A stretch of DNA of 46,646 bases from assembly GCA_964443545.1 (NCBI GenBank), contig CAYUCV010000003.1:8868-55513 (forward strand), in the 5' to 3' direction. Origin of the DNA: an uncultured bacterium (GTDB taxonomy: Bacteria > Margulisbacteria > WOR-1 > JAKLHX01 > JBAZKV01). The translations under genes and the position numbers were made by a program. Shown piece after piece: positions 1 to 46,646 of the stretch. The notes below the pieces were generated by a model, which saw nothing but the letters and a program-made list of their open reading frames with translations, was not told where the DNA came from and searched no databases. The first letter of the stretch is position 1. Every line of letters begins with the position of its first letter.

Positions 1-732
1 CAGTCCTGCCTCAGCATAGAGAACGCCCTGATGTACAGGGCGCAGATAAACGAGATAGAGCGCTCTATTAAGGGAAGCCGGATGTCGGACCTGGGAGCGG
101 CGGCGGCAGGGGTGGCCCACGAGGCCAAGAACGCGCTTGTCAGCATCTACGCTGTGTCGCAGCTGCTATCCGAAAAAAAGGACGATGCCTCCTTTCTGGA
201 AAAGACCAAGGACCTGGTCTCTTCCGAAGTGGAGAGGATGAAGATACTCATGGAAGGCGTCATCAATTATTCCGAGCCGGCGCCGCTCAGTATCGAACGG
301 CAGGACCTAAAAGAAATGGTCGAGGCAACGGCCATTCTGGTGCGCGACATCGCAAAAGGAAAGAACATCTCTCTTGTGATAGGGCAGGAGTGCAGCCGCT
401 TTGTAAGTGCCGACAGGAACACGATGAAGCAGGTGTTCCTTAACCTTTTCCTAAATGCCATAGAAGCTATCGGAAAGGATGGTACGATCACAGTTTCCTG
501 TGCGGACGCCGATGGTTCAAAGGTAAGGATAATCTTTAAGGACACAGGGCCGGGGATACCGCCGGGCAAGATAAAGAAGATACTGGAGCCTTTTTATACC
601 ACCAAGGAACAAGGTACCGGGCTCGGGCTTGCCATTGTCAAGAAGGCGGTTGAGGCCAACGGCGGCTCGCTTTCTATAGAAAGCAAACCCGGAGAAGGCG
701 CCTCCTTTATTATCAGCCTGGAGCGGGGTTGA
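1..732 (+). CDS. Sensor histidine kinase, C-terminal part (GAF end, HisKA, HATPase); 5' end lies outside the window
   Basis: Frame is open from base 1 (QSCLSIENALMY, a GAF-terminal helix like NQAVVSIDNAVLY of the downstream kinase). H-box AHEAKNAL, N-box NLFLNAIEA, G1 DTGPGI, F-box PFYTTK, G2 GTGLGL. Confidence 0.93.
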   Translation, partial: QSCLSIENALMYRAQINEIERSIKGSRMSDLGAAAAGVAHEAKNALVSIYAVSQLLSEKKDDASFLEKTKDLVSSEVERMKILMEGVINYSEPAPLSIERQDLKEMVEATAILVRDIAKGKNISLVIGQECSRFVSADRNTMKQVFLNLFLNAIEAIGKDGTITVSCADADGSKVRIIFKDTGPGIPPGKIKKILEPFYTTKEQGTGLGLAIVKKAVEANGGSLSIESKPGEGASFIISLERG

Positions 733-766
733 GAAGATACCGTGTTGTAGAATAACCAGGATTTTA

Positions 767-795
767 TGGACAAAATCCCGGGCATATGATAAACT
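767..795 (+). promoter_or_regulatory. Sigma70-type promoter for the methyltransferase-kinase pair, overlapped by an inverted repeat (759-778)
   Basis: TGGACA-17 bp-TAAACT with extended -10 TG. GGATTTT-N6-AAAATCC straddles the -35 element. Confidence 0.55.
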
Positions 796-997
796 TTACT
801 CTAAAAATCGGCTGCTGAAGAAAACCGAAGAGTTTCACCTTAAATAGATCTGAACGATCTGAAAAGGTGTTATTTTACGATAAACAAGAGTAGGCTGTTA
901 AATTGTTTGAGAATAACTCCGAAAAAAGGTTTAAAGTTAACCTCGCCAAGTAGAACTGCGCAAAATCTTTCAGTTAATTTGATAGGAACCCGCTAAA

Positions 998-2044
998 ATG
1001 CCAATCGAAACAGCTGGAGTTAGCCAAGTTGACAAAAGTTTTGAAAGGGAAGTTAAATCATTTAAAGAGTATATTGAAAAGGTCAAGAGCGATCTAGACC
1101 TCTTTGATGAGAAAAACGGATCTCGTGAGGAGCGCATTAGCAATATTGAAAAGCTCAAGATCGGACTGTTCGAAGAGATCGGAAAGCATTTTAACAAAGT
1201 ATGGGAAAGAGTTAAGCAGCTGGACAAAAACTCTTACGCAAAATACAGAAAATATTTCCAGGATAGATTATTGCCTTTCTTTGGATATCCAGAGATCAAC
1301 CATCATATATATAGTAAGCCATTAGGATATGCAGGGGATTTTATTACGATGAATTATATATATGATTTTCATGACAAGCACCTCGGGAATTCTTCTTTTG
1401 AAATACTGATAAACATGTTAACTTGTAATATACCAATATCAAGATCAAACATTAAAAGGAGAGAGCACCTTAGACAAATAATCAAAGATGCTTATGTGAA
1501 ACATGGTGATGAAATAAAAATAGCAAGCATCGCAAGCGGATCAGCGAGAGAATTGCTGGGAATGCTTGAGAATAAGGAGCTCCCCAGGTCGATCGATTTT
1601 GTATGTTTTGATTTTGAGAGCAAAGCCCTTGAATATGTTAAAGAAAATGTGTCAAGGATATATGGCAGTGATAAGTCAGACAATATCAAGCTTATTAAAT
1701 CAAATATTGTTGACCTGGCCAGAAAACCGGAGATAAAGAATGTGCTTAATGGTAGGGATTTGATATATGCTTTTGGGATATACGATTATCTAAGCGATAT
1801 GCTTGCAAAAAGGATAACTAAAATCCTTTTTGAATGCCTAAATCCAGGGGGGCATCTTGTTGTTTGCAATGCTTCGGCTTCAAAAAGCGATCAAAGAGCT
1901 TACTATGAATTTTTGGGAGAATGGGAAATGATCTATAGAACCAATGAGGAATTAGTCAGGTTCTCAGATGGATTGGCGGCCAGAAGCATATCGTTAAAAG
2001 ATGATCCCGATGACTGCTACATCTATCTGACAATTTCCAAATAA
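998..2044 (+). CDS. Class I SAM-dependent methyltransferase, PhcB-like (3-hydroxy fatty acid methyl ester synthase family)
   Basis: Family-typical motifs KPLGYAGDFITMNYIY, IASIASGSAREL (motif I), CFDFESKALEY, DLIYAFGIYDYL, LNPGGHLVVCN, EFLGEWEMIYR. AGGA SD upstream. Confidence 0.8.
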   Translation: MPIETAGVSQVDKSFEREVKSFKEYIEKVKSDLDLFDEKNGSREERISNIEKLKIGLFEEIGKHFNKVWERVKQLDKNSYAKYRKYFQDRLLPFFGYPEINHHIYSKPLGYAGDFITMNYIYDFHDKHLGNSSFEILINMLTCNIPISRSNIKRREHLRQIIKDAYVKHGDEIKIASIASGSARELLGMLENKELPRSIDFVCFDFESKALEYVKENVSRIYGSDKSDNIKLIKSNIVDLARKPEIKNVLNGRDLIYAFGIYDYLSDMLAKRITKILFECLNPGGHLVVCNASASKSDQRAYYEFLGEWEMIYRTNEELVRFSDGLAARSISLKDDPDDCYIYLTISK

Positions 2045-4083
2045 TGATCAATCATTTTATACTTTCGGGACTGATCACTTCTGTCACAACTCTATTCTTG
2101 GCTTTGTTCGTATTTCTTGCTAACCCCAACAAGAGACTCAACCGTTATTTTGCCTTCTATACACTTTGCATTTCCTTATGGAGCATATCAGTTTATATGC
2201 ATCAGCCGACCTTGGCCGGTATTTCTGCGGATATGTGGGGGAAGATCCTTCATGTCGGGTCGATCCTCATTCCTCTCGGCTTTCTGATATTTACATTTGA
2301 GCTTCTTGGCTCTCTCAACAGAGAGAAAATAGTTATATATTCGGCTGGTGTGGCATCGGCAGTATTCATTTATTTAACAATGTTCACCGATCTGTTGATA
2401 AACGGGACTACATATAGGGACTTATACTGCTACCCAACTCCAAGCAAGTATTACATTCTATTCTTTATATATTTTGTATCTTGTGTCATATACGGTCTTT
2501 TCAAATTGGTCAGGAGTTATCAAATATCGGACAATATCAAGAGGAACCAACTGCAGTATTTGATATTTGGCTCAGTTTTTGGTTATCTCGGAGGCTTAGA
2601 CAATTTTTTGATCACGATTGACATAATAGTCTTCCCATTCTATCCCTATGGCGCATATGCAATAGCGATTTATTCTCTTATAACAGCCTACGCGATAGTG
2701 ACTGCCCGCCTCATGGATATCGAGGTAATAATACGGAAGGGGTTGATATATTCGATACTTTCGGTGATATTGACCGCCGTGTATTTTTCGGTGGTGTACG
2801 CCGCAAAGCTGGTGTTTTACAGGCTCACGGGAGCAAATACTCTGTGGTTCATCGTTCCGGCGGTCTTCTTTTTGTCGCTGTTCATCCATCCGCTGTTCTC
2901 CTTTGTCCAGGACTTTGTTGACAAGCGCTTCTTTAAGACCAAGTACGAGGCCGACAAAATAGCCAAAAAGTTCTCGGAGGGCATAAAAAAACTAATGAGG
3001 GCAAAGGACCTGGCCGAGTACATAAACAGGGTGGCGCTGCGCACCTTTAAGCTCAAGGGTAGCGCGGTTTATATTTTTGATGAAGAAGATGGGCTCTACA
3101 AGCGCTGGGACTCAAGGGGTTCTCTGCAGCAGCTATGCCCGCCGGTCATATCTAAAGATGATCCTGTTGTCCTAAAGATGGTATCGGCCAGGGGTATCGT
3201 GCAGGACCTAAAGGCCGAGCACATAAAGATCTGCGTTCCGGCGCTTTCAAAAAGAAAGGGGTACAGCATTTCCGGTTTCCTTCTTGCCGACGAAAAAAAA
3301 TCCGAGGACCAGTTCAGCCAGCAGGACATCATGCTGCTGGAAACGATAGCCAACCAGGCCGTTGTCAGTATAGACAATGCCGTCCTATATTCTGCCAGGA
3401 TAGACGCCCGCAAAAAAGCGCTGCTTGTGGAAAGGCTCAATGAACTCGGGTCCTCCGCCGCCGCGGTGGCCCACCAGACAAGAGCGGCAATGGGGCCGGT
3501 GATAGATTTTGCAGCGCAGCTGCAGCAGCAGTACGCCGACCGCGACTTTGTGGGAAGAGCTCTGTCCAAATTCCCCTTTGATGTGGAAAGATTGCGCCTT
3601 ATTTTGACAGGGATACTGGAATACTCTAGGGAGCTAAAGCTCGGCAGGGTGGAGGAGCTTGACCTTAAAGAAATGGTTTTAGGAGTAGCGTCCCTTATAA
3701 ACGGCAGGGCGCAAGAAAAGGGGATAACCGTTGAGACGGATATCTCTGACGGGGCTTTGGTAAAGGCAGAAAAAGGCCGCTTCAGGGATGTCCTTATCTA
3801 TCTTGCCATCAACTGCCTGGAGGCCCTCCAATACGGAGGCAGCATCAGGATCTCTGCCGAAAAGCGCGGCGATAAAATGCGCATCTACTTTAGCGATAAC
3901 GGTCCGGGAGTTTTGCCGGATGTTCTTATTAAGGTCTTTAACCCGTTCTTTACCACAAAACCGGGCTCCATAGGCCTGGGGCTTTCGATAGTAAAAAAGA
4001 TAATCGAAGGACACGGCGGGAGCGTCTTTATGGAAAGCGAGCCGGGGAAGGGGACAACTGTAATTCTGGAGCTGCCGTCCTAA
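2044..4083 (+). CDS. Membrane histidine kinase: N-terminal 7TM (HisKA_7TM-like) sensor, extra TM helices, GAF, HisKA/HATPase with degenerate H-box
   Basis: About 9 hydrophobic segments, YAIVTARLMDI end-of-7TM motif, GAF-like GFLLADEKKSEDQFSQQDIMLLETIANQA, AHQTRAA, DNGPG, PFFTTK, GLGL. TAATG overlap with the methyltransferase stop. Confidence 0.9.
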   Translation: MINHFILSGLITSVTTLFLALFVFLANPNKRLNRYFAFYTLCISLWSISVYMHQPTLAGISADMWGKILHVGSILIPLGFLIFTFELLGSLNREKIVIYSAGVASAVFIYLTMFTDLLINGTTYRDLYCYPTPSKYYILFFIYFVSCVIYGLFKLVRSYQISDNIKRNQLQYLIFGSVFGYLGGLDNFLITIDIIVFPFYPYGAYAIAIYSLITAYAIVTARLMDIEVIIRKGLIYSILSVILTAVYFSVVYAAKLVFYRLTGANTLWFIVPAVFFLSLFIHPLFSFVQDFVDKRFFKTKYEADKIAKKFSEGIKKLMRAKDLAEYINRVALRTFKLKGSAVYIFDEEDGLYKRWDSRGSLQQLCPPVISKDDPVVLKMVSARGIVQDLKAEHIKICVPALSKRKGYSISGFLLADEKKSEDQFSQQDIMLLETIANQAVVSIDNAVLYSARIDARKKALLVERLNELGSSAAAVAHQTRAAMGPVIDFAAQLQQQYADRDFVGRALSKFPFDVERLRLILTGILEYSRELKLGRVEELDLKEMVLGVASLINGRAQEKGITVETDISDGALVKAEKGRFRDVLIYLAINCLEALQYGGSIRISAEKRGDKMRIYFSDNGPGVLPDVLIKVFNPFFTTKPGSIGLGLSIVKKIIEGHGGSVFMESEPGKGTTVILELPS

Positions 4084-5324
4084 TCCTTATACTTTCTTGC
4101 TATCAGTATCGCGTTGTGCCCGCCAAAGCCGAATGAATTGCTCATGGCGATCTCCACTTTCATCTGCCTTCCCTTGTTGGGCACATAATCAAGGTCGCAG
4201 TTGGGGTCGGGGTTTTCATAATTGATGGTGGGGTGCACAAAATCCTCCTGCAGGGACTTTGCTACCGCGGCAAACTCTACCGCGCCCGCGGCTCCCAATA
4301 GATGCCCGGTCATGGACTTTGTAGAGCTGATGGCAAGCTTGTTTGCATGCGCTCCGAACACTTTTTTGATGGCCATTGTCTCTAGCTTGTCGTTAAGTTC
4401 TGTCGAGGTCCCGTGGGCGTTTATATAGTCCACCTGCTCCGGTTTTATTCCCGCGCTTTTGATAGCCGCTTCCATACACCGCACGGCCCCGCCGCCTTGT
4501 GAATCGGGTGCGGTCATGTGGAAAGCGTCGCCACTCATCCCATAGCCTATCACTTCGCAGTAAATGCGGGCCCCGCGCTTTTTGGCGCTTTCAAGCTCTT
4601 CGAGCACAACAATGCCGCTGCCTTCGCCCATAACAAATCCGTCGCGGCCGGCGTCAAACGGCCTTGAGGCCTTTTCCGGAGCGTCGTTCCTGCACGAAAG
4701 GGCCTGAGCGGAGCAGAAACCGGCTATTCCAAGCGGAGTGATCGAGGCTTCGGAGCCCCCCGCAAACATGACGTTGGCAGCTCCTCTTTTGATGAGCTCG
4801 TAAGCATCGCCGATCGAATGCGTTCCCGAAGCGCAGGCGGTAGTTGTGCAGCTGTTGGGGCCTTTGGCGCCAAGGTGTATGGAGGTGACCCCGGCGGCCA
4901 TGTCGTTTATCATAAGAGGGACCATAAAGGGAGAGCACTTGGACGGCCCTTTTTCCTTTAGCGTATAGGCCTGCTGTTCCAAAAATTCTATGCCTCCGAT
5001 ACCGGAGCCTATCAGAACGCCTGTAAGAGGCGCGGTTTGTTCGTTTATTGCCAGTCCGCTGTCGTCCAGGGCCATTTTTGAAGCAGCCACGGCAAACTGG
5101 ATGAACTTTACCAGCCTGCGCGCTTCCTTCTTGTCAAAATACTTGAGCGGGTCAAAGTCTTTTACCTGTCCGGCAATCTGGGAGTCAAATCCGGAGGGGT
5201 CAAAATGGGTGATGCGGCTTATCCCGCTTTTTCCTTCTTTAAGAGCGCTCCAAAAAGAATCCGCGTCGTTACCCAGAGGGGTTACAGCGCCCAGTCCCGT
5301 CACCACCACCCTACGCTCCGGCAT
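4080..5324 (-). CDS. fabF: 3-oxoacyl-ACP synthase II
   Basis: RRVVVTGLG, TTACASG (catalytic Cys), INAHGTST, TGHLLGAAG, SNSFGFGGHN. Confidence 0.97.
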   Translation of the reverse strand: MPERRVVVTGLGAVTPLGNDADSFWSALKEGKSGISRITHFDPSGFDSQIAGQVKDFDPLKYFDKKEARRLVKFIQFAVAASKMALDDSGLAINEQTAPLTGVLIGSGIGGIEFLEQQAYTLKEKGPSKCSPFMVPLMINDMAAGVTSIHLGAKGPNSCTTTACASGTHSIGDAYELIKRGAANVMFAGGSEASITPLGIAGFCSAQALSCRNDAPEKASRPFDAGRDGFVMGEGSGIVVLEELESAKKRGARIYCEVIGYGMSGDAFHMTAPDSQGGGAVRCMEAAIKSAGIKPEQVDYINAHGTSTELNDKLETMAIKKVFGAHANKLAISSTKSMTGHLLGAAGAVEFAAVAKSLQEDFVHPTINYENPDPNCDLDYVPNKGRQMKVEIAMSNSFGFGGHNAILIARKYKD

Positions 5325-6324
5325 AGTTTTCCTCCAGTTTAGAGTTTTTGCACAGGCCGGACAGGCAGTCCTCGGCCTCTTTTACCAGGTCGGCTATTAT
5401 TTCTTTTGCCGGCCTGATCCTTTTATCCTTTATCTTTAGTATGCTCTGTCCGCAAAACACCAGGCCTTCTTCCATATTGCCCTTGTGGGCGGCCCTAAGC
5501 ACTTCAAAAATACAATAAAGTTTGGAACAGGACTTGAGGCAGTTGTCGCAGAACTTGATCCTGGGATAGATCCCTTTCTGCATGTTCTCTATCAGTTTGG
5601 TCCTAACAGCCCTTCCGGGAAGCCCCACAGGGCTTTTTATTATGACCACATCCTCCGGGCCTTTTACATTCTGATACGCCCGCTTATATTCTAGAGCGGC
5701 ATCGCACTCCTCGGCCAGCACAAAGTTAGTGGCAAGCTGGGCCCCGCTGGCCCCCAGTTTGATCATTTTGGCTATCCCGCAGCCGTCGGCTATTCCTCCC
5801 GCGGCTATTATCGGCACATCAGCAACTGCCTCTTTGACCTCTTTTAAAAGGTCCACAGTGCTCTTTTCAAGAGTCCCCAGATGTCCGCCGGCTTCGCTGC
5901 TTTCGGCCACAATGGCCGCGGCCCCGAGCTTTTTTGCTGTCAGCGCCAGCCTGCCCGAAGATACTATAGGGATAATTGGAATGTTCATCTGGCTGCTGAG
6001 CCTGAAGAGGTCCCTGGAAAATCCGGCTCCGGAGGTTATAAAATCGATCTTTTCTTTGATGGCAGTGTTGACTATGCCCAGAAAATCCTTGGCGGCAAAG
6101 AGGATGTTGATGCCGATAATCCCGTCCTTTGTCAGGCTCCGGGCTATCCGCATTTCCTTTGCCAGTTCGTCGTGCTCCATGCCCGAGGCGCCTATCACGC
6201 CGACGGCGCCCGTTGCAGCCACGGAGCCGGCCAGTTTTCCGGTAGAGATCCTGATGGACATCCCGCCCTGAACGATCGGGAGCTTGGCCACCAGTTTTCC
6301 GATCTTTAACTCGGGCAGTTTCAT
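5311..6324 (-). CDS. Nitronate-monooxygenase-family flavoprotein with C-terminal Cys cluster; FabX-like (or FabK-like)
   Basis: LKIG..PIVQGGM..IS, AGGHLG, IAAGGI, IKSPVGLPGRA, CDNCLKSC..YCI, GNMEEGLVFCG; sits between acpP and fabF. Confidence 0.8.
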   Translation of the reverse strand: MKLPELKIGKLVAKLPIVQGGMSIRISTGKLAGSVAATGAVGVIGASGMEHDELAKEMRIARSLTKDGIIGINILFAAKDFLGIVNTAIKEKIDFITSGAGFSRDLFRLSSQMNIPIIPIVSSGRLALTAKKLGAAAIVAESSEAGGHLGTLEKSTVDLLKEVKEAVADVPIIAAGGIADGCGIAKMIKLGASGAQLATNFVLAEECDAALEYKRAYQNVKGPEDVVIIKSPVGLPGRAVRTKLIENMQKGIYPRIKFCDNCLKSCSKLYCIFEVLRAAHKGNMEEGLVFCGQSILKIKDKRIRPAKEIIADLVKEAEDCLSGLCKNSKLEENYAGA

Positions 6325-6343
6325 GGGCTGTCAACTTCCTGCA

Positions 6344-6370
6344 CAACCCCGCACACGCATGCGGGGGTTG
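6344..6370. repeat. GC-rich stem-loop between acpP and the flavoprotein gene
   Basis: CAACCCCGCA-CACGCA-TGCGGGGGTTG (one bulged G). Confidence 0.5.
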
Positions 6371-6381
6371 GCATGTTATTT

Positions 6382-6400
6382 AAAAAAAGCCTTGCGGCCC
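6382..6400 (-). terminator. Short intrinsic terminator/attenuator right after acpP
   Basis: Minus strand reads GGGCC-GCAA-GGCTT (GNRA tetraloop) running into a T7 tract directly after the acpP stop. Confidence 0.55.
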
Positions 6401-6401
6401 G

Positions 6402-6647
6402 TCAGTTCTTTGCGTGGGCAAGAACGTATGCTACTGTGTCTCCCACGGTCTTTATCTTTTCGGCTTCTTCGTCCGGTATCTCAAAGCCAAAGGCTTCTTC
6501 AAGCGCCATGACCAGCTCCACGGTGTCCAGAGAGTCGGCTCCCAGGTCGTCCACATAGGAAGCCTGCTTTGTGACCTCGCTCTCGTTGACCCCGAGCTGA
6601 TCCACCACCACCTTTTTTACCTGCTCGAACGCTTTCTGCTCGTCCAT
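6402..6647 (-). CDS. acpP: Acyl carrier protein
   Basis: [19 protein letters not shown] phosphopantetheine motif. Start moved to ATG 6647 (MDEQK) behind a GGGGGTG SD. Confidence 0.97.
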
Positions 6648-6672
6648 TATCAAATTCACCCCCTTCTATATG

Positions 6673-7410
6673 CTACATGTACATTCCGCCGTTGACGCTT
6701 ATGACCTGACCCGTTATGTACGGGGCGTCAGCGCATAAGAACACGACGGCTTTGGCAACATCTTCGGCAGATCCCAGGCTTCCCATGGGTATCTGGGCCT
6801 TAAGTTTTTCCCTGACCTCTTCGGGCAGTTTTTTTGTCATGTCGGTGTCGATAAACCCCGGGGCAACGGCGTTGGCGGTTATGCCTCTTGAGGCCAGTTC
6901 TCTTGCGGTGGTCTTTGTAAGAGCTATTACCCCGCCCTTGGAAGCAGAATAGTTGGCCTGTCCGGCGTTGCCCATCAGCCCCACAATAGAAGCGATGTTG
7001 ACTATCCTGCCGTAGCGGGCTTTCATCATAAGGGAAGAAACGGCTTTTGTGCAGTTAAAGACGCCTTTGAGGTTAATGCCTATCACCAGGTCCCAGTCCT
7101 CTTCTTTCATCCTCATAAGAAGACCGTCCCTTGTTATGCCGGCATTGTTTATCAGTATGTCTATCTTGCCGAACTCGGAGTGGGCGCTTTTTACGGCCTC
7201 TTCCACTTCTTTGCCGTCTGCCACATTCATCTTGAGGGCAGAAGACTTTACCCCGGATTTTTTCAGTTCTTCGGAAGTAGAACGGGCGGCCTCTATATTG
7301 ACATCGGATACTATAATATCGCAGCCTTCTTTTGCCAGAGCTTCGCAGACGGACCTGCCGATGCCCTGGGCGCCTCCGGTAACAAGCGCAACTTGGCCTT
7401 TAAGTTTCAA
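6673..7410 (-). CDS. fabG: 3-oxoacyl-ACP reductase
   Basis: TGGAQGIG, NNAGITRD, YSASK, NAVAPGFIDTDMT; fab context. Confidence 0.96.
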   Translation of the reverse strand: MKLKGQVALVTGGAQGIGRSVCEALAKEGCDIIVSDVNIEAARSTSEELKKSGVKSSALKMNVADGKEVEEAVKSAHSEFGKIDILINNAGITRDGLLMRMKEEDWDLVIGINLKGVFNCTKAVSSLMMKARYGRIVNIASIVGLMGNAGQANYSASKGGVIALTKTTARELASRGITANAVAPGFIDTDMTKKLPEEVREKLKAQIPMGSLGSAEDVAKAVVFLCADAPYITGQVISVNGGMYM

Positions 7411-8318
7411 AGAACGGCTCCTTTTACAGAAACGCTGTCCTCAACATTGTATATTTTAGCATTTTCCAGGGTCTTTTTAACAAGCCCCGACAGTATCTTG
7501 CCGCAGCCTATCTCCACAAAGGTGGCAAAACCCTGCAGGGATAGGTTTTTTAGGGTGTCTTCCCAGAGCACAGGGCTGGTCACCTGCTTTACAAGCAGTT
7601 CTTTGATCTTTGCCGCGTCGGTCTGGGGGGAGGCGGTCACATTAGAATATACCGGGAACGAAGGGCTCTTAAAACCGGTCTTGTCCAGCTCGACAGCCAG
7701 TTTGTCCGCCGCCGGCTTCATAAGCGAGCAGTGGAAAGGGGCGCTTACAGCAAGGGGGATTATTTTTTTTGCGCCGGCCTCTTTGCAGAGCCGTCCGGCC
7801 TCTTCAACCCCTTCTTTTGTACCCGAGATCACTATCTGTCCCGGGCTGTTAAAATTGGCCGGCTCCACAACGCCTTTTGAAGAAGCCGCAGCGCAGCAGG
7901 CTGCCAGTTTTTCCCTGTCCAATCCCAGCACCGCGGACATGGCCCCTTGCCCTGCCGGCACCGCCTCCTGCATGAACCTGCCGCGCAGATGAACTATCCT
8001 AACGGCATCCTCAAAAGACAGCGCGCCCGAGGCCACCAGCGCCGAATACTCGCCCAGGCTGTGGCCGGCGGCCGCCTTTGGGGTTTTTCCAAGGGACATA
8101 AAAGCGGCGGTGCTTACGGTCAGTATCGCGGGCTGGGCTATTTCTGTGGATTTTAAGGCATCGTCGGGACCTTCAAAGCAGAGTTTGGATAGTTCAAATC
8201 CAAGGGCCCTGTCGGCTTTGGCAAAGATCTCTTTTGCCGCCTCAAAATTGTCATAGAGGTCTTTGCCCATGCCGGCTTTTTGGGAGCCCTGTCCGGGAAA
8301 AATGAACACGCTTGTCAA
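7407..8318 (-). CDS. fabD: Malonyl-CoA:ACP transacylase
   Basis: FPGQGSQ, GHSLGEY, LAVSAPFH. Confidence 0.97.
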   Translation of the reverse strand: MTSVFIFPGQGSQKAGMGKDLYDNFEAAKEIFAKADRALGFELSKLCFEGPDDALKSTEIAQPAILTVSTAAFMSLGKTPKAAAGHSLGEYSALVASGALSFEDAVRIVHLRGRFMQEAVPAGQGAMSAVLGLDREKLAACCAAASSKGVVEPANFNSPGQIVISGTKEGVEEAGRLCKEAGAKKIIPLAVSAPFHCSLMKPAADKLAVELDKTGFKSPSFPVYSNVTASPQTDAAKIKELLVKQVTSPVLWEDTLKNLSLQGFATFVEIGCGKILSGLVKKTLENAKIYNVEDSVSVKGAVL

Positions 8319-9520
8319 GAAAGGAGCTCCTTGAAGGTTTTGGTCATGGCGGGAAGCACTTCAAAAAGGTCTCCCACAATGCCGTAGGTGGCCACATTAA
8401 AAATAGGTGCGAATTGGTCTTTGTTTATGGCCACGATCACATCTGACGAGGACATCCCTGCCAAATGCTGGATGGCCCCCGAAATGCCGCAGGCTATATA
8501 CAGTTTGGGGCTTACCGTCTTTCCGGTCTGTCCCACCTGGTGGAACTGGGATATCCAGCCGGCGTCCACAGTGGCGCGCGAGGCCCCCACTGCCCCGCCG
8601 ATGATATCTGCCAGGTCCTTTACAAGCTTAAAATTTTCGGCGCATCCAAGTCCGCGTCCGCCTGACACGATTATCTCGGCCTCCGCCAGGTTCACTTTCT
8701 TTTCTGTTGATTGTATTATCTCGAGAAGTTTGACCCTCAGCGACTTTTCCGATATCTTTACGGGTAACTCTATTATCCGGCCTTTTCTTGACGCGTCCGG
8801 CTGGAGTTTTTTGAACACTTTGGGCCGTACAGTGGCCATTTGCGGCCTAAAATCTGGAGAAATGATGGTGGCCATGATGTTGCCGCCAAAAGCGGGGCGG
8901 GTCTGGCGCAGGATCTTCTTTTCGGGGTCTATGTCAAGCCCGGTGCAGTCCGCGGTAAGCCCCACTCTTATCCTTGCCGCGATCCTTGAGGCAAGGTCTC
9001 TTCCGGTGGTGGTGGCCCCCATAAGCACTATCGCCGGGTTATGGGCTTTTATCAGTTCTACAATGGTATCGCAGTAGGGTTCGGTAGTGTAGTTCTTCAA
9101 TTTTGCATCGCTGCACACATAGACCTTATCTGCCCCGTAGTGTATCAGCTCCTGAGCGGCCTTCTTGATGCCCTCATCGCCTAAAAGCACCGCGGCCACT
9201 TCTTCGCCCAGGTCCGCAGCAAGTTTTCTGGCTTCGGCGATAAGCTCCATAGCCACTCCCTGCACTTTGCCCTGGTGCTGCTCGGCAAATACCCAGATAC
9301 CCTTAAAGCCGGAGAGGTCCTTTTTGGGGCCTTCTTTCTTGGTAACGGTGATCTCGATAGCTTTGAATTTGCAGGGGCCCACGCAGGCGCCGCACAGGAC
9401 GCATTTATCGTTGATGACGGCCAGTTTTCCGTGCATTTCTATCGCCCCGTACGGGCAGGAAGGCACGCAAAGCCTGCAGCCTTTGCATTTTTCCGCTATT
9501 ACTCTTATTCCTTCGGGCAT
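8315..9520 (-). CDS. etfA: Electron transfer flavoprotein alpha subunit with N-terminal 2x[4Fe-4S] ferredoxin domain
   Basis: CKGCRLCVPSCP and CVLCGACVGPC; GLTADCT, RPAFGGNIMATI, QVGQTGKTV, GISGAIQHLAGM. Confidence 0.94.
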   Translation of the reverse strand: MPEGIRVIAEKCKGCRLCVPSCPYGAIEMHGKLAVINDKCVLCGACVGPCKFKAIEITVTKKEGPKKDLSGFKGIWVFAEQHQGKVQGVAMELIAEARKLAADLGEEVAAVLLGDEGIKKAAQELIHYGADKVYVCSDAKLKNYTTEPYCDTIVELIKAHNPAIVLMGATTTGRDLASRIAARIRVGLTADCTGLDIDPEKKILRQTRPAFGGNIMATIISPDFRPQMATVRPKVFKKLQPDASRKGRIIELPVKISEKSLRVKLLEIIQSTEKKVNLAEAEIIVSGGRGLGCAENFKLVKDLADIIGGAVGASRATVDAGWISQFHQVGQTGKTVSPKLYIACGISGAIQHLAGMSSSDVIVAINKDQFAPIFNVATYGIVGDLFEVLPAMTKTFKELLS

Positions 9521-9521
9521 A

Positions 9522-10304
9522 TCAAAGCACCTTTTGTTCTTTTAGTTTGCCAAACAGGGTTTTTGCTATTATTTCTGGCTCGCCCTCAAGCAGCTCGCTC
9601 TTTCCCCTTGGCGGCGGCGTAAATATCCGAACCACTTTTGTGGGAGAGCCGTTCAAACCAGTATTATTCTCGTCTGCCGCAATATCTTTTGCGCTCCACG
9701 AAGGGATCGCCATCTTTTTTGCCCGCATCTGCCCCTTTAGCGAAGGCATTCTGGGCTCATTTATCTGCTTAATGACGGTAACAGCGGCCGGAAGATCCGT
9801 TTCTACTATCTCGGAAGTGTCCTCCAACTGGCGCTTGACCCGTATCTTGCCGCCTTCGGACTCTATGCTGATGGCAAAGGTGATCTGAGGGATGTCCAAA
9901 AACTCCGCTACCCCGGGGCCCACCTGCGCGGTGTCTCCGTCTATGGCCTGCTTTCCAAAAAGCACCAGATCATAGGCGCCGAGTTTTTTGATCGCCTGCG
10001 AAAGGGTGTAAGAGGTGGCCCAGGTGTCCGCCCCGGCAAAGGCCCTGTCGGATATGAGGACGGCTTCGTCCGCTCCCATTGCTATTGCTGTCTTTAGCGC
10101 GTCGGCCGCCTGCGGAGGGCCCATGGTGATAACGGTAACTTTGCCGCCGCCTGCGTCCCGGAGCCTCAAAGCGGCTTCAACGGCGTTCTCGTCAAAGGGA
10201 TTGATGATGCTCTTTACGCCCTCCCTGATGAGGGTGTTGGTTTTAGGGTCTATCCTGACATCGTTGGTGTCAGGTACCTGTTTTATGCAGACTACAATGT
10301 TCAT
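9522..10304 (-). CDS. etfB: Electron transfer flavoprotein beta subunit
   Basis: VCIKQVPDT, INPFDENAVEAA, DRAFAGADTWAT, GKQAIDGDTAQVGP. Confidence 0.95.
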   Translation of the reverse strand: MNIVVCIKQVPDTNDVRIDPKTNTLIREGVKSIINPFDENAVEAALRLRDAGGGKVTVITMGPPQAADALKTAIAMGADEAVLISDRAFAGADTWATSYTLSQAIKKLGAYDLVLFGKQAIDGDTAQVGPGVAEFLDIPQITFAISIESEGGKIRVKRQLEDTSEIVETDLPAAVTVIKQINEPRMPSLKGQMRAKKMAIPSWSAKDIAADENNTGLNGSPTKVVRIFTPPPRGKSELLEGEPEIIAKTLFGKLKEQKVL

Positions 10305-10331
10305 CTGTTCATTTTATTTTAACATACAACA

Positions 10332-10352
10332 GCCCCGCTTAAAAAGCGGGGC
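10332..10352. repeat. Perfect 9-bp palindromic stem-loop in the ACAD-etfB spacer
   Basis: GCCCCGCTT-AAA-AAGCGGGGC. Confidence 0.6.
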
Positions 10353-10372
10353 CGGATTATCGGTCTTTTTTG

Positions 10373-11530
10373 TTATTTTGTGGCAGCGGATTCTTTGATC
10401 AGCTGCAGGGCGATAACATTCCTCTGTATCTGGTTGGTGCCCTCGTATATCTGGGTTATCTTGGCGTCCCTCATGTATTTTTCCACGGGGTATTCTTTCA
10501 TATAGCCGTAGCCGCCCAGTATCTGTACCGCATCGACGGTGACCTTCATGGAAACATCGCTGGCAAAAAGTTTGCTCATGGCCGAATCCCTGGAGATGCT
10601 ATCTGTGCCGGTGTCAACGGTCCTGGCTGTTGCAATCACAAGGGCCCTTGCGGCTTCTATCTGCGTGGCCATGTCCGCAAGTATGTGCTGGACCCCCTGG
10701 AAAGAAGAAACGGGTTTGCCGAACTGCACCCTTGTCCTTGAGTAGTTAAGAGCTTCTTCAAAAGCGCCCTGCGCTATGCCCACCGCCTGTGCTCCTATGC
10801 CCGGCCTGGTCCTGTCCAGGGTCTTCATCGCGACAATGAACCCCATGCCTTCTTTACCAAGCATCTGTGATTTGTGTATCTTGCAGTCCTGGAACACAAG
10901 TTCCCTTGTTGCGGAGCATCTGATCCCCATCTTGTTCTCTTTTTTGCCGAAGGTAAAACCCGGCATGCCTTTTTCAAGGATAAAAGCGGTGGCCCCGCGG
11001 CTGCCCCTTTTTTTGTCCGTCATTGCGATCACCGTGTAGATCTCGGCTTCCCCGCCGTTGGTGATCCACTGCTTGGTCCCGTTGAGAATGTAGTAGTCGC
11101 CGTCCTTTTTGGCTGTGGTCTCTATCCCGCTGGCATCAGATCCCGCGTTGGCCTCGGTAAGGCCAAAGGCCGCCAGCTTTTTGCCGGAGGCAATTGGGGG
11201 AAGATACTTCTTTTTCTGTTCTTCCGTGCCGAAAAGCACTAAGGGATAGCAGCCCAGCGCTGATGCGGCAAAAGTGACGCCTACGCCTCCGCAGATCCTG
11301 CTGACCTCTTCGGTGGCCAGACAGAATTCAAGGCAGCCGCCGCCAAACCCGCCGTATTCGGGAGCTATATAGAGCCCGCAAAGATCGGCTTCGGCAAAGA
11401 CCTTCATGAGTTCCCAGGGGAACTGGCCAGTTTCGTCAAGTTCGGCCCTTAAGGGTTTCACTTTTTCTTCAGAAATCTTCCTCGCAAGGTCCTTGATCAT
11501 CTTTTGCTCATCAGTCAACAAATAGTCCAT
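10373..11530 (-). CDS. Acyl-CoA dehydrogenase (butyryl-CoA dehydrogenase/Bcd-like)
   Basis: AFGLTEANAGSDA, LNGTKQWITNG, RVQFGKP, QILGGYGYMKEYPVEKYMRDAKITQIYEGTNQIQR. Start taken at MDYLL (11530). Confidence 0.93.
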   Translation of the reverse strand: MDYLLTDEQKMIKDLARKISEEKVKPLRAELDETGQFPWELMKVFAEADLCGLYIAPEYGGFGGGCLEFCLATEEVSRICGGVGVTFAASALGCYPLVLFGTEEQKKKYLPPIASGKKLAAFGLTEANAGSDASGIETTAKKDGDYYILNGTKQWITNGGEAEIYTVIAMTDKKRGSRGATAFILEKGMPGFTFGKKENKMGIRCSATRELVFQDCKIHKSQMLGKEGMGFIVAMKTLDRTRPGIGAQAVGIAQGAFEEALNYSRTRVQFGKPVSSFQGVQHILADMATQIEAARALVIATARTVDTGTDSISRDSAMSKLFASDVSMKVTVDAVQILGGYGYMKEYPVEKYMRDAKITQIYEGTNQIQRNVIALQLIKESAATK

Positions 11531-11535
11531 TGCCG

Positions 11536-12513
11536 CTAAACCCCCCATTTAATAATATTGGCGCCCGATGTGAGCCCGGCGCCAAAGCCGACCACCGCAA
11601 TTATATCACCTTTCTTTATCCTGCCGTCTTTGAGCGCTTCGTCAAGGGCGATAGGGATCGAAGCCGCGGAAGTGTTGCCGTATTTTTCCAGATTTACAAA
11701 GACCTTTTCTTTTGGGATGCCGAATTTTTTCATTGCGTGGTCTATTATCCTTATATTGGCCTGGTGAGGGATCAAAAGGTCTATTCTATCGTGGGTAAGG
11801 CCGGCTGAGCCAAGGGCGCTGAGCAGGGTATTTTCAAAAGCTTTTACCGCAAATTTAAAAACTTCCTTGCCGTTCATGGTTATACAGCGTTCTTTTTCGT
11901 CCTTTGGCCTGGGGTTCCTGCTGCCCCCGCCGGGCATTGTAAGATACGGCGCTCCGGTCCCGTCCGAGGTCAGCGTGCTTGCAAGTATGCCTTCTCCTGC
12001 TTTTGCCTGCGAAAGCACCACCGCTCCGGCTCCGTCGCCAAAAAGAACGCAGGTTCCGCGGTCGCTCCAATCAAGATATTTTGCCAGAGTGTCCGCGCCT
12101 ACAACAAGAGCCTTTTTGCTGCTGCCCGCCTTAAAAAAATTGGAAGCAACGGTCAGGGCAAAATTAAACCCCGAGCAGGCGGCCGAAACATCAAAAGCGG
12201 CGGCATTTTTTGCGCCGATCTTGCCCTGAATGATGCAGCCGACAGAAGGGAACAGCGTGTCGGGGGTGGAAGTGCCTACTATTATAAGGTCGAGCTCCTC
12301 CGGGGAGGTTTTGGAAGCCTTAAGGGCTTTTTCTACAGCGAGCATGGCAAGGTCCGAAGTTGAGGTTTTTTCGTCCGATACCCTTCGCTGCCCTATGCCG
12401 GTCCTTGTCTTTATCCACTCGTCCGAAGTGTCAACTATCTTTGACAGATCAAGGTTGGTCAGGACCTTTTCGGGCAGCGCGGAGCCTGTACCTATTATCT
12501 TTGCGTTGCTCAT
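11536..12513 (-). CDS. fabH: 3-oxoacyl-ACP synthase III
   Basis: DTSDEWIKTRTGI, AACSGF, LFGDGAGA, PHQAN, YGNTSAASIP. Confidence 0.97.
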   Translation of the reverse strand: MSNAKIIGTGSALPEKVLTNLDLSKIVDTSDEWIKTRTGIGQRRVSDEKTSTSDLAMLAVEKALKASKTSPEELDLIIVGTSTPDTLFPSVGCIIQGKIGAKNAAAFDVSAACSGFNFALTVASNFFKAGSSKKALVVGADTLAKYLDWSDRGTCVLFGDGAGAVVLSQAKAGEGILASTLTSDGTGAPYLTMPGGGSRNPRPKDEKERCITMNGKEVFKFAVKAFENTLLSALGSAGLTHDRIDLLIPHQANIRIIDHAMKKFGIPKEKVFVNLEKYGNTSAASIPIALDEALKDGRIKKGDIIAVVGFGAGLTSGANIIKWGV

Positions 12514-13484
12514 TTTATGCCGCAGCTGATGCTTTCAACTATATTTTCCTTTACGGATTCCGCGCAGCTCTTTATGGCGTTCTTTATAGCCTTGGCCTTT
12601 GCCCTGCCGTGCGCTTTAAAAACGATTCCGTTAAGCCCCAGTATCAGGGCGGCTCCAAATTCATCATAATCTATTTTCTTTTTTATGCCGAGCAGGGCGG
12701 GCAGAAGAAGCGTAGCCCCAAGCATTGAGACCGGATTGCGCAGCATTTCTTTCTTAATCAGTTTGAACACCATGGAGGTGGCGCTTTCCCCGAACTTCAG
12801 GATTATGTTGCCGATAAAGCCGTCGCAGACCACAACATCGGTCTTTCCGGTAAGTATGTCGCCGCCTTCTATGTGGCCGATAAAGTTGAGCCCGCTTTCC
12901 TTGAGCAGGGGATAAGTATCTGCTGTAAGTTCATTGCCCTTTTCGGTCTCTTCGCCTATGTTAAGCAGGCCTATCCGCGGGTTTTTTACATGCATAACAT
13001 GTCCGGCGTACTGCGAACCCATCTGAGCGAACTGCAGCAGGTTCTTGGGCTTGCAGTCTACATTTGCTCCCATGTCCAGCAGCAGTACCTTGCCCCCGTT
13101 CATTGTAGGGAACACGGTTGCTATGGCCGGGCGTTCTACGGCCTCTATGCGGCCCAGCTTAAAAAGGGCCGAGGCTATAAGCGCTCCGGTGTTCCCGGCA
13201 GAAATAACTGCGTCCACTTTTTTTTCTTTAAGAAGATTGAGGGCCACATTTATGGAGGAGTCTTTTTTCTGTTTAACCGAGGAAACCGGGGATTCGTGCA
13301 TACCGATCACCTCGGAAGCATGCACTATCTCAAAGGTCGAAGCTTTTTTGATGCTTTTTAGGACTTTTTCGTTGCCGACAAGCACTATCTGAATATCGCC
13401 GCTGCCGGACGCCGAAAGCGCGCCTCTTATAATCTCAGCGGGGGCATGATCTCCGCCCATAGCGTCAAGGGCGATGCGTATCAA
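12510..13484 (-). CDS. plsX: Phosphate:acyl-ACP acyltransferase
   Basis: IALDAMGGDHAP, SAGNTGA, LLDMGAN, VVCDGFIGNI, KAHG. Confidence 0.96.
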   Translation of the reverse strand: MIRIALDAMGGDHAPAEIIRGALSASGSGDIQIVLVGNEKVLKSIKKASTFEIVHASEVIGMHESPVSSVKQKKDSSINVALNLLKEKKVDAVISAGNTGALIASALFKLGRIEAVERPAIATVFPTMNGGKVLLLDMGANVDCKPKNLLQFAQMGSQYAGHVMHVKNPRIGLLNIGEETEKGNELTADTYPLLKESGLNFIGHIEGGDILTGKTDVVVCDGFIGNIILKFGESATSMVFKLIKKEMLRNPVSMLGATLLLPALLGIKKKIDYDEFGAALILGLNGIVFKAHGRAKAKAIKNAIKSCAESVKENIVESISCGIK

Positions 13485-13487
13485 GGA

Positions 13488-13691
13488 TCAGTTCTCCTTT
13501 TTTTTCGGCTTCTTTTCTTTGATCGCAATGACCTGGCGCCCTTTGTACTTGCCGCATACCGAACACGCGGTGTGAGAAAGCACTTCGCTGCCACACTCCG
13601 GACAGGACCCGTAATTGACCGGCTTGATCTTCCAGGTGGCCCTTCTTCTGAGCGTCCTGGTGTTACTGTGTCTCTTTTTTGGGACCGGCAT
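13488..13691 (-). CDS. rpmF: 50S ribosomal protein L32 (Zn-ribbon type)
   Basis: MPVPKKRHS, CPEC..H..CSVCGKYKG; yceD-rpmF-plsX context. Confidence 0.96.
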   Translation of the reverse strand: MPVPKKRHSNTRTLRRRATWKIKPVNYGSCPECGSEVLSHTACSVCGKYKGRQVIAIKEKKPKKKEN

Positions 13692-14154
13692 TTCTTTCTT
13701 CCTCCTTTTTAAAGACCTCTTTAAGTTTTTCCAGTCTCGGATCGATCACTTTTTTCTTTTCCGAACTTCCGGGCACTTTGCAGTCCTTAGAACAGATCGT
13801 CTGTATCGGCATGGAAGCCAGAAGGTTTTGCCTGAGAGCTTCCGACAGGTCTATATAGTTGTCGCTGCTTATGGGAAAGGTCATCTCGTCCGACGGTTCC
13901 CGGCAGAATTGCTCTTCTATGTTAACCTTAAGGTCCCCAGTAAAGGCTTTGCCGCACCGGCTGCAGGTTAAAGCGGCCTTTGCTGACAGCTTACCTGTGG
14001 CCAGAATGCCTTCGCCCGCGTTGACCAGATGAAGCGATGCTTTTACCGGGCCCAGGACCTCAAGCCCGTCCTGCGGCCAGGAGAGCTTTTCCTCCCGCCT
14101 AAAATCAGCCTCATTGCCGATGTGCTTGAGGAGCTCCCCGACGTCTGCTTTCAT
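13663..14154 (-). CDS. yceD: DUF177/YceD family protein
   Basis: CSRC, IDLSEALRQNLLASMP..CSKDCK, DPRLEKL; directly upstream of rpmF. Confidence 0.88.
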   Translation of the reverse strand: MKADVGELLKHIGNEADFRREEKLSWPQDGLEVLGPVKASLHLVNAGEGILATGKLSAKAALTCSRCGKAFTGDLKVNIEEQFCREPSDEMTFPISSDNYIDLSEALRQNLLASMPIQTICSKDCKVPGSSEKKKVIDPRLEKLKEVFKKEEERNAGPKKETQ

Positions 14155-14165
14155 CTTCTGTTTTC

Positions 14166-14195
14166 ATTATAAGGCAAGCGGAGCCGGGGTGTCAA
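14166..14195 (-). promoter_or_regulatory. Consensus sigma70 promoter of the yceD-fab operon
   Basis: TTGACA-18 bp-TATAAT; yceD ATG follows 11 nt after the -10 element. Confidence 0.75.
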
Positions 14196-14196
14196 A

Positions 14197-15090
14197 TCAG
14201 CCTCTGGCCCTGGGATGGGCCTTGTTGTGGACGCTTTTGAGCCTTTCTTTGGTTATATGTGTATATACCTGAGTGGTAGAGAGGCTGCTGTGGCCCAAAA
14301 GTTCCTGAACGCTGCGAAGATCGGCCCCCCGCTCAAGAAGATGGGTAGCAAAACTATGCCTTAGGCTGTGAGGGGTCACTTTTTTGGCGATTCCCGCGGC
14401 CTTTGAATATCTTGCGATGAGGCGCTCTATGCTGCGGCCCGTGAGCCGGCCCCCGAGGCGGCCCAAAAACAGCGCTCTGTTCCTCTCCTTTTTGCCGTGA
14501 AGTTTGGGACGGGCCGACTTAATATAATCAAAGAGAGCGGCCCTGGCGTATGAGCCTATAAGGACCACTCTTTCTTTTGAGCCTTTCCCCATTACGAGGA
14601 CCTCGCCGCTTTCAGGGTCGATATCCGAAAGGTTAAGCGCAGCAGCTTCGCTTACGCGCATTCCCGAGGCGTAAAGCAGTTCAAGGATGGCCTTGTCCCT
14701 CATTCCCTGCGGGGTTTTTATGTTCACCGCCTCAAGAAGAGAGGATATTTCCTCTTCATACAAGAACGAGGGGAGTTTTTTCTCCGCCTTTGGGATCGAA
14801 ACGGCTTTCCAGATATTCTTGTCGAGCCTTTTTTCCTTTACAAGATATCTGTAAAAACTGCGCAGGCACGAGATCTTTCTTGCTATCGATTTTCTGCCGT
14901 GCTTCTTTTCCTCGAGCCTGACCAGATAAGTGCGCGCAAGGTTCCTGGTCATAGAAAGGTGGGGCAGGGAATTTTCCTTCAAAAATGCAGAGTATTCTTT
15001 AAGGTCCAGCAGGTAGCTGCTCAAAGTGTGGGGGGAGTATTTTCTTTCGTCCCTCAGGTACGACAAAAAGCCTTGTATGTCATTATCCAT
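14197..15090 (-). CDS. xerC: Tyrosine recombinase XerC/XerD family
   Basis: N-terminal SAM-like domain (YSPHTLSSY), LYASGMRVSE, GKGSKER, HSLRHSFATHLL, LLGHSSLSTTQVYT. Confidence 0.88.
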   Translation of the reverse strand: MDNDIQGFLSYLRDERKYSPHTLSSYLLDLKEYSAFLKENSLPHLSMTRNLARTYLVRLEEKKHGRKSIARKISCLRSFYRYLVKEKRLDKNIWKAVSIPKAEKKLPSFLYEEEISSLLEAVNIKTPQGMRDKAILELLYASGMRVSEAAALNLSDIDPESGEVLVMGKGSKERVVLIGSYARAALFDYIKSARPKLHGKKERNRALFLGRLGGRLTGRSIERLIARYSKAAGIAKKVTPHSLRHSFATHLLERGADLRSVQELLGHSSLSTTQVYTHITKERLKSVHNKAHPRARG

Positions 15091-15093
15091 CTG

Positions 15094-15531
15094 CTAAAGC
15101 AGTCCAAACCTCGTCTTTGCCTCGGCGGTCATGGGGTGGATCTTTCCGCCCTCTTTAAACCATTCGTCCTTTTCCGCCCCCTTGTCAAGGGACCTGGTGT
15201 CTATATGTATGAACTTATCTTCGGGATAATATCCCAGCCCCCGTATTTCGGGTATGGTTTTTACAAAATTGTAAAGGTCGTTAAGCTTAACCCCGTCTAT
15301 GTATATATGAGCGGCTTTGCCCTGGCTGTGGGCATTTTTTTTGCCGATGTTGTGCTTGTCGTTATAGTACTCGCACCTAAAGGCAGAGGCTATCCTCGGA
15401 GTCCTTTTAAAGTTGAAGCCTATCATCTCCAGCGCGCCCACCAGCCCAAGATGCACCCTGATGTCATTCCTGCACTGGCCGCACCGGCACACAAAATCCC
15501 TCGAATTAAAGTGTTCGCTCAAATTGCCCAT
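15094..15531 (-). CDS. Peptidase M15A-like (D-Ala-D-Ala carboxypeptidase family) metallopeptidase
   Basis: LSEHF..DFVCRCG, SAFRC..YN, HSQGKAA, GLGYY, FIHIDTR. Confidence 0.82.
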   Translation of the reverse strand: MGNLSEHFNSRDFVCRCGQCRNDIRVHLGLVGALEMIGFNFKRTPRIASAFRCEYYNDKHNIGKKNAHSQGKAAHIYIDGVKLNDLYNFVKTIPEIRGLGYYPEDKFIHIDTRSLDKGAEKDEWFKEGGKIHPMTAEAKTRFGLL

Positions 15532-15540
15532 TGCAAAGTA

Positions 15541-15569
15541 ATTTTAGCATCCGTTGAGGGCTTTGGCAA
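15541..15569 (-). promoter_or_regulatory. Sigma70 promoter for the M15 peptidase-xerC genes
   Basis: TTGCCA-17 bp-TAAAAT with extended -10 TG; ATG 9 nt after the -10. Confidence 0.6.
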
Positions 15570-15582
15570 ACTGTGATAAAAT
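15554..15582 (+). promoter_or_regulatory. Sigma70 promoter for metK (overlaps the divergent promoter)
   Basis: TTGAGG-17 bp-TAAAAT with extended -10 TG. Confidence 0.5.
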
Positions 15583-15622
15583 TGCATTTGTCCGTGAAAA
15601 TATAGGAAACAAAGGAGTTTTT

Positions 15623-16816
15623 ATGTCCAAGAAGCATTTTTTTACTTCCGAATCGGTGACGGAGGGACATCCGGACAAGATGTGCGACCAGATATCCGAT
15701 TCCATTCTTGATGCCATCATAGAAAAAGACCCTCCTGCCAGGGTGGCAGTCGAGGCGCTTACCACCAACGGCCTTGTTGTTGTTGCCGGAGAGGTAACCA
15801 CAGGCACTTATGTCGACATCCCTTCCATTGTAAGGAACACGATAAAGGATATCGGCTATGTGAGCAGGGAAATAGGCTTTGATTATGAGACCTGCGGCGT
15901 CCTTGTCTCGATCAAGGAGCAGTCCAAGGACATTGCCCGCGGGGTTGACACCGCTCTGGAGATCCGCGGAGGCGAGGTCGTGAAAGAGGACCTGGAAGGG
16001 CTGGGGGCGGGGGACCAGGGTCTTATGTTCGGCTTTGCCTGCAGCGAAACTCCGGAGTTGATGCCTCTTCCGATCAGTCTTGCTCAAAAACTTGCCAAAA
16101 AACTGGCCGATGTAAGAAAAAGCGGAGAACTAAAATACCTGAGGGCCGACGGGAAATCCCAGGTCACAGTGGAATACCAGGATAATAAACCCGTCAGGGT
16201 GGACAGCGTGCTCATAGCTTCGCAGCATGACCCGGATATCGATTCCGAGCAGATAAAAAAGGACATCATAGAAAAGGTGGTCAAAAAAATAGTTCCCGAG
16301 AAACTTATGGACAAGAACACCAAGTTCTATGTGAATCCGACGGGCCGGTTCGTGATAGGAGGGCCCCAGGGCGACACCGGGCTTACCGGAAGAAAGATCA
16401 TAGTTGATACCTACGGAGGCTATGCCAGGCACGGTGGCGGCGCGTTTTCCGGAAAAGACCCAACAAAGGTGGACCGTTCCGCCTGCTACGCGGTCAGATA
16501 TGTTGCCAAGAACATAGTCGCGGCAGGGCTGGCAGAGCGGTGTGAGGTCCAGGTCGCCTATGCCATAGGCGTTGCACGGCCGATGTCGGTAATGGTGGAG
16601 ACTTTTGGCACGGGAAAGATCTCCGACAACAAGATCCAGGAACTTATCAACAAGCATTTTGACCTAAGGCCCGGGATAATAATCAGGGAACTAAAGTTAA
16701 GGCGGCCTCTTTACAGGCAGGTGGCTTCTTACGGGCACTTCGGCAGGCCTGAGCTGGATTTGCCGTGGGAGAGCACCGACAAAGCCGCGGCGCTTAAGAA
16801 GGATGCCGGGATCTAG
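15623..16816 (+). CDS. metK: S-adenosylmethionine synthetase
   Basis: [35 protein letters not shown]. Start at MSKKH behind AAAGGAG SD. Confidence 0.98.
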
Positions 16817-17904
16817 TTTTTTGCCCTTATTACCAGCGCATTGCTGACACCCTGCTGAAAACCGTCCGAGGGGATATTGACCACCCTGTCCTTTAAGAAC
16901 AGAGTTGAGGAGCTGCCGCCGTCAAGAGCGATGGCGTCCTTTGCACCCAGTCCGATAAGCGTTTCGGCAAGCTCATGAAAGGTCAGGCCTTTTCTTCTTT
17001 TGTTGCGCCTTGCGGAATTGCCCTCTGACACAACAATGAGCAGTTTATTGTCTTTTGTCATTCCTATCGCCGAGCGGGCGTTCCTTCCAATAAGGTCGCT
17101 GCTGCAATATTCGTCCCTGATGCAGGCTTCCGATACATTGACCCCGTTATCCACCAGCCTGGGTCCTCCTGTTATGACATGGTCTATGCTTTCCCACCCC
17201 TCGGACAGGCTGTACCTTGCCTCTATGGAGGCTCCCGGAGGCAGTGTGTTGGAATAATCCCTGGTCCAGCCGTGGAAGGAGATAACATAACCGTTGTCGG
17301 GGATAGGAGAATTCCCGGCCGAGATACCGAACACCCTGTCATCCTCTATAATAAGTTCCACCCCGTTCTCATTGGTCTTTGTGGATGCGCCGTATTCGGG
17401 AGTGTATATTATTATCTCGTGTTCCTTTCGGGGCCTGTTCATGCCCCAGATCTCAAGTTCCTGCCCCGTTTCTTTGTTGATGATCTTTCCCATGAACTTG
17501 GGTATGCCGAACTTTACTTCCTTATTGCCGGATATGCCTATTGCAGACCTGTTGAGAAGGGATTTTGTTATTACATTGCCGTTTATTACCAGCAGCCCCA
17601 GAGGAAGATACGGCCGGTTCCTCTTAAAAAAAGAGCCGTTGACCGCCGCAAGAGCGCCATACCTTTTTGCGATAGAATCCACGGATTCCAGCCTGCCAAC
17701 GGCCTCTCTGGCCAGGGCGGGGAAGACCTCAAAGGAACCGGAGGTAAGGTCGAGCTTGACCGCGTGGATGCTGAGAGTCTGCCCCGAAGGCATGGTCCTT
17801 ACGATGTGGGTGTAATCTATGCCTTCGTCCAGGTGTTTGGTAAAGACTTTGTCAAAAGCCGGGCAGGCCCCGCAGAGAACAAGGGCCATGGCAAGGCAAA
17901 GCAA
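16813..17904 (-). CDS. Secreted phosphodiester glycosidase family protein (NAGPA/DUF2233)
   Basis: Signal-peptide-like N-terminus, [33 protein letters not shown]. Exact start uncertain. Confidence 0.85.
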
Positions 17905-17917
17905 TGAGGTCTTTATA

Positions 17918-20635
17918 TTAATCAGCCACCTTTACTAGTTTCATAGAAACGACTTTCGAGATCCCGGGCTCTTCCATAGTGACGCCGTAAAGAGTGTCGG
18001 CCGAAGACATGGTCCTTTTGCTGTGCGTGATCACTATTATCTGGGAATGCCTGGAAAAGTCCCGGAGCATCCTGGTAAAGCGCATAACATTTATTTCGTC
18101 CAGCGCGGCGTCTACCTCGTCCATAAAGCAGAACGGGGACGGCTGGGTCTTCATCAGCGCAAACAAAAGGGCAATAGCGGTAAGGGCTTTTTCCCCTCCC
18201 GACATTAGCGAAAGCGAAAGCCATTTTTTCCCGGAGGGTTTGGCCATTATCTCTATTCCCGCCTCAAGAGGGTCGCCCTCCAGCAGGGTTATCTTTGCTT
18301 CTCCGCCCTCGAACAGGCTGGAAAATATCTCTGTAAAATGCGCGCTTACGGACTCGAGGTTGGCAAGAAAACTTTCCCTGGCCTCTTTGTCCAGCTGCCT
18401 GATAAGAGTGTTCAGATTGTCCCTGGCCGAAACAAGGTCAGTGTACTGGCTCTCTATAAAGGAAAGCCGCTCCTTGGACGCTTCGTACTCTTCTATCGCC
18501 AGCAGACTGACCGCTCCAAGCGCCCTTATCCTTGCTTTGAGCCCTTCTGTCTCCTCCTTGGCTTTTCCCATGTTGGAGGGGCTCTCTATGCTGCTTGATT
18601 CCACTTCCTCGACCGTAAGCCCGTACTCCTCGCGCAAAAGCGCCTCTGTTGTCTGCCACTCGCCCTCTATCTTGGCCAGGGTCACCTGTTCCCTCGAAAG
18701 ATTGTCCCTAAGCACCCGGTCCTCTCCCGAAACCGACCTCATTTTTTCCTCAAGCTCCTCCAGAAGGGCATTGACGGACCCTTTTTCTTTGACGAGTTCC
18801 TGTATCTTAACAGAAAGCCGCTCCTCCTCCTCTTTTAGCGAGGGCAGGCTTGCCTCAAGCTCAACGGCTTCTTTTTCGCAACCCTCCAGCCTTGCGGCAA
18901 GGTCCGATGCAGATGACCGTTTTTCCTGCGATTGGCGGACAAGATAGGACAGCTCTGTTCTCAGGTTCTCGATCTCTTCTTTTTTTGAGGCATATGTCTG
19001 CTCATAGTTCTTAAAGCCAGCCCTGACTTCTGCAAGGTCCAGGATCGCCTTTTCCTTCTGCAGCGAAAGCTCCTTTGTCTTTTGCTCCATCTCCGAGCAT
19101 TTTTCTGCTGCTTTGCTTGCTCCGGACCTGATCTCCTCAAGTTCCGAGCTTTGTCTTGCTGCAGCGGTCTCCAGCTCTTTTACCCTTGCCGCCTTCTTGT
19201 CGATGCTTTCTTTAAGTATGGACAACTCTATCTCGATTTTTTTGTTGATCTCAAGTTTCCTCTCCGAGATGCGTCCGATGAGCGACTGCTCAACCTGCGG
19301 GACCAAGAGCAGTTCTTTTTCTATGAACTCAATGTCGTTCTTGAGCCCGCTGAGATTTTCCGCAAAAGAGGTATCCTGCTCCAGTGATTCCCTGGCGAAC
19401 TTTAGCTCCAGTTCCAGCTCCGATATCGCGTGTTTTTTTGAAGAAAGCTCCATCTCCTTTTCCACGACGGGGTTCTTAAGCGAGTTCCAGAAACCTATAG
19501 ATTCCTCGATCTTAGAGGAGATCGCTGAAAAATTCTTTTCTGCCTCTTCGAGTATGCGCCTCGAAGCCCCGTAATCCTCGGTCAGAGCGGCCAGTATAGC
19601 TTCTTTTTCTTCGAGCCTAGGTTTTTTTTGGGAGATCCCGTCCTCAATGGAGGCGGCCTCGTTCTTAAGGGCAACTATCCGTTCCTCAAGCTGCAGTGAG
19701 CGCTCCTTGTTTGTTGCTATGGTGCTCTTTGCCTCCTCCATTTTTTCTCTCAGCCTGGAGGATCGGTCCCTTATCTCGTCCATGGAGGAATCTATGCTTC
19801 TTATGCGGTCTTTAAGGCGGACCCTTTCTTTTTCGTCCTTTTCTACATCGCTCATGGCCCCGCTGCTTTTGCTCTCGAGCTCGGCTATTCTTGCCAGGCA
19901 GTTGTCTTTGCGCTCCTTCAGGCTTTTTAGCACGCGCTTCGAAAGTCCTATCTCAATGTTCTTGAGCTCTTCTTTTAGCGAAGTGTACTCTCTGGCTTTT
20001 TCGGCCTGGGAAGCAAGATTGGCGATGACATCCTTGATCTCTCCCCTCAAGTCGTTGACCCTCAAAAGGTTCTGCTCGGTGGCTATCAGGCGGCGCTCGG
20101 AGGCCCTTTTCCTGAACTTGTATTTGCCGATGCCGGCGGCCTCTTCAAAAAGCTGCCTTCTGTCCTCCGGTTTCGAAAGAAGGATCGAATCCACCTGACC
20201 CTGGTTAATGATGGAATAAGCTCTGCCGCCTATGCCCGTGTCAAGGAACAGTTCCTTTATGTCCTTGAGCCTGCAGGGATTCTTATTTAGGAAAAATTCG
20301 CTTTCTCCGGACCTGAAAATGCGCCTTTTTATCGACACTTCGCTGTAATCTGTCTTCATTTTGCCGTCGGAATTGTCTATTGTGATGGAGACCTCAGCCA
20401 TGGAAAGGGCTTTCTTAAGGGAGGTGCCTGCAAAGATCAGCTGGTCCAGGCTCTCGCCGCGCATTTCTTTTATGCTCTGCTCTCCTATCACGAACCTCAC
20501 GGCGTCTATCACATTTGATTTGCCGCAACCGTTGGGCCCCACGACGCCCGTGATGGCGCTCGAGGGATCAAGATCAATGGAAGTTTTTTCCGCAAAGGTC
20601 TTAAAACCTTTTATTGTCAGATTTTTCAGGAACAA
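17918..20635 (-). CDS. smc: SMC-family chromosome segregation ATPase, short form without recognisable hinge
   Basis: GFKTFA, Walker A GPNGCGKSN, YSIINQG, LMSGGEKAL, Walker B FMDEVDAALD, IVITH; long coiled coils; only 905 aa. Confidence 0.88.
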   Translation of the reverse strand: MFLKNLTIKGFKTFAEKTSIDLDPSSAITGVVGPNGCGKSNVIDAVRFVIGEQSIKEMRGESLDQLIFAGTSLKKALSMAEVSITIDNSDGKMKTDYSEVSIKRRIFRSGESEFFLNKNPCRLKDIKELFLDTGIGGRAYSIINQGQVDSILLSKPEDRRQLFEEAAGIGKYKFRKRASERRLIATEQNLLRVNDLRGEIKDVIANLASQAEKAREYTSLKEELKNIEIGLSKRVLKSLKERKDNCLARIAELESKSSGAMSDVEKDEKERVRLKDRIRSIDSSMDEIRDRSSRLREKMEEAKSTIATNKERSLQLEERIVALKNEAASIEDGISQKKPRLEEKEAILAALTEDYGASRRILEEAEKNFSAISSKIEESIGFWNSLKNPVVEKEMELSSKKHAISELELELKFARESLEQDTSFAENLSGLKNDIEFIEKELLLVPQVEQSLIGRISERKLEINKKIEIELSILKESIDKKAARVKELETAAARQSSELEEIRSGASKAAEKCSEMEQKTKELSLQKEKAILDLAEVRAGFKNYEQTYASKKEEIENLRTELSYLVRQSQEKRSSASDLAARLEGCEKEAVELEASLPSLKEEEERLSVKIQELVKEKGSVNALLEELEEKMRSVSGEDRVLRDNLSREQVTLAKIEGEWQTTEALLREEYGLTVEEVESSSIESPSNMGKAKEETEGLKARIRALGAVSLLAIEEYEASKERLSFIESQYTDLVSARDNLNTLIRQLDKEARESFLANLESVSAHFTEIFSSLFEGGEAKITLLEGDPLEAGIEIMAKPSGKKWLSLSLMSGGEKALTAIALLFALMKTQPSPFCFMDEVDAALDEINVMRFTRMLRDFSRHSQIIVITHSKRTMSSADTLYGVTMEEPGISKVVSMKLVKVAD

Positions 20636-20661
20636 AGGTGGCTTCTTCCTCCCAATTTCAG

Positions 20662-20685
20662 ATTATAGCACACGGCTTTGTGTGC
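20662..20685 (-). promoter_or_regulatory. Extended -10 promoter of smc with overlapping palindrome
   Basis: TGCTATAAT (20662-20670) and GCACAC-N6-GTGTGC (20668-20685); GGAGG SD downstream. Confidence 0.5.
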
Positions 20686-20709
20686 CTTGCCCGCTCATGC
20701 CGTTTTTAT

Positions 20710-20737
20710 TTGAAAAAGACCGCCCCTGTGGTATAAT
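20710..20737 (+). promoter_or_regulatory. Sigma70 promoter of the SLH operon (leaderless geometry)
   Basis: TTGAAA-16 bp-TATAAT with extended -10 TG; ATG 7 nt downstream, no SD. Confidence 0.65.
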
Positions 20738-20744
20738 TTTTCCA

Positions 20745-22400
20745 ATGAAAAAGCTGTTTTCAGCCTTTCTGCTGTCTTTGCCTGTGTGCGGGCTAGCCGC
20801 TCAGGTTTTTTTTCAGGCTCCAGGTCTTGCTGCAAATCCCAAAAAACCAGTTGCCGAGAAGCCCCTTGATGTAATAGCCGTGCAGCATCCGCCGGCAAAA
20901 TATTCCGCCTCAAATGATCTTGTGCTGCTGCAGGGAAATATAAAGCCAACAGGAAAGGCGATTGTCCTGACAGTAAACGGCAAAAAAGTCCTGCAGAAAC
21001 AAGATAACCGTTTTGAAGCGGCTCTAATCCTTAAGTCCGGAAAGAACCTGGCCCGGATAACCGCTTCGGACCCCTCAGGTAAAAGACAGACTATCGAAAG
21101 CAAACTGCTCAGGATCATAAAATACCCTGATATGGAAGAGCTTTACATGGGCAGGCCGCACTGGGCCAGGAAGATCGTATCCGAAATGGCAACTGCCGGG
21201 ATCATCGAGGCTTATCCCGACGGCAGTTTTATGCCTGACGAAATGGTGACGAGGGGAGAATTTGCAACCTGGCTCTGCCGCGCAAAAGCCCTGCCACTCG
21301 GGCAGTTTTCCTACACTCTGCTGGCGGATGTGCCTGCCGCGCACTGGAGAGCTCCTTATATCTATGCCGTATTGGGCAAAGGCTTTATGATGCCGCTGCC
21401 GGGAGGCCAGTTTGGGATAGATGAGCCTCTTTCTAGAGCCGATGCGGGTTACTATCTGACACGAGCAGTCGGCATTGATGCTGTTCTCGAACGGTCGCAG
21501 GCAGCAACCATAGAAGCTTACCTTGGCCAGGTAAAAAAAGACTATTTAGAAACTGCAATTAAAGAAGGATATATCATCGGAGTTTCTCAAAGGGCAAAGG
21601 TCTACGACATTGACAGGAATATGACCAGGGCGGAAGCCGCCAATATGATCTCAAGGATAAAAGAGGCAAGGAACAGGATAATTTTTGTTTATGACTGGAG
21701 CAAAGGATTCGACGAAAAAACACAGTGTGCGGTTAATGTTGCTCCGGTGGTCACGGCAAGAACAAGCCCCGAGGCTGTTTATGCGGACGGAGTTACCACG
21801 GTAGGTCTTTATGCAAAGGTTGTAGCCGAGGGGGGCACTTTTGAAGTGGTGGTTGTTAAGGCAGACATGAGGCCGCTGGGAGGCCCTTCTGATGCAGTGA
21901 TGTATGATGACGAAAGCCACGGGGACGCGCTGTCAGGCGACGGCATCTTTTCCCTGGCCTTTCCCATAAGGACGGAAATTCCCGCCGGACAAAAAAATAT
22001 CCAGGTTACAGCAGTTAATAAATGGGGTCTGTCCTCTACTGCCGGTGCAAGGCTTAGGGTATTTGCCTTGAACAGGCCCCCGGTAATATTGAGCAGCATC
22101 TCATATCCCTTTGCGGTCAGGCCGGGAGGAACTGCCGTCCTTGCAGTTAGAGTGGAGGACCCCGACGGAGCATCGGACATAGGGTCTGTGCGAGCCGACC
22201 TCTCGGCCCTTGGAGGGACAGCGGAAGAGCCCCTTGAAGATGATGGGACCGGCGGTGATGTAAAGAGCGGCGACCTGATCTTTATGAAGGAGATTAGAAT
22301 TCCCGCCGGGACCAAAGGCCCAAGTGTTTCCATTCCTGTTGTTGTCAGGGACAAAAGAGGAGTGGAAGCGCAGGGGCAGATAAAACTGGATATCTTGTAA
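20745..22400 (+). CDS. Secreted S-layer homology (SLH) protein with Ig-like and two DDG-D-DG (choice-of-anchor X-like) domains
   Basis: Signal peptide MKKLFSAFLL; SLH motifs HWA..GIIEAYPDGSFMPDEMVTRGE, DVPAAHWRAPYI, MTRAEAA; YDDESHGDALSGDGIFS and EDDGTGGDVKSGDLIF. Confidence 0.85.
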   Translation: MKKLFSAFLLSLPVCGLAAQVFFQAPGLAANPKKPVAEKPLDVIAVQHPPAKYSASNDLVLLQGNIKPTGKAIVLTVNGKKVLQKQDNRFEAALILKSGKNLARITASDPSGKRQTIESKLLRIIKYPDMEELYMGRPHWARKIVSEMATAGIIEAYPDGSFMPDEMVTRGEFATWLCRAKALPLGQFSYTLLADVPAAHWRAPYIYAVLGKGFMMPLPGGQFGIDEPLSRADAGYYLTRAVGIDAVLERSQAATIEAYLGQVKKDYLETAIKEGYIIGVSQRAKVYDIDRNMTRAEAANMISRIKEARNRIIFVYDWSKGFDEKTQCAVNVAPVVTARTSPEAVYADGVTTVGLYAKVVAEGGTFEVVVVKADMRPLGGPSDAVMYDDESHGDALSGDGIFSLAFPIRTEIPAGQKNIQVTAVNKWGLSSTAGARLRVFALNRPPVILSSISYPFAVRPGGTAVLAVRVEDPDGASDIGSVRADLSALGGTAEEPLEDDGTGGDVKSGDLIFMKEIRIPAGTKGPSVSIPVVVRDKRGVEAQGQIKLDIL

Positions 22401-24167
22401 ATGAATAGAACATTGTTCCGAATTATTCTAACTTCTGTTCTGCTGGCGCTTATTCCCGCGGTCGGAACTGCAGCGCTTTTGGACTACGGGATAGATGTGT
22501 TTGATATTTCAGTCGGCGCAAGGCCTCTTGGAATGGGCGGCGCTTTTACAGCCGTGGAGCAGGACGGCAACGCGGTCTTTTATAATCCTGCGGCCCAGGC
22601 CGGTTTTGGCGAAGTTTCCCTTTCTTTCAGGGATTCCAAGAACCTCTCTCTCCTGCAGGTATATCCTACCGATATAGGCACCATCGGACTCGGGCTCGTA
22701 TCAAGATCGGTCAAGGATCTTTCTACCGCAACAGGCCTCGTTTCCAATTCCAACAGCTACGGCACAATAACATATGCAAAAGAATTTTCCGGATATTCCA
22801 TAGGAGCTGGGCTCAAGCTTCTCCTGAACGAAGAACTGCAGACCACAGCTTCTGTTCAGAACGGTTCCGGCTGGGACCTTGACCTCAGCGTTCTTGCCTT
22901 TCCCAACAACTGGTTGAGGCTGGGAGCCGTGCTGCAGAATGTGCTGCCAAAAGATGCCATGGGGGGGGGGAGCATAGTCTGGAGCAGCGGAGTTTCCGAG
23001 GGGATCCCACTTATCGCAAGAGCCGGAGCAAGCGCAAGGGTTTTTGGGGACAATTCATATCTGGGCTCAACATATCCCGGCAGCCTGCTGCTTGCCGCAG
23101 ATCTGGAAAGCTCTATAGCCTCGGGAGCCAGACCCCTGCTGATGCATGCCGGCGCGGAATGGAAACCCAATGATTCTCTGTTCCTAAGAACGGGCATAGA
23201 CCAGAGGCTTAATGTTAAAGCGGTGGAAACGGGGCTGACCCTTGGAGCCGGATTTATGTTCAACGGTTGGAGACTGGACGCGGCCATGAATCCTTCGGTT
23301 GCCACCGGAGGCAGCCTGGTCTTTTCCGCATCCTTTGTCCCGGAAGAATCGGTAGAGCAGAAAGCAAAAAAAGCAAGGTATCTAAAAGTGTTCTCGCCGC
23401 AGGACGAATCCTCTACCGAAAAGGACAGGATCATGGTCAGCGGGGAGGCAAAAGGGGTAAGGGTCAAGGTCAACGGCCTGGATGTATATGTTGCTTCCGA
23501 CGGCAAGTTTTCCGTAGAGGTTCCCCTTGATATAGGAAAGAACATGATAGAGATCACGGGAGAGCATGAAAAACAGAAGATCTCATTTTCCAGACGAGTG
23601 TTAAGGAAGGTGGAGGTAAAGATCACCGAGCTAAAAAAAATTGAGCAGGAAAAAGCAGTGGTCTTGAAAAAGGAGGACGAGATAGTAAAAAAACAGGTTG
23701 AGATAGCCTACAAGGAAATGGCCAAAGAGCTTTCGGAAGCGGAAAAGTCAAGGCTGGAAAAGGAAAAGCAGGAACTGCTTGCAAGACAGGAACGCCTGGA
23801 AAAGGAAAAACAGGCCGTGGAGCAAAAGAAGGCCCAGGCCGAAAGCAAAAAACAGACCCTGGAAGGGCTGGCCACTCTAGGAGTGATCCAGGTGCCCGAA
23901 AAGAAAGAGTTCGAAGCGGAAGAAAGGATTACCAGGGCAGAGCTCGCGGCCTGGCTGGTGCGGGCGCGTTCGCTTGACCTTGCGCGAGTGGACAGAGCCC
24001 CGTTCCCTGATGTCCCAGCCGATTCCTGGGCAGCGCCTTACATAAAAACTGTTGTTCAGATGGGGCTCATGAAGCCGTTTGCGGACGGAAAGTTCCATCC
24101 CCAGGAGGGTATCAGGGAATCCGAAGGAATGGAGATCCTGAAAAAATTTGATGAACTTAAAAGATAA
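22401..24167 (+). CDS. PorV/UPF0164-like beta-barrel protein fused to Ig-like domain, coiled coil and C-terminal SLH domains
   Basis: Signal peptide; GARPLGMGGAFTAV..D..AVFYNPA (PorV/FadL-like N-terminus); alternating beta-strand pattern; about 85-aa K/E-rich coiled coil; ITRAELA, FPDVPADSWAAPYI, GLMKPFADGKFHP. Confidence 0.8.
   Translation: MNRTLFRIILTSVLLALIPAVGTAALLDYGIDVFDISVGARPLGMGGAFTAVEQDGNAVFYNPAAQAGFGEVSLSFRDSKNLSLLQVYPTDIGTIGLGLVSRSVKDLSTATGLVSNSNSYGTITYAKEFSGYSIGAGLKLLLNEELQTTASVQNGSGWDLDLSVLAFPNNWLRLGAVLQNVLPKDAMGGGSIVWSSGVSEGIPLIARAGASARVFGDNSYLGSTYPGSLLLAADLESSIASGARPLLMHAGAEWKPNDSLFLRTGIDQRLNVKAVETGLTLGAGFMFNGWRLDAAMNPSVATGGSLVFSASFVPEESVEQKAKKARYLKVFSPQDESSTEKDRIMVSGEAKGVRVKVNGLDVYVASDGKFSVEVPLDIGKNMIEITGEHEKQKISFSRRVLRKVEVKITELKKIEQEKAVVLKKEDEIVKKQVEIAYKEMAKELSEAEKSRLEKEKQELLARQERLEKEKQAVEQKKAQAESKKQTLEGLATLGVIQVPEKKEFEAEERITRAELAAWLVRARSLDLARVDRAPFPDVPADSWAAPYIKTVVQMGLMKPFADGKFHPQEGIRESEGMEILKKFDELKR
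22961..22970 (+). repeat. G10 homopolymer inside the PorV-like gene
   Basis: ATG GGG GGG GGG AGC; ten consecutive G. Confidence 0.85.
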
Positions 24168-24747
24168 AAATAGGCCGGGAGTATTCATTGCGGCGGCGCT
24201 GCTGCTGGCCATGCTGCTGTTAAAAGGCTCTGCCTTAGCCGCGCCGCAGCCGGATAAAAAAGAAAAGTACATAACCAAGGGTGAAATGGCCGTGATGCTT
24301 TCCGCAACTGACTTCATGAAGAAGAAGATCTCGGACCTTTTCAATGTCGCGATAGGGTATAATCTGGTGCAGCTTAACAGGGCAACGATGGCACCTGTTA
24401 TTAAGTATGTAAAGGTTACCCCGGCAAGGATAAATGCTGATGGGATATCGGTTTTTGACCTCATTGTCAAAATTGAGGATCCCAATGGTCTATCTGATAT
24501 TAAGGATGTCAGGGCCGATATATCCAGCCTGGGCAGGCTCTCCAATATGAAGCTGGTTGATAACGGGCTCTGGGGGGACAGCTTGGCTAACGACGGCATC
24601 TTTACGCTGCAGAGCAGCATAAGCTCCAAAACCCATCCCGGAGAAAAAGAGATCCTTATAGCGGTGGCAAACAAAAAAGGCTGGCTATCTATCACAAAAG
24701 CCAACATAACGGTGCAGGATCAGGCGCCGGCAGGAGCAAGACAGTAA
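24151..24747 (+). CDS. Secreted protein with partial SLH-like motif and a DDG-D-DG (choice-of-anchor X-like) domain
   Basis: Signal peptide, ITKGEMAVML, DPNGLSDIKDVRADISSLG, DNGLWGDSLANDGIFT; clearly paralogous to the C-terminal domains of 20745-22400. Confidence 0.75.
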   Translation: MNLKDKNRPGVFIAAALLLAMLLLKGSALAAPQPDKKEKYITKGEMAVMLSATDFMKKKISDLFNVAIGYNLVQLNRATMAPVIKYVKVTPARINADGISVFDLIVKIEDPNGLSDIKDVRADISSLGRLSNMKLVDNGLWGDSLANDGIFTLQSSISSKTHPGEKEILIAVANKKGWLSITKANITVQDQAPAGARQ

Positions 24748-24748
24748 A

Positions 24749-26956
24749 GTGTTCTCAACGATCACAATAATAAGTATTTTTGTAGAGATATTCGCCTCAG
24801 GCATCCTTGCTGTCGGTTCCTATGTCCTCTTCCGCAGGTTCCTTGAAAAAGGCGCGAAAAGCGATCTGCATCTTTCTCTCGTGTTCGCTTTTTTTACGGT
24901 TTTTGTCGCCGGCACCGTTGCATCTCAAATGCTCTTCAATATAGGGGCGCAGATCTCGACGCTTATTTTATTGCAAAAGACCGTTTATTTGTGCCTGCTT
25001 GTCTGTGTTTTCTTTGTTTTCAGGCTCGCCTGCGAAAAATTCAATTACAGGCCCCTTCCTGCAACCGCACTTGTGGCCGCCGCCGTTGCCTATACAGGAT
25101 ATCTTCTCATTTCTTCTCCGGTCAGCCTTGCATACAGGTTCGATGTCATAGAGCCCGCCATTGAGTCCATTGCCATGCTGCCCATCAGGGTCTTTTGGAC
25201 CGGTGTCTGGGTGCTTTTGGGAATGAATTATCTTATAAAGACGCTGAGGACAAAGGACCAGAGGGAAAAAAATATAGAATACATTTGCGGGCTTTCTTCA
25301 ATTGCCATAGCGGTTTCATACATCCTAACGGTGTTCTATGTTTCTTACGGGACAAGCCTGTACCTTCTTCTGTCCTGGATAATCGCTCTTTTTGCCTTTT
25401 CCATGTTCCTGCTGGGAAATCTTATCCCGCCGTCCGACGATCTGGCTCTAAAGCCTCTCAATTTTTTGCGCACCAAGATACTTTTTAAACTTGTCCTCAT
25501 CTTTGTGGTCCTTATAGTAATAATAGTGGAAGCTACGACCCTGGCCACGATAGCTGTTTCAAGAGATTCACTGCTTAAGGCCATTATAGAGACCGACAAC
25601 CAGATCGCTCTGGGAGTGTCGGACAAGATCAATTATTACATTGATAACGAAAAGAACATGGTTGGGCTTATAAAGAACATCCAATACTCGGTGGAAGAAC
25701 TCAGCTATGCCCAGAACAGGATAATATATGTGGTTGACTCGGAAGCAAGGATAGTGGCTCATCCGGACAAGAAGAGGGCCCTTGAGAGAGAGAGCATGAA
25801 GGAGCTGCCCTATATCAGGGAAGCGCTCTCGGGCTCCAGGGCCGGAGGGAATTTTTCGGACAAGGACGGGGACAGGATGGTGGGGGCTTTCCTTCCAATA
25901 AGCAAACTGGGCTGGGCGGTGGCGGTGTCGGAGCCGGCCGCACAGGCCTATTTTGAGATCAGGAAGGTTGAGACCAATTCCCTGGCCTTTGTGATAATGG
26001 GGATACTTATTGCTACCACTGCCGGGCTCTTTTTTGCAAAAAGCATCGAGGCCTCTATCAGCGAGGTCATTTCCGGCACAGAGGCTATCAGAAAGGGCAA
26101 CCTCAATTACAAGATAAAGACCGCTTCGCTGGATGAGATCGGCAGGCTTGCCGGGGCTTTCAATAAAATGACGGCAGAATTAAAAGAAACGCAAGACCAC
26201 CTGATAGCCTCCGAAAAACTGGCCGCGCTCGGCACGATGTCGGCCGGCATGGCCCACGAGATAAAGAACCCTCTTGTGGCCCTGCGGACCTTTACACAGC
26301 TTATTCCCCTTAAATGGGAGGACAAAGACTTCAGGGACAAGTTCGCCTCGATAGTTCCTGTAGAGATCGAAAAGATCAACAAGATAGCCGAAAACCTTCT
26401 CAAGTTCGGTAAACCTTCAAAACCCGAGTTCAAAGCCACCAATCCCAATTCGGTGCTCGAAGAAGTGCTAGACCTTTTGGAAAATCAGTTCAGGAAGAAC
26501 AATATCAGGATAACTACAAAATTCGCCAAACTCCCGGAGATAAATGCCGATCCGTCCCAGCTGTCCCAGGCATTTCTCAATATAATACTCAACGCTTCGC
26601 AGGCAATGGTTAACGGAGGAGAGCTTATAATAAAGACCGATGTCGGCGAGGTGATAAAACTCGGCAAGATCACAAAGGGAGGTTTTGTATCAATAAAAAA
26701 GAACGGGTCCCAGACGAACGAGAACACCATTCCGACTGTGTTTGTCGAGATATCGGACAGCGGCTCCGGGATAAAAGAAGAGGACCTAAAAAATATCTTC
26801 GATCCTTTTTACACGACCAAATCCAGCGGAACGGGCATGGGGCTTCCTATAACACTTAGGATCATCGAAGAACATAAAGGGACGATAAAGGTAAGAAGCG
26901 AGGTCGGGAAAGGGACGACTTTTATTGTTATGCTGCCGATAGAAAAGACCGCTTAG
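24749..26956 (+). CDS. Multi-TM sensor histidine kinase with Cache and HAMP domains
   Basis: About 7 N-terminal TMs, Cache-like YVVDSEARIVAHPD...LGWAVAV, HAMP DEIGRLAGAFNKM, canonical AHEIKNPL, DSGSGI, PFYTTK, GTGMGL. Confidence 0.93.
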   Translation: MFSTITIISIFVEIFASGILAVGSYVLFRRFLEKGAKSDLHLSLVFAFFTVFVAGTVASQMLFNIGAQISTLILLQKTVYLCLLVCVFFVFRLACEKFNYRPLPATALVAAAVAYTGYLLISSPVSLAYRFDVIEPAIESIAMLPIRVFWTGVWVLLGMNYLIKTLRTKDQREKNIEYICGLSSIAIAVSYILTVFYVSYGTSLYLLLSWIIALFAFSMFLLGNLIPPSDDLALKPLNFLRTKILFKLVLIFVVLIVIIVEATTLATIAVSRDSLLKAIIETDNQIALGVSDKINYYIDNEKNMVGLIKNIQYSVEELSYAQNRIIYVVDSEARIVAHPDKKRALERESMKELPYIREALSGSRAGGNFSDKDGDRMVGAFLPISKLGWAVAVSEPAAQAYFEIRKVETNSLAFVIMGILIATTAGLFFAKSIEASISEVISGTEAIRKGNLNYKIKTASLDEIGRLAGAFNKMTAELKETQDHLIASEKLAALGTMSAGMAHEIKNPLVALRTFTQLIPLKWEDKDFRDKFASIVPVEIEKINKIAENLLKFGKPSKPEFKATNPNSVLEEVLDLLENQFRKNNIRITTKFAKLPEINADPSQLSQAFLNIILNASQAMVNGGELIIKTDVGEVIKLGKITKGGFVSIKKNGSQTNENTIPTVFVEISDSGSGIKEEDLKNIFDPFYTTKSSGTGMGLPITLRIIEEHKGTIKVRSEVGKGTTFIVMLPIEKTA

Positions 26957-27171
26957 GCTATTTCGTAGACGTTGTTTCCGATATTTCCGAGTGCGGCGTG
27001 GGCGATTTGGGTGATTTTACTCCCTTTGTTGTTTGTGTCAATCCCAGTTAAAGTCTTTCCGGCGATGTTGATGTTGCCTCCGGTCTTTATTGCAGAAACG
27101 CCACCGTTAGGGTCCAACGAAAGGGCGTGCTTGTTATTATTAGAAACTGAGATGTTCGAGCCAGCTGACAT
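26953..27171 (-). CDS. Small orphan protein (Asn/Gly/Ile-rich)
   Basis: 72-aa ORF with strong GGGAGG SD, fills the gap between the kinase and clpC, and has its own putative promoter. Confidence 0.65.
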   Translation of the reverse strand: MSAGSNISVSNNNKHALSLDPNGGVSAIKTGGNINIAGKTLTGIDTNNKGSKITQIAHAALGNIGNNVYEIA

Positions 27172-27191
27172 GAGTTTGCCTCCCTATATAT

Positions 27192-27219
27192 GTATCGCTG
27201 GAAAGGGTCTTAAACTTGC
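27192..27219 (-). promoter_or_regulatory. Sigma28 (FliA/WhiG)-like promoter
   Basis: GCAAGTTT-N12-AGCGATAC versus consensus TAAAGTTT-N11-GCCGATAA; same geometry as 32105-32132. Confidence 0.45.
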
Positions 27220-27240
27220 ATGCTAATTTCCTTTCTTTTC

Positions 27241-27249
27241 TGTTATAAT
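27241..27249 (+). promoter_or_regulatory. Extended -10 promoter of clpC
   Basis: TGTTATAAT about 23 nt upstream of the clpC start. Confidence 0.5.
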
Positions 27250-27272
27250 TTTTCCAGAGGCGGGCATACAAT

Positions 27273-29768
27273 ATGGTAATGTTTGACAGGTTCTCCGAGC
27301 GTGCGGTCCGGGTCATCATGGCCTCTCAGGAAGAGGCCCAGAGGCTCATGGCCCATTCCCTGGGGAACGAGCACATGATACTGGGCATGATACGGGAAAA
27401 AGAACCGGTCGTGCTTAAGACCTTCGAATTTTTCAAGGCGGAGCCCGGACGCACAAAAAGTCTTTTGGAAGAGGCCATAAAAAGCGAGGGAGGCCGTCCC
27501 GCCAACGAGATCCCGTTCAGCGCGCAGGTAAAACACACGATTGAGCTGGCCTGGGACGAGGCCAGGCAGCTCGGCCACAGCTATGTCGGGGTAGAACACC
27601 TATTTATGGGGCTGCTGCGCGAGAATACAGGGCTATGCGCCAGGGTGCTTAATGATCTCGGCATCAATTATTCTACTGCCAAGAACAGGATAATAGCGTA
27701 TCTTGGCGAAGAGACCGCTTACCACAGAAAAGCCCCTTCTTCTTCCGGGACCCCGGTCCTTGATGCCTTTAGCCGCGATCTTACCGTCCAGGCCAGGGAA
27801 AAGAAACTTGATCCCGTTGTGGGCAGGACCAAGGAAATAGAAAGGGTAGTGCAGATACTGTCCCGCAGAAAAAAGAACAACCCGGTGCTTACCGGAGAGG
27901 CAGGGGTCGGAAAGACCGCCATTGTTGAGGGCCTTGCTCAAAAGATCGTGACAGGCAACGTCCCTCATACACTTATGAACAAAAGAGTGGTCTCTCTTGA
28001 CCTGGGTCTTCTGATAGCCGGGACCAAATACCGAGGTGAATTTGAGGAAAGGCTTAAAAGGATAATAGAAGAGCTGCGCAAGAGCGACAGTGTCATTCTT
28101 TTTATCGACGAGATACACACGATAATCGGGGCGGGCGCCGCAGAAGGCGCTATGGATGCGGCAAACATGCTTAAGCCCGCCCTTGCAAGGGGAGAACTCC
28201 AGTGCATAGGAGCCACCACGCAGGATGAATATCGCAAGAAGATAGAAAGCGACGCTGCCCTCGAGCGCAGGTTCCAGTCCGTTCTTGTGGAGGAACCCAC
28301 CGTCCCTGAGACAATAGAAATACTTAAAGGCCTTCGTCCAAGATATGAAGATTTTCACCGGGTTCGAATTTCCGATCAAGCGCTGGTGTCTGCTGCCAGG
28401 CTGTCGGCGCACTACATTCCAGACAGGCATCTGCCGGACAAGGCTATAGATCTGGTGGACGAAGCTTCTGCCAAGGTAATGCTGAGCTCTGCCGTGGCGC
28501 CTCCCGAGGTTGTGGAACTTTCTAAAGAGCTCGAGAGAATAAAGACCGAAAAAGAGACCGCAGTAAGGGAACAGGAATATGAAAAGGCCGCTCAGCTGAG
28601 GGACAAGGAAGAAGCAATCAGGACCCAGTACGAGGCAGCTGCCAAAAATATCGGCTCTGCGGACAGGCAGGCCAGGCCCGAGGTGGAAGAAGAATCCATT
28701 GCCCAGATAGTTTCTTCCTGGACAGGAGTGCCGATAACCCAGCTCACCGAAGAAGAGACCAAGCGGCTGCTGAAGATGGAAGAGGAAATAGGCAGAAAAG
28801 TGGTGGGACAGGAAGAAGCCGTTTCGGTCATAGCAAAGTCCATAAGAAGGTCCAGGGCAGGCTTAAAAGACCCAAAAAGACCCATCGGGTCATTCCTATT
28901 CATGGGGCCATCCGGTGTGGGCAAGACCGAACTTGCAAAGAGGGTGGCGGAATTCATATTTGGCGACAAAGATGCCATGGTCAGGATAGACATGTCCGAA
29001 TATCTGGAATCACACACGGTATCGCGTTTGGTTGGTTCTCCTCCGGGCTATGTCGGTTTTGGAGAAGGAGGCCTTTTATCGGAGCCGGTGCGCAGAAAGC
29101 CGCATTCGGTGGTTCTGCTTGACGAGATAGAAAAAGCGCACCACGATGTCACGAACATACTTTTGCAGGTCCTGGACGACGGCAAACTTACTGATTCCCA
29201 GGGACACACCGTGGACTTTCGCAATACCATAATCATAATGACCTCCAATGTGGGGGCCGATCTTATAAGAAAACAAACCTCTTTCGGATTTCTTACCAGG
29301 GATGATGCAGGTGCTACCTATGACAGGATGAAAGAACAGGTGCTTGAAGAGCTGAAAAAGAGCTTTAAGCCGGAATTCCTGAACAGGATAGACGAGAGCA
29401 TAGTGTTCCATCCTATCACCAAAGAAGACCTTGTAAAGATAGTGGATATAATGATAGGGGAGCTTAACGAAAGGCTTGAGGCAAAAGGGTATTATCTGGA
29501 ACTCACAAAAAAAGCAAAGGACTTTCTCGCGGAAAAGGGGTATGACCCCAAGTTCGGGGCAAGACCGCTAAGAAGGACCATAGAAAATGAAATAGAGGAG
29601 CCTCTTTCAGAAGAAGTGCTGCTCGGTAATTTCCCCTACGGCACCAGGATAAAGGTCGATCTTAAGGATGAAAAAATAGTGTTCTCTGGAAAGCCGGCAA
29701 AAAAGCAGCAGGGCAGGTCGGAAAAAACAATGGAAAGCAAAGAGGCCGAAACCCCGGCATCAAAATGA
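27273..29768 (+). CDS. clpC: ATP-dependent Clp protease ATP-binding subunit ClpC
   Basis: [10 protein letters not shown]-domain repeats, [11 protein letters not shown]-like M-domain [36 protein letters not shown]. Confidence 0.95.
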
Positions 29769-31120
29769 GCCCGTTCGTTTGCCAGAGCTGCGGGGCTCAG
29801 TCGCCTTCATGGATAGGCAAATGCCCTGTCTGTGAAGAGTGGAACAGTTATATTGAAGAAAGTTCAAAATCCGAAACTCAAAATCCTAAACAAATCCGAA
29901 GGGTAAAATCGAAGAGCTTAAACGCGGTTCCGATAGGCAAGATAGATGCCCAAAAAGATCCCAGGACCTTATCCGGGATAGGGGAGTTTGACAGGGTGCT
30001 GGGTGGGGGCATTTTAAAGGGGGCTGTCGTGCTTGTGGCAGGAGAGCCTGGGACAGGCAAGTCCACTCTTATGCTGCAGCTGGCTTCTTCAGTAGGAAAA
30101 AAGGGAAAGGTCCTTTATGTGAGCGGGGAAGAATCCCTTAACCAGATCAAAGTTAGAGCCCAGAGGCTGTCCGTGAATGCCCCGGGGCTTTTTATCTATC
30201 CCGATACCGGACTTTTTGAAATTGAGGAGCAGATAACACAACTTAGGCCCGACCTGGTCATGATAGACTCCATCCAGACACTCAGCAGGAGCGACATTCC
30301 TTCCGCCGCCGGCTCGGTATCTCAGATCAAGGATTGCGCCTCCTATCTGGTCCAAATAGCAAAAACACTTAACATCCCGGTTTTCTTGATAGGGCAGGTG
30401 ACAAAAGACGGCTCTGTGGCAGGCCCTCGCATCCTTGAACACATGGTGGATACTGTTCTCTACTTTGAAGGAGAGAACAGCCGCCAGTTGAGGATACTGC
30501 GGGCGGTCAAGAACCGCTTTGGCTCCACCAATGAGGTCGGAATATTTGAGATGACGCAGGAAGGGCTTAAGGAGATAGTTAATCCTTCAAAGATTCTTCT
30601 TGAAGAAGGCTCACTTGGATCTCCAGGTTCCGTTGTTTCCTGTGCGGTGGAGGGAAGCCGTCCTCTTATGATAGAGATCCAGGCCCTTGTAAGCCAGTCC
30701 AAACTTGCCTGTCCGAGAAGAGTGGTGACGGGACTGGACCACAACAGGTGCTCGATGATCATAGGAGTGCTCGAGCGAAAAGCAGGCATCAGGCTTTTTG
30801 AACAGGACATCTATCTCAGCGTTACTTCGGGCCTTTATGTGGATGAGCCTGCGGCGGACCTGCCGGCGGCCCTTGCGGTGGTCTCCTGCGCAAAGAACAA
30901 AGGGATAGATCCCAAAATGATGATAGCCGGAGAACTTGGCCTTACGGGGGAGATCAGGAGCATTTCTAACCTGCAAAAAAGACTTTCGGAAGCAGCTGCC
31001 ACCGGTTTTACAAAAGCCCTTGTGCCTGCCATCAGCCTGAACAAGATCAAGCCTGTAAAAGGCATAGAGATAACCGGGGTCTCAAATATCAGGGAGGCTA
31101 TTGACAGGTCCGCGGGTTAA
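29765..31120 (+). CDS. radA: DNA repair protein RadA/Sms
   Basis: CQSC..CPVC zinc finger, [14 protein letters not shown], Lon-like C-terminus. Confidence 0.97.
29860..29912 (+). repeat. Degenerate heptameric (AAATCCG-like) repeat within the radA linker
   Basis: aagttca-aaatccg-aaactca-aaatcct-aaac-aaatccg-aagggta-aaatcga. Confidence 0.55.
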
Positions 31121-31482
31121 GCCTGTTTGCTCTCGTTTTTGATGTAAGCCTTTAGCACCAGGTCCAAAAGACGGCCCTGGTCTTCTTTGGGAAGCCGTGT
31201 CCCAAGCCCTTTAAGTTCCTTGTTGAGCATATCCGAGGCGGCGGCCCTAAGGTCGCTTCCGGAAAAGGTCCTTTTTGTACAATTATTCTTCATGGTGTTG
31301 TCCGCTGCAACTTTATGCATCATATTTTCTGCTTTTCCAGCTTTTTCTATCATTGGTCCCCTCTGTAAATAAGAGCGGGGCAGATCTGGGCCGGTGATCA
31401 ACAGGCGAGGCACCGGCTTGGTCCCGGGCCTGCCCCCTTCTACATGTATATCGGCTTTTCCGGGGACGGATTTCAGCGTCAA
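31117..31482 (-). CDS. Hypothetical protein (orphan)
   Basis: 121-aa ORF with TTG start overlapping the upstream stop (TTGA); stop overlaps the radA stop. Confidence 0.5.
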   Translation of the reverse strand: MTLKSVPGKADIHVEGGRPGTKPVPRLLITGPDLPRSYLQRGPMIEKAGKAENMMHKVAADNTMKNNCTKRTFSGSDLRAAASDMLNKELKGLGTRLPKEDQGRLLDLVLKAYIKNESKQA

Positions 31483-32069
31483 GAGATATTAGGCCTCATA
31501 AACCTGGCAAAATCAACTCCTCCGCCAGAGAACTCAAAAAAGAAGCGGTTTGCCTCCGAGTGTATAACGGTCATGAAACTGGGCAGAAGATCGGAAAGAT
31601 AATTATAGTATGAAGTCCGGACCGACTGGTCCATGAAACCGCGGTTCCAATCAAACATTAGATGTCCCTTTACACAGTGGGGATTTACAATAAGGCCTTC
31701 AAGGCTCATGACCCCGTAGATCAACCCTTCCCTGTTGGCAGGCACAGAAGAAAGCCCGAGCGCATCGCCAAGCACCGAAGCCACACCCTGCGACCTAAGT
31801 CCGATCCCGAGAAGATTAGAAGGCGAGTAGAATACGAATCCCATCTGTCCGGAAGCGGTTTCCCGGTTCATGTCCATATATCTGACCAAAGGATAGAAAG
31901 TGTTTTCCTTAAGGATGCACGGAAGTTCAAGCTTTGACTCAAATCTTCTTGCCGAAGGCGCTGCTCCGGGGATCGAGCGACCTGTGCCCCCGCGCCTGAA
32001 CAGGCCTCCAAATAGCCCCCTTAACCCTGCCGAAAGACCAGATGTGTTTATCAGATGACCGGCTACCAT
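31479..32069 (-). CDS. Hypothetical protein (orphan)
   Basis: Long ORF filling the radA-dapB gap; AGGAGGT SD in front of ATGATG (start 32069 or 32072). Confidence 0.65.
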   Translation of the reverse strand: MVAGHLINTSGLSAGLRGLFGGLFRRGGTGRSIPGAAPSARRFESKLELPCILKENTFYPLVRYMDMNRETASGQMGFVFYSPSNLLGIGLRSQGVASVLGDALGLSSVPANREGLIYGVMSLEGLIVNPHCVKGHLMFDWNRGFMDQSVRTSYYNYLSDLLPSFMTVIHSEANRFFFEFSGGGVDFARFMRPNIS

Positions 32070-32104
32070 CATGCTACCTCCTATCGTGATATTCTTACGG
32101 ATAA

Positions 32105-32132
32105 CCATCGACAGGAGGTCTTGAAAATTTCA
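32105..32132 (-). promoter_or_regulatory. Sigma28 (FliA/WhiG)-like promoter
   Basis: TGAAATTT-N12-GTCGATGG about 35 nt upstream of the SD-supported start. Confidence 0.45.
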
Positions 32133-32160
32133 GGCTATTTGCCGGAGGGCTGCAAAAATG

Positions 32161-32838
32161 TCAGAGTATATTCTCGAGCCCGTAGGTCAGGCCTTTGAGC
32201 GACTTGATCTTTTTTGCGGCAAGCACTACGCCGGGCATAAAGCATTCCCTACCCGTGGTTTGGTGCTTGATAGTGAGGGTCTGTCCCAGGCCGCCAAAGA
32301 TGACCTGCTGGTCGGCTACAAAACCAGGAAGTCTTACGCTGTGGATAGGAACATCCTTTATGCCGGAGCTATTTTTCATCATATCCGCGGTCTTAAGCGC
32401 CGTTCCGGAAGGGGCATCAAGCTTTTGATCGTGATGCAGTTCTATTATCTCGGCTTTTGGCATATATTTGGCCGCGTCGGAGGCGTACTTCATCATGAGA
32501 ACTGCCCCGACGGCAAAGTTGGGGGCCACAAGGATGTTCACCCCGTTGGTGCTGCACAGGTCCTTTATCTCAGCAAGGTCCTTTTCGGTGATGCCGGTAG
32601 TTCCAACTATCACATGGCATTTGTTCTTTGCCGCAGTCCTTATGTTGCCCATGGCCGACTTTGGAATTGTAAAATCAATTACAACATCAGGCCTGGACTT
32701 TTTTATGGTCTCTGCCAGATCGTCGCCAAGGTCTGTCTGCGCCACAAGTTCAAGTTCGGCTTCTTTTGAGACCGCCTTTATGACCTCCTGGCCCATTTTT
32801 CCCTTAGCGCCGTTAACGAGCACCCTTGTTCTTTCCAT
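32161..32838 (-). CDS. dapB: 4-hydroxy-tetrahydrodipicolinate reductase
   Basis: GAKGKMG, IDFT, VGTTG, APNFAVG, EIIELHHDQKLDAPSGTA. Confidence 0.96.
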   Translation of the reverse strand: MERTRVLVNGAKGKMGQEVIKAVSKEAELELVAQTDLGDDLAETIKKSRPDVVIDFTIPKSAMGNIRTAAKNKCHVIVGTTGITEKDLAEIKDLCSTNGVNILVAPNFAVGAVLMMKYASDAAKYMPKAEIIELHHDQKLDAPSGTALKTADMMKNSSGIKDVPIHSVRLPGFVADQQVIFGGLGQTLTIKHQTTGRECFMPGVVLAAKKIKSLKGLTYGLENIL

Positions 32839-32845
32839 ACTGCTA

Positions 32846-32873
32846 ATTATACCTCTATTTTCTTTATTGGCAA
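32846..32873 (-). promoter_or_regulatory. Sigma70 promoter of dapB (leaderless geometry)
   Basis: TTGCCA-16 bp-TATAAT; ATG 7 nt downstream. Confidence 0.55.
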
Positions 32874-34109
32874 TTCGTCAAAATCGCCTATCACAACCAG
32901 CGAAAGCTGTTTGTTATCATAATGCCTGTCGGCCATTTCCATTATCTTGTCAGGAGTAACTGCATCGATCTTGCCAAGCACCTCATCTATCGTTAGGACC
33001 TGTCCGAAGTAAAAGTGCGACCTTGCCATATAATTCATCCTGCTGTTGCTTGCCTCAAGGGACAGAACGAGCGATCCTTTTATGAACTCCCTGGAGCGCT
33101 CATACTCTTCCTTTGTAATGCCGTCTTTTTTTATCTTTCTTATCTCGTCCAGGATCAGCTCTACCGTTTTTTCAAAGTTCTCTTTTCTGGTGCCGGCATA
33201 AACGCCGCACAGCCCGGCGTTCTTAAAACCGTGGTTAAAGGAGAACACCGAATATGCCAGGCCCCTTTTTTCCCTTATTTCCTGGAACAGCCTTGAGCTC
33301 ATGGAGCCCCCCAGCACATTGTCCAGGAGGGAGAACGCATAGCGGTCCGGGTCGGTCTGAGAAACGCCGTTGGCGCCGATTATCAGGTGGACCTGTTCCG
33401 TCTTTTTCTTTTTCAATTTTATGCATGGGGACGGTTCTGCAGGTTCGAGATCCGGGGTTTTAAAGTTCCCTCTGTACCCGGAAAAAGAGGCCGATACTAT
33501 CTTTTGTGCTTCTTTGGGTTTGATATTTCCGGCAATAGAGATGATAAGGTTTTGTGGGGTGTAGTATTTTTCCCTGTATCTAAGTATCTTATCCCTGTCA
33601 AGCGACTTTACGGTGTCTTCGGTCCCTATGGTCGTGTTGCCGAAGCCGCTGCCGGGCAGCATGGAAGCGGTAAAGATGTCATGGATCTGATCGTCGGGGG
33701 CATCTTCGTACATTTTGATCTCTTCAAGGATGACATGTCTTTCCACATTAAGGTCTGCGGCTTCATATTTTGAATTCAGGAAGATATCTGACAGAACATC
33801 GGCGGCCACATCGATGTGCTTGTCCTGCACTATGGCATAGTAAACAGTGAATTCCTTGCCGGTAAAGGCGTTCAGCCTTCCGCCCACTCCGTCCAATTCC
33901 TGCGCTATCATGGCCGCGGTCCTTTTTTGCGTCCCTTTGAAAGTCAGGTGCTCTATAAAGTGGGAAATGCCTATCTCTTCTGGAGCCTCGCTGGAAGACC
34001 CCACTCTGCACATAAGGCCCATGCTTACCGACCTTAAAGTGGGGATCTCTTCCGTTAAAAGCGTGATACCGTTATCAAGAATAGATGTTGTGGCGTTGGG
34101 AAGGCGCAT
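32847..34109 (-). CDS. M16 family (pitrilysin-like) zinc protease
   Basis: GISHFIEHLTFKGT (HxxEH), LNAFTGKE, LGGSMSSRLFQEIREKRGLAYSV. Start taken at MRLPN (34109) to avoid overlap with nadD. Confidence 0.93.
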   Translation of the reverse strand: MRLPNATTSILDNGITLLTEEIPTLRSVSMGLMCRVGSSSEAPEEIGISHFIEHLTFKGTQKRTAAMIAQELDGVGGRLNAFTGKEFTVYYAIVQDKHIDVAADVLSDIFLNSKYEAADLNVERHVILEEIKMYEDAPDDQIHDIFTASMLPGSGFGNTTIGTEDTVKSLDRDKILRYREKYYTPQNLIISIAGNIKPKEAQKIVSASFSGYRGNFKTPDLEPAEPSPCIKLKKKKTEQVHLIIGANGVSQTDPDRYAFSLLDNVLGGSMSSRLFQEIREKRGLAYSVFSFNHGFKNAGLCGVYAGTRKENFEKTVELILDEIRKIKKDGITKEEYERSREFIKGSLVLSLEASNSRMNYMARSHFYFGQVLTIDEVLGKIDAVTPDKIMEMADRHYDNKQLSLVVIGDFDELPIKKIEV

Positions 34110-34113
34110 CTTG

Positions 34114-34722
34114 TTATAAGTATAGCCTATTTTCCGTGATATAGTCCTTAACTGCGCCCGGAACAAATTTTGATATGTCTTTTTGTTTGCGGAGCCTTTC
34201 CCTGATGTCGGAAGAAGAGATCTTCATGTTGAGCTCTATCAGCTCTATTTTTTCCTTGTTAAGCGCAACGGGAGGGAATTTCATGATCCTTCTGAAAGTC
34301 TTGATCTTTGCCCCCGGGCGCGTGGCCACAATAAAGCGGCAGAGCTTAAAAAGCTCAAGTGGTTTTTTCCAGTTGAGGATGTCATTTATGGAATCAAGAC
34401 CCATTATGTAGTAGAGCTTTGTCCCTGCCCCGTACCTCTTTTTCAGCTTTGAAAAAGTATCCACCGCGTAAGAATAGCCCTTCCTGTTGATCTCGATAGA
34501 CGACACTTTAAAGTGTCGGCCTCTATTCTTTACCGCCAGCCTCACCATTTTCATGCGGTGCTTTTTTGACGCAAGGTTCCTAGTGCTTTTGTGGGGCGGA
34601 AGGCCGGTGGGGACAAAGACCACAAGATCGAGCCCTGCTTTTTTTGCGGCGGTTTTGGCAAGGCTCAGATGGCCTTTGTGCGGAGGGTTGAAAGTCCCTC
34701 CCAGAATGCCGAGCTTTTTCAT
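34114..34722 (-). CDS. nadD: Nicotinate-nucleotide adenylyltransferase
   Basis: GGTFNPPHKGH, PPHK, SYAVDT, IMGLDS, ISSSDIR. Confidence 0.95.
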   Translation of the reverse strand: MKKLGILGGTFNPPHKGHLSLAKTAAKKAGLDLVVFVPTGLPPHKSTRNLASKKHRMKMVRLAVKNRGRHFKVSSIEINRKGYSYAVDTFSKLKKRYGAGTKLYYIMGLDSINDILNWKKPLELFKLCRFIVATRPGAKIKTFRRIMKFPPVALNKEKIELIELNMKISSSDIRERLRKQKDISKFVPGAVKDYITENRLYL

Positions 34723-35969
34723 TTTCGTATCTGTCCGGAGCCTTCGATCACATACTTGTAGCTGGTTAACTCGCTCAGCCCCATGGGGCCCCTTGCGTGC
34801 AGCTTTTGCGTGGAGATGCCGATCTCTGCTCCAAAACCGAACTCTCCGCCGTCGGTAAAGCGCGTGGAAGCGTTCACATACACGGCTGCCGAATCAAGTT
34901 TTGAGGTGAACAGGCCAGCTTTTTTTCTGTCCCCTGTTATTATGGTTTCGCTGTGGCCGGAGCCGTATTTAGTGATATGTTCTATCGCCTCGTCTATTCC
35001 GGTGACTATGCGCACTGCCAGGATCAGGTCCAGATACTCTGTCTTCCAGTCCTCCTCGGAGGCTTCTTCCAGCGAAGGATCTATCCTCCTTGTTTTGCTG
35101 CAGCCCTTTATCCTGACGCCCGCTGATTTGAGGTGCTTTATCATGGAAGGCAGGAAACCTGCGGCTATCTTTTCGTCAACAAGCAGGGTCTCTATGGCAT
35201 TGCAGACCGAAGGCCGCTGGACCTTTGCGTTAAAGACCACTTCTTGAGCCATCTTCTGGTCGGCGCTTGCTTCAACATAGGCATGACAGTTACCGACGCC
35301 GGTTTCAATTACTGGTACCCGGGACTTTTCTACCACCATGTCTATAAGTCCGGCGCCTCCCCTGGGGATGGCGCAGTCAATATACTGGCGCAGCGACAAA
35401 AGGTCTTCGACCGCTTTTCTGTCCGTTGAATTTATCAGGGAAACAGCGCCCTCTGGTATCCCGCAGGAGGAGGCGGCCTTTGAAATAAGGTCCGCAAGAA
35501 AGATGTTGGAATTGACGGCGTCAGAGCCTCCCCGCAGCACCACGCAATTCCCCGATTTAAGGCAGAGAGCGGCCGCGTCAACGGTGACATTGGGCCTTGC
35601 CTCATAGATTATCGCTATGACGCCCAGAGGCACGCGAACTTTCTTTATCCTGAGCCCGTTTGGCCTTTTCCATTTGCAGATGACCTCTCCCACGGGGTCT
35701 TTTAACCCTGCTACCTTTTTTAATCCTTCCGCCATGTCTTTTATCCTGGCTTCGCTTAAGGAAAGCCGGTCTATCAGAGCTTTTGAAAGACCTTTAGACT
35801 TTGCGGCCTCTATGTCCTTTTTGTTGGCCTCAAGAAGATCTTTGCTCGAAGATAAAAGCGAGGAGGCCACGGCCAAAAGCGCGGCATTTTTTGCTTTTGT
35901 GTCCATAACGGACAGAGCCATCGCGGTTTTTTTTGCAGCGGCGGCTTTTTCTATAACTTCGGATATCAC
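34719..35969 (-). CDS. proA: Gamma-glutamyl phosphate reductase
   Basis: VPLGVIAIIYEARPNVT, PSVCNAIETLL, NASTRFTDGGEFGFGAEIGISTQKLHARGPMGL. Confidence 0.98.
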   Translation of the reverse strand: MISEVIEKAAAAKKTAMALSVMDTKAKNAALLAVASSLLSSSKDLLEANKKDIEAAKSKGLSKALIDRLSLSEARIKDMAEGLKKVAGLKDPVGEVICKWKRPNGLRIKKVRVPLGVIAIIYEARPNVTVDAAALCLKSGNCVVLRGGSDAVNSNIFLADLISKAASSCGIPEGAVSLINSTDRKAVEDLLSLRQYIDCAIPRGGAGLIDMVVEKSRVPVIETGVGNCHAYVEASADQKMAQEVVFNAKVQRPSVCNAIETLLVDEKIAAGFLPSMIKHLKSAGVRIKGCSKTRRIDPSLEEASEEDWKTEYLDLILAVRIVTGIDEAIEHITKYGSGHSETIITGDRKKAGLFTSKLDSAAVYVNASTRFTDGGEFGFGAEIGISTQKLHARGPMGLSELTSYKYVIEGSGQIRK

Positions 35970-37078
35970 AGTATCACCATATTGTCCCTGTGCACTACTT
36001 CTTCCCCCAAAGAGCCTTCCACTGCCTTTTCTATTTCCGAGGACTTGAGGCCTTTTATCCTTGCCAGCTGCTCGCTCGTATAGTTGGTCAAGCCCCTGCC
36101 TATCTCTTTCCTGGAGCCGTCAAGTATACCTATGACCTCGCCGGTGCCAAAACGGCCTTTTATTTCTTTGATCCCGACCGCAAGCAGGCTTTTTCCGCCT
36201 TCAAGCAGAGCTGCCCTTGCCCCATCATCTATTACAACATGGCCGGCAGGCTTTTTGCCGTGGGCTATCCATCTTTTTTTGCTCTCCATCCTTGAGAGCT
36301 TGGGAACAAAAAGGGTGCCTTCTTCATTTCCGTCAAGCACAGAGGTAATGACGCCGTCCTTTTTGTTGTCGGCTATGACCATGGGGATCCCTGCGTTAAG
36401 CACTATCTTTGCGGCCTCGAGCTTGGTGGACATGCCGCCGGTGCCAAGAGAAGTGGAGCTGCCTTTTGCCGCAGATTCTATCTCTTTTGTTATTTTATCC
36501 ACATAGGGCAGGAGTTTTCCATCCATAAAAAAGCCCTCGACATCGGTTAATAGTATCAAAAGGTCCGCCCCTATCAAGCTTGCCACCAAAGCGCTGAGGT
36601 TGTCATTGTCCCCGACCCGGATCTCATACGTTGCCATGGTGTCGTTCTCGTTGATAACGGGAACCGCGCCGAACTTGAGCAGCTGAAGGATGGTGTTCCT
36701 TGAATTAAGGTATCTTTCCCGGTCCTCCATCGCGTCCCTGGTCAGAAGCACCTGTCCCACCGCCAGGCCGAAAGCCCCGAACGCTTTTTCGTACTGGGTA
36801 AGGAGCAGGTTCTGTCCTATTGCCGCGGCTGCCTGTTTTTCGGGGATAGAACACACCGTTTTGCTGCGGCCAAGTTTTTGAACGCCGGCCGCGATCGCTC
36901 CCGAAGACACCAGCACCACCTGCTTTTTTTTGCCGGAGACGATATAGTAGACTTCCTGGGCTAGTTTTCTGAACTTTTCGCCGTCAAGACAGCCGGAAGG
37001 GTCTGTAAGAGAGCTGGTTCCTATCTTGACAACGATCAAACTGGAGCTGCAAAGGTCCTTACGGGGAAAAAGAGACAT
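35966..37078 (-). CDS. proB: Glutamate 5-kinase with PUA domain
   Basis: VVKIGTSSL, VSSGAIAAG, INENDT, GDNDNLSA, GTGGMSTK, VVHRDN. Confidence 0.97.
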   Translation of the reverse strand: MSLFPRKDLCSSSLIVVKIGTSSLTDPSGCLDGEKFRKLAQEVYYIVSGKKKQVVLVSSGAIAAGVQKLGRSKTVCSIPEKQAAAAIGQNLLLTQYEKAFGAFGLAVGQVLLTRDAMEDRERYLNSRNTILQLLKFGAVPVINENDTMATYEIRVGDNDNLSALVASLIGADLLILLTDVEGFFMDGKLLPYVDKITKEIESAAKGSSTSLGTGGMSTKLEAAKIVLNAGIPMVIADNKKDGVITSVLDGNEEGTLFVPKLSRMESKKRWIAHGKKPAGHVVIDDGARAALLEGGKSLLAVGIKEIKGRFGTGEVIGILDGSRKEIGRGLTNYTSEQLARIKGLKSSEIEKAVEGSLGEEVVHRDNMVIL

Positions 37079-37097
37079 GGTATAGAATTACCCCCCT

Positions 37098-37334
37098 TTA
37101 CGGGGCTATGCTTACGCTTCGCTTGCCGAATACTACCCTTCCGTCCGAAAGGGCGAACAGAGTATCGTCCTTTCCTATCCCGACATTGGTCCCGGGAAGG
37201 AACTTGGTGCCTCTCTGCCTGAGTATGATAGAGCCCGCGGTGACATGCTGGCCTCCGTAAGTTTTTACTCCGAGGCGCTGTCCGTGCGAGTCCCTTCCGT
37301 TGGTAGATGTTCCGCCGCCTTTTTTATGTGCCAT
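37098..37334 (-). CDS. rpmA: 50S ribosomal protein L27
   Basis: [27 protein letters not shown]. Confidence 0.98.
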
Positions 37335-37344
37335 GGGTCCTCCG

Positions 37345-37653
37345 CTATGATATGCTGTCTATTTTGATCCTTGTATACTTTTGCCTGTGGCCTTTGGTCT
37401 TGTGATAGCCGGTCTTTCTTTTGTACTTAAAGCTTATCACTTTATCGTCCTTAACAAGATCAAGAACTGTCCCGCTGACCTTGGGGCTCTTAAGATAAGG
37501 GGTCCCTATTTTTACATCGCTACCATCAACGGCTAAAAGGACCCTGTCAAAGACGGCCTTATCGTCCTTTTGCTGGCCTGTCAGTTCAACATCTATAATA
37601 TTGCCGGGTTCAACCTTGTATTGTTTGCTGCCGGACTCGATTATCGCGTACAT
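37345..37653 (-). CDS. rplU: 50S ribosomal protein L21
   Basis: [27 protein letters not shown]. Confidence 0.97.
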
Positions 37654-37662
37654 GATGTTTTT

Positions 37663-37691
37663 ACTCTAGCAAATAATACCGGAGTTGTCAA
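37663..37691 (-). promoter_or_regulatory. Sigma70 promoter of rplU-rpmA-proBA-nadD
   Basis: TTGACA-17 bp-TAGAGT with extended -10 TG; ATG 9 nt downstream, no SD. Confidence 0.6.
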
Positions 37692-37713
37692 CCGAGGCGG
37701 CATTTGATATAAT
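37685..37713 (+). promoter_or_regulatory. Sigma70 promoter of infC-rpmI-rplT
   Basis: TTGTCA-17 bp-TATAAT with extended -10 TG; its -35 overlaps the divergent rplU -35. Confidence 0.7.
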
Positions 37714-37735
37714 CATTCTATTCGGAGGGTTTGGC

Positions 37736-38245
37736 ATAGCAGGAAGATATTATGTGACGAACGAAAGCATCCGCGCCCGGGAGGTCAGGGTCATAGACCA
37801 TGACGGCTCGCAGGCGGGGGTGATGGGGACCCGTGAGGCCATAGATAAGGCAAGGCAAAACGGTTTTGACCTTATCCTGATATCTCCAGACGCCAATCCG
37901 CCCGTTTGCAGGATAGCCGACCTGGGCAAGATCAAGTATGAGGCCCAGAAAAAAGAAAAGCAGTCCCGTAAGACAGGGAAAGCAGGCCAGGTCAAAGAGG
38001 TCAAGATGGGGCCCAAGATAGGCGAACACGATTTTATAGTGAAAGCCGAAAGGGCTCAGGAATTCCTAAAGAAGGGCTATAAAGTCAAGGTGACGCTCCA
38101 CTTCAGGGGAAGAGAAGCTACCCATCCTGAAATAGGCAGGAACCTTTTGAGAAAGATGGCCGAGGTCGTATCTGACAGCGGCGCTCCCGAAGGCAACTAC
38201 AAGCAAGAAGGCCGAAATCTGGTGATGATGGTCTCGCCAAAATAA
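37736..38245 (+). CDS. infC: Translation initiation factor IF-3 (non-canonical ATA start)
   Basis: [43 protein letters not shown] 7 nt before an in-frame ATA at 37736. Confidence 0.95.
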
Positions 38246-38264
38246 AAGGATAGAGGGAAATAAA

Positions 38265-38471
38265 ATGCCAAAGATGAAGACAAGGAAATCGGCCGCAAAA
38301 AGGTTCAGTTTTACCGGGACCGGCAAGGTACGCAGAAAAAAGGCCTACAAGAGACATCTGCTGGAGCAGAAGACCTCAAAACAAAAGGGCAGGCTTTCTA
38401 AACTGGTTCTGGTTTCTGACACCGATGTTCGCAGGGTAAGAGCGATGATCCCGGGTTATAAGCATTTATAA
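38265..38471 (+). CDS. rpmI: 50S ribosomal protein L35
   Basis: [22 protein letters not shown]. Confidence 0.97.
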
Positions 38472-38486
38472 GAAAGGCGTCAAAAA

Positions 38487-38840
38487 ATGGTAAGGGTCAA
38501 AAGAGGCAATGTAGCAAGAAAAAAGAGGAAAAAGGTCCTTAAAAGGGCCAAGGGGTTCAGAGGATCTTTAAGAAAGATATTCAGAGCCTCAAAACAGGCG
38601 GTTTATCATGCCATGTCCTATGCCACATCCGACCGCCGCACCAAAAAAGGCGATTTTAGAAGGCTCTGGAATGTAAGGATAGGCATTGCCGCGAAAAAAG
38701 AAGGGACCTCTTACAGTGTCCTGATGGGAGCGCTGAAAAAAGCAAAAATAGCCATAAACAGAAAAATGCTAGCCGATCTTGCCGTGACGGATACCGGAGC
38801 TTTCAAAAAGATAGTAGAGGCTGCACTGGGGAAGAAATAA
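38487..38840 (+). CDS. rplT: 50S ribosomal protein L20
   Basis: MVRVKRG, AKGFRG, FRRLW, NRKMLADLA. Confidence 0.98.
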   Translation: MVRVKRGNVARKKRKKVLKRAKGFRGSLRKIFRASKQAVYHAMSYATSDRRTKKGDFRRLWNVRIGIAAKKEGTSYSVLMGALKKAKIAINRKMLADLAVTDTGAFKKIVEAALGKK

Positions 38841-38842
38841 GC

Positions 38843-39334
38843 ATGATCGAGATGGAAGTCGGCGGCCTCGGCTTTGACCCCAAGAACCTTTCCCCTCTGG
38901 TGCTGCTCAAGGACAAAGAAGAACTCAACTTTTTGCCCATCTGGATAGGAATATTTGAAGCCACCTCAATTGCGATGGAGCTGCAGCAGATAAAGGCCCC
39001 AAGGCCGATGACGCATGATCTTTTGCTTGATGTCTGCGCCCGGATGGGGGCCAAGATCAATAAGATCTCCATAAACGAGGTAAAGGACGGGACCTTTTTT
39101 GCCGTTATCGACCTGGAAGCAAAGGACGGGAAAAAGATCCTTATAGACTCCAGGCCCTCGGATGCAATAGCCCTTGCAGTGCGGTCAAAGGCCCCGATCT
39201 TTGTGGCCGAGGTCGTGATGATGCAGGCAAAACTGGTTAATGCCGAAAAAGATGCCGAAGAAACAAAAAAATTCAAGGATTTTATCGACAACATGAAGCC
39301 CGAGGATTTTACGCAGTATTATAAGAAGGATTGA
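38843..39334 (+). CDS. Bifunctional nuclease family protein (DUF151)
   Basis: LPIWIGIFEA, RPMTHDL, IDSRPSDAIALAVR. Confidence 0.93.
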   Translation: MIEMEVGGLGFDPKNLSPLVLLKDKEELNFLPIWIGIFEATSIAMELQQIKAPRPMTHDLLLDVCARMGAKINKISINEVKDGTFFAVIDLEAKDGKKILIDSRPSDAIALAVRSKAPIFVAEVVMMQAKLVNAEKDAEETKKFKDFIDNMKPEDFTQYYKKD

Positions 39335-39340
39335 TAATTC

Positions 39341-39778
39341 TTAGAACCTTTCCCATCCCGTTTTTTTGAAGGGCGCCGAATATTCCATCCTCAAAAAACA
39401 ATAATATTTGCTCTTATCTATTGAAGCCCCAATAAACCCAACAGAATAGACCCTGTTCTTGCCATGTTCCTTTATTATTTTGAACCCGCCATGGCCAAAC
39501 CGGTATATTTGGCCGGTTGAATCGGTGATCAGCCATCTTTTGTCGTATTCTGCATGGGGGATGTCTGTAAACCAGACAGGGTCTCGTATCAATTTACCCT
39601 TTGAGATCTCTATTCCGGATTCCGCAAGATAAAAACATCTGGTCCCGTTCAGCCTTTCATTGTTCATCTGTATCTGGAGGAGTCGGAGCCTGGCGCCTGC
39701 GGCAAGGCACATCATGCAGACTGAGACGATAAAAAGACATAGAAGCAGTAGCGAGCCTTTGCTGTTCAATTTCTGCAT
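39341..39778 (-). CDS. PilX/ComGG/GspK-like minor pilin
   Basis: KG-SLLLL hydrophobic N-terminus lacking E5, FYLAESGIE motif; last gene of a four-gene prepilin cluster. Confidence 0.65.
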   Translation of the reverse strand: MQKLNSKGSLLLLCLFIVSVCMMCLAAGARLRLLQIQMNNERLNGTRCFYLAESGIEISKGKLIRDPVWFTDIPHAEYDKRWLITDSTGQIYRFGHGGFKIIKEHGKNRVYSVGFIGASIDKSKYYCFLRMEYSAPFKKTGWERF

Positions 39779-40209
39779 GAGGCCTCCAGGGTTAGAATCA
39801 ATATTGATCTTTTGGGGCCGATAGTCGTGATCACATTGTTAGTGCCCGGGTATGAAAAAGACAGTTTTCCTATAGTACCGTCCGGATTAAGATATGAAAC
39901 CGCAGTGTTCTTTGTCCTTCTGACTTTATCAGCCGCAAGGTCGTAGGAGACCGAATAGGCATCAAAAAGAAGAACGAGCCTTGCGGCAGAAGAGGAAACG
40001 CTTATGCTTTTTGACGCCTTGATCTCTCCGCAAATAAGGTCAAGGGAAGACACTGCATTCATAAGGTTTTCCTGCTTTTGAAATATCCTTTTTTCATGTT
40101 TGACAGCAGAATACATGAGGCCGGCCAGGGGCAGCGTGATGATAGAGACAAGACTCAGGCTTACAATGAGCTCGATCAGGGTAAAACCTAATACCTTGAT
40201 ATGACGCAT
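39766..40209 (-). CDS. Prepilin-type N-terminal cleavage/methylation protein (PilW/GspJ-like)
   Basis: GFTLIELIVSL type III signal. Confidence 0.8.
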   Translation of the reverse strand: MRHIKVLGFTLIELIVSLSLVSIITLPLAGLMYSAVKHEKRIFQKQENLMNAVSSLDLICGEIKASKSISVSSSAARLVLLFDAYSVSYDLAADKVRRTKNTAVSYLNPDGTIGKLSFSYPGTNNVITTIGPKRSILILTLEASCRN

Positions 40210-40481
40210 TCTACTGCACGGCCTCCTTTTGACACCTCTATGACCTTGCTGTCGGGGCAGTCTTCTTTAACAGATATGTTGGGAGCGTCTTTAATGCTGT
40301 CAAAGGGGGTGTTTCTAAGGCGCTCGATACAAGACTCGATAAAAACAAGGTCCAAAATAAAAGTCTCGTTTTTTCTACGCAATGCGGGGTCGGCGGATAT
40401 AAAAACAAAGAAGGAAGCAAAAAACACCGAAATGATGCAGGCTGACAACACGACCTCTATCAAGGTAAAACCGCCCTTCAT
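40188..40481 (-). CDS. Prepilin-type protein (PilV/GspI-like)
   Basis: MKGGFTLIEVV; ATGA overlap with the upstream gene. Confidence 0.78.
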   Translation of the reverse strand: MKGGFTLIEVVLSACIISVFFASFFVFISADPALRRKNETFILDLVFIESCIERLRNTPFDSIKDAPNISVKEDCPDSKVIEVSKGGRAVECVISRY

Positions 40482-40906
40482 TCTATCCTTATCCTTCCGA
40501 CGGAAGATATGACGACTTTTGCTTTTTTCCCCGTAAAACTCTTTATTTGTACGGTCCCGATGTAGCCGGGACAGGGGAACCCGCTGCTTGAGAACCGGAA
40601 ATTGACGGGGTTTTCGACAAAAACGCTGCTGTTTATCGGCTCTGAACGCTCTTTAACAAAGCAACCGGTGTTGTTGTCTAGATAGCTGATAGTATAGGAA
40701 CTTTTTGAGCAATTCAGTTCATAAACAGCGGCCCGCTGGCAAGACCTCTGTTTAATAAGATTTAGGTCTCCAAGCAGTTGCTGCGCAAAGACCCTGACGG
40801 CAAGGCTCTCTTTTAGTGACCGTAACTGTTCTATGGAAAAGCACAATACTGTGGAGATCAAGCAGATAACCAGGATAAGTTCGATCAGCGTAAATCCTTT
40901 TTTCAT
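40478..40906 (-). CDS. Prepilin-type protein (FimT/GspH/ComGD-like)
   Basis: MKKGFTLIELILVI; C-terminal F.SSG.P..GT......VVISSVGRIRI. Confidence 0.82.
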   Translation of the reverse strand: MKKGFTLIELILVICLISTVLCFSIEQLRSLKESLAVRVFAQQLLGDLNLIKQRSCQRAAVYELNCSKSSYTISYLDNNTGCFVKERSEPINSSVFVENPVNFRFSSSGFPCPGYIGTVQIKSFTGKKAKVVISSVGRIRIE

Positions 40907-40921
40907 GGCAATAGGGGGAGT

Positions 40922-40938
40922 AGCAATTCTGGCGCCAG
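40922..40938 (-). promoter_or_regulatory. Sigma54 (-24/-12) promoter of the prepilin cluster
   Basis: CTGGCGCCAGAATTGCT matches YTGGCACGRNNNTTGCW with exact GG-N10-GC spacing, 15 nt upstream of the first prepilin ATG. Confidence 0.7.
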
Positions 40939-41041
40939 GCGGAAGGGAACCGGGGTCCGTAGACCGGGAACCGTTCCAAAAAGGTCTGCGGTTTGCGATG
41001 GGCAGTTTTCGGTGCGGTGTTTTTCAACACCCTCAACAGGG

Positions 41042-41881
41042 TCAGGCGGTGATGTTATCTATCAACCGTGTCTTCCCGATATAAGCGGCAAGGGCAATTA
41101 GAGTTCTTCCTTTGATCTTTTTGATCTTATCCAAAGTGTCTGGGTCGCGAACCTCAACATAATCTATCTTGAAAAGTTTTTCTTTCATTATCATTGCCCT
41201 GATCCTTGCAATAACTGTCCGAGGATCTCTTTCCCCCTTTTTGATCAGGCCTTTTGCCATTTTTAATGATCGGTACAAAACCGAAGCCGCTTTTATTTCT
41301 TTATCCGAAAGATAGGAGTTCCTTGAGCTCATCGCAAGGCCGTCTTTTTCTCTTACCGTAGGGGCAGTGATTATTTTGATGTCCATATTTAAATCTTGGA
41401 CCATTTTTCTTATTATTGCCTGCTGTTGAAAGTCCTTGGCGCCGAAAAAGGCGATGTCAGGCTTAACAATGTTAAAAAGTTTGGCAACAATTGTTGCGAC
41501 CCCCTTAAAGTGGTCCGGTCTTGAAACACCGCACATTGTTTTGCCAAGATCACCAACTTCAACAAAAGTCTTATATCCTTCGGGATACATGGATTTATTT
41601 GAAGGCAGAAAAATAAGGTCCACGCCTTCTTTTTTTAGAAGAGCGCTGTCTTTCTTAATATTTCGAGGGTATTTCTTAAGATCTTCTTTGGGGCCGAATT
41701 GCGTCGGATTAACAAAGACGCTGACAACAACTCTGTCGCATCGCTTTTTCGCCTGTCTTACCAGCTCAAGATGTCCGGCGTGAAGAGCCCCCATGGTGGG
41801 AACAAAGCCGATCGTTTGTTTATTTGACTTTATGCCGGCGCAGACGGCGGACATTTTTTCAGGGGAACTTACGGTCTTCAT
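41042..41881 (-). CDS. panC: Pantoate--beta-alanine ligase
   Basis: FVPTMGALHAGH, SVFVNPTQF, RPDHFKGV, FGAKDFQQ, DGLAMSSRN, RLIDN. Confidence 0.97.
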   Translation of the reverse strand: MKTVSSPEKMSAVCAGIKSNKQTIGFVPTMGALHAGHLELVRQAKKRCDRVVVSVFVNPTQFGPKEDLKKYPRNIKKDSALLKKEGVDLIFLPSNKSMYPEGYKTFVEVGDLGKTMCGVSRPDHFKGVATIVAKLFNIVKPDIAFFGAKDFQQQAIIRKMVQDLNMDIKIITAPTVREKDGLAMSSRNSYLSDKEIKAASVLYRSLKMAKGLIKKGERDPRTVIARIRAMIMKEKLFKIDYVEVRDPDTLDKIKKIKGRTLIALAAYIGKTRLIDNITA

Positions 41882-41886
41882 CTTAT

Positions 41887-44097
41887 TTATTCCTGTGTCT
41901 TATAACCGCACTTTTTGGAGCACTCTTTGGTAACGGAGCTCTTTGTGCGCTTTTCGACAAGAAAGGCGCCGCAATCGGGGCAGTTTTCCGCGATCGGCTT
42001 GTGCCAGGTAGCAAACTTGCATTTGGGGTAATTTGAACAGGCAAAAAAGGTCCTGTCTTTTCTAGTCCTTTTTTCGACGATATCACCGCCGCAGTCCTTT
42101 TCGGGGCATTTTACTCCGGTCTTGTTAAGGATGCTCACTATGTTCTTGCATTTCGGATATCCGGTACAGGCCAAAAAGCTTCCGAATCTACTCCTTTTGA
42201 CCTTCATCGGCTTGCCGCATTTTTTGCAGACCTCTTTAGATTCCGGCACTATCGCTCCTTTTGAATCAAGGTCCTTGGTGTTCTTGCATTTTGGAAAAGC
42301 GCTGCAGGCAAGAAACGAACCGTACCTGCTCTGGCGAACGACCATAGGGCTACCGCATTTTTCGCAGACTTCATCGGTCTTTTCTTCCATCTTTACTTTC
42401 GGCATTTCTTTTGCGGCTTTTTCCAGTGTTTCTTTGAATGGAGAATAAAATTCTTCCATCACGGCCACCCAGTCGATCTTTCCCTCCGCTATCTCATCCA
42501 GTTCGTCCTCCATGTGGGCGGTGAATTTTATGTCCAGCACGGTGGGGAAATGTTTAACCAGCAGACCGTTGGTTATGATGCCAAGCTCCGTGGGCTTGAG
42601 CGCCCTTCCGTCGCGTACCACATAGCCCCTGTCTATTATTGTCCCGATTATCGGGGCATAAGTGCTGGGCCGACCTATGCCTTTTTCTTCCAGTACTTTG
42701 ACCAGCGTGGCCTCGGTGTAGCGCGCGGGAGGCTGGGTAAAATGCTGTTTGGGCTCTATCCTGTCCAGAGTCAGTTTTTCCCCTTTGTTAAGCTCCGGCA
42801 GGAGGCCGGTCTTTTCCTCTTCTTCGTCCCTGCTTTCTTCATAAACCGTCAGAAAGCCGTCAAATTTAATAACGCTCCCCATGGCTCTGAACAGATAGGG
42901 CTCCGCCTTTATGTCGGCGCTTGTCTGGTCAAGTACGGCAGATTCCATCTGAGAGGCCACAAAGCGTTTCCAGATAAGGCCGTAAATTTTGAGCTGGTCC
43001 TGGCTAAGGATGTTCTTAAGCGATCCGGGATCCCTCAATACCGAGGTAGGCCGGATGGCTTCGTGGGCGTCCTGTGCGCTTTTCTTTGTTTTGTAAACCC
43101 TGGGAGCCTGGGGAAGATATTTTTCCGAATACTTTTGCGCTATGAACTTTCTTACTTCGGAAAGGGCGCTGTCGGCTATCCTTACAGAATCGGTCCTCAT
43201 ATAAGTTATCAGCCCGACATGCCCTTTGTCCTTGAGGTCCATGCCTTCGTAAAGCCTCTGTGCTATGCTCATCGTCCTTTTTGCCGGATAGCCGAACTTT
43301 CTAAAGGCTTCCTGCTGGAGAGTGCTTGTGATGAACGGAGCATAAGGATGTCTTTTCTGCTCTTTTTTTCTGACCTCTGATACCTCAAACACGGCTCCTT
43401 CCAGATCTTTCAGGACCCTGTCGGCGGCTTCCTTTGTCTCTATTTTTATCTGTGCGCCGTCCTTTGAATGTACGGCCGCCGAGAAAGGCTCAAGAGCACC
43501 ATCCTTTTTGAGGAAGGCGGTGATGCTCCAGTATTCCTGTGCGGTAAATCTCTGGATCTCCTTCTCTTTTTCAACTATCAGCCTTACCGCAACGGACTGG
43601 ACCCTTCCGGCCGACAACCCTTTTCTTACTTTTTTCCAGAGTATCGGGCTTATCTTGTATCCCACAAGCCGGTCAAGTATCCTGCGGGCCTGCTGCGCAT
43701 TGACCCTGTTCATGTCTATATGCCTGGGATTGCGCACCGCCTCAAGCACGGCCTCTTTGGTTATCTCGTGGAATTCTATTCTTTTAACTTTGATCTTGGG
43801 GTCTATGGCTCCTGCTATGTGCCAGGCTATTGCCTCTCCCTCCCTGTCCGGATCTGGCGCCAGCAGGACCAGTTTTGAGGACTTTGCGGCGGCTTTAAGG
43901 TCCTTTATGACCTTTTCTTTTCCCTTAATGGGGGCGTAAAGCGGTTTAAAGCCGTTATCAACATCAACGGCCAGGGACTTGACCGGCAGATCTATAACAT
44001 GTCCGCCGCTGGCCCTGACGCTGTAGGCGCCTCCCAAAAATTTTTCAAGCGTCTTTGCCTTGGCGGGCGATTCCACTATTATCAGATTTGCGGGCAC
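41887..44097 (-). CDS. topA: DNA topoisomerase I with three C-terminal C4 zinc ribbons and a partial fourth
   Basis: LIIVESPAKAKT, DPDREGEAI, SAGRVQS, LITYMRTDS, GIGRPSTY. GTG start at 44097 behind AAGGAGG. Confidence 0.97.
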   Translation of the reverse strand: MPANLIIVESPAKAKTLEKFLGGAYSVRASGGHVIDLPVKSLAVDVDNGFKPLYAPIKGKEKVIKDLKAAAKSSKLVLLAPDPDREGEAIAWHIAGAIDPKIKVKRIEFHEITKEAVLEAVRNPRHIDMNRVNAQQARRILDRLVGYKISPILWKKVRKGLSAGRVQSVAVRLIVEKEKEIQRFTAQEYWSITAFLKKDGALEPFSAAVHSKDGAQIKIETKEAADRVLKDLEGAVFEVSEVRKKEQKRHPYAPFITSTLQQEAFRKFGYPAKRTMSIAQRLYEGMDLKDKGHVGLITYMRTDSVRIADSALSEVRKFIAQKYSEKYLPQAPRVYKTKKSAQDAHEAIRPTSVLRDPGSLKNILSQDQLKIYGLIWKRFVASQMESAVLDQTSADIKAEPYLFRAMGSVIKFDGFLTVYEESRDEEEEKTGLLPELNKGEKLTLDRIEPKQHFTQPPARYTEATLVKVLEEKGIGRPSTYAPIIGTIIDRGYVVRDGRALKPTELGIITNGLLVKHFPTVLDIKFTAHMEDELDEIAEGKIDWVAVMEEFYSPFKETLEKAAKEMPKVKMEEKTDEVCEKCGSPMVVRQSRYGSFLACSAFPKCKNTKDLDSKGAIVPESKEVCKKCGKPMKVKRSRFGSFLACTGYPKCKNIVSILNKTGVKCPEKDCGGDIVEKRTRKDRTFFACSNYPKCKFATWHKPIAENCPDCGAFLVEKRTKSSVTKECSKKCGYKTQE

Positions 44098-44132
44098 GGT
44101 TTCCTCCTTGAGTACTGCTGCGGGCTTTTTTG

Positions 44133-44162
44133 AATATATCAGCAAAACCGGAAAGTTGTCAA
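44133..44162 (-). promoter_or_regulatory. Sigma70 promoter of topA-panC
   Basis: TTGACA-18 bp-TATATT with extended -10 TG. Confidence 0.55.
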
Positions 44163-44785
44163 CTTTTCAAAAAGGCGGTTGCCTTTTCTTCGGCAAGGGA
44201 GATCGCCTTTTCTAGAGACACGGCAGTGCCGTCATCCTTGTAGTCCATATCAACATGAACGGCCACCCTGGAAAATGGAAGCGGGATAAAATAGTTGTCC
44301 CATCTAAAAGGAACAGAGAGCTTTCTTTTTGCTGCAACGCCTACAGGAACGATCTTTTTGCCCGATCTTTTGGAAAGAAAAAATACTCCCGGCTTTATTT
44401 TGTACGCCGGGCCTTTGGGGCCGTCCACCGCCAGCATCAGGCTGTATCCTTCTTTGAGGATGCCAAGGAGCTTGATGGCGGTAAGCGATGCCTGGGATGG
44501 ATTTTCGGTGAAAGGCACCTGAACTATCCTGATGTCATAAACCTCCACGGCTTTGGTAAATATATCTCCCGGGCCTCCCTTTGCCGTCAGCACCGCTGTC
44601 TTTTTTATGGGGTTGGCCTCGAACAGGCAGAAAGAAGCCCTGTGCCAAAAAGCAAAGATCGCATTGTCGTCAAGACCGCTGTAGCCGCTTATCCTTATGT
44701 CGAGCGTTCTGGAAATGCCGGTCATGATCAGCCTAAGCAGCATGGCCGCGCAGAATTTAACGGCCGAAGAAATGGGTTTGATCAT
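44159..44785 (-). CDS. DUF374 / lysophospholipid acyltransferase-like protein
   Basis: AIFAFWH, AVDGPKGP..KIKPG, WDNYFIPLPFSR. Confidence 0.8.
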   Translation of the reverse strand: MIKPISSAVKFCAAMLLRLIMTGISRTLDIRISGYSGLDDNAIFAFWHRASFCLFEANPIKKTAVLTAKGGPGDIFTKAVEVYDIRIVQVPFTENPSQASLTAIKLLGILKEGYSLMLAVDGPKGPAYKIKPGVFFLSKRSGKKIVPVGVAAKRKLSVPFRWDNYFIPLPFSRVAVHVDMDYKDDGTAVSLEKAISLAEEKATAFLKS

Positions 44786-46491
44786 CTTTTGAACAGCGAG
44801 GCTATCGCTGAGTTCTCTATTCTTGCCGCGGACGGCCTGCCGTGCGGGCAGGTGGTCGGATCATTCAGGCAAAAAAGCTCGTTGATCAGTCCGCTCATTT
44901 CCGCGTGGCTAAGCTCGTCGCCCGCTTTGACGGCAGAGCGGCAGGCGGTAAGTTTTAGCAGCTTTTCCCTGGATTCCTGTGCACTCAAGGGCTTTGCCCG
45001 TAAAGAGAACTCTACGATAATATCCTCTATCAGCTGTTTTAGATCGGCCTTTGTCGCTTCTGAGGGAACGGCTTTTACCCTTAGGCTGTTCTTTCCGAAT
45101 TCCTCTATCTCAAACCCAAGTCCGCAGAAGAGGTCTTTGACCGACTCAAAGACCGAGAAATCTTTTGCTGATAGTTCTACCAATTCCGGAATGAGAGCGC
45201 ACTGCGAAGCGTTTGTGCCGGGCTGTCTTTTTTTGAGTTTTTCGTAAAGGATCCTCTCGTGCGCGGCATGCTGGTCCACTATTACAAGGCCGTCTTGGTC
45301 CGCGCATATAATGTATGTCCTGTCCAGCTGAAAGACCGGGCAGGGAAGTGACCTCTGAGTTTTGGAAGGCTGCATTGGATCAAAAGCAGCCACAGGCTCG
45401 GCAGCTGCCGCAACAGTTCCCATATTTTCCATCCAGACCTGCTGCATCTGGCCCGTCCATTTTTTCTCTTCCCTTTTAACAAGCGAGGGACTGGATATAA
45501 GTTCTATCGGTGAGGTGTCGATCAAAGCGTGCCTTGCTGCTTCGCTTACCTCCAAAAAGACCTGTTTGGGTTTTGAAAACTTTATCTCTTTCTTGGACGG
45601 ATGTACATTAACATCGATCTCTTCGGGATCTGCTTCAAGGAACAGGACACCCAGGGGGTGTTTGTCCCCGGGAATGAGCGAATAGTAGGCCGACTCAAGA
45701 GCTCTGGAAAGCTGAAAATTATTGACAAGCCGCTTGTTCACAAAATAGACCTGGTACTGACGGTTGCTCTTTACCGCGGACGGTTTGCTGATATATCCTT
45801 TTACATGTTTTTCATCAAATCGCACAAGGTCTTTAAGAACCGCTTCCCCCCAGACCTCGGCAATAGCTTCGTCAAGCCTGCCGCTTCCCTGTGAAGAAAA
45901 GACCGTACGGCCATTGGATATCAGAGTAAAGGAAATGTCCGGCCTCGACAGGATGAACTTTGATACGGCTTCGATGATGTGCGAGGCCTCTGTTGTGTCA
46001 GATTTCAGGAATTTAAGGCGGGCAGGGGTATTAAAGAACAGGTCTTTTGCGATGACACTGGTCCCCTTTGGACAGCCAAAGCTCTTTTCTTCAACAACAC
46101 TGCCTCCTTCTGCCAGCACCCTGCACCCCATACCCTGCAGCCCGTCATTTGTGATCAATTCCAGTCTCGATATAGATGCTATGGAGGGCAGCGCCTCACC
46201 CCTGAAACCCAGGGTGAGGATATTGAACAGGTCATCGATCTCCTTTATCTTTGAAGTGGCATGCCTTTGAAGCGACAGCAAGGCTTCTTCAAAAGACATT
46301 CCGCTTCCATTGTCCGTTACCCTTATCAGGCTCTTGCCGCCGTTGTGGATCTCTATCTCTATTCTTTTTGCCTGAGCATCTATCGAGTTTTCGACAAGCT
46401 CTTTTACCGCCGAAGCCGGCCGCTCTACCACCTCGCCGGCGGCAATTTTGGAGATAAGGTCGTCTTTTAATATGTTTATCCTGTTTTTCAT
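44782..46491 (-). CDS. mutL: DNA mismatch repair endonuclease MutL
   Basis: KIAAGEVVERPAS.VKELVENSIDA, LGFRGEAL, DVNVHPSK, endonuclease motifs DQHAAHERILYE, ACR, CPHGRP. Confidence 0.97.
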   Translation of the reverse strand: MKNRINILKDDLISKIAAGEVVERPASAVKELVENSIDAQAKRIEIEIHNGGKSLIRVTDNGSGMSFEEALLSLQRHATSKIKEIDDLFNILTLGFRGEALPSIASISRLELITNDGLQGMGCRVLAEGGSVVEEKSFGCPKGTSVIAKDLFFNTPARLKFLKSDTTEASHIIEAVSKFILSRPDISFTLISNGRTVFSSQGSGRLDEAIAEVWGEAVLKDLVRFDEKHVKGYISKPSAVKSNRQYQVYFVNKRLVNNFQLSRALESAYYSLIPGDKHPLGVLFLEADPEEIDVNVHPSKKEIKFSKPKQVFLEVSEAARHALIDTSPIELISSPSLVKREEKKWTGQMQQVWMENMGTVAAAAEPVAAFDPMQPSKTQRSLPCPVFQLDRTYIICADQDGLVIVDQHAAHERILYEKLKKRQPGTNASQCALIPELVELSAKDFSVFESVKDLFCGLGFEIEEFGKNSLRVKAVPSEATKADLKQLIEDIIVEFSLRAKPLSAQESREKLLKLTACRSAVKAGDELSHAEMSGLINELFCLNDPTTCPHGRPSAARIENSAIASLFKR

Positions 46492-46510
46492 GAAATCAGG
46501 GTTCTTTTTT

Positions 46511-46541
46511 TGTGATAGATAAGTAGATTAATTTTATCACA
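46511..46541 (-). promoter_or_regulatory. Extended -10 element of mutL within an inverted repeat
   Basis: TGTGATAAAAT (46531-46541, minus strand); TGTGATA-N17-TATCACA inverted repeat. Confidence 0.4.
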
Positions 46542-46583
46542 TATTGTAAAAACGGGTATTTTTTTGCTTTCTTGGGAGATGTT

Positions 46584-46646
46584 ATGACACAACTTTCGGG
46601 GGCTGGAATAAGGGGCGGCAGCTTAAGATTTGGTCCGGTCTGCCCT
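46584..46646 (+). CDS. Possible start of a divergent gene running off the window
   Basis: GGGAG SD then ATG ACA CAA... 21 open codons to the window end (MTQLSGAGIRGGSLRFGPVCP). Confidence 0.3.
   Translation, partial: MTQLSGAGIRGGSLRFGPVCP

Follow-up and report, generated by a model that had tools for sequence, protein, structure and literature searches.

The window (the whole stretch of DNA analysed, 46,646 nt from an uncultured bacterium) begins inside the gene for a histidine kinase, HK1, which is followed on the same strand by a methyltransferase gene (MT) and the gene for a second sensor kinase (HK2). The features are listed in Table 1. The stop codon of MT and the start codon of HK2 share 1 nt within a TAATG motif, as seen by inspection of the sequence, and the stop codon of HK2 overlaps that of the convergent fabF. 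This agrees with the preliminary description of the region, which had given the same four open reading frames, the TAATG overlap of methyltransferase and kinase and a convergent end of the fab operon. The region between HK1 and MT may be the site of a putative promoter for MT and HK2. The only sigma-70-like match in it is a weak one at 767–795. No sigma-54-like promoter was found there, and the whole window has fewer such matches than shuffled sequences; the scans for sigma-70 promoters and terminators gave numbers of matches near chance.

Table 1. Features of the MT-HK2 locus (window positions unless a contig coordinate is given; domain limits in residues)
Feature	Position	Strand	Length	Description
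HK1, C-terminal part	1–732	+	243 aa	Linker end, HisKA and HATPase_c (ORF call, Pfam)
HK1, full gene	G000:C3:7851-9599		582 aa	7TM sensor and kinase core, without GAF
HK1/MT intergenic region	733–997		265 nt	AT-rich; hairpin with 11-bp stem at 756–781
MT	998–2044	+	348 aa	PhcB-like class I SAM-dependent methyltransferase; N-terminal helical cap (13–172), then Rossmann domain
HK2	2044–4083	+	679 aa	Sensor histidine kinase; HisKA_7TM 10–226 (Pfam), GAF-like region 323–445, H-box, HATPase_c 579–678
fabF	4080–5324	-		Last gene of the minus-strand fab operon

The KPLGYAGD, DYL and EW..IYR motifs are common to MT and P0278, the Cupriavidus orthologue of PhcB, which stands in here for the PhcB of Ralstonia. 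All three had been quoted in the preliminary description, and in a family alignment of 42 sequences their residues in MT (P108, Y111, G113 and D114; G260, D263 and Y264; W309 and R314) fall on invariant or near-invariant columns. An AlphaFold2 model of MT has a pLDDT of 93.9, and in Foldseek it is matched best by methyltransferases that act on small molecules (SgvM, 3ocj and O-methyltransferases). Both the motifs and the fold, as modelled, are intact. Searches with the sequence itself gave less. Every Pfam match was below its cutoff, including that to PF12147 (Methyltransf_20) at 12.8 bits against 21, which a more distant relative, P0040, passes with 36.5 bits. A PDB search with the single sequence gave nothing significant, and NCBIfam gave no match at E values up to 0.1, and therefore none to BioC. 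By its motif set and capped class I fold MT is nevertheless a member of a PhcB-like superfamily (KPLGYAGD-type, overlapping PF12147), which comprises 1964 or more representative clusters at E values up to 1e-10. Homologues 37–46% identical to MT bear the JGI name "EF 3-hydroxypalmitic acid methyl ester biosynthesis protein", as do the cluster-mates of P0278.

MT is 23% identical to P0278 over 269 aa (BLASTP, E 3e-22). The alignment begins at residue 164 of P0278 and covers the helical cap and the methyltransferase domain, including the pre-Rossmann KPLGYAGD. Judged by this alignment MT is a true but distant homologue of PhcB. Comparison of the genes also indicates that it is not a PhcB orthologue, since it belongs to another clade, has no N-terminal domain and is accompanied by neither a PhcS-type sensor nor PhcR. 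PhcB proteins, the synthases of methyl 3-hydroxymyristate or methyl 3-hydroxypalmitate, have ∼463–475 aa, of which ∼160 residues form the N-terminal domain absent from the shorter MT. In the family tree, which was built with FastTree only, MT falls in a clade of 45 rows (support 95), while the Burkholderiales PhcB form a clade of 13 rows (support 100) among Verrucomicrobiota sequences. The relationship to PhcB proposed earlier thus stands as a distant homology. No Ralstonia or Cupriavidus phcB was found in the plasmid collection, where rhizobial methyltransferases and one PKS methyltransferase domain were found instead, and the matches of the family profile search are dominated by cNMP-fused Planctomycetota proteins, with no named PhcB among them.

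HK2 matches HisKA_7TM (PF16927) with 49.4 bits against a cutoff of 28.6 and also has a HATPase_c domain; its hydrophobic segments extend to about residue 288. The 7TM part of its earlier description as a 7TM-GAF kinase is therefore confirmed, but its GAF_3 match is below the cutoff (20.1 against 27 bits). The HK2 homologue in locus L005 does pass the cutoff for GAF_2 (30.6 against 28.6 bits). The upstream kinase had been described as a paralogous GAF kinase. HK1 and HK2 are 26% identical over 314 aa in the 7TM region and 35% identical over 241 aa in the kinase core, and full-length HK1 passes the HisKA_7TM cutoff with 31.7 bits in the whole-genome family search and has a HATPase_c domain at 93 bits. 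From these similarities HK1 is a 7TM paralogue of HK2, but not a GAF kinase: Pfam found no GAF domain in it, and it has ∼35 residues in place of the ∼125-residue GAF region of HK2. HK2 shares a multi-TM region, a GAF or GAF-like region and a kinase core with PrsK (TIGR02916), the kinase of the PEP-CTERM system, and its residues 16–678 align to positions 10–679 of that model. Membership of PrsK was rejected, as the score of 87.5 bits is far from the cutoff of 300.

A kinase start lies within 3.5 kb downstream of the methyltransferase gene in 66 of 80 related genome loci, and the adjacency is for this reason far beyond chance. Among 150 dereplicated MT genes 124 have a kinase within the same distance (36 of the 7TM type, 84 of the PhcS type and 4 others), 13 have none, and the remaining 13 have flanks too short to score. 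MT homologues are thus repeatedly found beside kinases, as the earlier pairing of the two genes would have it, and in MT's own clade every member of known context is followed by a HisKA_7TM kinase. The 7TM-linked, the convergent-kinase-linked and the Burkholderiales PhcB groups are each set apart from the rest of the tree by a single branch (supports 95, 97 and 100), and the five context labels require 6 changes on the tree, against 40.8 in shuffles. The methyltransferase clades track the type of receptor.

PhcS-type modules are also found outside Burkholderiales, in Verrucomicrobiota, Myxococcota, Acidobacteriota, Parvibaculaceae and others. They have a methyltransferase of the same superfamily, paired with a kinase in the same way as MT and HK2, and the sensor of the kinase is homologous to that of PhcS (hhalign probability 97–100%). 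Often a ∼900-aa hybrid kinase is followed by a ∼420-aa REC-kinase protein. The Phc system is called genus-specific to Ralstonia in one source (PMC9102662) and has been described in Cupriavidus and R. pickettii (PMC2864759). A search of part of the literature, which included quorum sensing in Omnitrophota, gave no report of PhcB-like modules from other phyla.

The methyl ester made by PhcB is sensed by the adjacent membrane kinase PhcS (PMC7694676). MT-HK2 shares with PhcB-PhcS the gene order, a methyltransferase followed by a membrane sensor kinase, and the stop/start overlap, which is frequent in PhcB-PhcS-like pairs (e.g., L091). PhcS and HK2 also have in common a polytopic sensor that lacks any large periplasmic domain. 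The receptors themselves differ, HK2 having HisKA_7TM plus a GAF-like region in place of the PhcS-type sensor, and no relation between the two sensors could be detected (hhalign probability 0.5%). The PhcR-like REC-kinase protein and PhcQ of the Phc system have no counterpart near MT, and no receiver domain or response regulator was found on the 55.5-kb contig. Conversely, the MT locus differs from Phc in its pair of paralogous receptors and its acyl-ACP-reductase-like gene.

This last gene encodes a protein of 360 aa and lies upstream of HK1, two genes upstream of MT and just outside the window. The protein is homologous over its full length to the cyanobacterial acyl-ACP reductase, with a score well under the equivalog cutoff (TIGR04058, 150.6 bits against 449.7, model positions 37–335 of 339; PDB 6jzu, E 2.8e-30). 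It also matches the N-terminal part of PigE, which reduces thioesters (229 bits, cutoff 850; PDB 4ppm, E 8e-40), and lacks the aminotransferase domain of that protein. Thioester reduction by PigE is described in PMC8341465.

Other genes related to lipids recur in the neighbourhoods. Of the 36 7TM loci, 7 have a FadL/TodX channel at a distance of up to 5 kb, as do 18 of the 84 PhcS-type loci. The 7TM loci also have a ketosynthase (4/36), an ACP (3/36) or an AAR-like reductase (2/36, plus the HK2 locus) nearby, while none of the 84 PhcS-type loci has any of these three; all the neighbourhood counts given here come from crude ORF calling and from profiles built from these same loci. In L005, L007 and L108 the genes are arranged as ketosynthase-ACP-MT, and in the genomes of L005 and L007 the ketosynthase beside MT is an additional copy. 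The recurrent FadL, ketosynthase/ACP and acyl-ACP-reductase-like neighbours suggest a lipid-like substrate for MT and support the earlier idea of a lipid-like signal. In the genome of MT itself (91% complete) no FadL was found over the cutoff, and fabF, whose operon runs to plsX at 13484, is the sole ketosynthase match. Adjacency to a fab operon is kept in one same-order relative, L192, where it may be mere inherited gene order. We regard the fab operon as context, with a role in the MT-kinase system that is only putative.

On balance we lean towards reading the locus as a synthase-receptor module that serves a methylated signal of fatty-acyl origin, related to yet distinct from the Phc system of Ralstonia and Cupriavidus. 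MT would methylate a metabolite of the class we infer, a fatty-acyl derivative, with SAM as donor. If PhcB is a guide, the most likely reaction would be O-methylation of a free carboxyl group. It would yield a neutral methyl ester, with an acyl chain supplied by the housekeeping fatty-acid synthase and possibly processed by the acyl-ACP-reductase-like enzyme. Once released, the hydrophobic product would partition into membranes, where the polytopic HisKA_7TM domain of HK2, and perhaps HK1 too, would detect it within the bilayer, and the kinases would phosphorylate a response regulator presumed to be encoded elsewhere in the genome. Several points count against such a module. MT is a distant relative of PhcB in another clade, the receptor is unrelated to PhcS, and neither a response regulator on the contig nor a FadL over the cutoff in the genome was found. 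An acyl-ACP reductase would moreover give an aldehyde, which is no obvious substrate for carboxyl methylation.

The same logic is known from CqsA/CqsS and LqsA/LqsS (alpha-hydroxyketones) and from RpfF/RpfC (DSF), where a fatty-acyl-derived hydrophobic autoinducer is paired with an adjacent polytopic membrane histidine kinase. Their synthases, PLP-dependent acyltransferases and a crotonase, are not known to be related to MT, and their sensor families differ. BioC, a malonyl-ACP O-methyltransferase, is a class I SAM enzyme that methylates the carboxyl of an ACP-bound substrate, which ketosynthases then elongate. This chemistry resembles the ketosynthase-ACP-MT arrangement of L005, L007 and L108. 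BioC is not known to be linked to kinases.

MT could instead be the output of a two-component lipid-homeostasis circuit without any cell-to-cell signal, in which the 7TM kinases respond to some property of the membrane or to a hydrophobic compound from outside, and MT answers by modifying a membrane lipid or fatty acid. Among the 114 nearest MT representatives 4 are fused to a receiver domain (such fusions are seen in P0013, P0015, P0027, L006, L099, L110 and L111), as if controlled by a kinase, and 24 to PilZ; with the cNMP-binding domains of some further relatives, the latter put the methyltransferase downstream of second messengers. The receiver and PilZ fusions fit MT as a signalling output as well as they fit MT as a synthase. 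ICMT/PEMT-type membrane methyltransferases, which L003 and L008 have between MT and the kinase, and the fab operons that adjoin both MT-HK2 and the L192 pair, point the same way. MT itself, however, carries none of the receiver, PilZ and cNMP domains, autoinduction would likewise predict a regulated synthase, and FadL channels fit the traffic of hydrophobic molecules across the outer membrane. The one characterised relative yields a released signal sensed by the adjacent kinase (PMC7694676). We consider such a circuit unlikely, though it is the rival to be taken most seriously.

A CheR-like adaptation enzyme, which would methylate glutamate carboxyls of the adjacent kinase or kinases and so tune their sensitivity, would suit the strict MT-kinase pairing as an enzyme-substrate pair. 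The best match of the family profile among PDB sequences is indeed CheR, a protein carboxyl methyltransferase (5ftw, E 5.6e-5), which also counts against the synthase-receptor module; one of the 114 relatives has a Pfam CheR match, and CheR-type annotations are carried by one family member from Paraburkholderia and by a gene on a Deinococcus plasmid. For MT itself the similarity is at the profile level only, as Pfam matched neither the CheR N-terminal nor its SAM-binding domain. None of the 50 best Foldseek matches is a CheR, all being small-molecule methyltransferases, and the ACP, ketosynthase, FadL and reductase neighbours indicate a lipid. The product of PhcB is likewise a small molecule (PMC7694676), and we find an adaptation enzyme very improbable. 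That a generic methyltransferase merely happens to lie beside a kinase and the fab operon is hardly credible. The subthreshold Pfam matches, the empty NCBIfam search and the convergent orientation of the fab genes would suit coincidence, but for the MT-kinase pair it is already contradicted by the 124 of 150 genes with a downstream kinase, the 1-nt MT/HK2 overlap and the clades that track kinase type.

If the synthase-receptor reading holds, the use of lipid-like methylated signals would seem to extend far outside the single group for which it is known. Tentatively, and with considerable doubt, PhcB-like methyltransferase/kinase modules might represent bacteria-wide signalling by lipid-derived methylated molecules that has enlisted two or more unrelated types of intramembrane receptor, the PhcS type and HisKA_7TM. 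The ligands of the 7TM type would then be made with dedicated ketosynthase/ACP or acyl-ACP-reductase-like enzymes, move via FadL and be chemically new, not 3-hydroxy fatty acid methyl esters, and in the present genome, of 1.26 Mb, both receptor paralogues would respond to the signal. A branch of the PhcB-like family with a different receptor is found in uncultured lineages with small genomes, and for HisKA_7TM kinases it would, if true, provide a candidate class of ligands. If the products are released signals, bacteria would have in these modules a large and so far unexplored means of communication, from which biosensors could draw new pairs of ligand and receptor.

The gene for the PhcB-like methyltransferase (MT) lies between two kinase genes, HK1 and HK2, in a genome (G000) of 71 contigs and 1.26 Mb with an estimated completeness of 91%. 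The translational coupling of MT to HK2 described earlier is confirmed, as the MT stop codon (TAA) and the HK2 start codon (ATG) have one base in common. The fab operon is also convergent with HK2 as described, and the stop codons of HK2 and fabF overlap.

Features of the locus, its surroundings and selected related loci. Plain numbers are window positions; G000:C3 is the source contig, on which the window spans 8868-55513, and L numbers are loci with MT relatives.
Feature	Position	Strand	Remark
1229-aa protein	G000:C3:1264-4953		Upstream of locus; weak DUF2460 match
AbiEi/AbiEii toxin-antitoxin pair	G000:C3:5045-6492		Upstream of the 360-aa gene
360-aa NAD-binding, reductase-like protein	G000:C3:6765-7847		Upstream of window; 4 nt before HK1
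HK1, whole gene	G000:C3:7851-9599
HK1, C-terminal 243 aa	1-732	+	ORF call
Hairpin, 11-bp stem	756-781		Directly after HK1 stop
MT, 348 aa	998-2044	+	ORF call
HK2, 679-aa kinase	2044-4083	+	ORF call
fabF	4080-5324	-	ORF call
fab operon		-	Order: fabF, nitronate-monooxygenase-type (FabK-like), acpP, fabG, fabD, EtfA, EtfB, acyl-CoA dehydrogenase, fabH, plsX
Acyl-CoA dehydrogenase, EtfB, EtfA	8315-11548	-	fabH-fabD interval
Tyrosine recombinase (XerC/D-like), metK, SLH-domain protein	14197-16816 and 20361-22400		Downstream of fab operon
MT and 7TM kinase cluster	L099:7273-15665		One metagenome contig
ICMT/PEMT-type membrane methyltransferase	L003:9051-10678		Between MT and 7TM kinase
ICMT/PEMT-type membrane methyltransferase	L008:2453-3229		Between MT and 7TM kinase

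HK2 consists of a HisKA_7TM domain (Pfam, 49.4 bits against a cutoff of 28.6), a GAF-like region scoring below cutoff and a HATPase_c domain. With another 8.9 kb of contig sequence examined upstream, HK1 proved to be 582 aa long and to have a 7TM sensor of its own. The two kinases share 26% identity over 314 aa of the sensor and 35% over 241 aa of the kinase core. HK1 had been described as a paralogous GAF kinase; it is a paralogous kinase, but not a GAF kinase, since only ~35 residues occupy the position of the GAF region of HK2. The top-scoring models for both are of the AtoS/ZraS type, and an NtrC-type partner is therefore a reasonable guess from sequence. G000 encodes three HisKA_7TM kinases and nine receiver-domain proteins, three of them of NtrC-like length; none of the nine is on the MT contig. 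The hairpin after HK1 was scored as terminator-like by the scan only on the minus strand.

MT has only sub-threshold Pfam matches (Methyltransf_12, E 0.009; Methyltransf_20, E 0.067) and no NCBIfam match. Its fold and motifs are intact: the AlphaFold2 model (pLDDT 93.9) is confident and places a long helical cap ahead of a Rossmann domain, and the three motifs noted in the preliminary description fall on invariant columns of a 42-sequence alignment. In structure comparison the model comes closest to small-molecule methyltransferases (SgvM, the uncharacterised 3ocj and numerous O-methyltransferases), and the best solved relative by sequence profile is CheR (E 5.6e-5). Searching 5.8 billion proteins gave 43 relatives, the nearest with 59% identity. 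Several of these (37–46% identity) carry the JGI product name [quoted passage not shown], which we take to be the KEGG name for PhcB. The nearest named relatives among the matches listed are from Omnitrophota, Nitrospirota, Planctomycetia and WOR-1.

HMMER, run exhaustively over 1.84 billion representatives, returned 3724 sequences at E ≤ 0.001, 1964 at 1e-10 and 114 at 1e-30. In the smaller set of 43 relatives, many proteins carry an additional receiver, PilZ or cyclic-nucleotide-binding domain at the N terminus. When an alignment of 114 sequences (MT and 113 of the best-scoring representatives) was scanned against Pfam, the fused domains were PilZ (24), receiver (4), a FeeM-type N-acyl amino acid synthase (1) and a CheR match (1). 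The single FeeM-type fusion is a hint that N-acyl amino acids may be methylated by some members of the family. Two Enterobacter ludwigii plasmid matches (H3 and H4) correspond to a domain, within an annotated type I polyketide synthase, that shares ∼30% identity (E 1e-24) with the methyltransferase portion of a cNMP-fused protein of the family.

PhcB was sought with a family profile in 301 Burkholderiales genomes, 10 of which contain a strong match (E 1e-118 or better). At one Burkholderiales locus (L091) the gene for a 464-aa MT overlaps by 4 nt with the next gene, which encodes a 448-aa HisKA/HATPase kinase. Relatives of this MT include Cupriavidus, Janthinobacterium and Paraburkholderia proteins, whose cluster-mates bear the EF/3-OH-PAME name. 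Given this name and the conservation of phcBSRQ in Cupriavidus, as stated in the available text of PMC2864759, the Cupriavidus protein P0278 was used in place of Ralstonia PhcB. MT is 23% identical to P0278 over 269 aa (E 3e-22), and the alignment begins at P0278 residue 164 and takes in KPLGYAGD, the DYLSD motif and EW..IYR. This alignment establishes that MT is homologous to PhcB. FastTree grouped the 13 Burkholderiales rows of a 139-member family tree in a single clade (support 100) surrounded by Verrucomicrobiota sequences, and MT lies across the tree in a separate 45-row clade (support 95). Judged by this position MT is a member of the PhcB-like superfamily and not a PhcB orthologue.

A scan with one genome per species matched at least 600 stretches, 592 of which were confirmed, and the best 80 of the 592 were studied. 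A kinase starts within 3.5 kb downstream of MT in 66 of these best 80 (7TM 11, hybrid 34, convergent 18, other 3); 10 have no downstream kinase and 4 too little flank. Together with 80 metagenome loci and 6 loci from relatives, and after removal of MTs more than ~90% alike, the set comprised 150 MT genes. By simple longest-ORF calling and profiles built from the same loci, and with related genomes not being independent, there is a 7TM kinase downstream in 36 cases, a kinase with a PhcS-type sensor in 84 and another kinase in 4, with no kinase in 13 and less than 1.5 kb of flank in 13.

By profile-profile comparison, homology links the PhcS sensor to the sensors of both the ∼900-aa hybrid kinases (probability 100%, E 5e-39) and the convergent alphaproteobacterial kinases (97%). 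The 7TM sensor gave no profile-profile match to the PhcS, hybrid or convergent kinase sensors (probability <1%). A 7TM kinase accompanies every one of the 12 members of the window MT clade whose context is known, and the receptor types require 6 changes on the tree versus 40.8 when shuffled; these counts, too, depend on longest-ORF calling, on profiles from the same loci and on related, non-independent genomes. The MT–kinase linkage is strong and clade-specific. The cluster at L099 contains three consecutive PhcB-like MT genes, two of them receiver-fused, with two 7TM kinase genes interspersed among them and a small receiver gene ahead of them. L003 also encodes another class I methyltransferase, similar to 2-ketoarginine and AprA-type enzymes.

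Eight of 40 related genomes have an MT match, the best with 41% identity. The same-genus genome G302 has four matches in three loci (L189, L190 and L191), each of them encoding a small receiver protein in addition to MT and a 7TM kinase. As none of the four exceeds 37% identity to the window MT, this suggests rapid diversification or exchange of MT–7TM kinase modules.

Genes for lipid handling are recurrent neighbours. L005, L007, L009, L011, L105, L107, L113, L115 and L119, all of the 7TM clade, have next to MT a gene for FadL/TodX, a channel that carries hydrophobic compounds across the outer membrane. In the dereplicated set a FadL gene lies no more than 5 kb away in 7 of 36 7TM-type and 18 of 84 PhcS-type loci. 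L005, L007 and L108 have a ketosynthase and an acyl carrier protein (ACP) directly upstream of MT on the same strand, and in L005 and L007 these ketosynthases are extra copies, as the genomes have further ketosynthase matches elsewhere. Within 4 kb of MT, dereplicated 7TM-type loci contain a ketosynthase (4/36), ACP (3/36) or reductase (2/36), and none of the three occurs in PhcS-type loci (0/84). The only ketosynthase match in the window genome is the convergent fabF, and no FadL scored over cutoff in this genome (estimated 91% complete).

The 360-aa reductase-like protein resembles the N-terminal part of PigE (229 bits; PDB 4ppm, E 8e-40) and cyanobacterial acyl-ACP reductase (150.6 bits; PDB 6jzu, E 2.8e-30), with both scores under the equivalog cutoffs. 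PigE reduces a thioester, according to the available text of PMC8341465. Homologues are found between MT and kinase in L010 (25% identity over 361 aa, E 2e-18) and directly upstream of MT in L193, from a same-order relative. The window lineage is probably sister to Cyanobacteria, and its 360-aa protein is a homologue of the cyanobacterial enzyme. At 90% identity the window FabF clusters with a protein whose name comes from a Candidatus Margulisiibacteriota MAG, and NCBI taxonomy places this phylum beside Cyanobacteriota/Melainabacteria. This one indication points to a Margulisbacterium as the organism.

At L192, whose genome belongs to the same order but to a different family, kinases, MT and a 7TM/GAF kinase are likewise tail-to-tail with convergent fabF and acpP. 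This common arrangement may be inherited gene order, and counts neither as independent support nor as a refutation. A better argument for an acyl-ACP link than the fab adjacency comes from the dedicated ketosynthase/ACP pairs that recur at other loci. The fab operon is an unusual site for a Bcd/Etf-like set, which might have a role in enoyl reduction; its EtfA has an N-terminal 4Fe-4S ferredoxin domain. The location of metK (SAM synthetase) ∼11 kb from the SAM-using MT is probably a coincidence.

IMG/KEGG-style annotation already labels some MT relatives as PhcB. The available texts of PMC9102662, PMC7694676 and PMC2864759 treat the Phc system as a trait of Ralstonia (and Cupriavidus). Our literature search, which partially covered main texts, turned up no paper that describes PhcB-like modules from other phyla or their pairing with HisKA_7TM kinases.

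Pure coincidence of the MT–kinase pairing is excluded. The main alternative, that MT acts on lipids as a regulated output enzyme, is favoured by the receiver- and PilZ-fused family forms, and we regard it as rather unlikely. A CheR-like role of MT on the kinases, to which weak profile similarity is the only pointer, appears very improbable. On balance we lean toward a synthase–receptor module for a methylated, fatty-acyl-derived hydrophobic molecule, working like PhcB/PhcS. MT would O-methylate a carboxyl group of its substrate, the product would be released and sensed by the 7TM domain, and a downstream regulator would take the signal from the kinase. Such a module differs from PhcB/PhcS in its receptor, and probably also in its ligand.

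Follow-up and report, generated by a model that had tools for sequence, protein, structure and literature searches.

A methyltransferase and 7TM-sensor cassette exchanged within a conserved histidine kinase locus of a Saganbacteria-like genome

Organisation of the locus

The window (the whole stretch of 46,646 nucleotides that was analysed) belongs to a Saganbacteria-like genome of 1.26 Mb, here G000, and opens within a histidine kinase gene that is followed by a methyltransferase gene and a second kinase gene. The relevant features, in window coordinates, are as follows.

1–732, plus strand: 3′ part of the upstream kinase HKup (243 codons), with DHp and HATPase_c (Pfam HATPase_c, 93 bits, and a weak HisKA match)
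756–781, no strand assigned: hairpin past the HKup stop, in the conserved flank, with a terminator-like 11-pair stem that the scan calls on the minus strand
767–795, plus strand: sigma-70-like promoter match (TGGACA, 17 nt, TAAACT, with TG before the second hexamer)
841–2705, plus strand: exchanged cassette of 1865 bp, GC 0.372 (no blastn match in genome G001, sharp edges, a contig of run X8)
998–2044, plus strand: class I SAM-dependent small-molecule methyltransferase, 348 aa (homologues, AlphaFold model, Foldseek)
2044–2703, plus strand: variable HisKA_7TM sensor, kinase codons 1–220 (PF16927, 49.4 bits, residues 10–226)
2704–2739, plus strand: hinge A-RLMDIEVIIRKG, in which the right breakpoint, 2705/2706, is the R codon
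2706–4083, plus strand: conserved kinase scaffold with hydrophobic segments, a GAF-like region, DHp and HATPase_c (96.5% identity to G001)
4080–5324, minus strand: fabF-like gene of the conserved right flank, convergent with the kinase gene (ORF list)

HKup is a paralogous kinase within the conserved left flank; it starts outside the window, at C3:7851, and its N-terminal part on contig C3 is a HisKA_7TM domain, with a 100-N scaffold gap directly before window base 1. Around the hairpin, at 738 and 762, contigs from runs X3 and X5 come to an end. The promoter agrees with the consensus at 9 of 12 positions, as a consensus match only, and is identical in G001, a genome of the same genus; lying upstream of the left breakpoint, it forms part of the conserved scaffold. 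On the right, the fabF-like gene is the first of a minus-strand cluster that continues with fabK-like, acpP, fabG and fabD genes, named from their translations, and a fabF neighbour was also found in G001, G002, G003, G005, G006 and G008. The genome contains nine response regulators, with none on contig C3.

The methyltransferase had a weak sequence-only Pfam match (Methyltransf_12, 17.1 bits, cut-off 30) and matched no family of NCBIfam. Its AlphaFold model (pLDDT 92.2) is predicted to have a Rossmann-type class I SAM methyltransferase fold, and Foldseek paired the model, at probability 1.00, with SgvM, BchU, PhzM and other small-molecule SAM methyltransferases. JGI names 5 of its 43 homologues '3-hydroxypalmitic acid methyl ester biosynthesis protein', and one further cluster member carries a PhcB-like JGI name, suggesting that the enzyme may belong to a PhcB-like family, where the naming is that of JGI and Ralstonia PhcB is known here by description. 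For comparison with PhcB, tblastn against plasmids returned only generic methyltransferases (22–26% identity) and a PDB sequence search returned no matches.

The stop codon of the methyltransferase gene and the start codon of the kinase gene overlap by one base (TAATG), and the two genes are translationally coupled. The kinase belongs to the HisKA_7TM class, with PF16927 well above the cut-off of 28.6 bits and HATPase_c at 73.2 bits. The scaffold shows a weak GAF_3 match, hydrophobic segments recognised by hydropathy and an AtoS/ZraS-like core that scores below the family cut-offs. As in kinases of the PrsK type (PEP-CTERM), a multi-pass N-terminus is followed by a GAF-like region, DHp and ATPase, and TIGR02916 aligns with residues 16–678; at 87.5 bits, however, this match stays far short of the cut-off of 300, so the kinase is not a PrsK.

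Exchange of the block between sister species

G000 and G001 are separate species representatives with ~93% identity. G001 is 93.9% identical to G000 over positions 1–840 and 92.8% over 2706–11075, while positions 841–2705, between these matching flanks, have no blastn match in it. At the same locus, G001 carries 2081 bp of unrelated DNA that encodes a PF01553 acyltransferase (PlsC-type, 108.6 bits), a PF12710 HAD protein (HAD-IB hydrolase, 82.4 bits) and another 7TM N-terminus. The breakpoints, 840/841 and 2705/2706, are common to both alleles and base-sharp in pairwise alignments, the right one being the R codon of the RLMDI motif, already named in the first-pass annotation. With small variations, this hinge motif is kept in all 31 aligned family members. 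Identity to G001 rises there from ~45% to ~97% within one codon; the two kinases share 27.7% (family alignment) or 29.6% (BLASTP) of their N-terminal domain and 96.5–97% of their core.

Positions 841–2705 are an exchangeable cassette, set into a conserved locus for a two-component kinase that adjoins the fab operon. What was exchanged, as one unit, is the 5′ leader with the methyltransferase gene and the stretch of the kinase gene that encodes the 7TM sensor. The resident scaffold comprises the promoter region to the left of the cassette and, to its right, the hinge together with the GAF, DHp and ATPase parts.

The G000 assembly, a scaffolded MAG, contains 43 N runs, including one within the upstream kinase, and the block might be the product of a chimeric contig; alternatively, the sensor half might have diverged quickly in place with AT drift, given that sensor domains of the family evolve faster than cores (G000 and G003 share 21% of the N-terminal domain and 37.5% of the core). 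Both options seem to us barely credible, and they are contradicted by independent contigs, by the non-homologous content of the blocks and by the one-codon jump in identity. Two contigs of run X1 (1–1446 and 1427–2739) cross both edges of the G000 allele, and the other form exists in the G001 assembly and in a single 10,670-bp contig of run X8, with the 2081-bp form and joints at 840 and 2706. Divergence in place would likewise not produce blocks with non-homologous genes and lengths of 1865 versus 2081 bp, and the nearest relatives of the sensor lie on foreign cores.

A contig of run X3 shows a loose end at 840 with letters resembling the start of the G001 block, and run X5 diverges before 2689 and matches neither allele, its contig ends hinting at a third one. 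In runs X3, X5 and X8, the evidence consists of joints, loose ends and bridging contigs only, and the other forms stand on flanks 89–98% identical that are not assignable to a species. A metagenome scan with the kinase core gave 174 peptide-pattern stretches and no further allele; the three matches confirmed by tblastn were the G001 contig (97%) and two distant, partial ones (34% and 23%). The cassette edges had no repeats, mobile-element marks or recombinase genes beyond short chance matches. Identity in the core adjacent to the cassette (94–99%) was within the spread of the flanks (84–97%), and the search for a gradient from the breakpoints was uninformative.

The first-pass annotation had reported an AT-rich patch at 780–2720, and its hand counts of G+C were exact (21/60 in row 1261, 17/60 in row 2461, 30/60 in row 2761 and 32/60 in row 2821). 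The patch is real, although its limits shift slightly inward, to 841 and 2705: this stretch has the lowest GC among 5308 genome windows of 1865 bp (mean 0.495, sd 0.022; z −5.5). Sliding GC was 0.30–0.44 over ~733–2700 and 0.47–0.59 afterwards, the AT-rich tract starting at the stop codon of HKup (733).

GC3 was 0.371 in the methyltransferase gene, 0.455 in kinase codons 1–220, 0.70 in codons 221–300 and 0.62 in codons 301–679 (1–220 versus 221–300, Fisher's test, p = 2 × 10−4). As had been proposed, the shift falls inside the kinase gene near the motif that closes the 7TM domain: the top single GC3 change point was codon 214, with codons 212–221 within 1 log-likelihood unit, and its LLR of 10.3 exceeded the maximum of 500 permutations (8.1). 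The earlier view that amino-acid composition does not suffice to explain the shift also held, because z values normalised for amino acids, with 826 long ORFs of the genome as reference, keep the step (−2.7 for kinase codons 1–220 and +3.1 for codons 221–300; −6.6 for the methyltransferase gene); composition was accordingly ruled out as its cause.

A hinge step in GC3 of at least 0.16 was present in 14 of 20 kinases. The third HisKA_7TM kinase of the genome, on contig C6, lacks it (0.51 in the N-terminal part and 0.54 in the rest), indicating that the 7TM domain is not inherently AT-rich. Conservation between G000 and G001 is 94% in the upstream AT-rich module, made up of a reductase-like gene and the HKup sensor, and AT-richness alone is therefore no mark of a recent swap. 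We infer that the block is AT-rich because it comes from a low-GC flexible gene pool common to other lineages.

Linkage of enzyme and sensor across lineages

The remaining AT-rich islands of the genome carry typical flexible genes, unrelated to the block, and an AbiE-like pair just upstream of the locus is present in G000 and absent from G001. Both observations would suit a flexible-genome hot spot, in which enzyme and sensor are functionally unlinked and the enzymes are cargo between recombination-prone conserved stretches. This explanation appears improbable to us, since it does not account for the recurrent association of the two. Of 17 places in the class, 15 have a methyltransferase gene directly before a 7TM kinase gene, and such a gene also precedes a HisKA_7TM kinase gene at all six loci found in MAGs of Omnitrophota, Planctomycetales and Nitrospirota, where the sensors are 42–44% (four loci) or 28% (two loci) identical to that of G000 and the cores, in the two loci holding a whole kinase, 22–25%. 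In these pairs, start and stop codons overlap or stand a few bases apart.

Enzyme and sensor identities also rise and fall jointly, with the core lagging. The closest methyltransferase, P0002 (59%), and the closest sensor, P0061 (62%, with a core of only 36%), appear to lie on one contig, judging from their common source and same size of 24,045 bp; a GTDB scan with P0002 did not find this contig. Three pairs gave enzyme/sensor/core identities of 59/62/36, 58/54/45 and 66/70/50, the core being the lowest in all three and the sensor more alike than the enzyme in the first and third. At the sequence level, producer and sensor co-vary. P0048 and P0049 share 76% of the core with G000 and only 22–27% of the N-terminal domain.

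Separate trees of the sensor and core halves of the kinase were incongruent (AU test, p from 2 × 10−4 to 2 × 10−9), where the trees come from a 'quick' method and, of the four AU groups, two were picked after the trees had been inspected. The AU test rejected G000 with G001 in the sensor tree (p = 2 × 10−4) and, in the core tree, both G000 with P0061 (p = 2 × 10−9) and the two reductase-linked kinases together. In the sensor tree, sensors cluster by the type of upstream enzyme, which also speaks against mere cargo. These trees and identities show that, across the class, enzyme-plus-sensor units have entered new combinations with kinase cores.

Other enzymes encoded before such kinases are a FeeM-like GNAT together with a methyltransferase, an NAD_binding_4 reductase, a 4HBT thioesterase, a BioF/SPT-like acyltransferase, a FabH-like synthase and an acyl-ACP-reductase-like protein, and all the linked enzymes are predicted to act on acyl chains.

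The GC3 step at the hinge, the incongruent trees and the G001 allele with its shared breakpoints thus support the earlier proposal that a synthase-plus-sensor block recombined with a resident kinase scaffold, and the locus is not invariant among relatives, given that the G001 block differs between identical breakpoints. Of the 'swappable pherotype-like cassette', the swap stands, but the replacing block carries non-homologous enzymes and is not a variant of the same synthase.

Possible function and known counterparts

We think it probable, though far from certain, that the exchanged cassette encodes an enzyme making a lipid-like ligand for its own 7TM sensor, in the manner of PhcB and PhcS. 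Incoming DNA would recombine via the nearly identical flanks; from an acyl-chain intermediate of fatty acid synthesis, the enzyme would make a hydrophobic compound (in this case probably a methyl ester), which the matching 7TM domain would sense within the membrane; and the constant kinase core would relay this input to a response regulator whose gene lies elsewhere. Since enzyme and matching sensor are swapped jointly, the molecule made and sensed would change together and the output wiring would stay unchanged. A complex prediction for the methyltransferase and the sensor domain (score 0.00, mark 0.32) gave no verdict for or against binding. 'Synthase' and 'pherotype', with their implication of a secreted signal and group-specific recognition, are putative labels.

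The exchange could be real and yet serve private membrane-lipid homeostasis, with each 7TM domain monitoring the cell's own lipid and perhaps tuning the neighbouring fab genes; the swaps would then be adaptations of membrane chemistry to habitat. The fabF gene adjoins the locus in seven of seven genomes of the two nearest families, the G001 allele encodes a PlsC-type acyltransferase and a HAD-IB hydrolase, the linked enzymes are all predicted to be acyl-chain-acting, and the cassette has no export gene. We nevertheless rate homeostasis as an unlikely role, if one to be taken seriously. Several linked enzymes resemble synthases of autoinducers or signal lipids (the PhcB-labelled methyltransferases, a FeeM-like N-acyl amino acid synthase and an alpha-oxoamine synthase), hydrophobic signals of the PhcB or CqsA kind are not known to need an exporter, and frequent non-homologous replacement fits social or diversifying selection more easily than homeostasis.

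A close counterpart of the ligand-making cassette that we favour is phcBSR of Ralstonia solanacearum, in which, according to three reports, the methyltransferase PhcB produces methyl 3-hydroxy-myristate or -palmitate, sensed by the kinase PhcS (PMC8578825, PMC11960443, PMC5481312). In both systems, a SAM methyltransferase gene immediately precedes the gene of a membrane sensor kinase within one operon, and both have, putatively here, fatty-acid-derived chemistry, a likeness to PhcB and PhcS drawn from descriptions and homologue names. In contrast to phcBSR, the present locus belongs to a different phylum, has a HisKA_7TM sensor with a GAF-containing core, and its operon contains no response regulator. 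The Ralstonia system reportedly has two signal variants, and we know of no replacement by other enzyme classes in it.

The signal genes and the membrane sensor of the kinase vary as a linked block in Staphylococcus agrBDC and Streptococcus comCD. For Bacillus comQXP, pherotypes are described, and ComP is variable in its N-terminal domain and conserved in its cytoplasmic one (PMC4008528). As in comQXP(A), agrBDC and comCD, where signal-making genes and N-terminal sensor form one variable block and the cytoplasmic kinase and regulator are conserved, producer and kinase sensor part differ here between shared breakpoints, and flanks and core are conserved. The Firmicutes pherotypes, however, rely on modified peptides, and their alleles arose by divergence within one set of genes, whereas the alternative blocks here carry non-homologous enzymes for putative small lipid-like molecules, and sequence comparisons so far show their variation between sister species and across the class.

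The BioF/SPT-like enzyme occurs in the relative G005, before a kinase of the same core clade as that of G000. As in Vibrio CqsA/CqsS and Legionella LqsA/LqsS (alpha-hydroxyketones), an acyl-chain PLP enzyme is there placed beside a multi-pass kinase that senses a hydrophobic product in those systems. The sensor family differs, and the likeness is one of analogy, not membership, the G005 enzyme scoring 340 bits with BioF/serine palmitoyltransferase models and 201 bits with the CqsA-type model (cut-off 428).

HisKA_7TM is a widespread domain with no known signal, and the portions of the literature mentioning it that were accessible describe no ligand. Supplementary tables aside, none of the papers listed by literature searches on Saganbacteria histidine kinases, or on quorum sensing or autoinducers in Margulisbacteria or Saganbacteria, dealt with this system. 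The product of the directly upstream enzyme would be a concrete ligand hypothesis. More generally, and with doubts that outweigh our confidence, HisKA_7TM kinases may be cross-phylum receptors for self-made lipid-like molecules, with 7TM domain and enzyme as plug-ins at a fixed hinge. If so, a single recombination would change the whole chemical class of a signal (methyl ester, N-acyl amino acid, aldehyde or alcohol, amino-ketone, lysolipid) with the downstream wiring kept, and small-genome Saganbacteria and Omnitrophota would possess an unseen, highly diversified system of cell-to-cell communication or kin recognition.

Beyond the peptide-based systems of Firmicutes, the principle of a producer-plus-sensor cassette would also cover small-molecule chemistry in uncultivated phyla, and in a stronger form, with non-homologous enzymes trading places at a fixed hinge. 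This hinge (…AYAITRYRLMDIEVIIRKG…) offers a natural splice point and could inform the design of chimeric sensor kinases, and the linked enzymes provide a candidate list for new signal- or lipid-modifying activities.

As regards the G001 allele itself, its phospholipid-type enzymes (PlsC-like and HAD) suit a role in membrane remodelling no less well than one in making a signal.

Organization and base composition of the locus

The source genome, G000, comprises 1.26 Mb in 71 contigs (91% complete, GC 0.493), and the window spans positions 8868-55513 of its contig C3. A protein of G005, a relative in the same order, bears the NCBI name 'Candidatus Saganbacteria', by which the source organism is Saganbacteria-like. 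The locus at the start of the window is laid out as follows.

1-732, + strand: 3' end of HKup, an upstream paralogous kinase (ORF)
733-997, + strand: spacer, 265 nt
998-2044, + strand: methyltransferase gene, 348 codons (ORF)
2044-4083, + strand: kinase gene HK2, 679 codons (ORF), its ATG sharing one base with the methyltransferase TAA stop
beyond HK2 and convergent with it, - strand: fabF-like gene (ORF)
beyond the fabF-like gene, - strand: fab cluster of fabK-like, acpP, fabG and fabD (named from translations)

HK2 contains a HisKA_7TM sensor (PF16927, residues 10-226, 49 bits), a HATPase_c domain and a weak GAF_3 match; its core, the part beyond an RLMDI hinge, is AtoS/ZraS-like, with scores far under the cut-offs of those families. 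The sole Pfam match of the 348-aa protein is a weak Methyltransf_12, and its model (pLDDT 92) adopts a class I SAM methyltransferase fold with a long helical N-terminal part, the closest solved folds being small-molecule methyltransferases. Five of its 43 homologues at E ≤ 1e-3 bear the JGI name 'extracellular factor 3-hydroxypalmitic acid methyl ester biosynthesis protein', the label of PhcB, and among the others are fusions with PilZ, receiver or cNMP-binding domains.

The first-pass annotation had described an AT-rich patch spanning the enzyme gene and only the sensor part of HK2, from four hand counts of G+C that proved exact on recount. Positions 841-2705, which hold a leader, the methyltransferase gene and HK2 codons 1-220 (hereafter the cassette), have the lowest GC of 5308 genome windows of the same size (z -5.5); sliding GC is 0.30-0.44 across approximately 733-2700 and 0.47-0.59 beyond. 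The G+C shift that the first-pass annotation had placed inside the kinase near the hinge was recovered as a GC3 change point at codon 214, codons 212-221 being equivalent, with a log-likelihood ratio of 10.3 versus a maximum of 8.1 in 500 permutations. Set against values expected from amino-acid content and from codon usage in 826 long ORFs, GC3 is low in the methyltransferase gene (0.37, z -6.6) and HK2 codons 1-220 (0.455, z -2.7), and high in codons 221-300 (0.70, z +3.1) and the remainder (0.62, z +2.4). At the hinge, GC3 rises by 0.16 or more in 14 of 20 kinases. Of the other six, two belong to the low-GC genome G006 and one is a truncated G008 gene; the kinases of G032, G026 and contig C6 of G000 form a housekeeping-like clade. 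The C6 gene, a third HisKA_7TM kinase of G000, lacks the step.

A second enzyme-plus-kinase unit lies in tandem upstream (G000:C3:6765-9599), window positions 1-732 being its end. It consists of an acyl-ACP-reductase/PigE-N-like gene (360 aa, GC3 0.41) and, starting 3 nt later, HKup, with an AT-rich 7TM part (GC3 about 0.40) and a GC-rich core (0.6-0.8). Its enzyme gene and sensor are as AT-rich as the cassette (GC3 about 0.40), and G001, a separate species of the same genus, carries the unit at 94% identity; it is thus an old, fixed cassette, and low GC is a lasting trait of such units and no sign of recency. The 100 N directly before window base 1 (G000:C3:8768-8867) hide roughly 130 codons of HKup. 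This gap and the ends of two G001 contigs (C35 and C6) coincide within the GAF-to-DHp part of HKup, where the two G001 pieces appear to meet, short of about one residue; a repeat or strain variation could account for a break point common to two assemblies.

Other AT-rich islands of G000 carry typical flexible genes. They include a Schlafen-group-3-like helicase gene and a Wzy/flippase/glycosyltransferase cluster; these and a HEAT-repeat protein gene are low in GC3 (C41:6802-8775, C9:22681-27822 and C8:21792-23708) and probably flexible or defence-related. Another island holds an AbiEii gene, and in one at G000:C1:6177-8412 a reverse transcriptase gene (RVT_1) comes after a gene with an FGE-sulfatase domain, an order typical of diversity-generating retroelements.

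Allelic replacement of the cassette

Comparison with G001, the sole same-genus genome, in which the locus lies on contig C6, revealed that the locus is not invariant, in keeping with the swappable cassette proposed in the first-pass annotation: an alternative block occupies the interval between the same two points. By blastn, window positions 1-840 are 93.9% and 2706-11075 are 92.8% identical to G001, and 841-2705 had no match there. In pairwise alignment, identity ends no more than a few bases past ...GAGTTTCACCT at the left edge and resumes at the right edge at the CGC (Arg) codon of RLMDIEVIIRKG. The G001 block is 2081 bp long, also AT-rich (GC 0.34-0.47), and encodes an acyltransferase of PlsC type (PF01553), a HAD-IB hydrolase (PF12710) and a different 7TM N-terminus of the kinase. 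The two HK2 proteins share 27.7% identity on the N-terminal side of the hinge and 96.5% beyond it.

The G000 and G001 forms are not assembly artefacts. Two contigs from run X1 (matching 1-1446 and 1427-2739) jointly span the left and right edges as found in G000, and a 10670-bp contig from run X8, of another study, links 840 to 2706 with 2081 letters between; in run X3, a contig match stops at 840, and the next 30 letters of the contig are those that open the G001 block. In run X5, the core match starts at 2689 and is preceded by letters unlike either form, and a small piece matches within the methyltransferase gene, which suggests a third, diverged allele of methyltransferase type, known from contig ends alone.

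A second presence/absence difference lies beside the kinase locus, where G000 has a pair of genes (C3:4976-6536), the last of them for an AbiEii-type nucleotidyltransferase toxin (PF08843, 91.6 bits), and G001 has 336 bp in their place.

Movement of enzyme-plus-sensor units among kinase cores

We cut 31 kinases, from 12 genomes of the class and from databases, at the hinge and built quick trees for each half. In the core tree, the HK2 kinases of G000 and G001 group together (100), beside database kinases P0048 and P0049 (76% core identity), within a wider group that also holds P0055, P0050 and the BioF-like-linked kinase of G005. In the sensor tree, G000 HK2 groups with P0061, the closest sensor (62% identity), and P0062-P0064 (99), and G001 HK2 stands alone. 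Two reductase-linked sensors, those of G000 HKup and G002a, pair at 100 with their cores in different clades, and both sensors linked to GNAT plus methyltransferase also pair at 100. The disagreement between kinase halves that the first-pass annotation had anticipated is borne out by AU tests, two of whose groups (G000 with P0061, and the reductase-linked kinases) were picked after the trees had been seen: joining G000 and G001 in the sensor tree (p 2e-4), the four core-clade members in the sensor tree (p 1e-6), G000 and P0061 in the core tree (p 2e-9) and the two reductase-linked kinases in the core tree were all rejected.

Identity between units of like enzyme type (enzyme; sensor; core)
G000 methyltransferase unit vs P0002/P0061: 59%; 62%; 36%
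G000 vs G002 reductase-like units: 58%; 54%; 45%
G008 vs G006 GNAT units: 66%; 70%; 50%

Elsewhere the sensor evolves faster (G000 vs G003: sensor 21%, core 37.5%). P0002, the closest methyltransferase homologue, and P0061 come from the same source, each on a contig 24045 bp long, and may be neighbours on one contig. These comparisons show that enzyme-plus-sensor units have moved among cores.

The pairing itself is old and wide. Of 65 genomes in the class, 14 carry the methyltransferase (E ≤ 1e-15), its 18 matches representing 17 places; a same-strand HisKA_7TM kinase starts directly downstream in 15, and the other two end at contig ends. The same order holds in all six GTDB loci found with P0002, from four Omnitrophota MAGs, one 'Planctomycetales' MAG and one Nitrospirota MAG. 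Their sensors are 42-44% identical to that of HK2 in four loci, more than any other Saganbacterial kinase sensor in the locus set (20-29%), and 28% in two; the cores are 22-25% identical in both loci with a whole kinase. The Omnitrophota loci have a GC of 0.32-0.34, and the Planctomycetales and Nitrospirota loci combine low-GC enzyme and sensor with a higher-GC core.

Other enzymes precede same-family kinases, beside fabF, in G002, G003, G005, G006 and G008; one of the enzymes named here comes from G012, with no fabF seen at its locus. They are a FeeM-like GNAT plus methyltransferase, an NAD_binding_4 protein (fatty acyl reductase-type; alone or with a thioesterase), a 4HBT thioesterase, a BioF/serine-palmitoyltransferase-like PLP enzyme, a FabH-like condensing enzyme and the acyl-ACP-reductase/PigE-N-like protein also found in front of HKup. 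All these types use acyl thioesters.

In locus L020 of G003 (contig C6), a same-family kinase without the 7TM part (3432-4880, 482 aa) begins just past the hinge region and directly precedes a methyltransferase-plus-kinase unit; loss of a cassette may have left this core behind. Two genes of the methyltransferase family stand in tandem in front of one 7TM kinase at L040/L041 (G001:C1:47274-49075). Four copies of the methyltransferase occur at three further places in G001, as compared with one copy in G000.

Proposed mechanism of exchange and possible function

The first-pass reading, recombination joining an enzyme and its sensor to a resident kinase, is supported, the leader, enzyme gene or genes and 7TM sensor being exchanged as a block bounded on the left by a conserved spacer that bears a promoter and on the right by the conserved kinase at its hinge. 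The cassette edges showed no repeats and no integrase or transposase, and exchange would proceed by homologous recombination through the flanks. Because paralogue hinges are only 53-67% identical over 60 nt, we infer that moves between different cores must be rarer, illegitimate events.

Since the pairing is tight, recurrent and co-varying, the sensor would recognise the product of the enzyme; alternatively, it could recognise the enzyme itself. If the product is the ligand, a swap would alter together the molecule made and the molecule sensed, the core keeping its partner regulator. A literature search turned up no ligand for HisKA_7TM. A signalling function of the cassette is plausible, and we place somewhat ahead a product that would act between cells, as in PhcB/PhcS or CqsA/CqsS; one reporting only on the cell's own membrane ranks somewhat behind.

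The locus shares its logic with the pherotype loci comQXP and agr, and its gene order with phcB-phcS. It differs from all three in its phylum, its sensor family (HisKA_7TM), the exchange of one enzyme class for a different one and its position beside a fab operon. A search of published articles found no comparable system in Saganbacteria or Margulisbacteria.

Contig C3 carries no response regulator gene, and nine lie elsewhere in G000. Three of these occupy frames of 464-473 aa, NtrC-size as read from length alone (two in tandem at C14:8239-10372, one at C6:35553), and are candidate regulators for HKup and HK2, both orphan kinases. Further upstream, G000:C3:1264-4953 encodes a predicted 1229-aa surface or outer-membrane-like protein, 77.7% identical to its G001 counterpart versus about 93% for adjoining genes, and thus the product of a fast-evolving envelope gene.

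Follow-up and report, generated by a model that had tools for sequence, protein, structure and literature searches.

An acyl-CoA dehydrogenase family flavoprotein (ACAD) and the electron transfer flavoprotein subunits EtfB and EtfA are encoded here inside a fab operon, and judging from comparative evidence it is fairly probable that together they form an undescribed, probably electron-bifurcating, enoyl-ACP reductase of FAS II, which would take over the final reduction step of the elongation cycle from FabI, FabK, FabL or FabV. Modules of this type serve fermenting bacteria for reducing enoyl-CoA with concomitant formation of reduced ferredoxin. A literature search found no published description of an ACAD/Etf enoyl reductase in a fab operon. 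The initial annotation of the window (the whole stretch of 46,646 nt analysed, from a Candidatus Margulisiibacteriota MAG) offered three roles for the module: a bifurcating enoyl reductase, a supplier of acyl-CoA primers, or the redox partner of a FabX-like enzyme. Conserved gene order, exclusivity with FabI, the lack of any canonical enoyl reductase in the closely inspected genomes and a bifurcating-type Etf favour the first of these, while the other two are not supported.

The operon lies on the minus strand in the order yceD-rpmF-plsX-fabH-ACAD-etfB-(ferredoxin)etfA-fabD-fabG-acpP-FabX-like-fabF. The transcription unit likely starts at a sigma-70-like promoter 5' of yceD (TTGACA-18-TATAAT, 14166..14195), predicted from a consensus match only (12/12). 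The 3' end of yceD (13663..14154; DUF177/YceD, Pfam PF02620) overlaps by 29 nt with rpmF (13488..13691), whose product, a zinc-ribbon type ribosomal protein L32, was named by reading the translation. These are followed by plsX (phosphate acyltransferase, 12510..13484; TIGR00182, 381 bits, cut-off 243) and fabH (beta-ketoacyl-ACP synthase III, 11536..12513; TIGR00747, 406 bits, cut-off 292). The fabH stop codon (TAG, 11538-11536) is separated by 5 nt from the ATG at 11530 of the gene for the Bcd-like ACAD (10373..11530; 385 aa, three Pfam Acyl-CoA_dh domains); a longer ORF is possible from an in-frame ATG upstream at 11548, and the start at 11530 was preferred because the family models match the longer form from its residue 7 onwards. 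Between ACAD and etfB (9522..10304; 260 aa, bifurcating type by PDB matches and motifs) there is a 68-nt spacer, absent from the initial annotation, with a GC-rich hairpin of 11 pairs (10330..10354), the strongest terminator-like site on the minus strand, which may act in attenuation or stabilise the mRNA. The same 68-nt gap occurs only in the same-genus relative G001, other relatives having 0-10 nt. One nucleotide lies between the TGA stop of etfB and the ATG of etfA (8315..9520; 401 aa; Pfam Fer4, ETF and ETF_alpha), and the etfA stop shares TTGA with the TTG start of fabD (malonyl-CoA:ACP transacylase, 7407..8318; TIGR00128, 368 bits), a 4-nt overlap. The tight placement of the trio between fabH and fabD is thus as the initial annotation had described it, and its further claim that the window holds no fabI, fabL, fabV, crt, hbd or thl agreed with a Pfam scan of the larger ORFs. 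Downstream are fabG (3-oxoacyl-ACP reductase, 6673..7410; TIGR01830, 337 bits), the sole adh_short_C2 SDR found in the source genome; acpP (acyl carrier protein with a DSL motif, 6402..6647, start taken as an internal ATG), with a terminator-like hairpin after it (6387-6400); the FabX-like gene (5311..6324); and fabF (beta-ketoacyl-ACP synthase II, 4080..5324; TIGR03150, 649 bits).

This gene order is not unique to the source genome. Contiguous fabH-ACAD-etfB-etfA-fabD was found in 33 of 40 loci of relatives, from 12 families, and of the remaining loci four agree but are cut by a contig end and three differ, a conservation far beyond chance. Of the operon's proteins ACAD is the best conserved (73-98% identity among the relatives, versus 55-70% for FabD), and it is single-copy, there being no other ACAD in the source genome. 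In other phyla fab genes adjoin the orthologous ACAD in 25 of 80 loci, including loci from Nitrospirota, Thermodesulfobacteriota/Desulfobulbaceae, Omnitrophota and KSB1. A single clade of 90 rows takes in all 47 fab-linked ACADs in the tree (SH-aLRT 98). Outside it fall five ACADs from four loci with 38-53% identity, of which those of Pusillibacter, Ilyobacter and Sporomusa are in CoA-pathway operons, the Fusobacterium record carrying no annotation. Only four positions (G82, F194, M344 and K351) distinguish the fab-associated clade from these outgroup ACADs, and therefore no ACP-docking adaptation is evident.

ACAD would be the catalytic subunit of the reductase; its catalytic Glu363 is situated within YEGT and does not vary among 51 orthologues. 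In the PDB the protein matches best the Bcd subunits of 5OL2 and 4L1F (429 and 416 bits, 56-58% identity by eye), the score against CarC (6FAH) being 318 bits. EtfB carries the motifs RAFAG at 87, DGDTAQVGP at 122 and SPT at 220, and among 54 orthologues the corresponding segments are kept in 52 (as RxFxG), 54 and 53, respectively; the EtfA motif RPAFGGN, which includes R208, is present in 53 of 53. The available text of PMC9232219 names these stretches, relating them to the bifurcating FAD and to NAD binding, and groups the complexes 5OL2, 6FAH and 7KOE as bifurcating. EtfB matches best CarD (6FAH_B, 275 bits), 5OL2_B and 4KPU_B, versus 119 bits for human ETF-beta, EtfA matches CarE (6FAH_A) over its full length with 444 bits, and Etf scores against the subunits of 5OL2, 6FAH, 7KOE and 4KPU are roughly double the scores with human ETF. 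The N-terminal ferredoxin domain of EtfA contains two CxxCxxCxxxC motifs, and this two-cluster domain is present in 45 of 52 EtfA sequences and absent in seven. The Etf carries the sequence features of the bifurcating type.

The distribution of ACAD is nearly the reverse of that of FabI, as counted in related and hence not independent genomes: among 97 Margulisbacteria genomes at least 85% complete, 65 have ACAD, 28 FabI, none both and four neither; among 121 Omnitrophota, 51 have ACAD, 37 FabI and none both; and among 121 Nitrospirota, 66 have ACAD, 42 FabI and one both (G171, with a weak FabI-like match of 158 bits). FabK exceeded its cut-off in four of these Nitrospirota genomes, none of them with ACAD, and FabL in none of the 121. 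The ACAD lineages are likely anaerobes and the FabI lineages likely aerobes, and therefore lifestyle is a confounder of this exclusivity. Moreover, an orthologue occurs alongside a strong FabI (339 bits) in a member of Terriglobia (G231), alongside FabI (238 bits) in a member of Spirochaetota (G230) and with a weak FabI-like gene (about 165 bits) in G227 and G228, and G042 has a FabL equivalog (368 bits, cut-off 328) and a weak FabI-like gene. The exclusivity with known reductases holds near-perfectly in three phyla, not universally. The genome search for fabI/K/L/V suggested in the initial annotation found none in the five closely inspected genomes (G000, G001, G005, G010 and G015; two single contigs, one rated 100% complete), as none of their SDRs matched FabI or FabL best and the operon's FabX-like gene was the only real gene of the NMO family. 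The same operon without the FabX-like gene (yceD-plsX-fabH-ACAD-etfB-etfA-fabD-fabG-acpP-fabF) was found in the 97% complete G080, and neither FabI, FabL over the cut-off nor NMO was found in G080, G048 and G054; in G080 ACAD appears to be the sole enoyl-reductase candidate. FabV was found neither in the five genomes, in these three nor in any of the 121 Nitrospirota, with a search that found nothing in any control genome either. Of the Margulisbacteria genomes with neither ACAD nor FabI, G058 carries the FabX-like gene only and G046 not even that; a further reductase is required there unless the FabX-like protein is able to fill that role.

We infer the ACP substrate, the reaction direction and bifurcation, and the homologous complexes Bcd-EtfAB and CarCDE suggest how the mechanism would run. 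NADH would deliver electrons to the bifurcating FAD, located at the base of EtfA/EtfB; from there one would travel by way of the EtfA shuttle FAD to the ACAD-bound FAD, and the other uphill via the two N-terminal [4Fe-4S] clusters of EtfA to ferredoxin. Once this has happened twice, the ACAD flavin, by then reduced, and Glu363 would convert trans-2-enoyl-ACP to acyl-ACP, with the net reaction enoyl-ACP + 2 NADH + 2 Fd(ox) -> acyl-ACP + 2 NAD+ + 2 Fd(red). If true, this would be a new, possibly energy-saving, type of enoyl reductase, and low-potential electrons would become available to hydrogenases or Rnf in each elongation cycle.

Some probability, although low, belongs to a non-bifurcating enoyl-ACP reductase in which electrons pass from NADH through Etf to ACAD and no ferredoxin is reduced (compare AcrABC). 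The top NCBIfam matches of all three subunits are the Clostridium propionicum acryloyl-CoA reductase models (AcrC, AcrB and AcrA), all below cut-offs; the accessible part of PMC9232219 describes the EtfAB of that species as non-bifurcating despite its close relationship to bifurcating EtfABs, and Margulisbacteria Etf was judged non-bifurcating in the accessible part of Carnevali et al. 2019 (PMC6349859). The EtfA sequences lacking the ferredoxin domain fit this as well. However, the three EtfB segments and the EtfA arginine are conserved, most EtfA orthologues have the CarE-like domain, and the scores against bifurcating Etf exceed those against human ETF about twofold. It is improbable that ACAD would instead oxidise acyl-ACP, handing the electrons to Etf, and so provide trans-2-enoyl-ACP for lipids that are unsaturated or modified, while the reductase is an unrecognised protein elsewhere: oxidation is the usual direction in the ACAD family, and some members use carrier-protein-bound substrates (MbtN, RedW and PigA are among the weaker NCBIfam matches), but this would not account for FabI and FabK being almost fully excluded in three phyla, nor for the standing of ACAD as the operon's most conserved, single-copy gene, and the solved proteins nearest to it (Bcd of 5OL2 and 4L1F, CarC of 6FAH) belong to complexes that reduce enoyl-CoA substrates.

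Just as improbable is that the FabX-like Fe-S flavoprotein is the enoyl-ACP reductase and ACAD/Etf delivers or disposes of its electrons. The gene at 5311-6324 had been rightly called FabX-like, as its product finds its best PDB match in Helicobacter pylori FabX (7E1Q); with the FabK model TIGR03151 it scores 185 bits (cut-off 453). The protein has a catalytic His148, kept in 38 of 38 aligned relatives, and Cys 259, 262, 266 and 271, kept in 37 of 38, which probably bind a [4Fe-4S] cluster. One operon holds both units here and in most relatives, an electron partner of FabX other than O2 is not known according to the accessible part of PMC8626469, and G058 and G086 have the FabX-like gene with neither ACAD nor FabI. 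However, G086 holds a second, more FabK-like NMO gene (279 bits), family f40 (G087-G091) pairs the FabX-like gene with FabI and lacks ACAD, ACAD/Etf occurs in G080, G048 and G054 with no gene of the NMO family, among the 66 Nitrospirota with ACAD 46 lack any NMO-family match at E<=1e-30, and the EtfA ferredoxin domain is present in loci without the FabX-like gene and absent in six loci with one. The FabX-like gene is a separate module in a slot of its own outside the ACAD/Etf unit and varies independently of it, and therefore its partnership with ACAD/Etf and the primer supply are both unsupported. The least probable of all is an ordinary CoA-level Bcd/EtfAB acting on crotonyl-CoA for butyrate or for a butyryl-CoA primer of FabH, its place in the operon reflecting co-regulation. 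The identity to Bcd of 5OL2 and 4L1F and the very few clade-specific residues would suit it, and FabH accepts acyl-CoA primers. Against it, thiolase is absent in five of five genomes, crotonase in four (present in one) and Hbd in three (present in two), and therefore there would be no source of enoyl-CoA; crt, hbd and thl neighbour none of 13 orthologues in loci that are not fab-linked, and the sampled Bcds of CoA-pathway operons fall outside the fab clade.

Compared with known systems, the FabX-like product shares with H. pylori FabX the NMO family, the catalytic His, the four-Cys C-terminal subdomain (as far as described in the accessible part of PMC8626469) and the location in a fab operon, and differs in the spacing of the last Cys, in its independence of ACAD/Etf and in its host, a probable strict anaerobe, so that O2 cannot be the acceptor. 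AcrABC is likewise an enoyl-CoA reductase made of ACAD and Etf, but the fab-operon subunits score under its equivalog cut-offs (456 versus 640, 254 versus 475 and 398 versus 600) and its Etf is non-bifurcating in the source cited above. The proposed ACAD-EtfB-EtfA enoyl-ACP reductase resembles Bcd-EtfAB, the bifurcating butyryl-CoA dehydrogenase complex of Clostridioides difficile (5OL2) and Acidaminococcus fermentans (4KPU/4L1F) in its three-subunit make-up, in the catalytic Glu in YEGT, in its Etf scores (EtfB 236-257 bits, EtfA 328-346 bits) and in the retained bifurcating-FAD and NAD segments. In contrast to Bcd-EtfAB, it is found in a FAS II operon and not with crt, hbd and thl, its EtfA bears an additional ferredoxin domain, its ACAD belongs to a well-supported clade that excludes the CoA-pathway Bcds sampled, and it would act on enoyl-ACP of all chain lengths instead of crotonyl-CoA. 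Its Etf subunits find their best solved match in CarCDE, the caffeyl-CoA reductase-Etf of Acetobacterium woodii (6FAH), where the match to CarE spans the ferredoxin domain, whereas its ACAD is nearer to Bcd than to CarC and its context is lipid synthesis, not caffeate respiration. With FabI, FabL, FabV and FabK it would share the reaction, the place in the pathway and the location in fab operons, and its distribution complements those of FabI and FabK. FabI, FabL and FabV belong to the SDR superfamily and FabK is an NMO/TIM-barrel flavoprotein, folds unrelated to ACAD plus Etf, whereas the fab-operon module has three subunits, by homology three FAD, and two Fe-S clusters, and its possible second product is reduced ferredoxin.

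The best-supported reading of the sequence data is that the Bcd-like acyl-CoA dehydrogenase (ACAD), EtfB and ferredoxin-fused EtfA encoded between fabH and fabD would together act as the enoyl-ACP reductase of type II fatty acid synthesis (FAS II), both in this organism and in numerous other anaerobes. The operon lies on contig C3 of a 1.26 Mb assembly (71 contigs, rated 91% complete), with all its elements on the minus strand. A sigma-70-like promoter matching the consensus at 12 of 12 positions (14166-14195) is placed just upstream of yceD (13663-14154), the 3' end of which is overlapped for 29 nt by rpmF for the zinc-ribbon form of L32 (13488-13691), and these are followed by plsX (12510-13484), fabH (11536-12513), the ACAD gene (10373-11530), etfB (9522-10304), etfA with its N-terminal two-cluster ferredoxin domain (8315-9520), fabD (7407-8318), fabG (6673-7410), acpP (6402-6647), a FabX-like gene of the NMO family (5311-6324) and fabF (4080-5324). 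The tight junctions claimed in the initial annotation were read again from the sequence and stand: 5 nt separate the fabH stop from the ACAD ATG at 11530, 1 nt separates etfB from etfA, and etfA and fabD have a TTGA of 4 nt in common. Absent from that annotation was a 68-nt spacer between ACAD and etfB, which is common to the same-genus relative only, the other relatives having virtually no spacer according to their gene coordinates. A GC-rich hairpin of 11 pairs with a T-rich tail after it (10330-10354, minus strand) is located in the spacer and is the top terminator-like site on this strand; it may set the ratio of ACAD to Etf or stabilise the upstream message. The remainder of the window is housekeeping (SMC, ClpC-like, RadA-like, DapB, ProA/ProB, IF3, L20, PanC, TopA, MutL, SLH proteins and histidine kinases), and neither butyrate nor beta-oxidation genes were found in the window with Pfam, as had been stated for butyrate genes.

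The arrangement is conserved among the relatives. A single ACAD orthologue per genome was detected at 73-98% identity in 40 relatives from 12 families, the exceptions to this pattern being G009, where contig ends split it, G103, where it is also split, and G032, where it is broken. Comparison of 18-kb regions, a survey that the initial annotation had proposed, indicated contiguous fabH-ACAD-etfB-etfA-fabD in 33 of the 40 loci, and the most conserved protein of the operon was the ACAD. Four loci (L055, L060, L061 and L068) are cut by a contig end and agree as far as they can be read, while three deviate: L053 lacks upstream fab genes, L069 holds a paralogue of 46% identity and frameshifts interrupt L070. 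In the last (G032:C6:337500-355500), frameshifts or stops occur in every gene from ACAD to fabF except fabG, with plsX, fabH, yceD and xer intact, which would reflect either decay of the synthesis pathway as a whole or low assembly quality (70% complete, 6 contigs), and this genome was left out as evidence. In some families (L041, L051 and L052, from genomes G022, G034 and G040) ACAD and etfB are separated by 2-3.7 kb of other DNA and the remaining gene order is kept.

The linkage to fab genes extends to other phyla. A scan with one genome per species, limited to the best 80 of 594 stretches encoding relatives, placed ACAD next to fab genes in 25 loci, with record titles naming Nitrospirota, Thermodesulfobacteriota/Desulfobulbaceae, Omnitrophota, KSB1, several "Proteobacteria" and other MAGs. 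A further 16 of these 80 loci have etfBA alone as neighbours, and in the remaining ones ACAD is solitary or on a short contig. According to Pfam annotation of 13 loci without a FabH, FabD or FabG match, ACAD is adjoined by neither crotonase nor 3-hydroxyacyl-CoA dehydrogenase nor thiolase, and one of the 13 (L073) has acpP, fabF and rnc upstream. In a quick IQ-TREE phylogeny (LG+G4, 114 rows, no row dropped, the Bcds of the Bcd-EtfAB structures 5OL2 and 4L1F not among the rows), all 47 fab-linked ACADs fell inside one clade of 90 rows (SH-aLRT 98). Outside it are five ACADs, of 38-53% identity, from four plasmid-collection loci: that of Pusillibacter in a row hbd-acad-etfBA, that of Ilyobacter in a row ctfAB-thl-...-acad, two of Sporomusa with a CoA-transferase and an enoyl-CoA hydratase as neighbours, and that of Fusobacterium in a record without annotation. 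Only four positions (G82, F194, M344 and K351) are specific to the clade, with at least 90% conservation within it and at most 25% sharing beyond it, and thus there is no obvious ACP-specific remodelling of the ACAD.

Five Margulisbacteria were examined closely (G000, G001, G005, G010 and G015, of which two consist of a single contig and one has a completeness rating of 100%), and the genome-wide search for fabI, fabL and fabK that had been called for gave no SDR whose best NCBIfam family was FabI or FabL, the adh_short_C2 matches being FabG or sugar and other dehydrogenases, and the FabX-like gene of the operon as the sole real NMO-family gene. FabV was not found in the five genomes by a search that matched no control genome either. 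FabZ is present outside the operon in four of the five (G005 gave no match), each time within an open frame of 419-457 aa (L175-L179), perhaps an LpxC-FabZ fusion. On contig C7 of G000 two FabZ copies, at 39877-40245 and 43782-44150, are 4 kb apart.

The wider survey agrees with this picture. Among 97 Margulisbacteria genomes at least 85% complete, ACAD was present in 65, FabI in 28 and both in none; the corresponding numbers were 66, 42 and 1 for 121 Nitrospirota (the one being G171, with a weak FabI-like match of 158 bits) and 51, 37 and 0 for 121 Omnitrophota. Independent occurrence would give, from the marginal counts, both genes in about 19, 23 and 16 genomes, respectively, counts that carry no probability because related genomes are not independent. 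FabI was detected in 28 of the 32 Margulisbacteria lacking ACAD; four have neither (G046, G058, G086 and G102), G058 carrying the FabX-like gene only and G046 no candidate reductase that was found, and neither gene was seen in 33 Omnitrophota. FabK above the cut-off was detected in four Nitrospirota, none of which has ACAD, and 46 of the 66 ACAD-positive Nitrospirota have no NMO-family match at an E-value of at most 1e-30. FabL gave no match in the 121 Nitrospirota, with a control match obtained in Bacillus subtilis, and neither did FabV, for which no control genome was matched. The exclusion of FabI is linked to ACAD and not to the FabX-like gene. The trio is encoded with fab genes and its distribution is complementary to that of the known reductases, as expected of an enoyl-ACP reductase, with G042, G227, G228, G230 and G231 as exceptions.

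These genomes, in which a known type of reductase occurs with the ACAD, lie outside the three surveyed phyla. G231 (Terriglobia) has FabI (339 bits) alongside a solitary ACAD orthologue, G230 (Spirochaetota) has FabI (238 bits) alongside ACAD with etfBA only, and in G227 and G228 (Lentisphaerae) the ACAD orthologue is accompanied by a weak FabI-like gene (about 165 bits). G042, with the row plsX-fabH-ACAD-etfBA-fabG-acpP-fabF, carries a FabL equivalog that scores 368 bits (cut-off 328) as well as a weak FabI-like gene. As bacteria commonly carry two reductases in one genome, the counter-examples weaken the enoyl-ACP reductase reading without refuting it. A remote FabI-like SDR that contains a Yx6K motif recurs in ACAD-positive genomes (L209 in G042; G171:C22:210780-211520; G227:C38:15018-15767; G228:C19:376-1128) and reaches 150-166 bits on FabI models, the cut-offs of which are 299-477. 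This SDR may be a divergent enoyl reductase, in which case the replacement argument would be weaker in those lineages.

The initial annotation had offered two other roles for the trio besides a bifurcating enoyl reductase, one of them as redox partner of the FabX-like enzyme in the same operon. The best solved matches of the FabX-like protein are Helicobacter pylori FabX and FabK, with equal E-values, and on the FabK model TIGR03151 it scores 185 bits, below the curated cut-off of 453. All 38 aligned relatives keep the catalytic His148 and 37 of the 38 keep four Cys (259, 262, 266 and 271), the latter corresponding to the [4Fe-4S] ligands described for FabX in excerpts of PMC8626469. The gene is present in 68 of the 97 Margulisbacteria, and it and the trio each occur without the other. 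ACAD-positive G048, G054 and G080 have no NMO gene, the row in G080 being plsX-fabH-ACAD-etfB-etfA-fabD-fabG-acpP-fabF without it; family f40 (G087-G091) has fabD-fabG-acpP-FabX-like-fabF with FabI elsewhere and ACAD absent; and G086 has plsX-fabH-fabD-fabG-acpP-FabX-like-fabF with the trio absent and a second, more FabK-like NMO gene (279 bits). The EtfA ferredoxin domain does not track the FabX-like gene either, being found in loci that lack the gene and missing from six that have it. We therefore consider the trio and the FabX-like gene as two independent operon slots and reject the redox partnership. In one Margulisbacteria genome (L227, G053:C308) the divergent neighbour of ACAD-etfB-etfA is an NMO gene that is more FabK-like, with 226 bits on the FabK model, and lacks the four Cys. 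The FabX-like gene occurs in probable strict anaerobes, where O2 is unavailable as an acceptor; O2 is the sole acceptor known for H. pylori FabX according to the same excerpts (PMC8626469).

The other role, supply of acyl-CoA primers to FabH, calls for a source of enoyl-CoA. Searches in G000, G001, G010, G015 and G080, all three of which matched in 9-11 control genomes, gave thiolase in none of the five, crotonase in one (G080) and a 3-hydroxyacyl-CoA dehydrogenase (Hbd) domain in two (G001 and, weakly, G080). Since thiolase, crotonase and, for the most part, Hbd are lacking, no enoyl-CoA source is evident for the one ACAD that each of these genomes has, and primer supply was rejected. Butyrate metabolism as the role of the trio was rejected on the same absences. 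The data show directly where the trio is placed, how far it is conserved, how its distribution complements that of FabI, that a CoA-level pathway is lacking and which sequence hallmarks the subunits carry. What we infer for the trio, as enoyl-ACP reductase, is an ACP-bound substrate, the reducing direction of the reaction and electron bifurcation.

The sequences of the subunits bear on the last point. The ACAD has three ACAD Pfam domains and matches the Bcd subunits of 5OL2 (Clostridioides difficile) and 4L1F (Acidaminococcus fermentans) with 429 and 416 bits and CarC of Acetobacterium woodii CarCDE with 318 bits; the catalytic E363 within YEGT is kept in the alignment to 5OL2_C and 4L1F_A and is invariant in 51 orthologues. 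The best solved match of EtfB is CarD (275 bits, against 119 for human ETF-beta), and its matches to EtfB of 5OL2, 4KPU, 7QH2 and 7KOE are likewise far above the human protein. Its segments RAFAG at 87, DGDTAQVGP at 122 and SPT at 220 recur among 54 orthologues in 52 (as RxFxG), 54 and 53, and are labelled NAD, b-FAD and SPT, respectively, in excerpts of an Ldh-EtfAB study (PMC9232219). EtfA aligns with CarE over the full length from residue 5 (444 bits), including the ferredoxin domain, in which two CxxCxxCxxxC motifs start at 12 and 40 (Pfam Fer4); the two-[4Fe-4S] domain is present in 45 of 52 orthologues and missing in seven. R208 lies within RPAFGGN, which is aligned with the same string in CarE and found in 53 of 53 orthologues, and would be the counterpart of LctC R205, the arginine contacting N5 of the bifurcating FAD. 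Among NCBIfam models the top scores come from AcrA, AcrB and AcrC of the C. propionicum acryloyl-CoA reductase, with 398, 254 and 456 bits against curated cut-offs of 600, 475 and 640, so that the subunits fall short of equivalogs. The C. propionicum EtfAB is described in the excerpts as non-bifurcating despite its close kinship with bifurcating ones (PMC9232219). Carnevali et al. 2019 noted that Margulisbacteria, Saganbacteria and Melainabacteria encode Bcd and EtfAB, judged bifurcation unlikely and, in the excerpts of that paper, did not connect the genes to fatty acid synthesis (PMC6349859). The hallmarks of EtfB and EtfA contradict their remark on bifurcation (PMC6349859). Caution is still needed in view of the Acr models, the non-bifurcating C. 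propionicum EtfAB and the seven of 52 EtfA without the ferredoxin domain.

Enoyl reduction is the step of bacterial fatty acid synthesis with the greatest enzyme diversity and a drug target (triclosan and isoniazid-type inhibitors), and many uncultured anaerobes have no recognisable enoyl reductase. An ACAD/Etf reductase, if true, would fill this gap in large parts of Margulisbacteria, Nitrospirota, Omnitrophota, Desulfobulbia-like bacteria and others. With somewhat more doubt than belief, we propose a new class of enoyl-ACP reductases, an ACAD-fold flavoprotein with a bifurcating Etf, that would replace FabI/FabK in strict anaerobes from five or more phyla or candidate divisions, the elongation cycle yielding reduced ferredoxin and membrane-lipid synthesis being partly energy-conserving. 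In case the trio does bifurcate, fatty acid synthesis would be the first core biosynthetic pathway to return low-potential ferredoxin to energy metabolism, with bearing on growth yields at the thermodynamic limit, lipid hydrogen-isotope signatures and metabolic models of candidate phyla. Our search of the available literature found no paper proposing an ACAD/Etf enoyl-ACP reductase; the supplements of PMC6349859 and PMC8626469 may list Etf or FabX homologues. In contrast to the trio, for which such a supply was seen neither in the five searched genomes nor in the window, Bcd-EtfAB and CarCDE are provided with enoyl-CoA at the CoA level, by crt/hbd/thl or a CoA-transferase. By analogy with these two systems, the trio probably acts in the same mode, NADH donating the electrons and ferredoxin being the second acceptor.
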